Of a stretch of DNA of 62,633 nucleotides, positions 1 through 62,633 are shown piece after piece. The notes below the pieces were generated by a model. It saw only the letters and a list, made by a program, of their open reading frames with translations. It did no database searches and was not told the origin of the DNA. Numbering within the stretch: the stretch's first letter is position 1; every line of letters starts with the position of its first letter. Source of the stretch: a bacterium (lineage in GTDB: Bacteria > Hinthialibacterota > Hinthialibacteria > Hinthialibacterales > Hinthialibacteraceae); contig CAXXSM010000099.1 in assembly GCA_963663405.2 (NCBI GenBank), positions 1 to 62,633 of the forward strand, given 5' to 3'. The position numbers were made by a program, and so were the translations under genes.

Positions 1-1311
1 GTTATTTTTCAATACCATGGGGTGTTTGACTTTTCCCACTTTTTCAAACTCTTCCTGGGAAGGATATAAAATACGCGAGCTTTGGCCTTCCAGTTCCTCG
101 CCGGAATAGCCGATGAGTTGTTGCAAGGTTTCGTTGGTCCAGCCTAAAATGCGGTTCTCTTTAACCATGCCTATACCGATGGGGGCCGTGCGAAAAATGC
201 TCTGAAGGGTGGCTTCCCGTTCCCGTAACGCTTCTTCCGCCTGCTTGCGCTCAGTGATGTCAGTGGCGATGTGAATGATCCGTTTCAATTCTCCACTTTC
301 GTCACATACGGGTGTGCAGGAGACCAGGTAAGTCCCTCCCAAAGCCTCCATTTCCATTTCAATGGTTTCAAAATGGCCTTGTTTTAATAAAAGGAGAGGG
401 CATCCTTCTGCTTGATTATCAGCATGGTGGAAAACTTCATAGCATTTTTTCCCAGTCAGTTCTTCCTGAGACAAGCCGGTGGCTTGAATGACAGTTTTAT
501 TGGTGGCCAAGATGGTGAAATCCGGATCGAGAATCATCGTGGGATGAGAAATGGCATGAAAGATATTTTCCCAATCCTGTTTGGCGCGTTGAATCGCTTC
601 CTGCGCGTATTTGATATCGGTAATGTCTCTGGCTGTGGATAGGGCGCCGGTCACTTGCCCATTCGAATCCTTCAGCGATCGACACCACCAGGCGAGCAGG
701 CGGGATTCCCCATCTCTGCGCCGTTGCCAGCTTTCAACGTAGAAGGTGTCATCATCACCGTTGAACAGCGGCTGCACTTTTTCGTAAGTGTTTTGTTCTC
801 CTACAAAGAAGCAGGCGGCTTCTTTTCCTATCGCATCCTTGCCAAAAAATTCGAGTCCTGCGGGATTGAGCCAGGTATAGACTCTGTCTTTTTCTGTTTG
901 TGCGATGATATCGGGAATTTCTTTCAATATTGTTTCATGCCGGATAGAAAAGGATCGGAGAGATTCTTCCGCCTTCTTCTGACGCTTGGTAGCCTGATAC
1001 ACCAATTCGGAGGTTAGAAGAATCGTCCCTAGAAGTATAATCAATGTAGTAAAAGAGGTTTGAATATTTGAGACGACGTTAGGAATTACCCAGATTGAAA
1101 CAATGCTGGTGATGAAAGCGGTGGGAAAATATAATCTGTGAGAAAAGTAATATGCGGCGAGAAGAATAGGAATCAGGAGGAGAATGAGCGCTTCATCAGC
1201 CCAGGAAATATCTAACCAGTGATGAAGCCAGATGAGCGCGATTCCATAAAGCAAAGCGAAAAGGGCGAAGCCAAATAGAAAATAAATTTCTTTCTTTTGT
1301 TTTTCCTGCAT
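1..1311 (-). CDS. Membrane-anchored multi-PAS sensor protein (probably a histidine kinase), 3' end outside window
   Basis: Manual translation from ATG at 1311 (GGAG upstream): MQEKQKKEIYFLFGFALF..., hydrophobic N-terminus, then PAS/PAC motifs (TARDITD, IATDITERKQAEEALRE). Open to position 1; absent from the ORF track because it has no stop in the window. Confidence 0.85.
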   Translation of the reverse strand, partial: MQEKQKKEIYFLFGFALFALLYGIALIWLHHWLDISWADEALILLLIPILLAAYYFSHRLYFPTAFITSIVSIWVIPNVVSNIQTSFTTLIILLGTILLTSELVYQATKRQKKAEESLRSFSIRHETILKEIPDIIAQTEKDRVYTWLNPAGLEFFGKDAIGKEAACFFVGEQNTYEKVQPLFNGDDDTFYVESWQRRRDGESRLLAWWCRSLKDSNGQVTGALSTARDITDIKYAQEAIQRAKQDWENIFHAISHPTMILDPDFTILATNKTVIQATGLSQEELTGKKCYEVFHHADNQAEGCPLLLLKQGHFETIEMEMEALGGTYLVSCTPVCDESGELKRIIHIATDITERKQAEEALREREATLQSIFRTAPIGIGMVKENRILGWTNETLQQLIGYSGEELEGQSSRILYPSQEEFEKVGKVKHPMVLKNN

Positions 1312-1809
1312 AATACTTGCTCCACTTTTCCCAAATTCATAACAATTACCATTCCAATGATCTTATCTCAAAATCAATGAATGGATATGGATTGATATAG
1401 AACTGATTTCCCATTTAAACTGTAAAATTCACAACACAATTGTTGCTAATGGCGGTTGTATTAAGTCTTGTATTCAGAATTCTGGTATTCCAACTCTCTT
1501 CTATATCCAATACCACTGAGTACCCGGAAACTCCAACCAATCGCCAGAGAGGCCGGTGAGAAAATCCAAAGCGAGTGAGGCTCAAGCGGTATACTTTCAG
1601 CATTTTAACGGCGACGGTGGAGAACGACTGATAGAACTTGCAGTCTAGTTTGGTATCCGAGTTTCAATATGCGTTGAACCGGATCGAACTTTGTCCACCC
1701 CAAGCCTATAAGTTCTCTATTCCGCAGGACTGTTAATTGGTACAACCACAATCCTGCGTGTATCCCAGGATCCTAGTCGGTATCAATAGACTCGGCCAGG
1801 ATCGGGAGA

Positions 1810-2271
1810 TCAACAATGCTCTTTATTATATATGCCTGCGAGATCTAAATTCAACAAATGAGGACTTTTTACCAGCTGGGCAATTGTTACGGTTTTCAAG
1901 TAGTTCAATATTAATTGATCGATTTGTGACAGAAAACTTCCCAAAATGCATTGAGAGTCACAACATTCATTATCTCTATTTATAAAACATTGATTCGGTT
2001 TGTACGCTCCTTCTGCTGCTATATAGATATCGAGTAAGGTAATATCTTCCGCTTGCTTATTGAGGCAGTAGCCTCCTGTAGAACCACGATGAGCTTTTAA
2101 AATCCCTTCTTTGACAAGACGTTGATGAATTTTTTGCAGATGATTTGAAGAGACTTTGAGTTTTTTAGCAATGTCCTGTGTTGAAACGCAATACCCCTCA
2201 TTCATTGCCAAAACAAGAACGGTATGCATTGAAAGAAATAGAACGTCTGATACCCAGAAGAAATGCTTCAT
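1810..2271 (-). CDS. Rrf2-family transcriptional regulator with Cys cluster (likely Fe-S binding)
   Basis: HLQKIHQRLVKEGILKAHRGSTGGYCL and ITLLDIY..AEG Rrf2 signatures; C-terminal CFINRDNECCDSQC. Confidence 0.9.
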   Translation of the reverse strand: MKHFFWVSDVLFLSMHTVLVLAMNEGYCVSTQDIAKKLKVSSNHLQKIHQRLVKEGILKAHRGSTGGYCLNKQAEDITLLDIYIAAEGAYKPNQCFINRDNECCDSQCILGSFLSQIDQLILNYLKTVTIAQLVKSPHLLNLDLAGIYNKEHC

Positions 2272-2632
2272 TTTTCTCTCGCCATCATTTGAATGTGGTA
2301 TTTAAATACAAGATTCTTGTCGAGAAGTAACTTGTTGGGTTACATTGTTCATAAGTTCAAATTTTTCAAGATAAGATAACAAACTCTGACGACGTATTAA
2401 TTGATTATCTCAACATTTAAATTCTAAAAGAATTAATATTTATTGATAAAAACAAATCCAATCAACGACTGAAAGAACGCGCAATTTAACATTCGAAATG
2501 TATAACAGAGGACGTACCAGAAGAATGTTAATTATCCTGTAATTGGCGCTATTAGTTAAGCTAAAGTCTCGGTCTATGATTTATTATATCCAATTTAAAT
2601 TCAAATAAAAATAAAAAATAATCACCATTGCA

Positions 2633-2660
2633 TACTATTGGTATTCAAATACCAATAGTA
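2633..2660. promoter_or_regulatory. Perfect 13-2-13 palindrome, putative Rrf2 operator; weaker copy at ~2296-2311
   Basis: TACTATTGGTATT-CA-AATACCAATAGTA between the divergent rrf2 and porin genes; TGGTATT-TA-AATACAA just upstream of the rrf2 start. Confidence 0.65.
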
Positions 2661-2905
2661 GCTCGATTAATAAATTTTCGTTACTACGGAATTTAATTAT
2701 TCTTTTCTTCCTCAAAAAATATCTGGTTGAGAAACGTCAAATTGTTGAATTTGATCTTCTAAATCTCCTAAATCTATGGAGATACGATCATTCAATCTCT
2801 CAAAGTGTTTATTGCAATACACGAATGGCACATTTTATGCATTTATACATTTCTATTTATGTGATTGAGCGCTTTTACAATAATGAGAGAACGGGAGTGT
2901 TTGGT

Positions 2906-4117
2906 ATGAGAAAAATTTTAATATTGTTTGCAGCCGTATTTTTCCCTTTATTCTATGTTCACGGAGAAGAAAAAAGAGTATTTGAAGATTTTCTTCTTCG
3001 AGATTCTTTGCTAGGTGACTGGGGGGGAATTCGCCCGTTTCTGGAAGAAAGGGGTTTGACCTACGAATTGATTTACACTGCCGAGCTGTTTCGGAATGTG
3101 CGCGGAGGAATAAAAACGGGTGGAGAATATCGTGGTGATATCAGTTTGTTCTTAGAGTTGGATACCGAAACCGCCGGATGGTGGGAAGACGGAATGTTTT
3201 TCGTCCATCTACAGGAACAGCATGGATATGGAATAACCAATGATTACGTTGGTGATTTTCAAGTTTTGTCCAATATCGACGCGGATGATTTTTTTCAAAT
3301 ATCTGAAATCTGGTATAGGCATTCTCTTTTTGACGATCGCGCATTCATCAAATTTGGTAAGATGGAAGCCAATGAAGATTTCGCGTTCGTCGAATATGGC
3401 GGAGAATTTATCAATTCGTCACCTGGATTCAGTCCCACAATTCCTTTGGTCACATTTCCCGACCAGGATTGGGGCCTTGTATTTGGCGGACAGCCTGCGG
3501 ATTGGTTTTCAATTAACTTTGGTATCTACCAAGGACGTCCAGATGGCGGCCGTTCAATCGGCGCGACAATCGAAAATCTGTATGGTCCAATGTTGATGAT
3601 CGAGCCAGCGTTTCATTATTCCTTATATGATCATCCAGGTCATTTCCGGATTGGCGGATGGTGGAATGGTGATGAATTTGACAAGTTCGATAGAACTAAT
3701 CCAAATCCTTGTATGTGCAATGAGAGTTATGGATGCTATCTGACCTGGGACCAGGAAATCTGGAAAGAAAATCCAAATAGTGATGATGACGAACAAGGGA
3801 TAGGTCTTTTCGCTCAGTACGGATTTACACCAGAAGATCGTTGTGAAGTCAATCACTACATCGGTGGTGGCGTTCAGTGGATTGGGATGATTCCGAGCCG
3901 AGATGATGATATCATTGGACTGGGAATCTTTCACGTTGATTTTAGTGATGAAGTAGATTTCATTGATGAAGGAGAAACCGCTTACGAACTCTTCTATAAA
4001 TATCAGGCGTTGGGCTGGATGTGTTTCAAGCCTGAGTTGCAATACATTACCAATCCGGGAGGCAACGGCAATGACGACGCTTTGGCTCTGGGCCTGAGAA
4101 TAGAAATTGCATTTTAA
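2906..4117 (+). CDS. oprB: Carbohydrate-selective porin, OprB family
   Basis: Signal peptide MRKILILFAAVFF; LLGDWGGIRPFLEERG N-terminal motif; ETAYELFY...KPELQYITNPGG...GLRIEIAF terminal beta-strand ending in Phe. Start moved from 2825 to the ATG at 2906 (GGGAG upstream). Confidence 0.85.
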   Translation: MRKILILFAAVFFPLFYVHGEEKRVFEDFLLRDSLLGDWGGIRPFLEERGLTYELIYTAELFRNVRGGIKTGGEYRGDISLFLELDTETAGWWEDGMFFVHLQEQHGYGITNDYVGDFQVLSNIDADDFFQISEIWYRHSLFDDRAFIKFGKMEANEDFAFVEYGGEFINSSPGFSPTIPLVTFPDQDWGLVFGGQPADWFSINFGIYQGRPDGGRSIGATIENLYGPMLMIEPAFHYSLYDHPGHFRIGGWWNGDEFDKFDRTNPNPCMCNESYGCYLTWDQEIWKENPNSDDDEQGIGLFAQYGFTPEDRCEVNHYIGGGVQWIGMIPSRDDDIIGLGIFHVDFSDEVDFIDEGETAYELFYKYQALGWMCFKPELQYITNPGGNGNDDALALGLRIEIAF

Positions 4118-4145
4118 TTCTAAGAGACTTGATTAAAGGAGAACT

Positions 4146-6116
4146 ATGATGAGATGTAAAGATATAAAAATTGGCAAGAAATTGAGCATTGGATTTGGAT
4201 TCGTTTTGCTTTTAATGCTTTTAATGGGATTGGTTGGTTATCAAGCATTGTCTCGTGTCTCCGCCAATATGGATTTATATGCCGAGTGGGGGGAGATCGA
4301 TATGGTAATGAACGAAGGTGTGATTCAAAACGTGATGAAATTAGAAACATCCGCCGTCGCTTATGTGTACGATGGATCGGAGACCAATTGGAATCAATTA
4401 CAAATCTCAATCGCAGGATGTGAGTCGGGATTGGTGGAATGGAATCAACTCATTTCAGATCGTGAAGAACTTGTGAAGGTCGCTAGCGATGTGGGCGCCT
4501 TACTTCAAGATTATAAAACGTATGCTGGGCAATTCCAATCCAATCACAAACTACGTAAGGATCTTTTGAACCGCTGGGATACATCAGCGAAAAACAGTTT
4601 GGCCACACTTCTTAACACGATGGAAAATGTTATCGATCCTGTAAAGGAAAAGGCCGAAACATCGCAGTTGCTAACCGATATGGTTAAGTGGGGTGAGATC
4701 GATATGGTCATGAATGAAGGAGTCATCCAGAATATTATTTTACTTCAAATGGCCCGCTCATGATTATTCCGCGAAAAGCAATCAAGGACAATGGGATCTC
4801 TTCCAATCTCAGTTAAACGCCGCGCAGGAAGGCTTGAATGAATGGACACAATTGTTGCAAGGTGAGAATTTGATGCTCCAAGCGGCAACAACGATTCAAA
4901 ACGAACTGGATGAATTTAAGTCCTTAGGAGATCAGTACAATCAATCTGTTGTTGCAGGAATGGCTCTCGAAAATAAGTTAATTGAATCGACCGGATCACT
5001 CATCGCGGCGTTGGAAAAAGCTATGGAAGATGTAATCGATCCAGCGAAAACATCTGCCATGGAGGCCGTTGCCTCCGTTCGTCAAAACGCCGTTATAGTC
5101 TTGTTTATTTGCGCTCTCGTAGCGTTGATTTGTGGCGCTCTAATTTCCACGGTTATTTCGAGAGGAATATGCGGTTCCTTGCGTATAGGCGTAGATTTTT
5201 CCAAGGCGGTTGCGAAGGGTGACTTGACGCAAAAAATCGATCTAGACCAAAAAGACGAAATCGGTGATTTGGCCAATGCGCTCAACGAAATGGCGTCTAA
5301 TTTGAATGAGATCATACAGAATATCCAAGAATCGGCCTCGCAGGTGGCTTCCAGTTCGGAAGAATTATCCTCTTCCTCACAGAATCTTGCCAACGCCGCC
5401 ACAGAGCAAGCCGCCAGTTTAGAGGAAACCAGCGCTTCTATCGAACAACTCAGCAGTTCCGTGGAACAAAATTCATCCAATTCCTCCAGGGCTAACGAAG
5501 TTACACTGAAAGCAAACAAGGAAGTTGAAATAGGGGGAAAGCAGTTATAGAAACAGTTGATGCAATGAAAAGAATTGCTGAACAGATCGGTATCATCAAT
5601 GATATTTCCGATCAAACCAATCTACTCGCTCTGAATGCCGCAATTGAAGCGGCCCGCGCCGGTGAGATGGGTAAAGGATTTGCCGTGGTCGCAGTCGAAG
5701 TGCGTAAATTAGCCGAACGCAGCCAACAAGCAGCGAAAGAGATCAACGAACTCGCCATCAACAGCGTTTCCAAAGCGGAGGATGCTGGAAATCGCATTCA
5801 AACAGTGATTCCCGCCATACAGGAAGCCACGAATTTAGTTCAGCAAATCACAATGGCCTGTTCTGAACAAGCGAGTGGTTCTGAGCAAATACGAACTGCC
5901 ATTTCTCAACTCGACCAAGTCACGCAACAGAATTCGAGTTCGTCAGAAGAAATCTCCGCATCCAGCGAAGAACTGGCCGCGCAGGCGCAATCGCTTCAAG
6001 AAATGGTGAGCCGGTTCAGGATATCCGTAAGTAGTGAACCATCGTATGCAGTAAAAAGTACTATTTATCAATCTGAAATTGATAACCATACACCAGTACA
6101 GGCTTTGCCACGATGA
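4146..6116 (+). CDS. Methyl-accepting chemotaxis protein (TM, duplicated helical sensor, TM, HAMP, MCP signal), split by frameshifts at ~4752 and ~5535, possibly also ~6108
   Basis: ORFs 4146-4763, 4714-5550 and 5565-6116 are consecutive parts of one MCP: HAMP ([19 protein letters not shown]) and signalling motif [37 protein letters not shown]. Confidence 0.88.
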
Positions 6117-6488
6117 AAAAAAACATGTAGTAGTCAAGAAATCCAAAGTGAGCAAGCTAATGGAGAGTAAGGACTCTAGCCAAGGAAATGGGGAACAATT
6201 CATCCTTGGCTTCTCTAGTCTGGAAAATGAACTACTTATAATACCGTTTAGTCCAAACGTTCATAACAAGCAATAATCCACAGTTCGTTTAAAAAGTAGT
6301 AGATATCGTGGGCCTGTTTTTGAATCCCCCTGACTAAGCGGTAATGATTTATATTGAAGAGAAAATATCTATATCTTTTACCTGTTAAGATCAATTGGTT
6401 TCCATGCTCTTTTGCCAATTGGGCCAGGCCCATTCCCTCCGTGGAATTTGTACCCAATCAGTAGCTATACGCTAAATTAACAATGGAA

Positions 6489-6770
6489 TCATTGGGGCGC
6501 CGCATTTGGAATCGGATCAAACTTTCTTGATTCTCCCGCGCTTAACAAATGGGTTTTTGATTCTCCGCCATGCCATAAATCATATTTCGGATCGGCGTAT
6601 CGATCGAAGAACGTAAAAAGCTTCGCACGTAACTCTTTTTGGATTTTGGATTGTGTGGATTGTCCATACAGATTAAATTTTTCAGCTGGATCATGCGCTT
6701 CGTCATATAATTCATTAGGGCGATCCGGATATCGTTCCATATATTTCCAAGCCTGTGTTCGAATACTCGC
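6489..6770 (-). pseudogene. C-terminal fragment of a sulfatase
   Basis: Frame extends upstream as SIRTQAWKYMERYPDRPNELYD...DPAEKFNL, the typical sulfatase C-terminal motif; no catalytic N-terminal part present. Confidence 0.65.
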
Positions 6771-7237
6771 TCATGACGATTATTAAGGAATGGTTTTGAC
6801 TTCTCCCGTTTTCCAATTGAAGGAAACCGTACGGCGGCGCACGAGATTCGATAAATCTCCGGATCCGCTTGAAAGATTACATGAGCCATTTGATTGGTTG
6901 ATTCACAGCAGGAAAACGTCACGGCGTTCCGCCATTGTGGTTGTTTCGTTTTCAAACTCACGGCGAAGATTGTGTCCGTCTTCTGCCACTCGCGGGAAGC
7001 AGCTTCATGTTTTTCCGCGGATGTGGGATTGTTAAAGAGGGAGTCATCACAGAGCCGTTGAGAACTGGTTTTTATTGCGTTTGTCCAATGTGCTGGATAA
7101 TCACGCATGAATTCCTTGAAGAGTAGGTAATAGATCGCAAAAGTGATTCAGTCCAGGATTTTTTTTTGATACAATAGTACAATATAAAAAAGAAGAGCGT
7201 TATAGAGTCATAGTACGATAATATAGGGATTTGTATT

Positions 7238-10200
7238 ATGAATGAAAAAAGGGTACACAAAAGAGATAATAAAGAAGAATTAGACCTTTTGAAATCGCAG
7301 GTTGAAGAACTCGATACCCGGCTAAACAAGTTAGTCGAGATAATCGAAATCCTAAACACCTGCACGCACATAAGAGAATTGGCTCCCCGTTTTTTAACAG
7401 AATTTGCGCGAAACATGACCGCTGAGGGAGGCAGTTTATATCTTCGGGATAATAACAAACTTGTACTCATTAATTCACTCGATCCTGAACATGCCGCGTC
7501 AGTTATTGAATTCCCGCTGAAAAAAGGGAGTGTTTTTGAGCGTGTATTCACTGAAAAAAAACCTGTATTGATTCGAAATATCAAAGAAGAAAATGATCTA
7601 AGTCAAAGCGGCTGGACTGGGTACAGGAATCAATCGGTTATTGCATTTCCATTTTGTGATGAAATAGGGGATGTGATAGGTGTCCTATCGCTCCACAACA
7701 AAACGGCTCCGCCTTTTACAATGCATGACCATCAGATTGGAACCATTCTGTCTTCCATGATCTGCAAATCAATTCGGGAATCGCATGCGAGAAATGAATT
7801 AAAAAAGAGCGAAGAACGATTTCGGCATATGGCCGATTCATCTCCTTTTCCTATATCGATCATCGATAAAGACGGATCTTATCTTTTTCTGAATGAAAAA
7901 TTTATCGAATTGTTTGGATATACACTCAGCGATATCCCCCACGGAAGAACTTGGTTTCAACTGGCCTATCCTGATCCGGAGTACCGCCGCAAGGTCATAC
8001 AGACATGGAAACAAGATCTGGAAAAATGCCCCAATGGATTATTACGGCCACAGGAATATCAAGTCCACTGTAAAGACGGCTCCATTAAAGAGATCTTATT
8101 CCGCCCTGTTACAATGGACGATGGAAAACAATTTATCACATACGAGGACCGGACCGATCAAAATCGCGTTGAATTGGTACGTCAAGAGAGCGAGTCATTG
8201 ATACGGTCGTTGTTAAATACGAGCCCTGATATTTCTTTTTTGATTGATTGCCGTGGTATCTTATTGGCATTAAATGAGACTTTTGCCCAGAGATTCAAAA
8301 AAACGGTTTCTGAACTTATAGGAATGAATTGTTATGATCTTATCCCTCCTGATCTAGCAAAATCCCGGAAAACCCATATTGATGAAGTCATCAATACGGG
8401 TAAACCGGCCTCCTTTATTGATCGGCATCAAGAGCGGTACTTTGAAAATCACATTCATCCCATTAAAAATCCTTATGGAGAAGTGATACAAATTTCGATA
8501 TTTGCGAAAGACATCACGGAAATCAAGCAGACAGAGGAAGCGCTTCGAAATTCAGAAGTACTCTATCATTCTTTGGTGGAACATTTGCCGCAATGTATTT
8601 TTCGAAAAGACAAACAAGGACGATTCACATTCGTCAACCATTGTTTTTGTGAGAATTTGGGTAAATCCGCCGATGAAATTATTGGCAAAACAGATTTTGA
8701 TTTTTTCCCGCAAGAATTAGCATCAAAATATCAGGAAGACGATCAACGGGTTATCGAATCGGGTGAATTATTTCAAACTGTGGAGGAGCACCAAGTAAAT
8801 GATGGTGACAGCAAATACGTTGAGGTTGTAAAAACGCCGATTAAAACTGCCGCTGAACAAATCATCGGCATTCAAGGGATTTTTTGGGATGTCACAGAGA
8901 AAAAAAGGACCGACGAAGACTTGAAACAACACCTGGATGAAATCGAACGTTTAAATCGCTTATTTATTGGACGAGAAAGAAAACTCATTGCTCTTAAACA
9001 GCGTGTTAATGAATTATCGATAAAATCAAACCTTGATCCTCCATATAATCTGGCATCCCTCGAAGAAAGCCTTCAAGATGAAAGCCAATCCATTGCGCAA
9101 TTTCGAAAACCGGATGCTGAAACACTCCCAATCCATGAATATACGTTAAGCGATTTAATTGAAATCGATAGCATGGAATGCCTCCTCAATAGTTTTTGTG
9201 AGTCTGTTGGAATTGCCTCAGCGATAATCGATTTGAAAGGCAATGTTATTATTGGAGCAAGGTGGCAGCCTATCTGCACCAATTTTCACAGGATCAATCC
9301 CATAACATGCGAACGGTGTATCGAAAGTGATACGGTCTTAGCAGGGAATGTGAAAGAAGGAGAGCATTTCTCAATTTATCAATGCAGAAACGGTCTCACT
9401 GATGCTGCATCTCCAATTTATATTGCTGGACGCCATGTGGCGAATGTGTTTGTCGGACAATTTCTAACTGAACCTCCTGATTATGATTATTTCAGAAACC
9501 AAGCGCTAGAATACGGCTTTGATGTTCATCAATACCTAAAATCACTAGAACAAGTTCCAGTCATTGATCAAGAAAAATTACCATCAATTCTTAGGTTTTT
9601 AACAACCGTATCTGAACTGGTTGCTCAAATAGGTTTAGAAAAAATCCAATTGAAACAATCTGAATCGGCAGAAAGAAATCGCGCCTTAGAATTGGATTTC
9701 CTTATTCGTGAGTTAAAACAACAGCGTTTGGCGGCTCTTAACCTGGCAGAAGAGGCAGAAGAGGCTCGCATAAAAACAGAGCAATCTGAAAAGGCGCTGC
9801 AAGAAAGCAATTTTCTTGTAAACGCGCTTTTTGATTATGGGAATATAGGTCTTGCTATTACGTCTCCACAAAAAGGCTGGATTCGCGTTAACCGCAAATT
9901 ATGTGAGATGTTTGGGTATTCTGAAAATGAATTCTATCAGCGTACCTGGGTTGAGATGACTCATCCCGAAGATTTAGAAACCGACGTATTACAATTTAAC
10001 CGGTTACTGAATGATGAAATCGATAATTATGAAATGGAAAAACGTTTTTATAACCAAGATGGTTATATTGTTTATACATATTTAACAGTTTCTTGCTTCC
10101 GGAATGAGGATCGTTCCGTTCGCTTTGTTATCGCTTCACTATTGAATCTTACCAAATTGAAAGAGAGTGAAGAAGAATTAAACAAGACGCGTGGTTTACT

Positions 10201-12586
10201 CGAGGCGGCTATCGATCAATCCCCTGCCGGAATTCTGATCGCGGATGCGCCTGATGTCCGGATTCGGAGCGTCAATCCCGCCGCTCTTGGAATTCGTGGA
10301 GATAGCAATGTTTCTCTTACGGATATTCCCATGGAATTCCATCCGCAGAATTGGCAAATTTTTCACTCCGATGGCACGCCATGTCAACCAGAGGATCTTC
10401 CCTTAACACGAGCGATCCTATACGGGGAGACTACTCACAACGCAGAATTTATCATCCGTCGTTCGGGCAGTGAAGACCGGTATATACTGGCGACGGCTGC
10501 GCCTGTAAGAAACACCAATGGAGATATTGTAGCTGGTGTTGTTGTTTTTCCGGATATCACGGACCGAAAACGTGCCGAAGAAACAATAGAAAAAAACGAA
10601 AAAATCTACCGGGAAGCCATCGAGGCGGCAGGAGCAGTAGTTTATTATCAAAACTATGAGACGAATCAATACGATTTCATGAGTCCCGGTATAGAAAAAT
10701 TATTGGGTTGTACATCTAAAGAAATCACTCCTGATATGTTTTATTCATTAGAAAGAGAGTCGATTCTTACAGGAGAACTGGCAGGATTATCTATAGATGA
10801 AGCCATCCAAAAAGCAAGGGAAAAAGGATTGTCATGGAAAGCCGATTATAGAATGAATAAAAAGACAGGAGAGGAAATATGGTTATCAAATTCCGCCGTA
10901 CAGGTAAGAGATGAAGGAGGAGAAACAATTGGTTCTCTTGGCATTTTGATTGATATTACGGATCGAAAAAGCACGGAAAACGCTCTCCTCCAGAGTGAAG
11001 AACGATATCGTCTCTTTCTGGCCAACAGCACGGAAGGCATTTGGCGTTATGAGGGAGATCAACCTGTTTCAATTGCCCTTCCGGCCGACGAACAAATCGA
11101 ACAAATTTTGCAGTACGGTTATATGGCTGAATGCAATGATGCACTGGCCCGTATGTACGGTTTTGATCACGCAGAGGAGATTATCGGCCTGAGTTTGAGG
11201 GACATGACAAGTGACGATCCGAAAAATTTGGAGAACTTGCGAACTTTCATTCAATCAGGTTATCGGCTAATAGACTCCGAGACCTTCTCCAAAGACAGGG
11301 AGGGAAAAATACACTACTTTTTGAACAGCTTTGTCGGAATAATAGAAAAAGATAATTTAGTACGGGCATGGGGAGTTCAGCGCGACATCACCGAGCGTAA
11401 ATATGCAGAAGAAGAGAAAGCCAAACTGGAAAGACAACTACGACAATCACAAAAAATGGAGGCGATTGGTCAATTGACTGGAGGTATCGCACATGATTTT
11501 AATAATCTATTGCAAGTGATCAATGGATATACTGATATGGTATTGAGCAGCCTTCCTGACGGTGAACAATCTCATTCCTACTTGAAAGAAGTTGCCAAAG
11601 CTGGCGAACGAGCGGCTATTCTTGTAAACCAATTGCTTACTTTCAGCAGACGTCAGTTGATGAAGGCGGAAGTGATCAATCTGAATGACATAATTGCCGA
11701 TTTCGTAAAAATGATCAGTCGGGTAATTGGTGAACACATTCGTCTAGATTATGTTCCCGGTTACCATCTTGGCATGTGTTATGCCGACCGTGGAATGATG
11801 GATCAAGTATTGATGAATCTATGTGTTAATGCCCGGGATGCCATGCCGGACGGAGGAATCCTTACGATTGAAACTAAAAATGTACTAATCGATACAGAAT
11901 ATTGTGAAATTTATCCTTATTCTATACCGGGACAGTATGTTTTACTCAACGTCACAGATACCGGATGTGGAATGAATGAAGAAATCCGGTCAAAAATTTT
12001 TGAACCATTCTATACAACCAAAGAAGCGGGGCATGGAACAGGTTTGGGATTGTCTACGGTATACGGTATCGTCAAACAGCATAACGGCATAATCCAGGTA
12101 TACAGTGAACTAGGAAGTGGTACAACATTTAAGATTTATTTGCCGGTCTACGAACAGCTCGCAACAACAGTGGGAAGAAAAGTGGAAGAAACTAGTACCG
12201 GTGGAACAGAAACGATCCTGTTGGCCGAAGATGATGAAATGGTGCGCAATCTGGCTAAAAAATTTCTTGAATCTGCCGGTTACAAGGTATTGCCTGCAAA
12301 GGATGGTGAAGAGGCCGTCCGATTATTTTATGAACATTCCGATGAAATTGCTTTGTTGATTTTTGATGTAATTATGCCCAATCTGGGGGGGCAAGATGCA
12401 TATGAAAGAATACAAAAAAATAATCAAGCAATCAAAATTCTTTTCGCAAGCGGCTATAGTGAGAATGCAATTCACACGAATTTTGTCATAAAAGAAGGTC
12501 TCCAAATTATTCAGAAACCCTATAACCGGAATCAATTATTGAGTCGTATCCGGGAGATACTTGATAAGGATAAAAAATTCAATTGA
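7238..12586 (+). CDS. Cytoplasmic hybrid sensor histidine kinase (GAF, multiple PAS, PocR, HisKA, HATPase, receiver)
   Basis: QSQKMEAIGQLTGGIAHDFNNLL H-box; NLCVNARDAM N-box; DTGCGM and GTGLGLS G-boxes; ILLAEDD receiver; PocR-like CTNFHR..CRNGLTDAASPI; repeated PAC DITE/DITD motifs. Confidence 0.95.
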   Translation: MNEKRVHKRDNKEELDLLKSQVEELDTRLNKLVEIIEILNTCTHIRELAPRFLTEFARNMTAEGGSLYLRDNNKLVLINSLDPEHAASVIEFPLKKGSVFERVFTEKKPVLIRNIKEENDLSQSGWTGYRNQSVIAFPFCDEIGDVIGVLSLHNKTAPPFTMHDHQIGTILSSMICKSIRESHARNELKKSEERFRHMADSSPFPISIIDKDGSYLFLNEKFIELFGYTLSDIPHGRTWFQLAYPDPEYRRKVIQTWKQDLEKCPNGLLRPQEYQVHCKDGSIKEILFRPVTMDDGKQFITYEDRTDQNRVELVRQESESLIRSLLNTSPDISFLIDCRGILLALNETFAQRFKKTVSELIGMNCYDLIPPDLAKSRKTHIDEVINTGKPASFIDRHQERYFENHIHPIKNPYGEVIQISIFAKDITEIKQTEEALRNSEVLYHSLVEHLPQCIFRKDKQGRFTFVNHCFCENLGKSADEIIGKTDFDFFPQELASKYQEDDQRVIESGELFQTVEEHQVNDGDSKYVEVVKTPIKTAAEQIIGIQGIFWDVTEKKRTDEDLKQHLDEIERLNRLFIGRERKLIALKQRVNELSIKSNLDPPYNLASLEESLQDESQSIAQFRKPDAETLPIHEYTLSDLIEIDSMECLLNSFCESVGIASAIIDLKGNVIIGARWQPICTNFHRINPITCERCIESDTVLAGNVKEGEHFSIYQCRNGLTDAASPIYIAGRHVANVFVGQFLTEPPDYDYFRNQALEYGFDVHQYLKSLEQVPVIDQEKLPSILRFLTTVSELVAQIGLEKIQLKQSESAERNRALELDFLIRELKQQRLAALNLAEEAEEARIKTEQSEKALQESNFLVNALFDYGNIGLAITSPQKGWIRVNRKLCEMFGYSENEFYQRTWVEMTHPEDLETDVLQFNRLLNDEIDNYEMEKRFYNQDGYIVYTYLTVSCFRNEDRSVRFVIASLLNLTKLKESEEELNKTRGLLEAAIDQSPAGILIADAPDVRIRSVNPAALGIRGDSNVSLTDIPMEFHPQNWQIFHSDGTPCQPEDLPLTRAILYGETTHNAEFIIRRSGSEDRYILATAAPVRNTNGDIVAGVVVFPDITDRKRAEETIEKNEKIYREAIEAAGAVVYYQNYETNQYDFMSPGIEKLLGCTSKEITPDMFYSLERESILTGELAGLSIDEAIQKAREKGLSWKADYRMNKKTGEEIWLSNSAVQVRDEGGETIGSLGILIDITDRKSTENALLQSEERYRLFLANSTEGIWRYEGDQPVSIALPADEQIEQILQYGYMAECNDALARMYGFDHAEEIIGLSLRDMTSDDPKNLENLRTFIQSGYRLIDSETFSKDREGKIHYFLNSFVGIIEKDNLVRAWGVQRDITERKYAEEEKAKLERQLRQSQKMEAIGQLTGGIAHDFNNLLQVINGYTDMVLSSLPDGEQSHSYLKEVAKAGERAAILVNQLLTFSRRQLMKAEVINLNDIIADFVKMISRVIGEHIRLDYVPGYHLGMCYADRGMMDQVLMNLCVNARDAMPDGGILTIETKNVLIDTEYCEIYPYSIPGQYVLLNVTDTGCGMNEEIRSKIFEPFYTTKEAGHGTGLGLSTVYGIVKQHNGIIQVYSELGSGTTFKIYLPVYEQLATTVGRKVEETSTGGTETILLAEDDEMVRNLAKKFLESAGYKVLPAKDGEEAVRLFYEHSDEIALLIFDVIMPNLGGQDAYERIQKNNQAIKILFASGYSENAIHTNFVIKEGLQIIQKPYNRNQLLSRIREILDKDKKFN

Positions 12587-12623
12587 CAATTTTAATGAGA
12601 ACACAAGCTATATTGAACGAAAG

Positions 12624-12658
12624 AAGGAGTAAACAAGTGAAGAATTGACTCCTTTTTT
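12624..12658 (+). terminator. Probable intrinsic terminator after the kinase
   Basis: AAGGAGTAAA...TTGACTCCTT stem followed by a T-run. Confidence 0.45.
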
Positions 12659-12823
12659 GTCCATCACTTTTCCATTTACTAATTGAATATCGATAATATG
12701 ACGCCGCGGCAAAAAGTTAGCAGAAAAAAGTATGTAAATATGGCTGAAACTGGCAAGTAATTCTTGAAAGAACTATCATGTAAGTGTATACTTAAATTGT
12801 ATAAATTTAATGCCTAAGGTTGA

Positions 12824-14487
12824 GTGATGTTCCGAATTGATGACAATCAGCAAGGCTCTTTGATCGATCCGTTTGACTACCTCGGGCCCAAGCGGAAAGA
12901 ACTCCTGAACTCAGGTTGGGCCGGTGTTTTCCAGCCCAACATAATTGATAAACTCCCTGTCGACGCGATCCAATCCAATTTCAATTCTCAGATGGGACGG
13001 CCGACCAAAGAAATCCGGACGGTCCTCAGTGTGCTTATCTTGCAACAGCTGTTCGACCTGACCGATCAAGAGACGGTCCGCCAGTTTGCCTTTAACACCA
13101 AATTAAGTTGTAAAACTATGTCTGGGAGGACAAAACGATCAAGAGACGGTCCGCCAGTTTGCCTTTAACACCGAATGGCATTATGCGTTGAACATCCGTC
13201 TGGAAGATGATGATTCAAAATATCTGTGCGAACGTACATTACGAACCTACCGTGTGCTCGCGACGGAGTTAAAAATCGATACGATACTCTTCCGGTCGTT
13301 GACCGATGAACTGCTGACCAAACTGAATATCCCCACGAAAAAACAGCGCTTGGATTCCACACACATTCGATCCGACATGCGGCGCTTAAGCCGACTGGAA
13401 TTGTTCCTCAAAACAATTCAAAAATTCTTGAATGTCATGCGCAACGAGCACAAGACTCTGCTGAACAAGAGAGTGGACAGCGAACTGATCGAGCGGTATC
13501 TGGGGAAGAAAAACGGGTATTTTGGGCAGCTCAAGCCCTCGGAAGCTCAAGCCGCTCTGCAGCAAGCGACCGAGGATTTACTGGTGTTGGTGGAGACCTT
13601 TCGCAAATATCGCAAGATCCGGGGGATGGCAGTTTTCCGCCTATTGCAACGTGTGCTTGACGAACAATGTCATGTCAGCGGCGAAGGGGAAGACGTGAAG
13701 GTGGAAGTGAAAAATCCCAAGGAGGTTTCGTCCGACAGTCTGCAGAATCCTTCGGACGAGGACGCGGGGTATAGCGGTCATAAAGGGCAGGGGTATCAAG
13801 TTCAGTTGATGGAAACATGCCAGGACGAGACGGCCGATGACGAATCAGCGGCGCCAAATTTGATTACTTACATTAACGTGGAACCGGCGAATTGCAGTGA
13901 CAGCGACGCGGTACGGCCTGCCATTGAAGAGACGAAAGAGCGGGGCTGCGCGCCGGAAGAGTTGTTGGCCGATAGTCTGTATGGAAGCGACGAGAACGTG
14001 CAGAAGGCGGCGGAAGAAGGAGTGGACTTGATCGCTCCTACGATGGGGAAACCGAAAAGCAAAGAGACCAAACTCATCTTGGACGATTTTACGGTCGATG
14101 AAGAAACGGGGGAAGTGACGTCGTGTCCCGCCGGGGAGGCGCCGTGTGAAATCCAGCGCGGGAAAGACGATGAATTGAAAATTTACTTTGATCCAGAAGT
14201 CTGCGCCAACTGTGAACATCATGACTATTGCAGCGTGGGAATGAACGCGGAATGTAAGTTGGAATACACGCCGAAGCAATTGCGATTGGCGCAACGGCGT
14301 GTGGCGGAGGAGTCGGATGAGTTTCGGGAAAGGTACCGGTTGCGTTCGGGGATTGAAGCCCTGAACGCGAAACTGAAACGAACACTGGGATTGGGGCGCT
14401 TGCGAGTGAGAGGGCTGGCGAGAGTGGCGCTTCGCGGTTATGCTGAAAGCGCTGGGTTGGAACATCATTCAGGCGGCGCGGGCGTGA
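12824..14487 (+). pseudogene. DDE transposase (DUF772-type N-terminus) disrupted by a 73-bp insertion and a 1-bp indel near 14426
   Basis: GRPT..LILQQLFDLTD, RLDSTHIRS, SLQNPSDEDAGY, LLADSLYGS, YRLRSGIEALN. Removing 73 bp joins 12824 and 13188 in frame (FAFNT|EWHYALNI); the likely true end RFAVMLKALGWNIIQAARA* lies in another frame. Confidence 0.85.
13063..13172. repeat. 37-bp exact direct repeat flanking a 36-bp unrelated insert
   Basis: CGATCAAGAGACGGTCCGCCAGTTTGCCTTTAACACC at 13063-13099 and 13136-13172; insert AAATTAAGTTGTAAAACTATGTCTGGGAGGACAAAA at 13100-13135. Confidence 0.95.
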
Positions 14488-17288
14488 AAAGCCCCGTTTT
14501 CGGCCTTTTTCGACGTGAGAACCATACTGAAGGCTGTCAAAACATACATTCGAAATCCGGTTCTTCAGAATTTATGATAGACACGTTTGCACAGGGCATG
14601 AGAAACTAGTTTTTCGGTCATAATCAAAATCCGGACTTTTTACCGGGGTGTCTTATAAGGAAAAAAAGGATTTTCATAATCAAAACAGTTGTACTTGACA
14701 AGAATCTTGTATACTCCCTTTCTATTTAGGAGTATTTGGCAATCACAAAATGGTCAAATCATGGCTTTTCGAGAGGATCAAAAAACGATTTGTTGTGAAA
14801 ACGTTGTAATTCGAAAATATTAAATTCTAAAGATCAATAATATCAAATATTTAAGACGTTGAGTACGCGGATGCAAAATACGTATACTTAAAAATATAAG
14901 TCATTTAAAATAAGTATGTTATGAACTGCGAAATTGAATAGATTGCTAAAATGATTACTATAGAGATGAGTCTTTATAGATCGATATGAGCCCAATATAA
15001 AATCTTTTGGCTATCAGATCCTGCTTGATGATGATCTTTATAATAAATCATAATAATGCATTGGAGCCTTCTTATATGTCCACTTTACATCTCTCCAATA
15101 AGTCTTTTTAGTTCTAGATTATCGATTATGATTTCAGACTGTAATGATGGACCACCATTCTGTACGACACAGAGAATAGGCATATCTGGATTTTGAGTAT
15201 CAAATAGACCTCCAATTGATAATGTATGTGGTTGTCCACTTGAGAGAGACAAGTACGAGTTGTATATAAACATACCAACATCTGTATAACCGTTTGTCAT
15301 TACAAGCGCGGTTGTACCTTCTGGTCCATTAACTAATTGCGATTCGACAGACGCTTTTATGAATTGGGGAAAACCATCCTGTAATTGGCTTGCGAATACC
15401 CCTATATTAGCTGCGATGTCTGATTCATCAATAGAGAGAAGAATTTGTTTCCCTCCTTCATCATCAGGAATTAGCAGAGCTTCCCCACTATCTCCGTTTA
15501 CATTTGAAATCATCTCAGTCGTATCCAGATCAAAAGAGCCATCGATATCCAAAGTATTCTCTTCATAATTGTCAGTCGATAATGGACGTATCTCCAAGTT
15601 ATCGATGTATACTTGGACTCCTGTAATCGCGGATTCTAGAGCAACAACCTGTATGGCTGGTTGCACAATATCGTTAGGAGGATCGTACAAAAGAATCAGT
15701 TTTTTCCATTCTCCTACAGGGACATCCGGGCCTGTAACGAGTGTATAGCCTAATTGTCCATCGATAGGTGAATTGAGACCGACCAGCCCGATTGAACAAT
15801 TCATGGTATTGGCTTGAATCCATACGGATATCAACACCAAATCCTGGTTAACTTTTACTGGTGAATTCAGTATTGTTAAAATGCCTTCTTGCGGTAAAGC
15901 ATCAACGATATATCCTATCCCATCTGTTCCAATTCCTTGAGGCAATTCACCTACGTATATACTCGCTTGTTCGTATCGAGAAACAGGACTAACGCTGAAA
16001 TCATTAATATCCTCAAATTCTTCACTTAAAAATATTGAAGTTGGAGTAGGAGTCGGTGTTGGTAAAGTTGGTTCTGGTATTGTAGAAGATACATTGAATA
16101 CAGAAACATCCATTATATTATTGTTGAGATCAAATTCATTTTCATCGGTTGAAGGTGTAATCACGATATAAACATCCCTTGAATCCATTCCTTCCAATAA
16201 AATTTGTTGAGGATTAATCATGAACGGTATATCGATCAGCATATCTGGTGCAAGTGTTGGTAATAACACGCTATTCAGCGTCTCACCATCCGAAGAATCA
16301 AGATGAAATGTAATATTAGCATTACTCGACGATACAACACCCTGATTGACCACTGTTGCGATAATCATACTTGCTTCGGATGTAACACGTTCCACACGAG
16401 CGGAACCTACAATAAGATCTGGAAGCATCATTGTATAAAGCGCACTTCCTAATTGTTTCGAGACTAAGTCCAAATTATTACTCTCCACTAAGATTTTAAT
16501 AGTATGAGGAAAATCATCCATGGGAGTTTCCCAGTTAACAATCGCTACATGTGAAGCGTCAGTAATTAACGGATGAGGAATTGCGATTGTCTCAATTATT
16601 TTATTATTGTTTGTATCAATAAATGAAACATGAATATCTTCCTCTATAAAATCTCCTGTATTCTCAAGTGTTGTCGTTATTTGCACATTTGTACCTGGTG
16701 CGGGATTGAGAGGATCAAGTTGTATCGATTCAGGAAGAACTGTGATTTCATGCTTTAATTGACATTCACGGACACGGAGATTTGTTTGACTAACAATCGG
16801 TATATTTGGAATCATCTTCGGTCCTGATTCAAAAACAACTTCTTCTGTGGTGTAACGAATTTCTGAGCCGTGATAAGCAATTAAAGGCAAACCACTTTCT
16901 TGCATGGCAATCGTGGATAGACTTTTACGTTCTTTGTCATTCGTTAATTGTCGAGGAGAAGACCATGCGTCATGCGAACGATCGTATAAACAGCAAAAAA
17001 CATCATTCTCATCCAATGTAGAGGCTGTATATGATAATATTAGTTGTCCCTCCTTTGAACGTGATAGATTGAGATCGGAAACACTAGATTCTCTTGCGTT
17101 CGAAATCAGAATTCTGGGTGAATCTAGCTGATATCCACGTACCTCAACTATATCTCCATCTTTCATCCATGTAATCACAGGTTCCTGTCCATCAAAAATG
17201 ATTGCAGGTATCGTATCTGGCACATCATCGAAGGTCAATTGCACAGATTCTTCCCATATACGATTTCTATAGTGAATAGCAAATAATT

Positions 17289-19271
17289 GCCTCTTCGCTA
17301 TTTCATGTGGGTAGAGGGTAGAACCTCGAGAAGATTACATTCCAATTTTCCTCTGCCAAACAGATGGTTACGATCAACTTGTAGACGTTTCGATATCTGT
17401 TAAGCGACAAGTATTTTGCAGTAGGATTGCCCTCCATCGATCCGTTTGCGGGTCTGGATTTTATCGAAGAAAAAAGAACCATATCTTTATGTGCCGCATG
17501 CTTGTGGAGTCTGTGGTCAGGCGCCTCAATAATCTTTCTCATTCCCCCTAATCTTTCGCAGGTGGCTGTCCAAATCTTGTGGGCAAACCGGCAGGAACTT
17601 TCTCTTCTCACCCAGAGTATCGGCGGTTTGTCCATAAGATGGCAGAATCCACAAGCCCTCACTCGTTCGGATTACTGATCATGAATCGCAGACCGGAGAG
17701 ACTCAGCCGGTTTCATCCGGTGTCTTTTGCTTAGTTTGGCGGCTTGCCTGCAGAAACGGGAACGATTCAAGCCGTATTACTATTTCGTGTGGGGCGAGGG
17801 AAGAACCTTGGGAAGATTGAATTCCAACTTGCTTCCAATCAAATAGATGGTAGTGATTAAATTGTTGACGTTGCGATAGCCTCTCGCACGGGCCTTGGCG
17901 GCTTGGATCAGGCTATTCATCCCCTCCAACAGACCATTGTTGATTCGCGAAGTAAACCAACGCACCACACCAGCCCAGTGCTCCTTGATCGTTTTCGCGG
18001 CCTTGATCATAGGCTCAATCCGGCTGTGAGTCGCCCAATAATACCACTTTTTAAGAAACGATTCCCCCTCCTCCGGATCGTCGAACGAAAACACGTCTTG
18101 GAACACGGATCGCAGATGGTAGGCTTTCACCGTCTTCAATTTGCTCCCTCGTACATCTTGAAAAATTTCGTTCCGTTTCTTCTCTTGCTTGTCCGTGAGA
18201 TTCCATTCATTCTTCAGCCAAATATACTTCGTCCCCTTCAATAATTCGGGATAAATCGCTTGGTCTTGTTTGCGCACTTCGTCCACAGCTTGATTGATAA
18301 TCCTCATCAGGTGGTATTCATCAAATGTCATTTCGGCGGCCGGGAAATTGGCTTCAATCCCGGATTGAAACGCCTGGGACATATCCAAACAAAATTCCTC
18401 CACCTGCTCCGCCTTTCCGTTATGCGTCTCTAAATCCTCTTTGAACGCCCCCACCGTTTGAGCGTCCTTTCCATCGGTGGCAAACATCACGCTGCGCTCG
18501 TCCAAATCCATGAATACGCTGACATAATTGTGCCCTTTGGCCTTTGAGGTCTCATCCACCCCCACCGCCTTCACTCCCGAAAAATCCTCCCTCTCTCGCG
18601 CGTCCATCACATAATGAGTCAGCACTCGCCAAATCAGCGTGTCATATTCTCCGACCACTCGGCTGATCGCATTGGCCGTCATCCCATTCTCCGCCAGTGC
18701 CATGACCAACGCTTCAAATAACAACGTAAATCCCGCCCCCGGACGGGCCCAGGGAAGATTCACTGTCTTGACTTTATGATTGGGACATTTCACACGAGGT
18801 TGCCGGGCGTGTAAATACGTCTCATACTGAAAGAAATTCAGATGCCTCCAAGTGCGTCGTTTCGTATCATGCACTCCACACAGGTTCCCGCATTCGGGAC
18901 AGGGAAACAGACTCCCCTCGGGAAAGTCCAGCGTGAGGTGCAAGGTTTTTTCTTCCTCAGGAAACTCGGCCTGGACGACCTGCCATGGCTCACTCAAACC
19001 TAACGCTAACCGGAATAATTCTTGGTTCTTCATTCTCTTCCTTCTCTCTCTCTCTCTCTCTTGGGATTGGGATCTTTGCCTTTAGCCTGGGCGGAGGATC
19101 GGACCTTGCGGGGACGCGAACTGAGTGCTGACCAAGAAGACTGTCGAAGGACGGTCTAGCACCGCCCTTCTTGTTAGTTTATCTCGTCGGGATTGGTACG
19201 TAAGCGATATATCTTCGGGAGGATGGAGGAAAGCCTTCCCCAAATCTACCCACTCGATTCAGCGAAGAGCC
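17289..19271 (-). mobile_element. ISL3-family insertion sequence with 8-bp target duplication AAATAATT
   Basis: Ends GCCTCTTCGCTATTTCATGTGGGTAGA and (reverse complement) GGCTCTTCGCTGAATCGAGTGGGTAGA; AAATAATT at 17281-17288 and 19272-19279. Confidence 0.95.
17780..19033 (-). CDS. ISL3-family transposase (intact frame)
   Basis: CPECG..HD..RTWRHL zinc finger, VGVDETS, CLDMSQAF, FDEYH, NGLLEGMNSLIQAAKARARGYRN. Confidence 0.95.
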   Translation of the reverse strand: MKNQELFRLALGLSEPWQVVQAEFPEEEKTLHLTLDFPEGSLFPCPECGNLCGVHDTKRRTWRHLNFFQYETYLHARQPRVKCPNHKVKTVNLPWARPGAGFTLLFEALVMALAENGMTANAISRVVGEYDTLIWRVLTHYVMDAREREDFSGVKAVGVDETSKAKGHNYVSVFMDLDERSVMFATDGKDAQTVGAFKEDLETHNGKAEQVEEFCLDMSQAFQSGIEANFPAAEMTFDEYHLMRIINQAVDEVRKQDQAIYPELLKGTKYIWLKNEWNLTDKQEKKRNEIFQDVRGSKLKTVKAYHLRSVFQDVFSFDDPEEGESFLKKWYYWATHSRIEPMIKAAKTIKEHWAGVVRWFTSRINNGLLEGMNSLIQAAKARARGYRNVNNLITTIYLIGSKLEFNLPKVLPSPHTK

Positions 19272-22200
19272 AAATAATTCCATATCGGTTTCTGTTCTCA
19301 GGTTTCCATCAATATCAGAGGCATATATGAAAACTGCTTCATTGCCATCATACGCCAACGCACTCGATAAAATCGAGCCAATGGAGTGTGCTACCACGAT
19401 TGGTGAATCCCATGAAGAACCATCCCACCAAGTGGATATAATCTCATTTGGCGATGTGGCGGAACCAATTAAATCATTACCCGGATTTGCAATCCAAGAA
19501 AGTAAAGCAGTTCCATTCTGGGAACCGGAAATTTGGGGTGGTCGGTCAAAGTAATTATTATTGGAAAGACGAGTAGCATTTTCCCACTCATGTGTAAGGG
19601 GATTGTATGCAGACGCATATATCTCTACGGATTCAAGCATTTGGTTAAATTCAGGAGTGCTATCGAATATGGTTCCAAAACGTTGCCATGCGGCGACGAA
19701 ATGTTCACCAACGACTTCTACATCAGGATTGAAATCTGCCGCGCCATTCGAGTCTACTGGCGTGGTCGGAGTCCAATGATCCGATCCAACTGAACGAGAA
19801 AATACAAGTTCAGTCCGATTATATTCATTCCGGTTTACGTTATCACGAATCCATAACAGTAAAGTAGCCATATTTTTAGTGGCCATTGAGGGAGGATTAA
19901 ATCGAAAAATATCTTCATCTTCTAGAACATCTTCATTTCTCAGAATCGAAAAGTAATCCTTTCTTTCTTTCACTAATTTTCTATTTGAATTGTTTTTTTG
20001 TTTTCTCTTTGGTGATTCCCGTGGTAAAAATACCCATTGATTTTTCTCGATATTTCCATATGAAATAGGTATGGATATAAAATCATTTAATCCGTTGCTT
20101 CCTATCTTTTGTTCCAGAAAATCCCATCGAAACAATTCTTTATCAATATTACCCAATAGAGTAACAAGACGTATTCCGAAGTAGATTGCTAATTCATCAT
20201 CTTTTGTATTTAATGTGGGATCAAAGAAAATTGTTGTTTTATACTCTCCTCCTCCGTAGGCTTCCCCTGCAAGAAGTTTAGGATGGAGCAATGCAATTCC
20301 TATAGCGACCTCGACACCAATCTCAAAAGGTATTTCAACACTGTCAGGTATTGGTGGTATCAGTGAATCTAAATAAAACTCAAAGATCAATTTTGTCTTG
20401 AATTTTCCATTCACATAAATTGGCATTAAACCGTATAAATTAAACACAAGTACGTCGGGGGATTTTATTTTAAATTTAACGCCTATCCCTAATTTATTAT
20501 TAGGTTTTTCCCATTGAAGTGTTTTTTTATCGAATTTTGATTCAAGATAGTACCCTAAAACAAAGTCGACATTGGATTTTGATTTCCCGAGACGTTTTTC
20601 TATATCTATGACAGAAAAAGTATTTTTATTTATTTTTTCTAGAAGCGCTGGTATACCAAAGACATTAGGTTCAGGTTCATCTTTGGGCGCATCTTTAGAA
20701 ACCTCTATACCTAGACCACCCGTTGCCTTTCCACTTGATTTGATTACTAATTTTGGATCCCAACCTAAATCTCGAATAAATTTCGTGGATTGTCCTTTCT
20801 TCCAGATATTAATTTTAGATAAAAAGGATAAATCGGCATTTGTTTCAAATGACAGAAAATTAGGACCACCTCTGTATTCAATATCATCATCATTACCCCA
20901 AGCAGTCTGATGGGCAATCCATGAAATTGGAAGATTTTTCAATACACTAGGTGGATCAATAACACGAAATGTGTCTTCCCCATTCCAACGGCCAATGAGA
21001 GTGCCATCTGTTGATCCGTCGTATGCGGTTACAGTTAATGAACCGAGATGTCCAAAGAATTTACTCACATTTATACGTTGTTTAAAATATCCATTTTTAT
21101 CTGTTTCTACATCGTTCATACGAACTAAAAAAGAATTTATCGGCGATCTAAATTCAACAATTCCGTCTTCTATATTTCCCCAGTTTACTTTGACTTCAAA
21201 ATCAACCGGATAGGAAGCGCCAAAAATCAAATCAAGCTGAGAAGATGATGCTTCATTAAGAAAATAAAGCATTTTATCACCAGTTGGAAAATATCGGCAC
21301 TTGACGGAAACATTTCCACTCACGGATAATGAAAAATTCCGAATTATGTTTAAAGAGCGGCGCTGTGTATCGCTGAGGAAACATGATTTAGAATCATATC
21401 CTGCTTTTTCTACAGTCAATGTATCCTGGAAAAAGAATCCACAGTGTTTAAATACGTATTTTCCATTTGAATCGGTCGTTTCTATCCAATCTCCGAGTTG
21501 GACTGTCGCACTTGCTATGGCTGCTTTTGTAACTTTATCAGTTACATATCCCCAGATCATGTTAAAATCCGCAGTGACATAAATTGGCAATGAAGATGTA
21601 TCTTTTTGGCCATTGCTATCCATGACGGTTAATTTGACTTTATAATTTCCGGGTATGCTATATGCATGCGAAACCGTAGTATAACTTGATGTAATACCAT
21701 CTCCAAAATCCCACTCATATTGTACTATTTCCCCTTCTTCAGAATGGGATTTTGAACCATCGAAAGTGATGGGTGTATCAATACATGGCTTGGGGGGTTC
21801 ATATCCGAATATTGCAGTACATGTATTGGTTTTAATCCTTCGATGATACACCTGAGAGATATCCTTGCGTTTTTCCTGCCAGACGCAATCGATATAATTA
21901 TCCTCGAACAGGGAAATATCAAATGACATCGCCGTACCTGTTTGGCAGGTGATCATATCAGCTGTTTCATCACCCAAAAGTGGTTTAATGTATATTTGAC
22001 CTTGGTTATGATCGGTCCAGGCGGCAACAGCGTTTTGAGAATCGGACACAGAAACATTGGGATAACGGGCTGCTGATCCCTTAATAGAAAACATTGGATC
22101 GTATTGCGTTATTAATCCACTGGCATTCATCCTTTTCCAAACCAAGGGTCCATTATCACGAGTCCAGACAATGTCTAATGATCCATCTTCAGAAACGGCA

Positions 22201-23999
22201 ATTTCAGGTCCTCCAAACAAGAAGAGAACATCTCTAGTATCCTCATTGGTTAATTCGTGCCATTTATCTTCACCTTGTTTGGCATACGCTATACCAGGGC
22301 CTGACCAGCCGACTTCTTGATGCATCCATACACAATGCGCCTGTCCGCTCTGATCAAAAATAACCTCAGGATTTTTCAAAAAACCTGTAAAAGGAGTGAG
22401 CGGCTTCTTAACTACGTAAGGGATCCATGACGATCCAGAAATCCACTCCCCAGATTCGTCAAGCGACATGACCCAAATCCCATCCCAGAAAAAAGCCCAA
22501 GGAAGAGGATTCGAAGACCCATAACCAGGGGGTAAGAAGATTTTTATACTATCCCACGGATAACCGATTTCGATTGGACCTGGTGGAATGTAGACATGAT
22601 AATCAAATGCGATAGATGGAAGATTGGTCTTCGGATTTACGCTTATACTTGGCCAGCCGACATTGACATCCCAACCCAGTCCATAGAGAACTGTGATTCC
22701 ATTTGATTCTACCACTTCACCATCTGTAATTTTTTTATACACAAAGGAAGAAAATGGTCCTGTTCCTAATCTTAGGATAATGTGCGCGTTGCCTCGAGTA
22801 TCTATAGCAATGCGTGGGAAACTATAACTCGCCGCTTGATAGATCTCTTTCGCCGGTATGTCGATTGTGTTATCGGGGCCGATCCGCGCATACATTAATT
22901 TCCCATCTTCTTCCTTCCATATAATATGCGCGTTACCAAACGGATCTGTCGCGACCTCTGGAGTCACGCCGATTTTCCCAGGAGAACTTAGAAGAACGCC
23001 ACACGAGGTAGGAGAAGGTGAGATTGTAATTGTTGGAGAGATCGTAGGAGTGACTGTAAAGGTTGGTGTAAGTGTATTTGTTGGCGTATTCGTCGGAGTT
23101 GGTGTCGAAGTCGGTGTTCGGGTAGGCGTCGATCGGACCGTTTCCTGAATATCAGTGACATGTAACGTATAATCGATCCCATTTTCAGATGAATTAGCGA
23201 TCTTGATATAGTATTCTGATTCATTTAATGGAGTCAGGATGGCTGTGACTTCCAATGATCCTTCCCTGCGTATATCAAAATCACTCACGTCAGGTAAGGA
23301 ATCTTTCTTGATGTAAAGAATTGGAAGTTCGTTTTGATTGGTTCCACGTAGGGTAATAAGACATCCATTGGATTTTGGTTTGATCCAAAATAAATGCTCC
23401 GCGCCGACATAGGATAAGTTTTCAGCGACCTGTTGTCCGATCTGCAACGATGGCCAGGTTTTCAGTGTTTGAGCGATGATTTTGTATTCTCCGCCCTGTG
23501 TATCTCCTATCGCTTTCAATCGAACAAAGTAGACACCCATTTGAGTGGATTGAATCTCTACAGACTGATCCGTCAGATCATTTACCCCCCCGTCTGTTTT
23601 GTCGTAATCCGTATCTTTAGGCGGAGAACTATACATAATATCGAGCCGTAAAGCCCATGCATTTGACTTTTCTACAAACACAAACAGGTGTTCCCCCCCG
23701 CCAATCAGAATTCTGTATATTTTCTCCTTATTCAAAGGAGAAATCGTATCCGAGATTGGTGTGTTAAGCGGGAGATCGGTTATACTCTGAGCGTATACGG
23801 ACAAGGCTAGAGTCAAACACCAAAAAACAATTATGCTTTTAATAATATTTCTGAAACAGGAAAATTTGATCCTATTACCTGACTTAATGTTTGACATCGT
23901 TCTCCTCCAGGGTACGACGTACATACGGAATGAATGTTTTGTTTGATCAAATCCGTGAAAAAAACCGCTGAATTGTACGATCAATCACCTTGTGATCTG

Positions 24000-26393
24000 T
24001 TATGGGGATGCAAACAGTAGTTCGTTAGGTATATCTGTTTCTGTATCGATGAAGTGAATTTCGAGTCGGTCAAAATAAACGCGCGCTGGGCCGGTGTCTC
24101 CTGTGGCTGCGATCTGCAGAACGGGTGTGATGGCTTCGCCTGAATCGGGTTCGTACAGTAGAACAAGCGCTCGTTCCTGCTCGATAAAACTGGCAGCAGT
24201 GGCTGGGATATGCGTGGCGATTGAACCGTCCATACTATCTGCTGACAAACGGTCTCCTTTTAATGCTGCTAGTGCAATACTCACATTTGGTTGATCCGCG
24301 CGCGCTACGGCGCGAAGCAGCGCCACTCGACTTCCGATATGAACGGGCAAATCTGTTAAAATCAAAGCGACTTCACCTGGATCGACCTCCATCATCATCC
24401 CTCGCCCGTCACTCGATGAAGGAATCCAATCTGATAATTCAACAAATGTAACTTCGCCGCTGGGAAATTCGCTAAATCCACCCGCTACGTAGATCAATCC
24501 ATTCTCTTCTAGTGTTGGCTGTTCGAATTCGATAACGAATGGACCAGGAGTCGGTGTGGGAGTAGCTGTCGGAGTGGGAAATTCCGTGGGAGTGGAGGCA
24601 AGGATAGCAGTTCCACGTACGGTCTTCGATTCAAAATAATCTTCATGATGAGGCGGTATACCGAGTGGCAGGCGGCCAAAGTTGAAATTGACGATTTCTT
24701 CGTGTGTCCCTTCTACTAGCGGTTCGTATCGCACAATCAGCATCGTGGTACCTCCAGGGGAGATTTCTGAGCTCAGACCACCCACAATACTGAATGGCGT
24801 CAAGGTCCACGGTTCCACGGACCAGCCACCCACTCCTGAATTATCCAATTGAAACACCAGCTCACGAAATTCCCCGATCGTGACCTCGCCAAAGTCTAGT
24901 TCGTCAGGAGAGATCACAATCTCAAATGGGAAAGGTGGTGGTGGTTCAACTGTGGGTGAGGGGGTTGGAGTCGGTATGGATGTGGGAGGAATCGTTGGTG
25001 TGGGCTTTTCACCTTGAAACTCATAGGCGCCAATATCATAGCCGTTTCCTTGGGGACGAATCCTTCCTAGATAATCTGTGACAGGCATCACGGCATTAGT
25101 AACAACACCGGCGCCTGCGTCTATACAAGGGGAATTCGATTGAAGATCGAAATTATCTTTATCCGAATTGATAAAACCAGGATCTTCGCTGATGTTATCC
25201 CATGCTTCTTCCAAGATTAAATTGAGTGTCATAACAAGTGGAATATCATAAAGACCCTCATCCATATAAAATTCCTCCGCATTGCTCCAAAATAGATTGG
25301 AAAATATATGTGGATCACTGGTCTCATTCCGTTCGTAAATTGCATAGCTAGGAGTATCGTCTGATTTTATTGCTCTAGCAAAAATACAATTAGCAATATA
25401 GGCATCGCTATTATTCACAGTAACTGAACCATATGATGAAATATTCTTAAAAAACGTGCAATGTAGAATTGTGGCTTTTCCATCCTTAAGGTATATTCCT
25501 CCTCCGTATCCATCCGTTTCATTATTTTTGATTATGGAATTTATGATATCAACTGTATTACCATGTCCATCTGTCCTTAATCCGCCACCACTATTCCCAG
25601 AATAATTTTCTGAGATAGTACATTGGTTCACAATTAAATCGGAACTAGCGACAAATATACCACCTCCGTTTTCCCGAGCAGTGTTCCCGATGATCACAGT
25701 ATTATACAATGTCATTGATGAACCAGCCGTACAAAAAACACCACCACTACCCCACCCGTGATGAGTGTTGTTCTTGATTACACTATTCGAGATATCTAAG
25801 ATCGATTTAAGGCACTGTATACCTGCACCTTGATTACTATTGTCTTCCCAATTCTCTGATATGATGCAATGATCAATACTCACTTGACTGTTTGTTATAT
25901 GAAGACCGCAGTAATTTTTTGTGATCTCACAATCAATGACATCTATAATCACAGGAGAGCAATCAGTGAGTTTGATTCCAGGACCATTTTGATATGTGTG
26001 ACATATCGTAAGACCACTGATCGTTACCCTTCGCGAGTTATTGGTAAGTTCAATTACGGAATTCGTTGTACGGCTGGCCTGAAGGATGACATCAGCGGCG
26101 CTGGTTCCGTGTAGATTAATCCCTTTCGAAAGATCAATTGGAAAACTTTCACGAAATCCAAATCGATCCGGTTCGTCCGTATATAGTCCGGGAGCGAGAT
26201 GGATCGCGTCTCCGCGCCGTAAATCGCCCTGTTGAATCGCAAGTAAAATATGTTTGTACGGTTTTTCAAAGGAGCCGTCTCCTTCAATATTATCGCCATT
26301 CACAGCATCGACGTAATAGTCTCGCGCTTCAGTCTGCAAAGTACAAAGAAGAGTGAGTACAACAGTAAGGAAATAAAGATAGCGGCAATTCAT
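24000..26393 (-). CDS. Secreted right-handed beta-helix (pectin-lyase-like) protein with PT linkers, Ig-like domain and shared C-terminal domain
   Basis: Signal peptide; YYVDAVNGDN..GDGS..PYKHI N-terminus; N..GGG beta-helix repeats; SPCIDAG..DIGAYE motif; LDFGEV Ig-like domain. Confidence 0.8.
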   Translation of the reverse strand: MNCRYLYFLTVVLTLLCTLQTEARDYYVDAVNGDNIEGDGSFEKPYKHILLAIQQGDLRRGDAIHLAPGLYTDEPDRFGFRESFPIDLSKGINLHGTSAADVILQASRTTNSVIELTNNSRRVTISGLTICHTYQNGPGIKLTDCSPVIIDVIDCEITKNYCGLHITNSQVSIDHCIISENWEDNSNQGAGIQCLKSILDISNSVIKNNTHHGWGSGGVFCTAGSSMTLYNTVIIGNTARENGGGIFVASSDLIVNQCTISENYSGNSGGGLRTDGHGNTVDIINSIIKNNETDGYGGGIYLKDGKATILHCTFFKNISSYGSVTVNNSDAYIANCIFARAIKSDDTPSYAIYERNETSDPHIFSNLFWSNAEEFYMDEGLYDIPLVMTLNLILEEAWDNISEDPGFINSDKDNFDLQSNSPCIDAGAGVVTNAVMPVTDYLGRIRPQGNGYDIGAYEFQGEKPTPTIPPTSIPTPTPSPTVEPPPPFPFEIVISPDELDFGEVTIGEFRELVFQLDNSGVGGWSVEPWTLTPFSIVGGLSSEISPGGTTMLIVRYEPLVEGTHEEIVNFNFGRLPLGIPPHHEDYFESKTVRGTAILASTPTEFPTPTATPTPTPGPFVIEFEQPTLEENGLIYVAGGFSEFPSGEVTFVELSDWIPSSSDGRGMMMEVDPGEVALILTDLPVHIGSRVALLRAVARADQPNVSIALAALKGDRLSADSMDGSIATHIPATAASFIEQERALVLLYEPDSGEAITPVLQIAATGDTGPARVYFDRLEIHFIDTETDIPNELLFASP

Positions 26394-26580
26394 CGTCTTC
26401 CTCCCGAATATTAAGTATACGCCAATTCTGTCGGATCAAGTCAGAACAGATTTGATGGCGTTTAAATCCAACCATATAACGGCAAACGCTTTATCTGAAA
26501 GACAACATGAAAACCATATTCTTTTCACATAACTTAAATCAACAAAGAAGAATATCAAAGCAAATGTGTATCAATGTCTC

Positions 26581-28896
26581 TTATGGAGAAGACAACAGAA
26601 GTTCGCTTGGAATTTCTGTTCCCTCTTCGATAAAGTGAATTTCGAGCCTGTCAAAATAGACGCGCGAGGAACTAGTATCTCCCGTGGCTGCAATCTGCAA
26701 AACGGGTGTTATGGTCTCACCGGAATCCGGTTCGTACAGCAGTACGAGCGTTCGTTCCCGCTCAATAAAACTGGCGGCGGTGGCGGGAATGTGCGTCGCG
26801 ATCGAACTGTCCATGTTTTCTCCCGAAAAATAATCCCCTTTCAACACGGCCAGCGCAACACTGACATCCGGATGGTCCGCGCGCACTACGGCGCGTAAAA
26901 TCGCCGCTCTGCCGCGCATGTGCACCGGAAAAGTTGTCATAACAAATGCGACCTCCCCTGGATCGACGGTCATCATCATACCTCGCCCGTCACTTGATGA
27001 AGGAATCCAATCCGTCAACTCAACGAAAGAGACTTCGCCGCCGGGTTGAGTGCTGAATCCACCGGGAATGAAGAACCACCCGTTATCTTCTAGTGAGGGC
27101 TGGTCGAATTCGAAAACCACGGGTCCTGAGGGGGGAATAGTTGGCGCCGTTGGAGGGGGAATGGTTGGCAGTGAGGTAGGAATGGGGGCAAGGACAGCGG
27201 TTCCACGAACAGTCTTTGATTCAAAATAGTCTCCATGATGAGGCGGTATCCCGAGTGGCAGGCGGCCGAAATTGAAATTGACGATTTCTTCGTCTGTCCC
27301 TGCGACTTGCGGTTCGTACCGCACAATCACCATCACGGAGCCACCGGGTGAGATATCCGCTCCAAGCCCTTCCACAATACTGAATGGCGCTAAGGTCCAC
27401 GGTTCAACCGACCAACCGCCCTCTCCTGGATTTTCCAAAAGAAACACCAGCTCACGGAATTCCCCGATCGTAACCTCGCCAAAGTCGATTTCATCAGGAG
27501 TTATTACGATCTCAAATGGGAACGGTGGTTCAACTGTTGGTGAGGAAATTGGTGTCGGTATGGGTGTGGGAGGAATCGTTGGCGTGGGCTTCTCACCTTG
27601 AAACTCATATGCGCCAATATCATAGCCCTTTCCCTGTGGACGATTTCTTCCCAGAATGTCTGTGATGGGCATGACAATACCAGGCACAACATCGGTTCCA
27701 GCATCGATACAGGCGGAATTCGGCTGAAGATCGTAATTACCTTTATCCGCATTGATAAATTCAGGATCTTCACTAATATTTTCCCATGCTTCTTTCAACA
27801 TGATATTCATCGTCTTTGGATGAGGGATGCCATAGTTCCCTTCATCGATGTAAAATTGCTCCGCGTTATCCCAAAATAGATTGAACATTACATGAGGATC
27901 ACTGTTTTCGTCAATTTCATAAATGGCGCTGCTGCTATTCCCCTCATTATCTACCGCTCCCGCAATTACGCAGTTTGCAATTGTGCAGTTTGGACCTTCC
28001 ACGGCAATTGTTCCTCTTTCCGCTGTGTTTCCAATTAGAGAGCAGCCAATGAGTGTTGAATGTCTATCGGCAAGAAGCCCACCTCCTGCTCTATCAGAGG
28101 TGTTTCCAGCAATTAAATTGTTAATGAGCACATATGTTCCATTGCCATAAATGCCTCCACCATTTCCCTCTGCTGAATTATTGATTATTCTATTTCCTGC
28201 TATCAAGGCATCCGATGCATATAAATAGATCCCTCCACCCCCATATCCGTAACTGCTTTTCTTAGTTCTATTTTCCTCTATTGTGTTTTCTGTAATTGTA
28301 ACCGTAGCAATGTTTGAGCAAATTCCGGCTCCAAAAGTACCTTCACCTTGATTGAAATTCTCTCTGATTGAGTTACGATTGATAATGGCTTTTGCATCGT
28401 CAATGACAATTCCAATCCCATTGTTCACTATTGAACAATATTCGATTGTTATCTCTTTTTGGCTGCTCTTTGCAAGTATCCCATAGCCTTGCTGTGTGAA
28501 ATGTTTGATTGTCAGATTAGATATATTGATGGGATTCGGATTTCCAGTAATATAGATAACAGTGTTCGATGTGTTTTTTGCTTCGATTATGACATCTGTG
28601 GCTTCTGTACCAATCAGGGATATTCCTAATGAAAGGTCTATAGGGAAATCTTCCCGAAAACCAAACTCATCCGGTTCATCAGTGTATGTGCCTGGAGCCA
28701 AATGGATAATATCTCCGGCTTGCATCTCCACCTGCCTTATTGCAACCGTGATATGCCGGTACGGATATCCTTGGCTTCCATCTCCATCAATATTGTCTCC
28801 ATTCACTGCGTCGACGTAATAATCCCTCGCCTCTGCTTGTGATACGCATAGGAGAATCAACACACCAGTAAATAATAAACAATAACGACAGTTCAT
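26581..28896 (-). CDS. Tandem paralog of 24000-26393
   Basis: Same architecture with near-identical segments (ARDYYVDAVNGDNI, FNFGRLPLGIPPHH, SIATHIPATAASFIE). Confidence 0.8.
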   Translation of the reverse strand: MNCRYCLLFTGVLILLCVSQAEARDYYVDAVNGDNIDGDGSQGYPYRHITVAIRQVEMQAGDIIHLAPGTYTDEPDEFGFREDFPIDLSLGISLIGTEATDVIIEAKNTSNTVIYITGNPNPINISNLTIKHFTQQGYGILAKSSQKEITIEYCSIVNNGIGIVIDDAKAIINRNSIRENFNQGEGTFGAGICSNIATVTITENTIEENRTKKSSYGYGGGGIYLYASDALIAGNRIINNSAEGNGGGIYGNGTYVLINNLIAGNTSDRAGGGLLADRHSTLIGCSLIGNTAERGTIAVEGPNCTIANCVIAGAVDNEGNSSSAIYEIDENSDPHVMFNLFWDNAEQFYIDEGNYGIPHPKTMNIMLKEAWENISEDPEFINADKGNYDLQPNSACIDAGTDVVPGIVMPITDILGRNRPQGKGYDIGAYEFQGEKPTPTIPPTPIPTPISSPTVEPPFPFEIVITPDEIDFGEVTIGEFRELVFLLENPGEGGWSVEPWTLAPFSIVEGLGADISPGGSVMVIVRYEPQVAGTDEEIVNFNFGRLPLGIPPHHGDYFESKTVRGTAVLAPIPTSLPTIPPPTAPTIPPSGPVVFEFDQPSLEDNGWFFIPGGFSTQPGGEVSFVELTDWIPSSSDGRGMMMTVDPGEVAFVMTTFPVHMRGRAAILRAVVRADHPDVSVALAVLKGDYFSGENMDSSIATHIPATAASFIERERTLVLLYEPDSGETITPVLQIAATGDTSSSRVYFDRLEIHFIEEGTEIPSELLLSSP

Positions 28897-29024
28897 CTTT
28901 ATCCTCCCGAATTTCTTACGCCAAAGTCGCTAAAATTGTTTTACTGCGACCTATCAGCGTTGAATTTGTAGAATCGATAGCCATTGCGTCTCGATTCGGT
29001 TTATCTAGGATTTCAATTTTTCCC

Positions 29025-29128
29025 AAAATAACATATCCAATAGAGATGTCAACAGTATATTGCTCAAGAATTTCTCATTCCAGATAATGAATTTTTTTCT
29101 TGACAACGGAATTTCTCTAATGAATAAT
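29025..29128. promoter_or_regulatory. Divergent sigma70-like promoters for the two surface-protein clusters
   Basis: + strand TTGACA(29100)-17 bp-AATAAT; - strand TTGACA(29052)-16 bp-TATTTT with extended TG. Confidence 0.45.
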
Positions 29129-29296
29129 TGCTTTAAAATCTGAATTGTATTTATACAAATACTGTGACTTAAGAAAAAATTTCATTATTTTGATGCTGCA
29201 AAATACTATTTTTTGGAGATCGCATTATTTTGATCTGATTGCAAAATTTACCATAATTTTTGCATTTAAAACACATCGGAGATCGAGTAGGTCAAT

Positions 29297-32200
29297 ATGA
29301 GCACAATCATTTCTCTTTCCCAACGATTTTTGTATACGCATATCTTGCTGATCCCTATCGTTTTTATATTGGAAGGAAATGCTCAGTTGTCGGGAAAGCC
29401 CATTGATTTGGACACCGAATCTCTTCCCTACACAGGAGAAATATCGACAGACGGAGAAGAAGACTGGTATACATTTAGAACAACAGCATCGGATAATTAT
29501 TATAGAATTGAGACGGCCGCTGTAGAAAGCGAAAATCAAGCGGATACAGTAATTGAGTTATATCATAGCGACGATCTATTAGATGTGATTGCCTTTAACG
29601 ATAACGCGGAATCAAGTTATTTTTCGCAAATAACCATACAGCTGGAAGCCCTTCAACTCTATTACATAAAAGTAACCAACGCCGAAAACGGGAGTGTAGG
29701 ATACTATACAATAAACGTTGCAAAAACGGATCCACCAACTCCCACACCAACATCGACATTTACGCTCACTCCCACACCGACTCCGACAGATGAACCAATG
29801 GTTACTTTGATTGTTAACGACCCCCCTTACTCCGCTCAAATAAACAGAATCGGAGATGTTGATTGGTATCAATTTTCGACGGAAGACTATGGCGCCTATT
29901 TTATCATGGAAACTCACCCTTCGAGTGATGGAGATATATTGGATACAATGATTTTTCTCTATGGTCCAGATGATCAAACAATTTCTATAGAGAAAAATGA
30001 TGATAAGGGTAAAAATGATTATTATTCACGAATCGAAATCTCACTAAAACCACATAGCGTGTATTATATAAAAGTCATCGAAGAAAATCACGATGACATC
30101 GGAGCATACACAATTGATGTTCGAACAGATATTCCTCCAACTCCAACATCCTCACCAACGTATCCCCCACCTTTACCAACACTCTTTACTCCTACTCCAA
30201 CCTGGAAACCAAGCGCTACCAACCCACCTCCAACGAAAGAGATTGTCACATTAATCGTAAATGATCCACCATACACCGGAGAAATATCGTGGCCGGAAGA
30301 AATCGATTGGTATAAATTTGACACGGATGATTATGGTCACTATTTTGTCATAGAAACTCATCAATCTGCAGAGAAGGATATATTGGACACTTGGATTTAT
30401 CTTTACGGACCAGACGATCAATCTCTATATATTGGCAAAAATGATGATAAGTCAGAAAACGACTATTTTTCAAAAATTGAACTGCATCTTGAATCGTACA
30501 GTACTTACTACATCAGAGTAATTGAAACAGAACAAAATGATATCGGTTATTACGGTATTGATGTACGATCGGTCATTCCACCAACTCCAGAGGTTGATCC
30601 AGGAGTGGATAATGGCAGTGGGGATGGAACGGATAATGGAGGCCACGGTAATAATGGCGCAATCACGAATACACCTACACCAACATCATCCCCAACGCCA
30701 ACACCCATTGTATTGATTGTAAACGATCCTCCCTATGTGGCCCAAATTACTGATATTGGAGAAACCGATTGGTATTTATTCACTACGTTGTCAGAAGATG
30801 GTCTTATTTATAGCATTGAAACGCATCAACTAACGGATGGGATTCCTACAGATACATATATCTACCTATATGGCCCTTATAATCAACAGATGCAAATCGA
30901 TGATGACGATGATAGTGGTGAGGATGAATTTTACTCGAAAATCAATAGGCTGCTTCTCCCTGACAATGTTTATTTCATTAAAGTACATGAAACTGGAAAT
31001 AATAAAACGGGAGATTATTCCATCGATGTGCGCGCGGAAATCCCTCCTACACCTTCGCCAACGCCTTCACCCATAACGCCCACTCCAGAACCGACTCTAG
31101 CACCAACACCTACAGTTTCTCCCACAAGCACTAATTCACCTCTTGTGACGTTAGTTGTCAACGATCCACCGTATCCAGGTGAGATCTCTTGGACGGGAGA
31201 AGAGGATTGGTATCAGTGTTATGCTGCGATACCTGATAGTCTCTACACAATTGAAACCCACTATCGATCAGGTTATCAAATGCTGGATACGAAAATTTAT
31301 CTTTATGGGCCCGACAGTCAAGAATTATTGATCATGGAAAACGATGACCAATCAGATACAAATTATACGGCAATGATCAGCCATGCCCTAATTACGGGCA
31401 GCACATATTTCATCAAGGTCATCGAATCGGGAAATAATGATATAGGAGTGTATACGATTGACGTACGAACTTCCGAGTCTGATGTGACAAGAACGCCCTC
31501 CCCTACTCCCACTCCGACATCAACAATCACTAAATTAATCGTTAATGCGCCTCCGCACGAAGCGCAAATAACAGAAAAAGGTATGGACCATTGGTATCAA
31601 TTCAATACGTATTCGACAGGTACCCATTACACGATAGAAACGCGTCAGTTTCCTGGACATGATGTTCTAGATACAGAGATTCATCTCTATGGCCCGGATA
31701 GTCTAACTCATCTTATTCAAGAACATGATGATATCGACACCTTCAATTATCTATCTAGAATCGAATTGGATTTGGAGACAAATCGCACATACTATATAAA
31801 AGTCAATGAATCTGGAGATAACAACATAGGATATTATACGATCGATGTCCGGACACCAGAAATCATATTATCGAACGAATATCTTATTCTCACAGCGGAA
31901 TCCCAAGGACGATTCCGATTGAAGACAAAGGATGGAAAAAATCTATTATTCCCAGGCGATCCCATTATAAAACCATGGTCGAGCTGGTCGACAGTCAAAA
32001 TTGATGGAATTGGGTATTCGAACTTCAGCAATTCTGTTTTGGGAGAGACTCAGACGCTCATGTCACTCGTCAATAACAGCCAACAGATACGAGGAGCCTG
32101 GCAGATTGGCGATATCGAACTGCAACTGAATCTGCAGTTTACCAAGGGATATACTTCGAAACGAGAAGATAATATTGAGATTCTATGGACCGCGTCAAAT

Positions 32201-35149
32201 CATGGTGCAACGAGTCACTCCATTGGAATGCATCTGATACTGGATACCATGATACTGGAGAACGACGCGGCTCTTTTCCGTCTGTTGAACGGGGATGAAA
32301 TCACGCATGAGGCTGAATTGAAGGAAACCGAAATACATGAATACATACACGTAATTGATCGTTTGATGAATCCAAACTTAATCAGTGAAATCAGTTTCTT
32401 TGATCGACAAAAACCGAATCTCATTCAATTTGTCGATTGGGACAGCATAAAAAACAGTCCAGTGGAACTCCAATACATACCGAATCGCAATATAAGTTTT
32501 TTGGATGATTCCGCGGTTCATGTACAATGGAATCCTGAAGAGGTGAAAAACGGAGAATCGGTATCCTGGGGATTGCTTTATGGTTTGGCGGGAACCGATA
32601 TCGCACCTACAAGAACACCAGACATATCAACAAATACGCCTAGGCAAATTCTAACAGAAACTCCGTCCTTTACGATACTGCCAACTCGAACATGGACAAT
32701 GACTCCATCACCTACAAATACGCTGACCTTGCCTCCAACGAAAACCGAATTTCCTACTCCAACAGAGTCTCCAACATATTTTCCAACTCAAACTGCTATA
32801 CTAACGCACACAGATACACCTTCTCCAACGAATACATCGATACCGACTCTAACGCAAACACCATCTTTTACGATACCGCCTACTCCAATATGGACAATGA
32901 CTCTATCACCTACAGATACGCTGACTCCGACTCGAACGAAAACCAACATTCCTACACTGACAGAGACCACAAAACTTCCACAAACTCATACCGCTCAACC
33001 AACGTATACACAGACTCCATCTCCGACAAAAACACCTAGATTCACTCCAACTCCGATTATACAGCATCTCTGTACAAACGATTTCTCGCTTCGTCAGTTT
33101 TTCACAATTCCACTTAGTTCGAAACCAAAAGAATTAATCTCTGATGATTTCAATGATGATGGATATACCGATTTGCTCACAACGCTACCAAATGAAGAAA
33201 AACTTCTTCTCTTCTTATCCACAGGAGATTTGCAACAGCCATTCTATGAAATCCGTCTATCCCTTGGTTATCAATGTGAATTTATATCTTCGGGTGATAT
33301 TAATGGAGATAATTTGAAAGATATTTGCGCTTTGTCCTATTTAGATGAAAAACTGACTGTGCTTTTCTCAGATGGAGAAGGAAATTTTAACGAAAAGGTA
33401 GAAACGACTATTCCCCTATACTTCATTTCTTCCTCACGACGCCAGCAACCCATCGCCTGTGCGGATACCGATGGAGATGGTAAAGATGAAATTTTTGTTG
33501 TCTATTCAGATAATTTTGATGAAATTTACCGCCTTTCGCTTTCGGAATATGGGGAAGAGTTGATACATGAAAAAGTGATTGTACCTGAAATCCAAAATCA
33601 CACGATTCAGATGATTACTATCGAACATATGGTCAGCAGGGATGATTTTGTATTGGGAGTTATCACATGGGATGATCGTTTGGTCCGCTTTTTCGAGCCT
33701 GCCAATTTCTTGGAATATACTCTTCGCGCTACCTATTCACTTGAAGATACAATCGATGGAAATACGATGTCAGCGTTTCAAGTAAGAGACGCGGACGGAA
33801 ATGCGTTGCATGATTTACTTATTCTTCCCTTTGATGGAACGGCGCGTTTGTACACGTCCTTTGCTGAACCTTTGGCTCAAAATCGCGTTGTGGATGTTGA
33901 TTTCAGCGGCGTCAGCGAGCTTGGAGCGATTTTTGATGATGCTGTGATAACTGACCTGGATAACGACCACACGATGGACATGATATACATAAGCCGAAAG
34001 AAAGGCAGTGAGCGCATCGTAATGATCTGTGTTGTTTGTGGAGAACAACCGGGTGAATTTGGTTCTTCTGTTATTTTTCCTATCGACCGTCACTCAAGCG
34101 ATCATGCAAATCTCCGCCTGGAAGCGATTGATATAGATTTAGATGGCAAAGAAGATTTAGCAATGCTCGATGATTTTACAAATGAACTTGTCATCTTTCT
34201 CAATACGTCAATACCTGTAGAACCTACGCCAAAACCAAGTATTCAACCTACGATTTTACCTACACAAACACCCTATAGCATCGATTTAACGACTAAGGAA
34301 AACTTTTCCCTAATACCGGTTGGCATAAGGATGGCGGATATTACGTTTAACGTCGATGGAACTTCTATCTTTGCTAAACCGGACGAGGGAATATTAGTCG
34401 TATCAAATGACAGCATACCAATCGATGACACAGCGATAATATCGCTTAACTGCAGGAGTAATTCAACAGATATTAGAGTTGCTGCGATTGGGTTTGACGG
34501 TGAAATGGCTTCAAACACTGTTAATTATACCAATCCCTCTGGAAATGCTCTGATAGTAGATGGCATCCAAGAAATTGATACATCGTTTTTATCTCATACA
34601 GGAAATATCATTCCAGCGTTTCAAGTTTACAATGGAGGAGAAACACCCGCTTCTGTAACGATTACTAAATTAGATACGTATAATGTCGATACGCTGATAC
34701 CAATAAATGATATTAATCTTGGAATCGATGGAAGCGTACCTAACCTGGATGGGTGGATTGGAGATTTGCTGCAATCAGGCGCTGTCGGTCCCATGTTTTC
34801 TTCTGAAAACCATTCTCAAACGAACAGTGGCAGTCTCGAACTGAGAGGACATGGAGGAATCTCAAACGCTGCGATTTCAATCGATTTGAATGAAGGAAGA
34901 CAGGTTTATGAATGTTATGTTAAACGATTTGGATCTACTGATGATAGCGCTACGTTTGTTCTGATCGTTACAGATGGTGAAATGAATACTTTTGCAAGTT
35001 TTATCTCTGCAAAAACAATTCCTACGGATCGTTGGATTAAAATTATGTGCTCCAGTACAGTACACGCAGAATCCAAAGCGTATTTAGTTGTTCAATCTGC
35101 AGGCGCGGATGTATTTGTGGATGATTTATCTGCTTATTATATAGATTGA
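29297..35149 (+). CDS. 1950-aa secreted protein: six PPC-like repeats, PT linkers, FG-GAP/VCBS repeats, shared-type C-terminal domain
   Basis: Six (LIVNDPPY..I...G..DWY..DT.I.LYGPD..NDD..YYIKV) units; DFNDDGYTD, GDINGDNLKD, DIDLDGKED repeats. Confidence 0.85.
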   Translation: MSTIISLSQRFLYTHILLIPIVFILEGNAQLSGKPIDLDTESLPYTGEISTDGEEDWYTFRTTASDNYYRIETAAVESENQADTVIELYHSDDLLDVIAFNDNAESSYFSQITIQLEALQLYYIKVTNAENGSVGYYTINVAKTDPPTPTPTSTFTLTPTPTPTDEPMVTLIVNDPPYSAQINRIGDVDWYQFSTEDYGAYFIMETHPSSDGDILDTMIFLYGPDDQTISIEKNDDKGKNDYYSRIEISLKPHSVYYIKVIEENHDDIGAYTIDVRTDIPPTPTSSPTYPPPLPTLFTPTPTWKPSATNPPPTKEIVTLIVNDPPYTGEISWPEEIDWYKFDTDDYGHYFVIETHQSAEKDILDTWIYLYGPDDQSLYIGKNDDKSENDYFSKIELHLESYSTYYIRVIETEQNDIGYYGIDVRSVIPPTPEVDPGVDNGSGDGTDNGGHGNNGAITNTPTPTSSPTPTPIVLIVNDPPYVAQITDIGETDWYLFTTLSEDGLIYSIETHQLTDGIPTDTYIYLYGPYNQQMQIDDDDDSGEDEFYSKINRLLLPDNVYFIKVHETGNNKTGDYSIDVRAEIPPTPSPTPSPITPTPEPTLAPTPTVSPTSTNSPLVTLVVNDPPYPGEISWTGEEDWYQCYAAIPDSLYTIETHYRSGYQMLDTKIYLYGPDSQELLIMENDDQSDTNYTAMISHALITGSTYFIKVIESGNNDIGVYTIDVRTSESDVTRTPSPTPTPTSTITKLIVNAPPHEAQITEKGMDHWYQFNTYSTGTHYTIETRQFPGHDVLDTEIHLYGPDSLTHLIQEHDDIDTFNYLSRIELDLETNRTYYIKVNESGDNNIGYYTIDVRTPEIILSNEYLILTAESQGRFRLKTKDGKNLLFPGDPIIKPWSSWSTVKIDGIGYSNFSNSVLGETQTLMSLVNNSQQIRGAWQIGDIELQLNLQFTKGYTSKREDNIEILWTASNHGATSHSIGMHLILDTMILENDAALFRLLNGDEITHEAELKETEIHEYIHVIDRLMNPNLISEISFFDRQKPNLIQFVDWDSIKNSPVELQYIPNRNISFLDDSAVHVQWNPEEVKNGESVSWGLLYGLAGTDIAPTRTPDISTNTPRQILTETPSFTILPTRTWTMTPSPTNTLTLPPTKTEFPTPTESPTYFPTQTAILTHTDTPSPTNTSIPTLTQTPSFTIPPTPIWTMTLSPTDTLTPTRTKTNIPTLTETTKLPQTHTAQPTYTQTPSPTKTPRFTPTPIIQHLCTNDFSLRQFFTIPLSSKPKELISDDFNDDGYTDLLTTLPNEEKLLLFLSTGDLQQPFYEIRLSLGYQCEFISSGDINGDNLKDICALSYLDEKLTVLFSDGEGNFNEKVETTIPLYFISSSRRQQPIACADTDGDGKDEIFVVYSDNFDEIYRLSLSEYGEELIHEKVIVPEIQNHTIQMITIEHMVSRDDFVLGVITWDDRLVRFFEPANFLEYTLRATYSLEDTIDGNTMSAFQVRDADGNALHDLLILPFDGTARLYTSFAEPLAQNRVVDVDFSGVSELGAIFDDAVITDLDNDHTMDMIYISRKKGSERIVMICVVCGEQPGEFGSSVIFPIDRHSSDHANLRLEAIDIDLDGKEDLAMLDDFTNELVIFLNTSIPVEPTPKPSIQPTILPTQTPYSIDLTTKENFSLIPVGIRMADITFNVDGTSIFAKPDEGILVVSNDSIPIDDTAIISLNCRSNSTDIRVAAIGFDGEMASNTVNYTNPSGNALIVDGIQEIDTSFLSHTGNIIPAFQVYNGGETPASVTITKLDTYNVDTLIPINDINLGIDGSVPNLDGWIGDLLQSGAVGPMFSSENHSQTNSGSLELRGHGGISNAAISIDLNEGRQVYECYVKRFGSTDDSATFVLIVTDGEMNTFASFISAKTIPTDRWIKIMCSSTVHAESKAYLVVQSAGADVFVDDLSAYYID

Positions 35150-35184
35150 TTTAAATTCTTGTATATATTGGAAGAAGATATATA

Positions 35185-38058
35185 ATGAAATATACAAACG
35201 TTTTATGGACACTAATGATTGTGCTGAGTTTTACTCTTTTTTTAATATTATCACCTGAAAGTAATGCACAAAATCCTATAGAGAAGTCTCTACAAAATAA
35301 TATCAACACTCCCCAAAATTTTCCGGATCCAAATTTTCGCCAGGTTGTAGAATCAATCATGAATGTCAAACCAGGTGGTGTATTTACAGCCATGGACATC
35401 GCTTCAATTGACACATTGTATTGTCCAAATAAAAAAATATCCGATATGAAAGGCATTGAATACTTTACAAGTGTTATTGGATTATATTGTGATAACAACT
35501 TACTGACTTACTTAGATCTCTCACAAAATATATCATTGAAACATGTTTCATGTGCGAATAATCAATTAATCCATTTAGAATTACCGGCAACGTCAACTCT
35601 ATTTTACCTTTATTGCCCTATGAATAGGCTCACGAGTCTGAATCTAAAAAACACAACGGAATTACAACTACTACATTGTTATGAGAATCAACTTTTGTAT
35701 TTAGATCTCTCTAGGAACAATTTTTTATATGAGTTGAATTGTTCACATAACAACTTAACGGATATAGACATTTCTAAAAATTTGCGATTAGCAACTTTAC
35801 GATGTGATCATAATCAAATATCTCATTTAGATGTTTCTTACAATACAAAATTGACAGAAGTCTATTGCAGTCATAACCTTTTGTCAAACATTACCAGTTT
35901 CGTGATTAATGAGCAATTTTCTCAACAAGATATTCTGGATATCCGGTACAACAATCTTGATTATGATGATTGGGACGATGTTTTGACATTAAGAAATCGT
36001 CTGGAAGAGGCCTATTATTTCGATTGGGGTGAAGATCTTAGATGGGGATTCGCTTATTCTCCTCAAAATGGAATTGATCCCTTTGAACTGATTGGTGAAA
36101 ACATTAATCTTCCATATTTTTTTCCAGATTCAAATTTTCGCGCAGCGGTAGAGCAATTTATGGGTGTCGATTATAGAAGTCCTTTCACGATGAAAGATGC
36201 GGCTTCAAGAATTGGTGTTTTCAGCTGTTCAAGTATGTCGATCAAGGATGTGACTGGAATTGAGTTATTAACTGGGATAACTGAACTGTATTGTTCAAAT
36301 AATGAAATAAACTATTTAGATATTTCGAATTCAAAAAATTTACGAGAACTTGCATGCGATAACAATTCGTTAACTCATTTAGACCTGACGAACAATCCCT
36401 CATTAATTTACCTCTGGTGTGAGAATAATCAACTCACTTATTTAAATGTTTCCAACAATCAAAAATTAGAAATACTCAGAATATCCTCGAACCAATTGAC
36501 CAATTTAGATATATCCTTTGCGACCAATATACATACTCTTCAGTGCAGCAGAAATCAGCTGGAGCGTATAGATGTATCGAATAACAATCTTCTAAAATAC
36601 TTTGATTGTTCGACTAATCAGCTTACCCAATTGATTTGTTCTGATCATCAATACATAACACATCTGACTTGTTATGATAATCAACTAGTCTACTTGGATA
36701 CATCAAACGCTATATCATTGTATAGTCTTTATTGCAGCGATAATCATTTGTCTAGTTTGCATGTCACTGATTCGCCATACTTAGAATTTCTCAATTGTTC
36801 AAATAATCGTTTGACAGATATCGATATTTCCAAGAATACTAAATTGATTGGATTAACATGCTCTCATAATCTGTTGAGCAACATTGACGTTAGCCAAAAC
36901 TCCTTATTATCCTTCTTAATATGCAATAATAATCACATAGATTCTATTTCAAGTATTATTGAAAGAGAGAAGAATCGAGACAGAGGTCTAATAACATTAG
37001 ATTTGCGCTATAACGATTTGGATTATGATATTTGGGATGACATATGGTTTTTAAGAAAAGTCATAGGTCCTCCTCAGTATGATTCATGGGAATCACTTGT
37101 AAGTGGTTTCGAGTATTCACCACAAAATGTATTCAATCCCTATATTTGCATGCATCCAGGGGATTCAAACCGGGATGGAAGAATAAATTTTGATGATTTC
37201 ATTACCATTTTTTCAAATTTTTTTTATAAAGATAATTTAACCGTTGTACAAAAACGATTAGACGATGTAAATCGAGATGGATCCATTACACCTCAGGACG
37301 CTCAAGAACTGTATCTACAAGCGAAATTATCTCAAAAAATTATTACTATTGATTTACCCAATTTACCTGAAAACGCGTTCCCTCTTGAAATGGTATTGAT
37401 CGAAGGAGGTACTTTTAATATGGGAACAACAGATTCATTGCGATATCCTGACGCGACACCACATCAAGTCTCATTGACGAATGACTTCTATATTGGAAAA
37501 TATGAAACAACACAAGGTCAATGGAAAGCGATTATGGGTTCACTCCCTGAAATTAATCAATCTATTGGAATTAACTTTCCTATTTGCAGTGTGACATGGA
37601 ACGAATGCCAAGACTTCATAAATAAAATAAATGACCTGGAAATAGGAACCTTCAGGCTACCAACCGAAGCCGAATGGGAATATGCTTGTCGCGCAGGAAC
37701 AACAACGCGCTTCTATTGGGGTGATGAGTGGAATATTCTCGATAATAAGATCCACGCTTGCCACACAAGGGGAGGTGGATACAATCCCGTAGGTATGATG
37801 CCTCCTAATCCATTTGGCTTATACGATATCAGCGGAAACGTGTGGGAGTGGTGTCAGGATTTTTATGCTCCGTACGCAAAGGAACCAAAGATTGATCCTA
37901 TTGGACCTAAAACCGGTGTCGATCGAGTCTATCGAGGAGGCGCTTGGGATTTATCTGCCAGTTCCTGTCAATCAGCGAATAGAGCACATGCTCCTCCTGA
38001 AAAACGTTATTTTGTCAGCATAGGATTACGTCTTGTTAAAATCTTTCCTCAAGAGTAG
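35185..38058 (+). CDS. Secreted LRR protein with dockerin-like domain and C-terminal FGE-sulfatase (SUMF1/CLec-fold) domain
   Basis: Two LRR blocks each starting FPD.NFR; GDSNRDGRINFDDF/DVNRDGSITPQDA; RLPTEAEWEYACRAG, NPFGLYDISGNVWEWC, RGGAW, GLRL. Confidence 0.88.
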   Translation: MKYTNVLWTLMIVLSFTLFLILSPESNAQNPIEKSLQNNINTPQNFPDPNFRQVVESIMNVKPGGVFTAMDIASIDTLYCPNKKISDMKGIEYFTSVIGLYCDNNLLTYLDLSQNISLKHVSCANNQLIHLELPATSTLFYLYCPMNRLTSLNLKNTTELQLLHCYENQLLYLDLSRNNFLYELNCSHNNLTDIDISKNLRLATLRCDHNQISHLDVSYNTKLTEVYCSHNLLSNITSFVINEQFSQQDILDIRYNNLDYDDWDDVLTLRNRLEEAYYFDWGEDLRWGFAYSPQNGIDPFELIGENINLPYFFPDSNFRAAVEQFMGVDYRSPFTMKDAASRIGVFSCSSMSIKDVTGIELLTGITELYCSNNEINYLDISNSKNLRELACDNNSLTHLDLTNNPSLIYLWCENNQLTYLNVSNNQKLEILRISSNQLTNLDISFATNIHTLQCSRNQLERIDVSNNNLLKYFDCSTNQLTQLICSDHQYITHLTCYDNQLVYLDTSNAISLYSLYCSDNHLSSLHVTDSPYLEFLNCSNNRLTDIDISKNTKLIGLTCSHNLLSNIDVSQNSLLSFLICNNNHIDSISSIIEREKNRDRGLITLDLRYNDLDYDIWDDIWFLRKVIGPPQYDSWESLVSGFEYSPQNVFNPYICMHPGDSNRDGRINFDDFITIFSNFFYKDNLTVVQKRLDDVNRDGSITPQDAQELYLQAKLSQKIITIDLPNLPENAFPLEMVLIEGGTFNMGTTDSLRYPDATPHQVSLTNDFYIGKYETTQGQWKAIMGSLPEINQSIGINFPICSVTWNECQDFINKINDLEIGTFRLPTEAEWEYACRAGTTTRFYWGDEWNILDNKIHACHTRGGGYNPVGMMPPNPFGLYDISGNVWEWCQDFYAPYAKEPKIDPIGPKTGVDRVYRGGAWDLSASSCQSANRAHAPPEKRYFVSIGLRLVKIFPQE

Positions 38059-38413
38059 ATACATAAAACTATTGCTTTTTAGCAACCGAATACCTGTGAA
38101 TTTTTGATCTGAATAAGAACTTGTAATTTTTTTTATTATGAATAGTCGTTTTTACATCATGAATAGTGTGGTGAGACCACCATGTAGATGATTATTTACG
38201 GAGAATAATAGATGAACTCAGATTGGATAGAATCTCTCATTCATCAAGAAAAACTAATATTAAAAGCTATTGAATCCAAAACAGATTTATAGCATGATGT
38301 AATTGAAAAATATAAATAAACATCAAAACGCCTATGATAGAAATTATACCGCATAACTAAGATCTTTGAACAGACAACAGGTTAAGCGTTCTATAAAGCG
38401 CAATAATAAAAGA

Positions 38414-39538
38414 ATGGTTATTTACTTAAATTATCACGATCGCAATCAACTTGAAGCGTTTCGGAGAAAACATCGAACCGCTCTACTTACTATCATATTT
38501 ACCGATCTCGTTCACGCGACGGAAATGAAGGATAAACTGGGGGATAGTACTGGTGTCGATCTTATCCAGCAATATTATGCGCTTGTACGAGACCTCCTTG
38601 ATCGTTTTTCCGAGGGCGAGGAAATCAAAACCGCCGGAGATTCTTTTTTGATTGTATTTGTAAAACCCTCAGATGCGGTTAAATTCTCTCTCTTACTCCA
38701 ACGCCAGCTGCGCGTTTTTTTTCAGGATAAAGCCTTCCCACTAGCAAACCGCATTGGAATTCATCTGGGTGAAGTCGTCGTTGAAGAAGAAGAGAATTCG
38801 GATAAAACCAAAGACCTGTATGGGATTCAAGTGGATACATGCGCGCGGATTCTTTCTTTGTGTGAGGAAGATCAAATACTCATTACACGATCGGTCTATG
38901 ATAACGCCCAGCAAGTCTTAAAAGGCCAGACAATCGAAGGAGTAAAAACGATCCATTGGAAAAACCATGGTTCCTTTGAAATGAAAGGACTATCTGAACC
39001 GATTGAAATCTATGAGGTGAAAGACAAAGAAATAATCGATCCTCCCCCAATAGAAGAGATTACACGCTTTCTTGAGCGCAAGCAGTCAGTCAATTTAGTA
39101 GTCCGTGGATCTGTAAAATGGCGCGAATGGATCGGATGCATCGCACGCGATCGGATCAAAGATCTTGCCATCGTTGATCTGGAAAATCCCGCCACCGTCT
39201 CTCGCCAAGGATTGCTTGTGGAAATACTTAAAGCGCTTCGCATTCCTGTGCAAATTCCTAAGGAACCAAACGATTTGGCGGAATTCTCTCGTATTCTATC
39301 CGAGCGACCATTATCACGCGTCGCGTTGACGCATTTCGATCTCGCTCCCCACCGGGAATCATACGATGTCAATTTTTACGCCGCGTTGCGGTATATGATG
39401 ATGGAATCCCGCAACCTTGTTCTCCTCATTCAATCCCGGAAGCCATTCCATACGCTGCTTCCTCCCGATAATCCTCTCTCCACGATAGACATAAAAACCG
39501 TCGAATACCAGCATCCTCATGAAACATATATTTCTTGA
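38414..39538 (+). CDS. Class III nucleotide cyclase fused to a degenerate P-loop/STAND-like domain
   Basis: IIFTDLV, EIKTAGDSFL, RIGIHLGEV, DLYGIQVDTCARI. The C-terminal ~165 aa has an NTPase-like alpha/beta pattern without an intact Walker A (inference). Confidence 0.85.
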   Translation: MVIYLNYHDRNQLEAFRRKHRTALLTIIFTDLVHATEMKDKLGDSTGVDLIQQYYALVRDLLDRFSEGEEIKTAGDSFLIVFVKPSDAVKFSLLLQRQLRVFFQDKAFPLANRIGIHLGEVVVEEEENSDKTKDLYGIQVDTCARILSLCEEDQILITRSVYDNAQQVLKGQTIEGVKTIHWKNHGSFEMKGLSEPIEIYEVKDKEIIDPPPIEEITRFLERKQSVNLVVRGSVKWREWIGCIARDRIKDLAIVDLENPATVSRQGLLVEILKALRIPVQIPKEPNDLAEFSRILSERPLSRVALTHFDLAPHRESYDVNFYAALRYMMMESRNLVLLIQSRKPFHTLLPPDNPLSTIDIKTVEYQHPHETYIS

Positions 39539-41885
39539 ACAACTCCAAACGCATGCACTTAGCCATCGAGCAGTAATCTGGTGGTTGAGTTTGCTATATC
39601 GACGTCCACAGCAGTTTTGTGATGCGCTGAAACCAATGCCACCGGTCAAACAAGTCATCAACGGCGTTATTCTTTATCTTCACTGTATTCCCTATATTAT
39701 TCTCTCCTATATCGTGGGGCGGATTTTCTTCTATGGACTTCTTGAATTATCTCCAGCGTCTCCACAGTTGAATCAACCTATTCAATTCATCTCCTACCAT
39801 TTTCATGAGTTCACTTCGGGATTGACTCTCGAAATCATGGCGGGGATCGGCGGGGGAATTGCTTCTGGAATCGCGTTAGGCGCGGCTCTCGGAATCGCCG
39901 CTGGTATAACTACGGGAATCGTTGGAGGCATCGCGGGTGGGATCGCCTTAGGGATCGCCACAGGAGTAGGAATGGAAAATGCGCTCGGATTCGCTGGAGG
40001 AATCATCGGAGGTTTCTTTACAGGAATCATCGAAGGTACCGTCATTGGGATCGTTCTCGGTATTGCCGCAAAGATTGCCTTCAATAAAACGCTAGGAATT
40101 ACCACCGGGATCATTGCAGGTATTATCGCCGGATTTGCAGAAGGAATCGCTTTAGGATTCGCAACCGGAACTGTCTATGGAATTACGTTCGGATTCGCCT
40201 TCGGTCTCGCTTTCTGCGTCGCTGGATTACGCGCCTATTATCTGTTGCTCCACCTTATATTCATATTTCCCAAACCTAGGGGGTATGCGTATCTCTATCA
40301 TCCGGTCTCTTGGGACGATCTATGCTCGATCACTTTCCCCTGGTTGGATCGTCTTTTAATCAATTACACCGAATACAAGCCGGAAGCGGGCGCAAAAGAA
40401 ATCGAACGCGTGATTAACACGTATCCTAGCCAACGCATGGAGGCGCTAAAGGCCAAAGCTACCCTTATCGCTCGCGAAGCGAAAAGGGAAACAAACCTTT
40501 CATTACTGGATTCAATTGTTGGTAATCTTCCTGAAGGTGAAGAAGGCTTTCTTAGTCAAACACCCAAAATCCGTGAAATGATCAGTGAAATCTCTCAATT
40601 GCAACGCCGTCTAGATACGCTTGAACGTCCTGTTTTCCGTGAACCGATCGCCGATTATCTACGAACCAAGATAGAGAATTTTGAGCACAGGATCAGTGGA
40701 TTCAAAGAACCTTTAATGTCAGAATTCCGTGCCGCCGCCCAGGAATGGCGAGTAATTGCCGATGAACAATGGAAGAGAGCAAAGGAGATTCTAAAGCAGG
40801 AACCTACTCCTCAAATCTTCCGCGCCGGTGATCCAGTCAACCGCTCGCAAGAAGCTTTCGTACTCCGCGCCAGTGTAATCGAGGAATTGGAAAGACAACT
40901 AATGCTCGCTTCCGGTTGTCCTGGCATTCTTTTCTATGGCAGGAGACGGATGGGAAAATCCACGATCTTGCGAAACCTCAGTGATTTCTTAACACCCACT
41001 GTCCGCGTCATCTCGATCTCCATGCAGAAACCCGAAGCGTTCACATCGATGGAATCGTTCTTTCAACTCATTGTACAAGAAATGAAAACGATCGAACCAG
41101 AGATCGAAAAAATCCAAGAAACACCTTACGATCTACCTAGTTTCTCAAAATTCCTGTCTGCATGTGACCAGATCATGGGAGCGCTGGATGGACGATTATT
41201 CATTGCGCTGGATGAGTATGAAAACATTGACGAAAAAATTGGGGATAGCGCGTTTACATTGGATCTCCTAGCAACATTTAGGGAATCGATCCAGACGAAC
41301 CGACGACTGATTTGGGCTTTTGCAGGAAGTCATCACATAACCGAATTGAAACACGCACAGTGGCCTTCTTACCTGATCAGTGTTCGGACAGTAGAAATAC
41401 CCCCGTTCACCGAATTTGAAACACGCCTACTTTTAACTGAACCAATGAAACACTCACCCATTTGGGAGAGGGAAGACTCCAAACGCCCTCGCTTCGATCC
41501 ATCCTTCTGGGGTGAAGGTGGCATTGAACGCATCCATACCGAGTCCGGCGGTTGGCCACACCTCACACAGCTCATCGCCGAAACCATAATCGATCTTCTT
41601 AACGACGAAGAAGCCGATCGAGTCACCCCCGATCTTTTAGAGCGCAGTCTTGATAAAGCAATCGTCCGAGGAGATAGCGTTCTCTATCAACTTATCGAAG
41701 GAGAATGCGTCTATCCTGGAGAGTGGGAATACCTAAATAAATATCGAAATCAGGAAACACAGTTCCCCCCAGAAGACGAAGAAATCGCAAAGTCATTAAA
41801 AAGAAGAGCGCTCATCCGTGAAGAAAACAACGAATGGAGCCTACGAGTTCCCCTTATGCAGAGATGGCTGCGAAAGCGGATCTAA
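39519..41885 (+). CDS. Membrane protein with long GxxxG glycine-zipper region, helical linker and STAND-like ATPase
   Basis: Walker A GRRRMGKST, Walker B FIALDEYE, STAND-type SGGWPHLTQL; overlaps the upstream gene by 20 bp. Confidence 0.85.
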   Translation: MKHIFLEQLQTHALSHRAVIWWLSLLYRRPQQFCDALKPMPPVKQVINGVILYLHCIPYIILSYIVGRIFFYGLLELSPASPQLNQPIQFISYHFHEFTSGLTLEIMAGIGGGIASGIALGAALGIAAGITTGIVGGIAGGIALGIATGVGMENALGFAGGIIGGFFTGIIEGTVIGIVLGIAAKIAFNKTLGITTGIIAGIIAGFAEGIALGFATGTVYGITFGFAFGLAFCVAGLRAYYLLLHLIFIFPKPRGYAYLYHPVSWDDLCSITFPWLDRLLINYTEYKPEAGAKEIERVINTYPSQRMEALKAKATLIAREAKRETNLSLLDSIVGNLPEGEEGFLSQTPKIREMISEISQLQRRLDTLERPVFREPIADYLRTKIENFEHRISGFKEPLMSEFRAAAQEWRVIADEQWKRAKEILKQEPTPQIFRAGDPVNRSQEAFVLRASVIEELERQLMLASGCPGILFYGRRRMGKSTILRNLSDFLTPTVRVISISMQKPEAFTSMESFFQLIVQEMKTIEPEIEKIQETPYDLPSFSKFLSACDQIMGALDGRLFIALDEYENIDEKIGDSAFTLDLLATFRESIQTNRRLIWAFAGSHHITELKHAQWPSYLISVRTVEIPPFTEFETRLLLTEPMKHSPIWEREDSKRPRFDPSFWGEGGIERIHTESGGWPHLTQLIAETIIDLLNDEEADRVTPDLLERSLDKAIVRGDSVLYQLIEGECVYPGEWEYLNKYRNQETQFPPEDEEIAKSLKRRALIREENNEWSLRVPLMQRWLRKRI

Positions 41886-42415
41886 AATCCTCTTTTAACG
41901 TGTCTATGAATTCTGATTTTACAGACATCTGATACAGATGAAGTATCACTGAAGATGTTAATTGAATAGATGTCTACTGACGGTTCGCTCAACTATGCCG
42001 CACTTCCGGCGCAGGAATCGCCTCACACTAATCCCGTATGGTCAAAAAAGTCGACTGAACTGTAACCACCCTTGATTAAAAGACTTGGAAAAATGACTCA
42101 TCCATGATTTCGGCCCATTGACATACTGCTTCACTGCTTCGATTCTATGGCATTTTAGATCAGAATATAGGCTATCCTTAAAATGCATGAATTTCAACTG
42201 ATGCTAGATCAGAATAGACTCCTATAAGAAATCATTAATTGAGGCTCATTGGTTGATTTCTGGAGATCCTTTTGTTTACATACAAACAAATCGTGCAATG
42301 ATCGTGCAACGTGAGGGTGGTCTGAAGGTAGTCTGAGGGTGGTGTCAACGTGAGGGCAAGGTTTTTAAGTGTTTGTAAGTTCTTAATTTACAGTAAGTTA
42401 TAAATTTGATCGAGG

Positions 42416-42460
42416 TGACTACGGATCAGGAGGTTACAGGTTCGAATCCTGTTCGGCGCG
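42416..42460 (+). tRNA. 3' half of tRNA-Arg(ACG), att-core remnant rather than a functional tRNA
   Basis: TGA-CT-ACG-GA-TCAGG anticodon region, ACAGG-TTCGAAT-CCTGT T-arm and 3' acceptor strand; the 5' half and D-arm are missing. Confidence 0.85.
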
Positions 42461-42869
42461 TTTTGATTTTACTAGACTTACATCACTTCTAAAACATCCT
42501 CAAATTTCAAGATGCTACCTATATGCTACCATCCGGAGGAAAAAAAATAGGCTTCATGATGTTATGAGGTAACTATAAGTGCAGGGATGTTGATAGCCTT
42601 AAACCTTAGAGGCCAACCGATAAATAATCAGTGATTCATGGCTCATAAATTTATATATATCAGTTAGTTATGAAAATAGAATTCATGTTCATCACTAATA
42701 CTTTACTATTTTAGTAAAGTTTCTGCGATCGATAACAATGGAGATAGTAATTATGAACATATGCTCATAAAGAATCAAAATTTGTTCAACACGGGATTGG
42801 GGTATGGCAACGATTCGCGCGAAAATGGGCCATTTCGATTTATAAGCCCTGTTAAAGAAGAGGGTTAGA

Positions 42870-43445
42870 TCAATTTTCAAAATAGCGAAAGACAGTTCGT
42901 TCACTGACATTCAGCGCATTGGCGATTTCTGAGACATTCAGACCTTTATCACGTAATAACTTGGCTCGAACTGGCTTCGCTTTTGTTGTTCCTTTTTTCC
43001 GGCCTTTATAAACACCGTTCGCTTTGGCGACGCGAATGCCAGCGTCTTGCCGTTCACGCCGATACTCCATTTCTATTTCCGCGAGACCAAACATCACACT
43101 GGCTACCATACGTCCAATTGTTCCGCTTAAATCGATTTGTTGAGTGACAACAACAACGCGAATATTTTTCTCGCACCAATCGGCCAAGAGATTAATACCG
43201 TCCCGTTGACGGCGCGATATCCGATCGAGTTTCCAAACGATCACGGTTTTCACCGTTCCGTTGAAGATCTCTTTTTGCATTCGTTCAAACGCAGGCCGCT
43301 TCGTCGTCTTTCCGGTCTCTGTATCTTCGTACCACTGAACGGAGGACAACTTAATCCCATTTCCTTTGAGCCAGCGTTTAATCTCAGATTTTTGGCTGTC
43401 GGTTTTTTGGTGGCGAGAGGAGACACGGCAGTAGCATGCAATCAT
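42870..43445 (-). CDS. tnpR: Serine resolvase of the Tn3 element
   Basis: YCRVSS..Q, RPAFERM, VWKLDRISR, C-terminal HTH; divergent from tnpA. Likely start ATG 43445. Confidence 0.92.
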   Translation of the reverse strand: MIACYCRVSSRHQKTDSQKSEIKRWLKGNGIKLSSVQWYEDTETGKTTKRPAFERMQKEIFNGTVKTVIVWKLDRISRRQRDGINLLADWCEKNIRVVVVTQQIDLSGTIGRMVASVMFGLAEIEMEYRRERQDAGIRVAKANGVYKGRKKGTTKAKPVRAKLLRDKGLNVSEIANALNVSERTVFRYFEN

Positions 43446-44795
43446 GAGAATCCCACAGATCCGTTTATAAACTTCCTCCACTGAGTATGCGGGGTTTTAC
43501 GCTCGATGTCAATTAGAGTAAAGTCTATATGGCATACTTTTTAGGCTTCAATTTCTCCGTAAATGCGAGGGAATTGAACGCTCATCACGCCAAGACTCTA
43601 TTTGTCATGTTTTACCCCCCCGTTCCATTCGATCCATTCCAACAACATGAAAAGGAGTTAGCAGATCGTGCCCTGCGTACATGAAACCGCTTATCCACGA
43701 TTAAAAACTTCGATGACGGCCAAGGATCTAACAAAAATATATACGCCCACATTGGATGAAATAAGCCTAGCCAACTCCAACGCTCGTGGGCAATCGGCGA
43801 AACGGTGCTTTCTTATTTTACTGAAAACATTTCAACGGCTTGGTTACTTTATCCAACTCCGCGATGTTCCCATACAAATCGTCAATCACATTTCAAAATG
43901 TTTTGCCGGAGAACCATCATCGCTTGACTTATCCGCCTATGACGAGTCTGGAAGCAGACGCCGACATGTTCAAATCATCCGAGACTATCTCCAAGTCAAA
44001 CCGTATGACAGGCAGGCAAACCAATTGCTCAGAACGGTGATACGGGAAGCCACGCTCACTAAGGAAGACCTTGCCGATATCATCAATGTGGGGATTGAGG
44101 AATTGATTCGAAATCGTTTCGAACTCCCAGGATTTACGACGCTACGTGTGGAAGCGCAAAGGGAGAGAGCGAAAACTCATCGACACATTTATCATTCTGT
44201 TTCCCGCGCATTGGGCAAAGACGGGCGGTTGTTGATCGATCAAATTCTTACCGTGAATGAAACCACAGGCCGGGCGCCGTGGAACGCGATAAAAGAAGAA
44301 CCCGGACGGCCGACACTAACTCACCTGAAAGAACTGGTGGCTCACCTTTGCTGGATGAAAACCATGAACGTCGGCACGGAGGCTCTTTCCTCAATCCCTC
44401 ATGGCAAAATCCGCCGGTTTGCGAATGAAGCCAAGAGCCTTGATGCGGGAAGAATGCAGGAAATGAACTCGCACAAACGCTATACATTGGTGGTCGCGCT
44501 TATCAAAATGCAAACAGCGCGCGCTCTGGATGACCTTGGGGAAATAGATAGGAGTTTTTATCGAGCGAAGCCGAGATACAAACTCTATTGGACGAAGTGC
44601 GGGGGAATGTGAGAACCAATAACACGCCATTTATTCGCGAAACGGCTTAATTGAGGAAGAGAAGTTGATAGTTTAGAAAGAGAAAATCCTCTTGAAGCTA
44701 TAGAAATCCCCTCACGGCAAGAAAAGTAAAAAATCTTCCCGCGTAAAGTTATAATTTCTTTATATTACCATCGCGATGCTTACAATCGGAATCGA

Positions 44796-45962
44796 TCAGG
44801 GGCTTCGATTCCGATTGAGGGTTTCAATGACAATCACGTTACAGCTTTTGCAACGCGGACATTTAGGCCATTCCGGCGCCGATTCTTGGCCGGTCCGATC
44901 GAATACTGCTTTGTCGTTGGTCTCTTTTGAAACGATGGAATTCTCAACCGATTCGGGAATAGAAACGCTCTCCGCCTTGGGGGCGAGGAGCAAACGGATT
45001 CGATTGCGTGTGTCCCGATGACAGTGATGCCACAGCCCATAGTAGCGGACTTTATGGAAGCCGCGGGGGAGCACATGCATCACGAAGCGCCGCAGAAATT
45101 CTTCGCCCGGCAAGCGGAGAGTTCGCCAATGCTTCTCTTTGAAGGTCTTGTAGCGGAACGTCACGTGGGTAGCGTCCATTGCCAGAAGCCGGTGGTTGGA
45201 GATCGCGATGCGATAGACATAGCGCCCCAGGTAATTCAAGATGGCTTTCACGCCTTTGCCATACGGTTTGCAGAACGAGTTCCAGCCTCTATTCCAGACC
45301 TTGGTCTCGATGCCTTGGAAGATCTCCGGCGCCGCTTTTTCGAGCCGTTCTTTAAAGCGCCGGCGAACGAGTAAGCTGAGCGTTCCCACATGGAGAAGCC
45401 ATTTCGGGTGGCGGAGTTCCATCCAAGAGTGGCCGTCCTCACTCACGGCGCCGGCGCTGACCAACAGATGGACATGTGGATGCAATTCCAGATCTCCCCG
45501 CCAAGTGTGCAGCACGGCCAGGATCGCCGGGGTCCCGCCAACGACTTGGGGATTGCGCATCAGATCCATGATACAGGAAGCAGCCGTCGTCATCAGCAAC
45601 CCATAGAGAATCTTTTGATGAGCCAAGAAAGCCGCCCGGATAGACTGCGGAACTGTTACGATTACATGAAAGTAACGGCAGCCAAGCATCTGGTCTTCCC
45701 GCTTCTCGATCCATTGCCGCATCGCCTGGGAATGACAGGACGGACAGGATCGATTGCCACACCCGTGATACACCCAGAAGTCTTCGCCGCAGTCCTGACA
45801 GTGATAACGATGCCCTCCCAGTTCCGCCGTATGACAGGCCATGATATCGTGCAGCGCTTTACGCTGGGAGGGCAAAAGGCGCTTCCCTTGCTGCCGGATA
45901 TAGGCCGGGCCAAACCGGCGAACCACATCGCCGAGTTCGAGGTTCGATGAAGTGCAATTCAT
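44796..45962 (-). CDS. IS91-family (HUH/Y2) transposase
   Basis: Zn-binding C..C/CGNRSCPSC, LHTW..HPHVHLL HUH motif, YLGRY Y2 motif, HVLPRGFHKVRYYG. Confidence 0.93.
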   Translation of the reverse strand: MNCTSSNLELGDVVRRFGPAYIRQQGKRLLPSQRKALHDIMACHTAELGGHRYHCQDCGEDFWVYHGCGNRSCPSCHSQAMRQWIEKREDQMLGCRYFHVIVTVPQSIRAAFLAHQKILYGLLMTTAASCIMDLMRNPQVVGGTPAILAVLHTWRGDLELHPHVHLLVSAGAVSEDGHSWMELRHPKWLLHVGTLSLLVRRRFKERLEKAAPEIFQGIETKVWNRGWNSFCKPYGKGVKAILNYLGRYVYRIAISNHRLLAMDATHVTFRYKTFKEKHWRTLRLPGEEFLRRFVMHVLPRGFHKVRYYGLWHHCHRDTRNRIRLLLAPKAESVSIPESVENSIVSKETNDKAVFDRTGQESAPEWPKCPRCKSCNVIVIETLNRNRSP

Positions 45963-45971
45963 GATTCCTCC

Positions 45972-46819
45972 TCACATCAGATCGGCGAACACGGCGTTGA
46001 TCCGATCCTGAGCCTCGTGGCGAAGCGGCTCAGTCAAATGAGTGTAGATCTGTGTCGAACGAATACTGGAATGGCCGAGAAGAATCTGGACAACGCGCAG
46101 GCTTTCGCCGTTCTCCAGCAATCTGCTGGCAAACGAATGACGCATCGAATGCGGCTTCACATCGTCTGTCAGCCCGGTAGCGTTACAGGCCAAGCGAAAC
46201 GCTTTGCCGAGTGTCGATGAGGGAATGTGGTTGGAGCCTTGTTGGTTGGGGAATAGCCAGGTGGGATGGCGATGCATCAACCAGAGTTCACGCATCGGCT
46301 CCAACAAGGTGTCCGGGAGAGGAACGATTCGCTCTTTATCGCCCTTCCCAATAATCCGTAAACTCATTTGGTTGGAATCGATCTGCCGCACCGGAAGAGA
46401 GATGACTTCACTGGTCCGAAGGCCGCACGCATACATCAACGTTAGAGCCAACCGGTAGGGCGTTTTCCTGACGGCGGCCAGGAGGGCGCGAACTTGGGAA
46501 TGGGTTAATGAATGCGGCAGGCGCTTTTGGCGAGGCTTACGAATCTTTTTTTTGCAAACAACGGCCACCCCAGATCCAGCGTGGTTTGATAAAGAAATTT
46601 CAGCGCGCTGTAGTGGACCTGAAACGTTCCGAGAGCGACTTTCTTCACGTCTCGCAAATTCAGTAAATAGACCCGGACGAGTTCCTCGCTAATGCATTCT
46701 GGCGAGCAATCAAATTCTAGAGCGAATGAGGCGACGGCTCGGACGTATGCTTTTTGCGTGCCTTCGCTCAGTCCTGCTAACGTCATGTCTTCGATCATGC
46801 GTTTCCGTAATGATTTCAT
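45972..46819 (-). CDS. Tyrosine recombinase (SAM-like N-domain plus catalytic domain) joined across a -1 shift at an A8 run
   Basis: N-part MKSLRKRMIEDMTLAGLSEGTQKAY; C-part YACGLRTSE, GKGDKER, HSMRHSFA, LLGHSSIRSTQIY; T8 at 46546-46553 on the + strand. Confidence 0.88.
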
Positions 46820-49216
46820 GATCTTTTCTCCTGTAAATAAGTAGTGGTTGGCAGTCTTACAGCCACTGCCTTCTCAGAAGAAATACATGACAACTCAGGA
46901 GATTTCGCAAGGGGATTGTTCAACTAGAAAATTCGGCGTACGACACTCTGCGGCGGAGCCGCTTCGTCCAATGTTCATTAAGCGGATGAGTAAAATCAAT
47001 TGGAAAGGTCATGAGGCGCTTGTTGAGTTTCGGAATTCTCAACAGAGCCGCACCGATCAGTTAATCAGTATTCTCCATGATCTACTGACTAAACTTCAAC
47101 AAGATGGGACACCAGAAAATCAAATTGCAGCCATGCGCAACGTTGTCGGTAATCAAACCGATGAAATCATTGAGGACTGTCAAGTGCATGCGGAATACGC
47201 CGGGGAACAACTATTCGGCTTTGCTTTGGCGGTTTTATAAAAGTCATCGCGCAACGTTGTTTTCTCTCTTGGATCACGTCCCTCTCATCTCAACAAGTCA
47301 AGATATGGCGTTGATAGAGTCGTTGAATTTTTTACGAAAGCATAGAGACAACAAACGTGAATGGATTGCCGTCGAGTCTTTGGAAACAGATGATTTTCAA
47401 TCGTCTTTGATAGATTTATCATGGATTCCAGATAAATGGTGGAAGTTGGTAACCGGCGCGTCCGATCGTAAATCGGCTCCGCAACAGATCAACCGCCGAC
47501 ACTTTGAGGTGTGTGTCTTCTCTCAGGTTATGCTTGAACTGAAGTCAGGCGATTTGTGTATTGAGGGAAGCGATAAATTTTCTGATTATCGTCAACAGCT
47601 TATCTCTTGGGAGGAATATGAGCGTGGCATAAAAGAATATGGGGAGCAAGTCGGTTTACCCGTAGACAGCGATGCGTTTGTTACGCATATGCAAAAGGCT
47701 CTGGAGGAAGAGGCCGCTGCCGCAGATGCTTTTCTTCCCGGAAAACGAATCCCTGAGGCTCGAAAATGGAAAACCCGTTCTTCGACGGCTGACAAAGAAA
47801 AAGAAGCCAGCAGAATTCAAAACCTTAAAACAACTCATTGCGAACAAAATCGAACCCGTTAACATTCTTGATGTTCTTGCCGATACAGAAAACTGGCTCA
47901 ACTGGACACGTTTTTTCGGCCCCCTTTCCGGGCACGATGCGAAGATTGAATCGCCACGTTCCCGCTACATCGCAACCACCTTTTGTTATGGCTGTAACCT
48001 CGGTCCCGCTCAAACGGCTAGGTCACTCAAAAATTTTGACCGAAAACAAATCGCGTGGATCAACCAAAGACATGTTCCTGAAGAAAAATTAGACGAAGCC
48101 ATTACCGCCATCATCAACGCGTACAATCAATTTTCACTGCCCAAATTATGGGGTTCTGGCAAGCATGCGTCGGCAGACGGAACAAAATGGGATCTCTACG
48201 AACAAAACCTCCTTTCTGAGTATCATATCCGCTATGGCGGATATGGCGGTATCGGGTACTACCACGTTTCGGATACCTACATCGCGCTCTTTAGCCATTT
48301 TATTCCCTGCGGGGTGTGGGAGGCGATCTATATTCTTGATGGGCTATTAAAGAATAAATCTGACATCCAGCCTGATACACTGCATGCAGACACTCAAGGT
48401 CAAAGCACAACGGTTTTTGGGTTGGCCCATCTGCTGGGAATTGATTTGATGCCACGCATTCGGAATTGGAAAGACCTGATACTCTTCCGCCCAACAAAAG
48501 ATTCTCGTTACAAACACATTGATGGGTTATTCTCCGATAGCATCAACTGGAATCTAATCAAAACCCATCTACCCGATATGCTTCGCGTTGTTCTCTCCAT
48601 CAAAGCGGGAAAAATCACGGCCTCAACTATCTTGCGAAGGCTTGGAACCGATAGCCGAAAAAACAAACTCTACTTTGCATTTCGAGAACTTGACCGTGTT
48701 GTACGAACCCTTTTTCTACTTCGTTATCTGGGAAATCTCGAACTACGTCAACTCATTCAATCCGCTACGAATAAAAGTGAATCGTTCAATAATTTCGTCC
48801 AGTGGCTCTTCTTTGGCGGGGAGGGATTAATTGCGGAGAACGACAGGGATAAACAGCGCAAATATATCAAGTACAATCACCTGGTTGCGAATTGCTTGAT
48901 CTTCCATAACGTGCACTCTCAAACACGCATTCTTCATGAGTTAGCCGAAAACGGATATAAATTTGATGATGAAACTCTGTCACGAATAAGCCCATACATT
49001 ACCGATCATGTTAATCGTTTTGGCAATTACACCCTGAATTTGAACCGAAACACACCGGCTCCAGATTACACACTAAATCCTCTCTCTTTACTAGCATCTG
49101 GATGAAATGGCCCATTTTCGCGCGAATCGTTGCCATACCCCGGATTATCTCGAAGAACCGAGAGACGCCGTGATTGAAGGGGAAGTGAAGGTGATTCCTG
49201 CTTTGTAATTCAATTT

Positions 49217-50110
49217 TCAATATAAATACCAATCCGATATTGGTGTTTCACAATCTTTCTGGGGCGAGAATGCAAAACCGGATAATAAGCTAATTTCTTC
49301 TTGGAATTTTGGATTTCCGATTCGTTCTGTTAGAAGAATAATGTTACCAACAGCTTCTTCAAAATTATCACAGCCAATGTAATTAAATCGAACATCCACA
49401 AAATAGAGACCAAGACTTTCGTTAACTATAAGACTTGAAAGGCTGGTTAATTTATTGTTAGAGCAGTCGAGATATTTCAAGGAGGTATTACTGGAGACAT
49501 CCAGGCTTGTTAATTGATTGCTGTTGCACCAGATATAAGTCAAAGCAGTGTTGTTGGAGACATCCAGGCTTGTTAATTGATTACCACTGCAGTCGAGTCT
49601 ATCCAAAGCAGTATTATGGGAGACATCCAGGCTTGTTAATTGATTATCACTGCAGACGAGATAATTCAAAGCAGTGCAGTTAGAGACATCTAAATAAGAT
49701 AATTGATTTCCAAGACAGTCAATATCTAATAAGACAGGATTTTTAGAAACATCAAGGTCAAGTAATTGATTACGCCCACAGTAGAGAAATTTCAAATCTG
49801 TGTTGTTAGAAACGTCCAAGCTAGTTAATTCATTTTCACTCAAAATGAGGTTTGAAATGTTAGGAAAAAATTTCAATCCAGTCACATCCTTAATTTTGTT
49901 ATTTTTATGATAACCATGATACCTTAATTCACCTGTTTTCACTGCAGCTTCTAAAGCAGTGAATTTTCCCCCTGGTGATACTCCCATAAATTCCTCAACC
50001 ACCATTCTGAAAACCGGATCTGGAAAGTTCTCCGGCGTGTTAATGTTCTGAGAAAATGCGCTTATGGAGATACCAAAGAAGAAGAAAAAAAGAAACTGTT
50101 TAAGATTCAT
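49217..50110 (-). CDS. Secreted LRR protein, paralog of the LRR modules of 35185-38058
   Basis: NINTPENFPDPVFR vs NINTPQNFPDPNFR; 21-aa LRRs NQLTSLDVS.NTAL; GFAFSPQ cap; ends ISDWYLY. Confidence 0.88.
   Translation of the reverse strand: MNLKQFLFFFFFGISISAFSQNINTPENFPDPVFRMVVEEFMGVSPGGKFTALEAAVKTGELRYHGYHKNNKIKDVTGLKFFPNISNLILSENELTSLDVSNNTDLKFLYCGRNQLLDLDVSKNPVLLDIDCLGNQLSYLDVSNCTALNYLVCSDNQLTSLDVSHNTALDRLDCSGNQLTSLDVSNNTALTYIWCNSNQLTSLDVSSNTSLKYLDCSNNKLTSLSSLIVNESLGLYFVDVRFNYIGCDNFEEAVGNIILLTERIGNPKFQEEISLLSGFAFSPQKDCETPISDWYLY
49493..49681. repeat. 63-bp-period coding repeats (LRR units)
   Basis: Identical GGAGACATCCAGGCTTGTTAATTGATT at 49493, 49556 and 49619. Confidence 0.9.
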
Positions 50111-50155
50111 GTCCCCCTCCCAGTTTATTTTGTCGATGGAATCAATCGGAAAATT

Positions 50156-50509
50156 TTATTTCTTTCGAATAGCTGCGACAAAAACTGAATAATGTTGGAT
50201 AGATTCATTCTTAATGATGTAAGGTGTTGATTCTTTGCTTCTCATGAGAGATCGAATTTGAGAACGTGCAGTAGTTTTCCCTCTTCTTGATGTTGAATGA
50301 CCGTGAGTAAAAATAACATAGTCTCTTTGTTCTTCATAAGCTTTTTTAAGTGCTTCAAGCGCTTTTTCATATATTTCGTACATCCGGTTACAGTACGGTT
50401 CTTTCCATTCATTTTTCCTACCATAACTTTGTTCAAAGTGGAAATCGATTTCAATAGAATTTGGAAGTTCTCTATATTTTTTCCAGTCGCCATTTTCTTT
50501 TTTAAACAT
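50156..50509 (-). CDS. Small stand-alone Smr-like domain protein
   Basis: IEIDFH ... ALEAL ... VIFTHGHS resembles the Smr LDLHG ... IIHGKG pattern. Confidence 0.55.
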   Translation of the reverse strand: MFKKENGDWKKYRELPNSIEIDFHFEQSYGRKNEWKEPYCNRMYEIYEKALEALKKAYEEQRDYVIFTHGHSTSRRGKTTARSQIRSLMRSKESTPYIIKNESIQHYSVFVAAIRKK

Positions 50510-50533
50510 GATTGTTAAACCTCTCTAATTTCC

Positions 50534-52455
50534 TTATCGTCTCCTTAGTGTTAAATCATCAATAACGAGTGTGGATTCTGCGCCGGGACCGCCGTTTTGG
50601 ATGATGACGTATATTGGTGTTTCGGGATTCCGAACCGTGAAGTTCCCGCCAACCATCACGCGCTCAGACCAAGCGTAACTGGTTTCAAGGCCGGGAATCT
50701 CTCCGATATTCCGGAATAGTCCCACATTCTGATAAGCGTTAGTCATCACGAATGCCATTAATCCCCCGCCACTTGATGGCGTTTCCCTGAACGCTTTATC
50801 ACCTCTCCGATCAGGGTGAAGGGATAGTGCTCCTCAACGCCGGTCACGATAGTGCCGATATTGGCGGCCATGTTGGATGGTTCGACGCTCATCCTGATGG
50901 CGATATCCGTCAGGGATTCAAAAAAGGGTATCACTGCGCCGTCTACATTGTTCATGTTGACGATCAAGTTTTCCAACTCTCCTTCAAAGGTTCCATCCAC
51001 TTCCAGCGTTACCGGTTTCCCCAGTTCCAGGGAAGGCGGTTCCACGATGAGGTTATCAACCCACACAGTCGCGGATAATGTCGAGAACGGCGAGTTAACC
51101 ACCTGGACAGCGACTTGCAACTTTCCGGATGGAGGCGCGTAATAGAGATCAAACCGCCGGTATTCATTGAGTGGAACTTCATCTTCCGTCAGATTGACAT
51201 AGGCCAGTTGGCCATCGATGGGGCTGTTCAGCGCAATCAACGCTAAAGACACATTCGATGTCGATGCTTTAAACTGTCCGGAGATATGCGCCAAACCGTT
51301 CACCTCAACCGGTTCGAGAGAGATAATCAAATTCCCGTTCCCCGGAAACAAATCGACTGACATCCCATTCCCATCGGTCCCGGTTCCTTCAGGGATATCA
51401 CCAAACCGGACATTACCGGAAATAAACCCGGCGGGCGGATCGGAGACAAGTTGATTGGAAGGAAGGTCGGTTCCTTCGAAGGGCTGGTAATATGGAGGGG
51501 GTGCTGTTGGTGTCGGTGTTGATGTAGGAGTGAGAGTTGGCGTAGGTGTTTGTGTTGATTCCGGACGAGAAAAAATAGTTAGAAAAATATCATCAACAAA
51601 ACATTCATTTTGATTTGAAGTAACACTAAATGATATAAATCTAGTTTCTTCAGGAATTGGTGTTTGGTAATCATACATTTTCCATGCATTAATTGCATCC
51701 GTCGTTTGAGACCACTGTCCGATTTCTTCTTTAGACTCATTAAGAAAAACAGCAGAAATTGTTGAACCAATGCTAATCCATAAGGAAACAACCAAATCGT
51801 TAGATTCATTATTTGGCGATATATTTATTGACTGTTCAATAGTCCCGCGTACTCTAAAAAATAAATTGCCTTCAACTGCATTATGATTTAGGTGAGAGTT
51901 ATCTGTTCCTACCGAACCGTCAATAATATTCCACCCCTCCGTCCCCTCTTCTGCTCCTGGATTCTTTAGAAGGTTGTTATCTCCTGTTCTATACGTTTCG
52001 ATAATTGATGCATAGTTCGCTTTAGGACCATCACTCCATTTACCATTAGTATCTTCTCCCGTTTGATAATTCATGTATACATATTTGTAATCTTGAGTCT
52101 CATCATGAGGTGCTCCACTAATCCAATTAAAATAGTCAATATCTTCGCTGCTATACCAATGAAATTCATCGGTGCTCCAATACAATCCAATCCATAAGCG
52201 AGATTGGTCCACTGCATAATTAGGTAATAAATCTTTAACAATCCAATCATTTTCTTTTTGGTTGTTGATTGTCACCAAATGACATCCGAGCGATTTGGCA
52301 ACACCTTCTGCTTGTGGTTGCTCAAGCCGTTCTTCAACCACCATATACCCATGTCCGTTGGCGGGGTTGATAATCCATTCTTGTGAATGAACCGAAACTA
52401 CCACAACAAAACAGAAAACGATACTCAAACCGGTGATTAAGCGTAGTTTTTTCAT
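50534..52455 (-). CDS. Secreted C-type-lectin/carbohydrate-binding protein with PT linker and shared duplicated C-terminal domain; frameshift near 50790
   Basis: HLVTINNQKENDWI, LWIGL, YFNW..GAP, GKWSD lectin motifs; NLLKNPGAEEG. The tail ORF 50534-50758 matches the end of 15085-17244 (QNGGP..ES..IDDL.L.R). Confidence 0.82.
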
Positions 52456-52564
52456 GATCGCCTCCCAGTTATTTTTATAACTGCGGCCAATCTAGCATAT
52501 ATCCAAAAACGCTTTCAAGGGATGGAGAGAATATTTTCTATTTAGATCGATAGAAAAATTATAT

Positions 52565-52593
52565 TTGACTTTGATGATATTAAAAGGTATCAT
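52565..52593 (+). promoter_or_regulatory. Sigma70 promoter of the DUF3800 operon
   Basis: TTGACT-17 bp-TATCAT, 28 bp upstream of ATG 52622. Confidence 0.65.
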
Positions 52594-52621
52594 TTGGTAT
52601 ATTAATATTATTTAAGGTTAT

Positions 52622-52942
52622 ATGTCTATCATGGATAATAATTCTGGATACAAAGCAGTATTGCGTATGGCGAGAGATAAACCGGATTGGATTCCTATTA
52701 TCAAAGCCGCATTGGAAGAATCCAATAGAACGGAAAATGACTTTGCTGGAGCGTGGGTTCTGAATCGACTCAAAGAGCAGGAAACCATTGAATGGTTTCC
52801 GAATTTACGTTCTCTTGTATCCTATGGAATCCTTAAAAAAGAAGATACGACGCGAGGCGGGAAAAGGGCCTACTATTCTATGATTGATCCCGATGGTGTT
52901 GAAAAGGCTCTTCTAAAACTGGAAAAATCAGAATCTGGTTAA
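52622..52942 (+). CDS. Hypothetical protein, possibly winged-helix
   Basis: LRSLVSYGILKK..TRGGKRAYY resembles a wHTH recognition helix plus wing; first gene after the promoter. Confidence 0.6.
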   Translation: MSIMDNNSGYKAVLRMARDKPDWIPIIKAALEESNRTENDFAGAWVLNRLKEQETIEWFPNLRSLVSYGILKKEDTTRGGKRAYYSMIDPDGVEKALLKLEKSESG

Positions 52943-52982
52943 ATAATGGGTGATATGCTTTACCTATTTTGAGAGGAAACGC

Positions 52983-53696
52983 ATGGGTGAAACTTTTAAC
53001 ATTTATTGCGACGAATCCTGCCATCTTGAGAACGACAGGCAAAAGGCGATGGTATTAGGTTCGGTATGGTGCCCACTCGACAAGACGCGGGAAATTGCCG
53101 TTCGCTTGAGAGAGATCAAGCAAAAGAACGGTATGCCGTGCGCGTTCGAAGTAAAGTGGACGAAAGTTTCCAAAGGGAAAGAACAATTTTACCTTGATCT
53201 CGTTGACTATTTCTTCGATGATGACGACCTTTACTTCCGGGCGCTAATCGTACCGGATAAGTCTCTATTACAACACGATTTCTTTCCTGGCCAAGATCAT
53301 GATACATGGTATTACAAGATGTATTTCGATATGTTGAAGGTCATTTTACGCCCGGATGCGGCGTATCGGATTTATCTTGATATCAAGGACACGAGGGGAG
53401 CAGAAAAGGCCGCAAGGCTGCATGAGGTTCTTTGTAATAATATGTACGACTTTTCACGAGAGGTTATTGAACGTTTGCAATTGGTACATTCTCATGAGAT
53501 CGAGCAGTTACAGTTAGCCGATCTTTTGATTGGCGCGATCAGTTATCTGAACCGGGATTTGAAAGGCAATAGTGGGAAAGAGGCTTTAGTACAAAGGATA
53601 CAACAACGATCAGGTTACACATTAACAAAAACGACTCTTTTGAAAGAAGAAAAGGTAAACATTTTTCGCTGGAATGCGGTGGAGGTTCAGGGGTGA
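52983..53696 (+). CDS. DUF3800 domain protein
   Basis: N-terminal IYCDESCH, EVKWTKV, IYLD and C-terminal QLADLLIGA; GAGAGG RBS before ATG 52983. Confidence 0.88.
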   Translation: MGETFNIYCDESCHLENDRQKAMVLGSVWCPLDKTREIAVRLREIKQKNGMPCAFEVKWTKVSKGKEQFYLDLVDYFFDDDDLYFRALIVPDKSLLQHDFFPGQDHDTWYYKMYFDMLKVILRPDAAYRIYLDIKDTRGAEKAARLHEVLCNNMYDFSREVIERLQLVHSHEIEQLQLADLLIGAISYLNRDLKGNSGKEALVQRIQQRSGYTLTKTTLLKEEKVNIFRWNAVEVQG

Positions 53697-54184
53697 ATAA
53701 TAATCTTTCCTGGCTTCCGCCACTTGTACTATTCGAAAACTATAACGGTGACTGGAAAATTTATCTGGAAGCCCTTTACGCCTATTTTAAGGAAGATTTT
53801 GTAGATAACAAACCGACTTTTCAGGGGCGACGTTTGGGGCTAAAACGACACCCCTTAACCGATCTCAAAGAAATAACGTTTTGGCATATGATATCGGAAG
53901 GAAAGGACGAAGAAGAACGGATTCCGGATCTTCGCCGGTGCGAGAGGATACGATGGCCAAAACCGGTTATCGAACATGATAACGATCCATCTATTAAAGT
54001 TTGGCGCAACACACGCAAGGGAAAAAATCGGATTTGTATCTGGTTAGAAACCGAAAATTATTTGGTGATACTCGCGGATCGTGGGAATTATATCTTACCG
54101 TGGACGGCTTATTTAGCCGAGAAACCACATCAGCAGAGAAAACTACTTCAAGAATATGAGGCATACCAGAAGAATAGGTCCTAA
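53693..54184 (+). CDS. Hypothetical protein coupled to DUF3800; putative BECR/RelE-like RNase
   Basis: GTGA overlap with the DUF3800 stop; FWHMIS, RCERIRW, YLVIL..R..YILPWTAY terminal strand pattern. The fold is inferred. Confidence 0.7.
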   Translation: MNNNLSWLPPLVLFENYNGDWKIYLEALYAYFKEDFVDNKPTFQGRRLGLKRHPLTDLKEITFWHMISEGKDEEERIPDLRRCERIRWPKPVIEHDNDPSIKVWRNTRKGKNRICIWLETENYLVILADRGNYILPWTAYLAEKPHQQRKLLQEYEAYQKNRS

Positions 54185-54250
54185 AAAGGCTAAAGCCGCC
54201 CTAGCGGACGGCCTCGTTACTCCTTCCACACATGGTGGATGAGCTATCTA
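54185..54250 (+). ncRNA. Putative structured RNA downstream of the DUF3800 operon
   Basis: Hairpin GCCGCCC-TAGC-GGACGGC followed by CTCGT..TCCAC-ACATG-GTGGA-TGAG stem with a large bulge; no U-tract. Confidence 0.5.
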
Positions 54251-54728
54251 CACAATAGCACAGGCAAACGATAATTCTAGATCTGTTTTAGGGTATTGCT
54301 CACATTCATTCTTACCGTGATATTGAGCGTATCCATTCGAAATCGTATGCTAAGTCCTATTTTAAAGACTCTTGACTATCCACTAAAGTCTTTCGATCTA
54401 ATTATAAAGCCGAAATTTCCCGTCCCCCACGCAGAGGTGTAATTGAATTGCGAGCGCGCGATCCGAAAGGGGGGGCGGGGGGTCGATCTCAGGGTTTTCG
54501 AGGGGAGAAAATTGGAGCCTTCGACGAAACCGATCCCGGTTTGAGCGTCCCAGGGCGAAGGCGCTCCCGATCGGGGATCATTTTCACCTGGAAAGAGTTG
54601 GATGAAGCCGCCGGATCGATTGAAGCCGATGGATTTCACCCGGCTAGGCTTCTTGTACGTCGCTTATTTGACGGGTATTTGATCGATGGGGCCAAGTTAT
54701 CAAATAAAATCTGAGGAAAAATTAATTA

Positions 54729-55133
54729 TTACTTCTTTGGAATGTTGTTGACGACAAGAATATCCTGACTTCCACTAAATTGAATCCCGTCAGATGTCTC
54801 TCCAATCAACGTAAGGGTATTGAGTTCACCAATATTAAGAGGCAAGTCTTTTATCTCTTCCATCACAAACTTCGCGACAAAGTTCCCTCGATTGTCTGAT
54901 TTCCAATGACTGATTTCAACATCGTTCAATGTTACCGTTGACCCTACAACAGCGCTATAAGAGATATCTGTGTGAACTGTAACAACCTCTCCCTGATTTT
55001 GAAGATTTAAAACATTCGGAGATACATCAATTTCAATCTCATAGAGTGCTTGCGCCACAGAAACAAAAGCCACCAATAATGCGACCATCCCGAAAACACT
55101 GATAGTAATTCTTTGTGAATTTTTGAATGACAT
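54729..55133 (-). CDS. Small secreted beta-rich hypothetical protein
   Basis: GGAGG RBS, signal peptide ending AQA, IEIDVSPNVLNL motif. Confidence 0.75.
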   Translation of the reverse strand: MSFKNSQRITISVFGMVALLVAFVSVAQALYEIEIDVSPNVLNLQNQGEVVTVHTDISYSAVVGSTVTLNDVEISHWKSDNRGNFVAKFVMEEIKDLPLNIGELNTLTLIGETSDGIQFSGSQDILVVNNIPKK

Positions 55134-55721
55134 CTCATCACCTCCACTTTTTTTTATTGAATCATAAGCAATCGCTTATTCAAGCCAATTGGATAATGTT
55201 TTGAAAAATCTAACTAACAGCTCCTATAAATAGAAGACAATCAATATTTCAGAAAAGCTTCACAGGGAATTTTTTTTTCCAATTCCGGGTAGAGGTCGTA
55301 ATAGAGTTTTTGAAAAAAACGCCGCTAACGGATAGTTATCAAACCAAAACCGGCAGGATTCCACCGGGTAAACCATTGGCTAGTTCGAGGAATCGGGATT
55401 TGTGTGGTGAGTTTTACTAAGGAAAGATCGAAGCATAGCCTCAATGTGAATCGAGAGTGTTTCTTCAGGATTAAGGTTTCGCTCCCTGCATCGAATCTCA
55501 AAGCGCCGCATCAGGATGGGATCAATATTTAATCGATAATCGTTCATTGTGGGTCCTCAATTCTCCGGATTGCATCCTCTGGAATGATGACGGGAACATT
55601 CCCGTCTGAAGGTATCATAGGATTTGATCCAACTTTATGTAACCAACGGAGTATAAATCTCCGAAGACGCCGCCCTGCTCAATCCTGTAAGGCTCTGAAG
55701 GGATTGAGGCTATCAGGCGGG

Positions 55722-56294
55722 CTAGGCGGTCTCCCGGAAGGTTTGCATCGCTTCCTGGAGTTCATCGTCAACAATGTGGGTATAAATCATCGTGGTTGAG
55801 AGGTTGCTGTGTCCGAGCGCCTTCTGAGTCAATCTGATGTTTCTCGTCTCCCGGTAGAGATCCGTCGCAAAGGTATGACGAAACGTATGGGGATGGATGT
55901 CCTTCACGATCCCGGCTTTATTCGCGAGACGCTTGACCATCGTTCTCATGTAGCGGTCATCGAGTGGAACGCCTTTGAGCGTTGTGAAGAGGAGCGAACC
56001 GGCTACAGGCCGTTTCTCTCTCCATCGCCGGAGCAGATCGAGAAGGTCCTCATTGATCCAGAGCGTCCGATCCTTCGCGCCTTTTCCGTTCCGGATGTTC
56101 ACCTTGCCGCTCATCCAGTCGATTTCCTTCGTCTCCAGGTGAAGGACTTCGGAGACACGAAGCCCGGCGTCCAACATCAGCCGCATCATACAAAGGTTTC
56201 GAAGGCCGGTAGGCGCTTTCGGATTGGGCTGGCTTAAGATGGCTTTCTGTTCGTCCGGTGTGAGTGTTTCGGGTAGTTTCTTCGGTGTGGCCAT
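55722..56294 (-). CDS. Small tyrosine recombinase (catalytic domain only, resolvase-type)
   Basis: AGLRVSE, GKGAKDR, HPHTFRHTFAT, LGHSNLSTTMIY. Confidence 0.93.
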   Translation of the reverse strand: MATPKKLPETLTPDEQKAILSQPNPKAPTGLRNLCMMRLMLDAGLRVSEVLHLETKEIDWMSGKVNIRNGKGAKDRTLWINEDLLDLLRRWREKRPVAGSLLFTTLKGVPLDDRYMRTMVKRLANKAGIVKDIHPHTFRHTFATDLYRETRNIRLTQKALGHSNLSTTMIYTHIVDDELQEAMQTFRETA

Positions 56295-56317
56295 GATTCC
56301 GCTCCATTTTCGGAAAT

Positions 56318-56400
56318 AGTACCGTTTCTGTATAAAAACGGTACTCTATTCGCCCTTTTCTCCCGTCTCGAGAGTACCCATGACAAAAACGGTACTCTAT
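56318..56400. promoter_or_regulatory. Two related imperfect palindromes upstream of the recombinase, putative binding/recombination sites
   Basis: AGTACCGTTTCTGTATAAAAACGGTACT (56318-56345) and AGAGTACCCATGACAAAAACGGTACTCT (56371-56398); 16-bp direct repeat AAAAACGGTACTCTAT. Confidence 0.6.
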
Positions 56401-56442
56401 CGCATTTTCAGCCTCGTCTTCGTCATCGTAGTTTCCTTTCAT

Positions 56443-56757
56443 TCACCGGCGGAACCATCCCCGGCGTTTGCTCTCGTTCCCGCGGGTGATTCGCTCCCGC
56501 TCCAATTGGTTGAGTTCTTCTCCGATCCGCTCGATCTCCTCCGCGTCGCGGCTTGCCGTCTTCCGGATCGCTGAAACCGCATCGAATACGTTCTTGATCT
56601 GGACATCGGGCAGACTCGCAAGAATGCCGATGATGTCCGGGATCGCTTTCGCGGTCCGAATGTCCTCGCGTTCATCGCCGAGAATGTCCTTGATCCCGCG
56701 CCCCAGGGCTTTCCGCTCTGTTGGTTTGACACTCGTTCCGTTGGTTCCATCGCTCAT
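56443..56757 (-). CDS. Small coiled-coil hypothetical protein of the mobile element
   Basis: GGAGGTGA RBS before ATG 56757; ends KRRGWFRR. Confidence 0.6.
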   Translation of the reverse strand: MSDGTNGTSVKPTERKALGRGIKDILGDEREDIRTAKAIPDIIGILASLPDVQIKNVFDAVSAIRKTASRDAEEIERIGEELNQLERERITRGNESKRRGWFRR

Positions 56758-56943
56758 CGATCTCACCTCCAAACAAAAAAATAAACCCGCACCAAACCGC
56801 TGAACCCTCACATTGGACAGAAAGCCATGCAAGACGGAATGATACGGGCTATAAGGAAATGCCCGACGAACTAGAGAGCTCGCCGGGCGCAGTTTTTTTT
56901 ACCTGACGGCTTTCTTGTCCAGCAATATGAGGGTTCGAGAATG

Positions 56944-56973
56944 AATATATCACAGGACGGGAGCAGAAGTCAA
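56944..56973 (-). promoter_or_regulatory. Sigma70 promoter driving a structured leader toward 56757
   Basis: TTGACT-18 bp-TATATT with extended TG on the minus strand. Confidence 0.55.
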
Positions 56974-57335
56974 CGGGGTTTTGCAATTTTTTTCCGATTT
57001 CCGGTTTGATGTTTGAAGAGGCCCTCTATATAGGATATGGATATGATATGGATATCATATGGATAGGCTTTGGGGAGGCTCTTGAAAATAGACTTAATAA
57101 TACAAAGTACTTTGCTATTCAAGATAGTGACGTATCCCTCAAAGGTACGTAAACGGTCATAGTTTCAAGAATTTTATCCCGTAACGCCTCGAGCTTGATT
57201 CGTTTCGGCAAATTACACCGGCTGTAACGCCTGCTCGTTGGCTGTGTGGGATTTTCTTGGGTCATTATTGCAAAACAACGAACGTCCAGCAGAACGAACG
57301 TATGGGGCCTTCCTGGGGATTTTGGGATATTTGCG

Positions 57336-60300
57336 TTATTCGATCCCCATCATCTCGGCTAGCGCCTGTTCAAAGCAGTCAAACGAAGATCGCAGGTAGA
57401 ACATGTTCTGATACGGTCCCAGCCGCCGCATCGCCCGCAGATCGGAGCGCCGAACGTCACCCCAGGCCAGTGAAGCGCCTACACGGGCCGCGTCCGTAAA
57501 GAAACCCGCCGTTGGTCCCATGATCGTATCCGTCACGTTCTTTAGCCAAAGCCGCTTTTTCCTTCTCCGTCCCAGGAGCCAGACCGTGAATGATCGAATC
57601 GTATTCATTCTTGATTTCCTTCCCCACCTTTCGGAGAGACAACGATCCAAATTTCTCCATGAGGTGAATGTCCGGATTCACCGCCCGCAAGTAGACCATC
57701 AAAACCCGTTCGATGTCATTTTCGAGAAATGGCTCGAAGAGGTCCAGCATGTCCGGAGGAATCCGCAACTCCCTTGGTTTCTCGAACCGCGCCTTGCCGG
57801 TCTTACCCCGCTTGCGAAACGTCCGGTATCCATCGGGTGACGATTCCACGCGCCGCACGTACATATCCACCCGGCGCTTCAATTTCGCCCGTTCCTTCGC
57901 CGTCAGCCGGTCCATCTGGGGAAGCCCCATCTCTCTTCGAAACACCTCACCGGCCAGCGTCCTAAACTTATTCGGCATGTGGCGGATCATCTCGATATTC
58001 CACATCTGCGGGACATACGTCCGCCGATAGTTCATGTCATTAAGGAGTTCTTCCGGGACCAAACCATACTTCACCAGCGCCTCTAACGTAGGATCGAACA
58101 CCTTGTCATGGAGCATCCGAACCGCCGCGAGAACCTCCGGGTGTTGGGGATGTTCTTCCCCCGCAAAAAAGCACTGCTTAGCTTCGATATCCGCATCCGG
58201 TAAAAATTGAGTCGCCCGGCCCTCTTCCATTGGCGCATTCAAAGCCCGCTCCTCAACCCACCGGCGTTTAGTTCTCGCCACTTCCTCAACGAATTGCCGG
58301 TACGTCATCGGGCGCGTTCCGCCTTGATCCCCAACCAGTTTGTCATACCCCCGCGCCGCCGCGTCCTGGATATCGAGTTTCATCTTCTGCAACGTTGGCC
58401 GGTCTATCGTCTCCGGGATCTCCTTCCCCGCTACACGCATCCGATACTTGATCCACTCCTCCCGCAGTCCCTCAGTGGCCATTCCAACCATCCGTTGACG
58501 TGTCAGCCGCTCGGTTGTCTCGACGGCCTGTTCACTGGGAATCCCAAAGACGTTCCCCCGGTTCCGCATCTTGTTTTCAATGAGTTTGGAAAAGGCTTCT
58601 CTCGCAACAGGAGACCGCAACGTAAACGCGAATAAGTCCGGAGCCGTCCGCATCTTGCCTAGAACCTTCTCCATCCCATAGGCGTCCGCGAGTAACGTCT
58701 GCCCTTCAATCTCAGGCATAATCCAATTCGATCCATCCATCGAAGTCACCCGGATGTCCGTAATGGGAGTTTCCTCAACCTTGATGAGCGGCCACTTCGC
58801 CGGATCGAAATCATGCATGGATGGACCACCGCCCCCCGGCGGCGTCTCACCAGCCCCACCCCGCAGTTCATTGACTATCGCGTCGATGGTCATGTCATCG
58901 GGCGCAGGTAAAGCCTTCTTCGGCTCTTCCCCCAAACCTTTGAAAAGAAATCCTTGGGTAAGCTTCGGCGTTCGTGGCTCTACCGCCTTCGGCACTCGCG
59001 GCCTACGTGGTATCAATGATCTCATTTCTCAATCCCTCCCGCCGCTTCCGCGATTTCATCCGGAACAACCCGGTTCCACACCCGTTCATAAATCTCTTCC
59101 GTGACCGCCTTCATCTGAGAGATTTCCTCATTCGAAAATTCGGGCCGCGTCCAATCGATTCCCGTTTGCAACAATTCCCACATAGCCCGCTTCGTATCCC
59201 GTAGTGTGTTGAAGTCATGACCAACACGTAACCCAGTAGCAACATGATAAATCTGAAATTGGCTCTTCTCCTCTTCCTTCAAGATCGCCAACCCGCCATC
59301 GATGACGGATGCCTTCCGTTCTTCCCCATCCCCCAGCGTCACAGTTTTCCCCGTCTTCCCCTTAAACGCCGCGTTGACGGTACGATCATACTGCTCCCAG
59401 TATTCCTTGATGGGATCAACCGGCGGCGTATACCGTTCCGCCTTCCCCGCCAACACCTTCCGGGCCAGATCGAGATCGATCTCATCTTTTACCCCTGCGT
59501 CACGACCAGACTCAGGAACGATCCGTTGCAATGCCGCGACAGGCTCCCCATCCCGATAGAACAACAAGGGCCGTGTGATGTCGTCCGGACGTTTGCCGGG
59601 GATATGCCGTATCGTGTCGTAATCGGTATAGTGTTCGATGAATTTCATCCGGTCCGCGTCGGCGATCAGATACTCATCCGATCCCGGCTCCGCGAGATAC
59701 ACCCGTCTTAATAACCCCTGCTCATCCCGCCAACCAACAACCTCCAACGTATCGCCCTTCACTCCCGTGGGGAAAAAACGAATCCCACATCCGTTGGAGA
59801 TTCTGAACCGGGATACCCTCTTCACCAAAACGATTGAGCTCTTTCGTTCGCGGTCTCAACAGCGCCGCCCGCTCATCTGCGGACTTGCGCCCCTTCTTCG
59901 TTACCCTGCGCGTGTCAATCATCGCCCGGCCATCGGTGACGAACGGCGAATCCATTGACGCCACATTCCCCGCATACGCGACGGTAGACTTAACGTTCGT
60001 TTTCAATTCCTGCCAGGGCCGAATCGAACGGGAACGCTGTTCCATTTCTTCCCGCTCAATCCGCCTCTTCTCTTCCGCCGCCGCCGTCCGTTTCGCGTTC
60101 AGGTCTTCGGCCTTTTGAACCGTCTCGCCGATCTTGTCAACGTCTTCCAAATTCTCCTGGATGGTCTGGATGAAGAGGCGCTTCTCCCGTCCGTCCAGAT
60201 ACTCCATCCCCTCGATCCGCGCTTCCAATTCCTCTACTTGCTTAAAGCGGCTCTCCCAATCTTCCTGAAGCCAGTAGTTGGACTCAATGGCGTCGGCGTC

Positions 60301-62633
60301 GATCTGACGAATATCCGAACCGCTCCCAAAGAAACTTCCATCCCCCAAGACGGAACCGTGTTCAACCTCCAGAATCCCGGCGTCCGCATCCGCCCGCGTA
60401 ACGCGAATAGCGATAACGCTCCCGCCCTTCTTCGATACGTACACGGCCCCCTCTTCGATCCCCAGCGCTGGAATCAGCGCCCGGTTCAAGTCGGCTTTCA
60501 GTTCGAGATTCTTCTCATCCAGGGTTTTCTTGAGCGGCTGAAGTTCGGCGATCTTCTCTTTCAGTGGCCGGATAAATTTCCCTTCTACCTCTTCCGCAAC
60601 CCGTTCCCGAAGGGCTTTATGTCTCTTCGCCTTGCGTTGAGATACCGTCCGAAGCCCCTTCTGTTCCAACGCCCGCCGGATCTCCGTATTCCGGGTATAC
60701 TCAATCTCTTTCTTAAGATTCTCGATCTGCGTCCCCAGATCCCCCGCCCGGAACCGCTCCCCCCGATACCTTGATCGAATCTTATCGATATCCACCGCAG
60801 GCTTAGCCGGTTCAGATTTCGGAACCCTTTTAGACTCAACATCGGTGATTCCCGCCTTCTGTTTGTAATCATCCAACTTTGGAAAATTGTAATCGATGCC
60901 GGTCCTGATGGCGGTTCGAATCGCGTCAGTCCATGCGTTTAAGATGAGTTGCTCTTTTTGAATTGCCTCAATGTCATCTATCTCAAATGCGGAATTCATT
61001 TCTTCATCGAGTTCCTGAATCCGCGCCTCAGCTTCAGCAAGACGTTCCCCGGCGTTTTCACGATTTACATCCTTAATCCATGACCACGCCCCGGTTTCCT
61101 CTTTCGCCGCCTCTGTCACAACCGGTTCCGCTTCGGGAACGGTCTCCTTCGATCTACGCACAGGCTTCACCGGCTCCCCGGTCTCCGCCGCTTCTTTCAC
61201 GGCGTTGTAATGCTTCCATTGCAAACCGGTAAACCGCCGTCCGGTTTTGACGAAAATCTTTTCCCCCTGGTCATCCACTCCCCACACCGATTTCTTGTTG
61301 ATCTTCTCGATGGTGATGTGACGGCCAAACCCCACGGCAAAAACTCGATCCCCCAGACTGATTTTATCAAGGGACTTGATCTCATTCTCTTCCACGGCCT
61401 TCGAGAGCGCCGCCTCTTTCGCGGCCTTCTCCTTCTCGATCTCAACATGGAGAATCACGTCTTCCGCTTCCCGGTGAAGCCCCGGCGTCTTTAGATCGAT
61501 CTCACCGCGCTCGTAGGCTCCGGCGACTTGATCCCGCCATTCCTCTTTGATCCGGCGCGAGGCGTCCCATTCCTTGGAACGCTTCTCATCGTAGGCTTTC
61601 TGTTGGCGCTTACTCATCCGGGCGTATTGATAAGGCGATATCTCCGCGATGTGTGGCTGATACACACCCGCCCGCCGCTGGTATTCATCCGGCCCGATCT
61701 CCCAAGCGGGAACCGTTTCGATCTCTCCCGGCTCTTCAGCAACCGGTTTCAATTCCGCGATGGAGCCTTCTTTAATATCCTTTCTGGTTTCCGCTGGAAG
61801 CATCCGCCCCGGCTCCAACACCCCAGACCGCCCGATCTCCCGCTTCAACCAATCGGTTTGTAGTTCTAAATGAGACTTGTTCCGAACAAGAAAATCCCGA
61901 TACGGCCCGGTAGCCTCTTCGGAAGAAAGAACGATCTCGTGATTCTTGATGATCCGTTCCAGATTACTCAACTCATCGGCGTATTTCCCAGGTTCCGGCG
62001 CGTAATCTCCCCACAGATATTCTTTCAGTTCACCCGGCTCCAACTCCATGAGTTCCGCCCTGGTTAAAGGCTCGCCCGGCTCTTCGGCGATCCGCACAGA
62101 TTCCCCGCCTTCATCCGGAGCGGGAAGCATTCCCCGGCTTTCCGTCATTGCGGTCAATTCATCGGGAGAGATCGAAGCCTCACGAAACAGCCGCGCCGCC
62201 TCTTCGGGCGTAATCGATCCATCGTTTACACCTTCAAGTAATTTATTATTCAAAGTATCAACCAACAAAAAACGGCGCTCAACGTCCGGCGAAACAGACG
62301 GCGCTTCGATTGAGGATTCAACCTCGATCACGTCATCGGCAACACGCGGCCCCGCTTCCGGCTCCGGAAGTCGAAGCGAAGGAACCTCTTGATAGTCAGC
62401 GTTTGCCGAATCCATCCGGGCCGCCCGCACAGCCGCCGCGATATCCTCTTCCGCCTGCGCGTTCAGCCGTTCAATCTCGAATCTTCCGATTTTCCCGATG
62501 ACCCCGCCGAGAAGTCCACTTACTAGCGCCGTAGAAAGAACGTGTTCAATGCCGCTCCCCTCATACCGTTCATCATAGAGTAAGGCTTCCGTTCCAGCCC
62601 CCGCGGCGGCGCCCGCCCCGGCGCTCCATTTAG
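57336..62633 (-). pseudogene. Fragmented giant phage-like protein(s) (internal virion/ejection or polyvalent type), 5' end outside window
   Basis: Abutting ORFs 59722-62430 (frame open to the window edge), 59022-59828, 57457-59025 and 57336-57650; highly charged helical sequence; YVPQMW..FLENDIE and GPTAG..RRLGPYQNMFYL resemble podovirus internal virion proteins (recalled, not searched); GC-rich. Confidence 0.6.

Follow-up and report, generated by a model that had tools for sequence, protein, structure and literature searches.

The locus examined here poses the question of how the transposase gene of an insertion sequence (IS) came to carry two exact copies of part of its own coding sequence on either side of a short segment of quite different composition. 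The preliminary description of the window, by which we mean the whole 62,633-nucleotide stretch of DNA that was analysed, had attributed this arrangement to the host adaptation complex, which was thought to have put a spacer into the IS and inactivated it.

Structure of the Scar and Its Effect on the Transposase Frame

The exact 37-bp duplication around a 36-bp insert that had been reported earlier was confirmed, in that the 37-mer was found exactly twice in the window, its two starts lying 73 bp apart (Table 1), and two matches to it were present in none of 100 dinucleotide shuffles of the window. The likeness of the two copies extends over 41 nt with one mismatch, within which the exact part is 37 nt, and the base preceding the 37-mer is C at one copy and A at the other. 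The 36-bp insert was single-copy in the window, with up to three mismatches allowed, as well as in the 8.44-Mb assembly, on which its uniqueness was judged and beyond which 18% of the genome is unassembled. Its GC content of 30.6%, as opposed to 54% in the duplicated 37-mer and 50% elsewhere in the IS, bore out the view that the insert is AT-richer than its surroundings. Upon folding, it gave just two weak stems of 4–5 bp (−3.8 kcal/mol). Slippage or tandem duplication was rejected as the origin of this structure, the 36-bp insert being unlike the flanks or any other sequence of the genome.

Across the genome, 27 isolated exact direct repeats (at least 20 bp, periods of 40–120) were detected, and the scar alone among them combined a 36–37-bp duplication with a 32–38-bp insert; the count of scar-like events from this direct-repeat scan is therefore one. 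A wider scan, for 28-mers that occur twice inside 5 kb, returned mostly paralogous domains and CRISPR arrays and was uninformative on insertions with long target duplication.

The IS measures about 1955 bp with the 73-bp insertion and about 1882 bp in its absence. Its termini are imperfect inverted repeats, and a flanking repeat of roughly 4 bp was seen at one of the three copies of this IS in the host. Since the insertion comprises 3 × 24 + 1 bases, the reading frame is shifted after codon 92, a position inside the DUF772 match, which starts at residue 58, and full-length transposase would thus no longer be made by this IS copy. Conversely, an in silico join skipping the 73 bp yielded one open frame of 570 codons, as had been claimed. 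The transposase carries a further defect: compared with the C164 copy, it has a 1-nt extra G near 14433 that scrambles its last ~60 codons. The assertion that the insertion inactivated the IS is accordingly plausible in view of the frameshift after codon 92, but has to be tempered by this separate 1-nt frame break, which may have arisen before or after the insertion.

Table 1. Features of the IS copy that carries the duplication (positions in the window).
Feature	Position	Strand	Remarks
IS element with DUF772 + DDE_Tnp_1/DDE_Tnp_1_6 transposase, IS5/IS1182-like	12698..14652	+	Pfam matches; ends set by similarity to the C164 and C1 copies
Truncated 5′ transposase ORF, 114 codons	12824..13168	+	Native to codon 92, then insert and second copy out of frame
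Target duplication copy 1, exact 37 bp	13063..13099		Adjoins upstream IS sequence; 13063–13098 in the type I-G reading
Spacer-length insert, 36 bp, 30.6% GC, unique	13100..13135		13099–13135, 37 bp, in the type I-G reading
Target duplication copy 2, exact 37 bp	13136..13172		Adjoins downstream IS sequence
Downstream ORF with DDE catalytic domain, 473 codons, +1 frame	13188..14609	+	Tail scrambled by the extra G near 14433

Absence of the Insertion from Other IS Copies

If the 73 bp had been acquired by this copy, the site was expected to be empty elsewhere. Both of the other site-spanning copies in the genome (C164 and C1) were indeed seen at base level to have the 37-mer once and to lack the insert. 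The same held for all four site-spanning copies found in relatives (G014, G017, G010, and G015), where the alignment pieces abut or overlap and leave no gap of 73, a result taken from alignment coordinates rather than from base-by-base alignment. In sequencing run X3, one contig joins 13062 to 13136. Runs X1, X2, and X3 carry only diverged relatives of the IS, with small word shares, and are uninformative on the habitat or on this strain.

CRISPR-Cas Modules of the Host and Their Dimensions

The proposal further depended on the host having cas1 and cas2 together with arrays of approximately 37-bp repeats and 36-bp spacers. The genome was found to contain three adaptation modules, of types I-C, I-G, and I-E, cas1 being present at three loci and cas2 being found at two of them. 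The type I-C module (C103) encodes a full-length open Cas4, Cas1c (483 bits, cut-off 385), and Cas2, while the type I-G module (C75) encodes a Cas4-Cas1 fusion (771 bits, cut-off 560) and Cas2; the Cas proteins of these two loci all exceed the curated cut-offs.

Arrays of the anticipated dimensions were associated with both modules. In type I-C, the 37-bp repeats were identical in all 93 units, and the 90 spacers of 32–36 bp were mostly of 34 bp (42) or 33 bp (33), followed by 35 bp (8), 32 bp (4), and 36 bp (3), so that spacers of exactly 36 bp are rare in the host I-C array. In type I-G, the repeat is 36 bp long, its base 36 being G in the seven leader-proximal units and C in the six distal ones, and the 12 spacers measured 37 bp (6), 36 bp (4), or 38 bp (2); together with the 36-bp repeat, these lengths result in a modal period of 73. 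Among the 12 loci closest by Cas1c (56–62% identity), all eight detectable arrays had 37-bp repeats and 33–37-bp spacers, and in one of them 36-bp spacers accounted for 14 of the 44 tallied. As to base composition, spacers with a GC content of 30.6% or below made up 12% of the I-C and 8% of the I-G spacers, which places the insert inside both distributions.

Given these repeat and spacer sizes, the scar can be read either as an exact 37 + 36 for type I-C or as 36 + 37 plus one chance base for type I-G, the chance-identical base needed by the latter having a probability of about 0.28 by simple arithmetic. As the preliminary description was made with no knowledge of the host repeat lengths, the agreement in size serves as an independent confirmation. 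The type I-E system (29/32 bp) and two cas-less repeat clusters, C41 (31/35) and C102 (38/31), were rejected as sources of the scar on account of their dimensions. At E values up to 1e-4, the I-C and I-G spacers had no match in the genome other than in their own arrays.

Likeness of the Target to the Native Repeats

The 37-mer had been expected to resemble the host repeats in part; the resemblance seen was marginal, and neither comparison gave a convincing similarity. The type I-C repeat matched the target at 10 of 37 positions, a score that was equalled or surpassed by random genomic sites with a frequency of P = 0.67, and the type I-G repeat matched at 15 of 36 positions (P = 0.08) in the best of four configurations, namely the 36-bp register of the minus strand. 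The positions shared with the I-G repeat include the bases at the junction (cg|GT.T), the final G, and a TTGA that is equally distant from the 3′ end in both sequences, although this likeness at the borders and the TTGA was noticed post hoc.

The new repeat also differs from the native ones in folding. Its minimum free energies of −2.2 kcal/mol (plus strand) and −4.8 kcal/mol (minus strand) are weaker than the mean of shuffled sequences, whereas the native repeats form 8-bp stems and reach −8.6 and −10.2 kcal/mol. A repeat lacking a hairpin points to a scar rather than to a working array. The designation of the locus as a neo-CRISPR is therefore an overstatement for what is one repeat-spacer-repeat unit with such a repeat.

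Proposed Origin of the Scar

The observations proper, namely how the scar is built, that its site is empty where the IS occurs elsewhere, and which adaptation modules of what dimensions the host has, support the original proposal of integration by the host adaptation complex. The scar thus probably arose when the host Cas1-Cas2 carried out a full-site spacer integration away from its canonical target, which frameshifted the transposase.

What follows is inferred, as regards the enzyme and the derivation of the insert from foreign DNA as well as the effects on the IS. A processed prespacer of 36–37 bp would have been captured by the host Cas1-Cas2, and two transesterifications on opposite strands, 36–37 bp apart, would have taken place inside the transposase gene of the IS copy. 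Gap filling would then have duplicated the intervening target, leaving a repeat-length copy, a spacer-length insert, and a second repeat-length copy, with a net gain of 73 bp. The adaptation modules would need to have been active at the time of insertion. The integrase may have been supplied by the type I-C module at C103 (Cas4, Cas1c, and Cas2; 37-bp repeat), with the scar read as 37 + 36, or by the type I-G module at C75 (Cas4-Cas1 fusion and Cas2; 36-bp repeat), with the scar read as 36 + 37 on the minus strand including one chance-identical base; the chances of the two are roughly even. Because the new repeat has no hairpin and is little like the native repeats, crRNA processing of the unit is unlikely, and the scar would be inert.

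A bolder version of this proposal regards the scar as the natural first step in the birth of a CRISPR array on a mobile platform. In such a case, a relaxed-target integrase, possibly the I-G Cas4/1-Cas2, would have acted on a site sharing just the border bases with the repeat, and the resulting unit might be extendable by further acquisitions or mobile; as a variant, the recurrent disabling of IS copies by off-target adaptation might act as an unrecognised brake on transposons. We consider this version speculative and highly improbable.

Alternative Explanations

Among the explanations other than spacer integration, a Cas-independent origin survived best, and we judge it unlikely. According to this explanation, the event began with either a staggered double-strand break or template switching during replication, repair by fill-in captured a short filler, and the CRISPR sizes are coincidental. 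Insertions whose target duplications are long and differ in size (30 to over 400 bp) and which lack identifiable mobile-element genes have been described in several bacteria (PMC2853133), and the insert studied here was not tied to adaptation by any protospacer or PAM, neither of which was found for the 36-mer. Exact scans of viral, metagenome, and genome contig collections, to which diverged protospacers are invisible, returned no match, and BLAST searches against phages and plasmids gave chance-level partial matches only (E of 4–5). On the other hand, the insert is unique in the assembly, and the documented cases carry kb-sized gene cassettes instead of 36 bp (PMC2853133). A Cas-independent event predicts neither a duplication equal to the I-C repeat (37 bp) or within one base of the I-G repeat (36 bp), nor an insert length inside both spacer ranges.

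The same comparison can be made with insertion with long target duplication (ILTD) as a class, which has been described for kb-sized restriction-modification cassettes (Nobusato et al., 2000; Furuta, Abe and Kobayashi, 2010; PMC2853133). As far as it is characterised in these reports, ILTD shares with the scar a target duplication of more than 30 bp and an insert with no mobility gene, but differs in that the scar insert has 36 bp and its duplication is equal or nearly equal to the host CRISPR repeat. Assignment of the scar to this class was rejected, since its 37-bp duplication falls within the defining range of at least 30 bp, whereas a kb-sized cassette is replaced by 36 bp devoid of a gene (PMC2853133).

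An artefact of assembly or sequencing, in which a graph loop or a chimeric read would have produced a 73-bp unit that the chromosome does not contain, or that only a minor subpopulation carries, appears quite unlikely. Such an artefact is favored by the shallow coverage of the organism, whose word depth is only about 2–2.7 in X7, the sole strong holder, and by the signs of error elsewhere in the assembly, namely the 1-nt indel in the same IS and a cas3 gene broken over several ORFs. Support for the insert at the level of reads comes from contigs of this one run: in the Logan contigs of X7, the bin 13103–13133 was covered at a word depth of 2, with 2–2.7 in the exact-match flanking contigs. Because X7, which holds 0.85 of the sampled words, is possibly the assembly's own source, it does not amount to independent support. 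Nevertheless, Logan's separate k = 31 assembly of X7 contains words of the insert (13103–13133) at a depth equal to that of the exact-match flanks. Furthermore, the insert is a 36-bp novel sequence with IS sequence on both sides rather than a 1-base indel, and 36 bases that are found nowhere else in the genome cannot have been invented by an assembler. X7 also has a loose end at 13136, where 13 letters are identical to the sequence upstream of copy 1; this end could represent an empty-site allele or could equally be derived from the C1 paralogue.

The footprint or remnant of a mobile element with a long target duplication, the 36 bp being its leftover ends, or a tiny non-autonomous element, is highly improbable. 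Unusually long duplications do exist, for example the 19–26 bp of IS1630 (cited in PMC2853133), and the C1 copy of the IS studied here has a separate ~2-kb insertion with a 16-bp overlap between its flanks. However, no inverted repeats were detected in or around the insert (0 pairs), and the 37-bp duplication is far above the roughly 4-bp flanking repeat of the host IS. We know of no transposon with a 37-bp duplication. The possibility, raised earlier, that the 36-mer is the end of another element was likewise contradicted in this genome and in 19 family genomes: no second 36-mer was present in either, at up to three mismatches in the family genomes (0 matches), or by exact match in three public contig collections.

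Finally, a genuine functional mini-CRISPR array on the IS, used by the host or by the element, is scarcely credible in spite of its repeat-spacer-repeat geometry and host-like dimensions, given that the "repeat" belongs to the transposase coding sequence, occurs a single time in every other copy, forms no stable hairpin as opposed to the 8-bp stems of the native repeats, and is only 27% (10/37) to 42% (15/36) identical to them.

Comparison with Known Off-Target Integration

The formation of neo-CRISPR units by non-canonical Cas1-Cas2 integration was reported by Nivala, Shipman and Church (2018, Nat Microbiol 3:310), as described in a citing preprint (bioRxiv 10.1101/148544) and in further citing articles (PMC7054753, PMC11788318, PMC6698737, and PMC6546382). 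According to that preprint, the in vivo experiments employed overexpressed Cas1-Cas2 of the E. coli type I-E system, and "circumstantial evidence" was presented for two other species. The present scar resembles the units described there in having a spacer-length fragment outside arrays, a repeat-length duplication, an integrase-encoding genome, and a possible gene disruption. It differs in being natural, in residing in a draft genome of an uncultured type, in consisting of a single unit, and in its link to a Cas4-containing I-C or I-G module with 36–37-bp repeats.

Off-target integration as such is thus already known, both from overexpressed E. coli Cas1-Cas2 and in vitro, while natural cases are barely documented; within the literature searched, the "circumstantial evidence in two other species" of the 2018 paper, as worded in the citing preprint, was the only mention of natural off-target spacer integration. 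From a clean natural case it would follow that adaptation modules also misfire when expressed at native levels and that their product is able both to reach fixation and to break genes. The scar would moreover provide a real off-target sequence for the Cas4-containing I-C or I-G integrases, whose target rules have been little studied, and a template for genome scans addressing how costly CRISPR adaptation is in terms of mutation and how often new arrays might originate.

As to the target rules, the Cas1-Cas2 of Pyrococcus furiosus, which has a 30-bp repeat, was described to catalyze full-site integration in vitro at non-CRISPR sites of plasmids, and the off-target sites had G/C borders and 43% identity to the repeat, with matches clustering at the junction and in the repeat's 3′ part (PMC6698737). 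The event proposed here would have in common with that system a pair of attacks, one on each strand, separated by one repeat length, and a partial likeness to the repeat at the borders (PMC6698737). Compared with the 43% given for P. furiosus (PMC6698737), the scar target is 42% identical to the I-G repeat with both borders matching, a level that is not significant (P = 0.08).

For the type I-G (formerly I-U) Cas4/1-Cas2 of Geobacter sulfurreducens, a predominant spacer length of 36 bp, TTN PAMs, and integration at the leader-repeat junction have been described (PMC6547450). The host I-G module is in accordance with it in possessing a Cas4-Cas1 fusion and Cas2, and the spacer length is near both the 36–38 bp of the host and the 36/37-bp insert (PMC6547450). 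In contrast to the leader-repeat junction used in G. sulfurreducens (PMC6547450), the site of the scar is a transposase gene.

Structure of the scar in the IS transposase

The preliminary description of this region had reported a 37-bp duplication around an AT-richer 36-bp segment, and this anatomy was confirmed: the two 37-bp copies are exact direct repeats, and the insert between them has 30.6% GC, lower than the repeat (54%) or the IS around it (50%). Allowing up to three mismatches, the window has two occurrences of the 37-mer and a single one of the 36-mer, versus no such matches in shuffled sequence. The insert, for which only weak structure was predicted, was also single-copy across the assembly, a draft of 8.44 Mb in 170 contigs (46.9% GC, estimated completeness 82%) of which the window is one entire contig. 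The further claim that removal of 73 bp restores the transposase frame likewise held, in that a scripted join without these bases yielded a single open frame of 570 codons. One additional G at ~14433 relative to the copy on contig C164 scrambles the C-terminus (last ~60 codons), and is either a further mutation in this copy or an error in the assembly.

All contigs were scanned for isolated exact direct repeats of at least 20 bp with periods of 40–120. Among the 27 detected, this scar alone combined a 36–37-bp repeat with a 32–38-bp insert; the other 26, as judged from their sequences, were tandem tRNA pieces, intergenic repeat families, and protein repeats.

Features of the interrupted IS, the host CRISPR-Cas loci, and other repeats (C99 is the window; the other contigs belong to the host draft genome, with locus labels in brackets)
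Feature	Contig	Coordinates	Description
IS	C99	~12698-14652	~1.95 kb; imperfect terminal inverted repeats; transposase DUF772 + DDE_Tnp_1/DDE_Tnp_1_6
5' transposase ORF	C99	12824-13168	114 codons; 5' part of split gene
First 37-bp copy	C99	13063-13099	
Insert	C99	13100-13135	36 bp
Second 37-bp copy	C99	13136-13172	
Downstream transposase ORF	C99	13188-14609	473 codons; +1 frame
Tandem repeat	C99	49463-49712	63-nt period; 3.6 copies
Type I-C system	C103		cas3 (several ORFs), cas5c, cas8c, cas7c, cas4, cas1c, cas2, then array
I-C cas3	C103 (L007)	1480-3708	HD domain 192 aa, helicase core 347 aa; small ORFs between and after
I-C array	C103 (L007)	~9652-19120	93 identical 37-bp repeats; three blocks, split by insertions of 1562 and 1433 bp
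ISL3-family transposase ORF	C103 (L007)	16419-17714	in second array insertion
Type I-G system	C75		cas3g, cas8g2, cas7g, csb2, cas4-cas1 fusion, cas2, 13 repeats
I-G repeat units	C75 (L008)	16093-17002	base after 35 invariant: G in seven leader-proximal units, C in six distal
Type I-E system	C147		29-bp repeat; 32-bp spacers
CRISPR-like cluster	C41 (L012)	13426-14660	31-bp repeat; 35-bp spacers; 18 units
CRISPR-like cluster	C102	6626-7301	38-bp repeat; 31-bp spacers; 8 units
Interrupted IS copy	C1 (L011)	~28132-30170	broken by ~2 kb; flanking alignments share 16 bp of IS (query 1125-1140)

Empty sites in other IS copies

The prediction that other copies of the IS should be without the 73 bp was borne out by both of the other site-spanning copies in the host genome, located on C164 (~92% identical) and C1 (~91–93% identical), each of which holds a single 37-mer and no insert. 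Among 40 genomes from outside the host genus, searched together with the host's own, four relatives (G014, G017, G010, and G015) carry a site-spanning copy on one contig, and in all four the alignment pieces, as read off coordinates rather than aligned, overlap by 25–40 nt with no 73-nt gap. In addition, a contig from the rhizosphere metagenome run X3 joins 13062 straight to 13136. The C1 copy is interrupted elsewhere, and the 16 bp shared by its flanking alignments suggests that another element may have entered there and duplicated a 16-bp target; a portion of this interruption recurs 4.3 kb away.

CRISPR-Cas systems of the host

The host genome was found to contain cas1 at three loci and cas2 matches at two. 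The 90 I-C spacers are mostly of 34 (42) or 33 bp (33), with fewer of 35 (8), 32 (4), and 36 bp (3). The split I-C cas3 reflects either degraded interference with intact adaptation genes or single-base assembly errors. The ISL3-family element shows that an IS landed in an array of the same genome whose IS holds the spacer-like insert. In the I-G array, the G/C split at the 36th base looks like a mutation that was duplicated along with the repeat in successive acquisitions, so the repeat is 36 bp; the split also gives the polarity of the array. With this repeat, the 12 I-G spacers measure 37 (6), 36 (4), or 38 bp (2), with a modal period of 73. Adaptation genes accompanied by arrays of fitting size, as expected for a Cas-mediated origin, were present.

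The 12 closest Cas1c loci (56–62% identity) came from MAGs labelled Elusimicrobia, Bryobacterales, Gemmata, Urbifossiella, Planctomycetaceae, and Planctomycetota. Arrays were detected by script at eight of them, all with 37-bp repeats sharing a common 3' end motif and with spacers of 33–37 bp, in line with the lengths measured in the host. Four distant loci (32–38% identity) have 36-bp repeats with an I-G-like 3' end and spacers of 35–38 bp.

Proposed origin of the scar

The anatomy, the empty sites, the intact-looking adaptation genes, and the matching array dimensions support, without proving, the proposal that the scar probably arose by full-site off-target integration by the host Cas1-Cas2. 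In this mechanism, Cas1-Cas2, with Cas4 in either module, would integrate a presumably foreign prespacer at a non-CRISPR site, and two staggered joins 36–37 bp apart followed by gap repair would duplicate the target. We infer this catalyst, as well as the timing of the event and its effect on the IS, from those observations. No protospacer source was found: exact scans of viral, metagenome, and genome contig collections returned nothing, BLAST against phage and plasmid sequences gave partial matches at chance level only, and no match with up to three mismatches occurred in 19 family genomes.

Read as 37 + 36, the duplication equals the I-C repeat length exactly; 36-bp spacers are rare in the host I-C array (3/90) and common in a sister system (14 of 44 tallied). 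Read as 36 + 37, the scar has the modal I-G period, and requires one chance-identical base (probability ~0.28 by our own arithmetic). The target shares 10 of 37 positions with the I-C repeat, a level that a random genomic site reaches 67% of the time. With the I-G repeat, the best of four configurations (minus strand, 36-bp register) gave 15 of 36 shared positions (P = 0.08); these include the leader-repeat junction, a TTGA equally far from the 3' end in both, and the final base. This likeness is no more than suggestive, and is comparable to the 43% identity reported for a favored off-target site of Cas1-Cas2 from P. furiosus (PMC6698737). Judged by dimensions, array size, and likeness of the target to the repeats, the I-C and I-G origins are inseparable and stand near even.

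The most serious rival is an insertion that makes a long target duplication without Cas proteins (PMC2853133). However, the insertions described there are kb-sized cassettes, and such a process does not predict the match to host repeat and spacer lengths. An assembly artefact would be favored by the low depth: in run X7, whose contigs contain 0.85 of the sampled words and cover 30/30 bins, 13103-13133 has a word depth of 2, and the exact-match flanking contigs have depths of 2–2.7. Nevertheless, an artefact is unlikely, since the 36 bases are unique in the assembly and were kept by a second assembler. This support is at the contig level rather than from raw-read mapping, and X7 may be the assembly's own source, so that it amounts to a second assembler on possibly the same reads, not independent confirmation. 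A transposon footprint is disfavored by the lack of inverted repeats and of further insert copies in the assembly and the 19 family genomes.

Off-target integration by Cas1-Cas2 corresponds to the phenomenon of Nivala et al. 2018, a study cited as giving 'circumstantial evidence' in two other species; no further natural case was found in the literature covered, which excludes most subscription journals and all supplements. On this reading, the scar is a well-controlled natural case of an already known phenomenon, of particular value in that the host's own arrays can be measured and fit it. The minimum free energies of the duplicated target (-2.2 and -4.8 kcal/mol) are weaker than the average for shuffled sequences, whereas the two native repeats form 8-bp stems (-8.6 and -10.2 kcal/mol); as this neo-repeat does not fold, no crRNA is expected.

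Other repeats

Two further CRISPR-like clusters were observed, on C41 and C102; for the former, no cas family was detected in the five largest of the eight non-nested ORFs (120 aa or longer) beside it. The core of the 63-nt tandem repeat in the window recurs, again as short arrays, on five or more further contigs (C27, C55, C92, C138, and C149).
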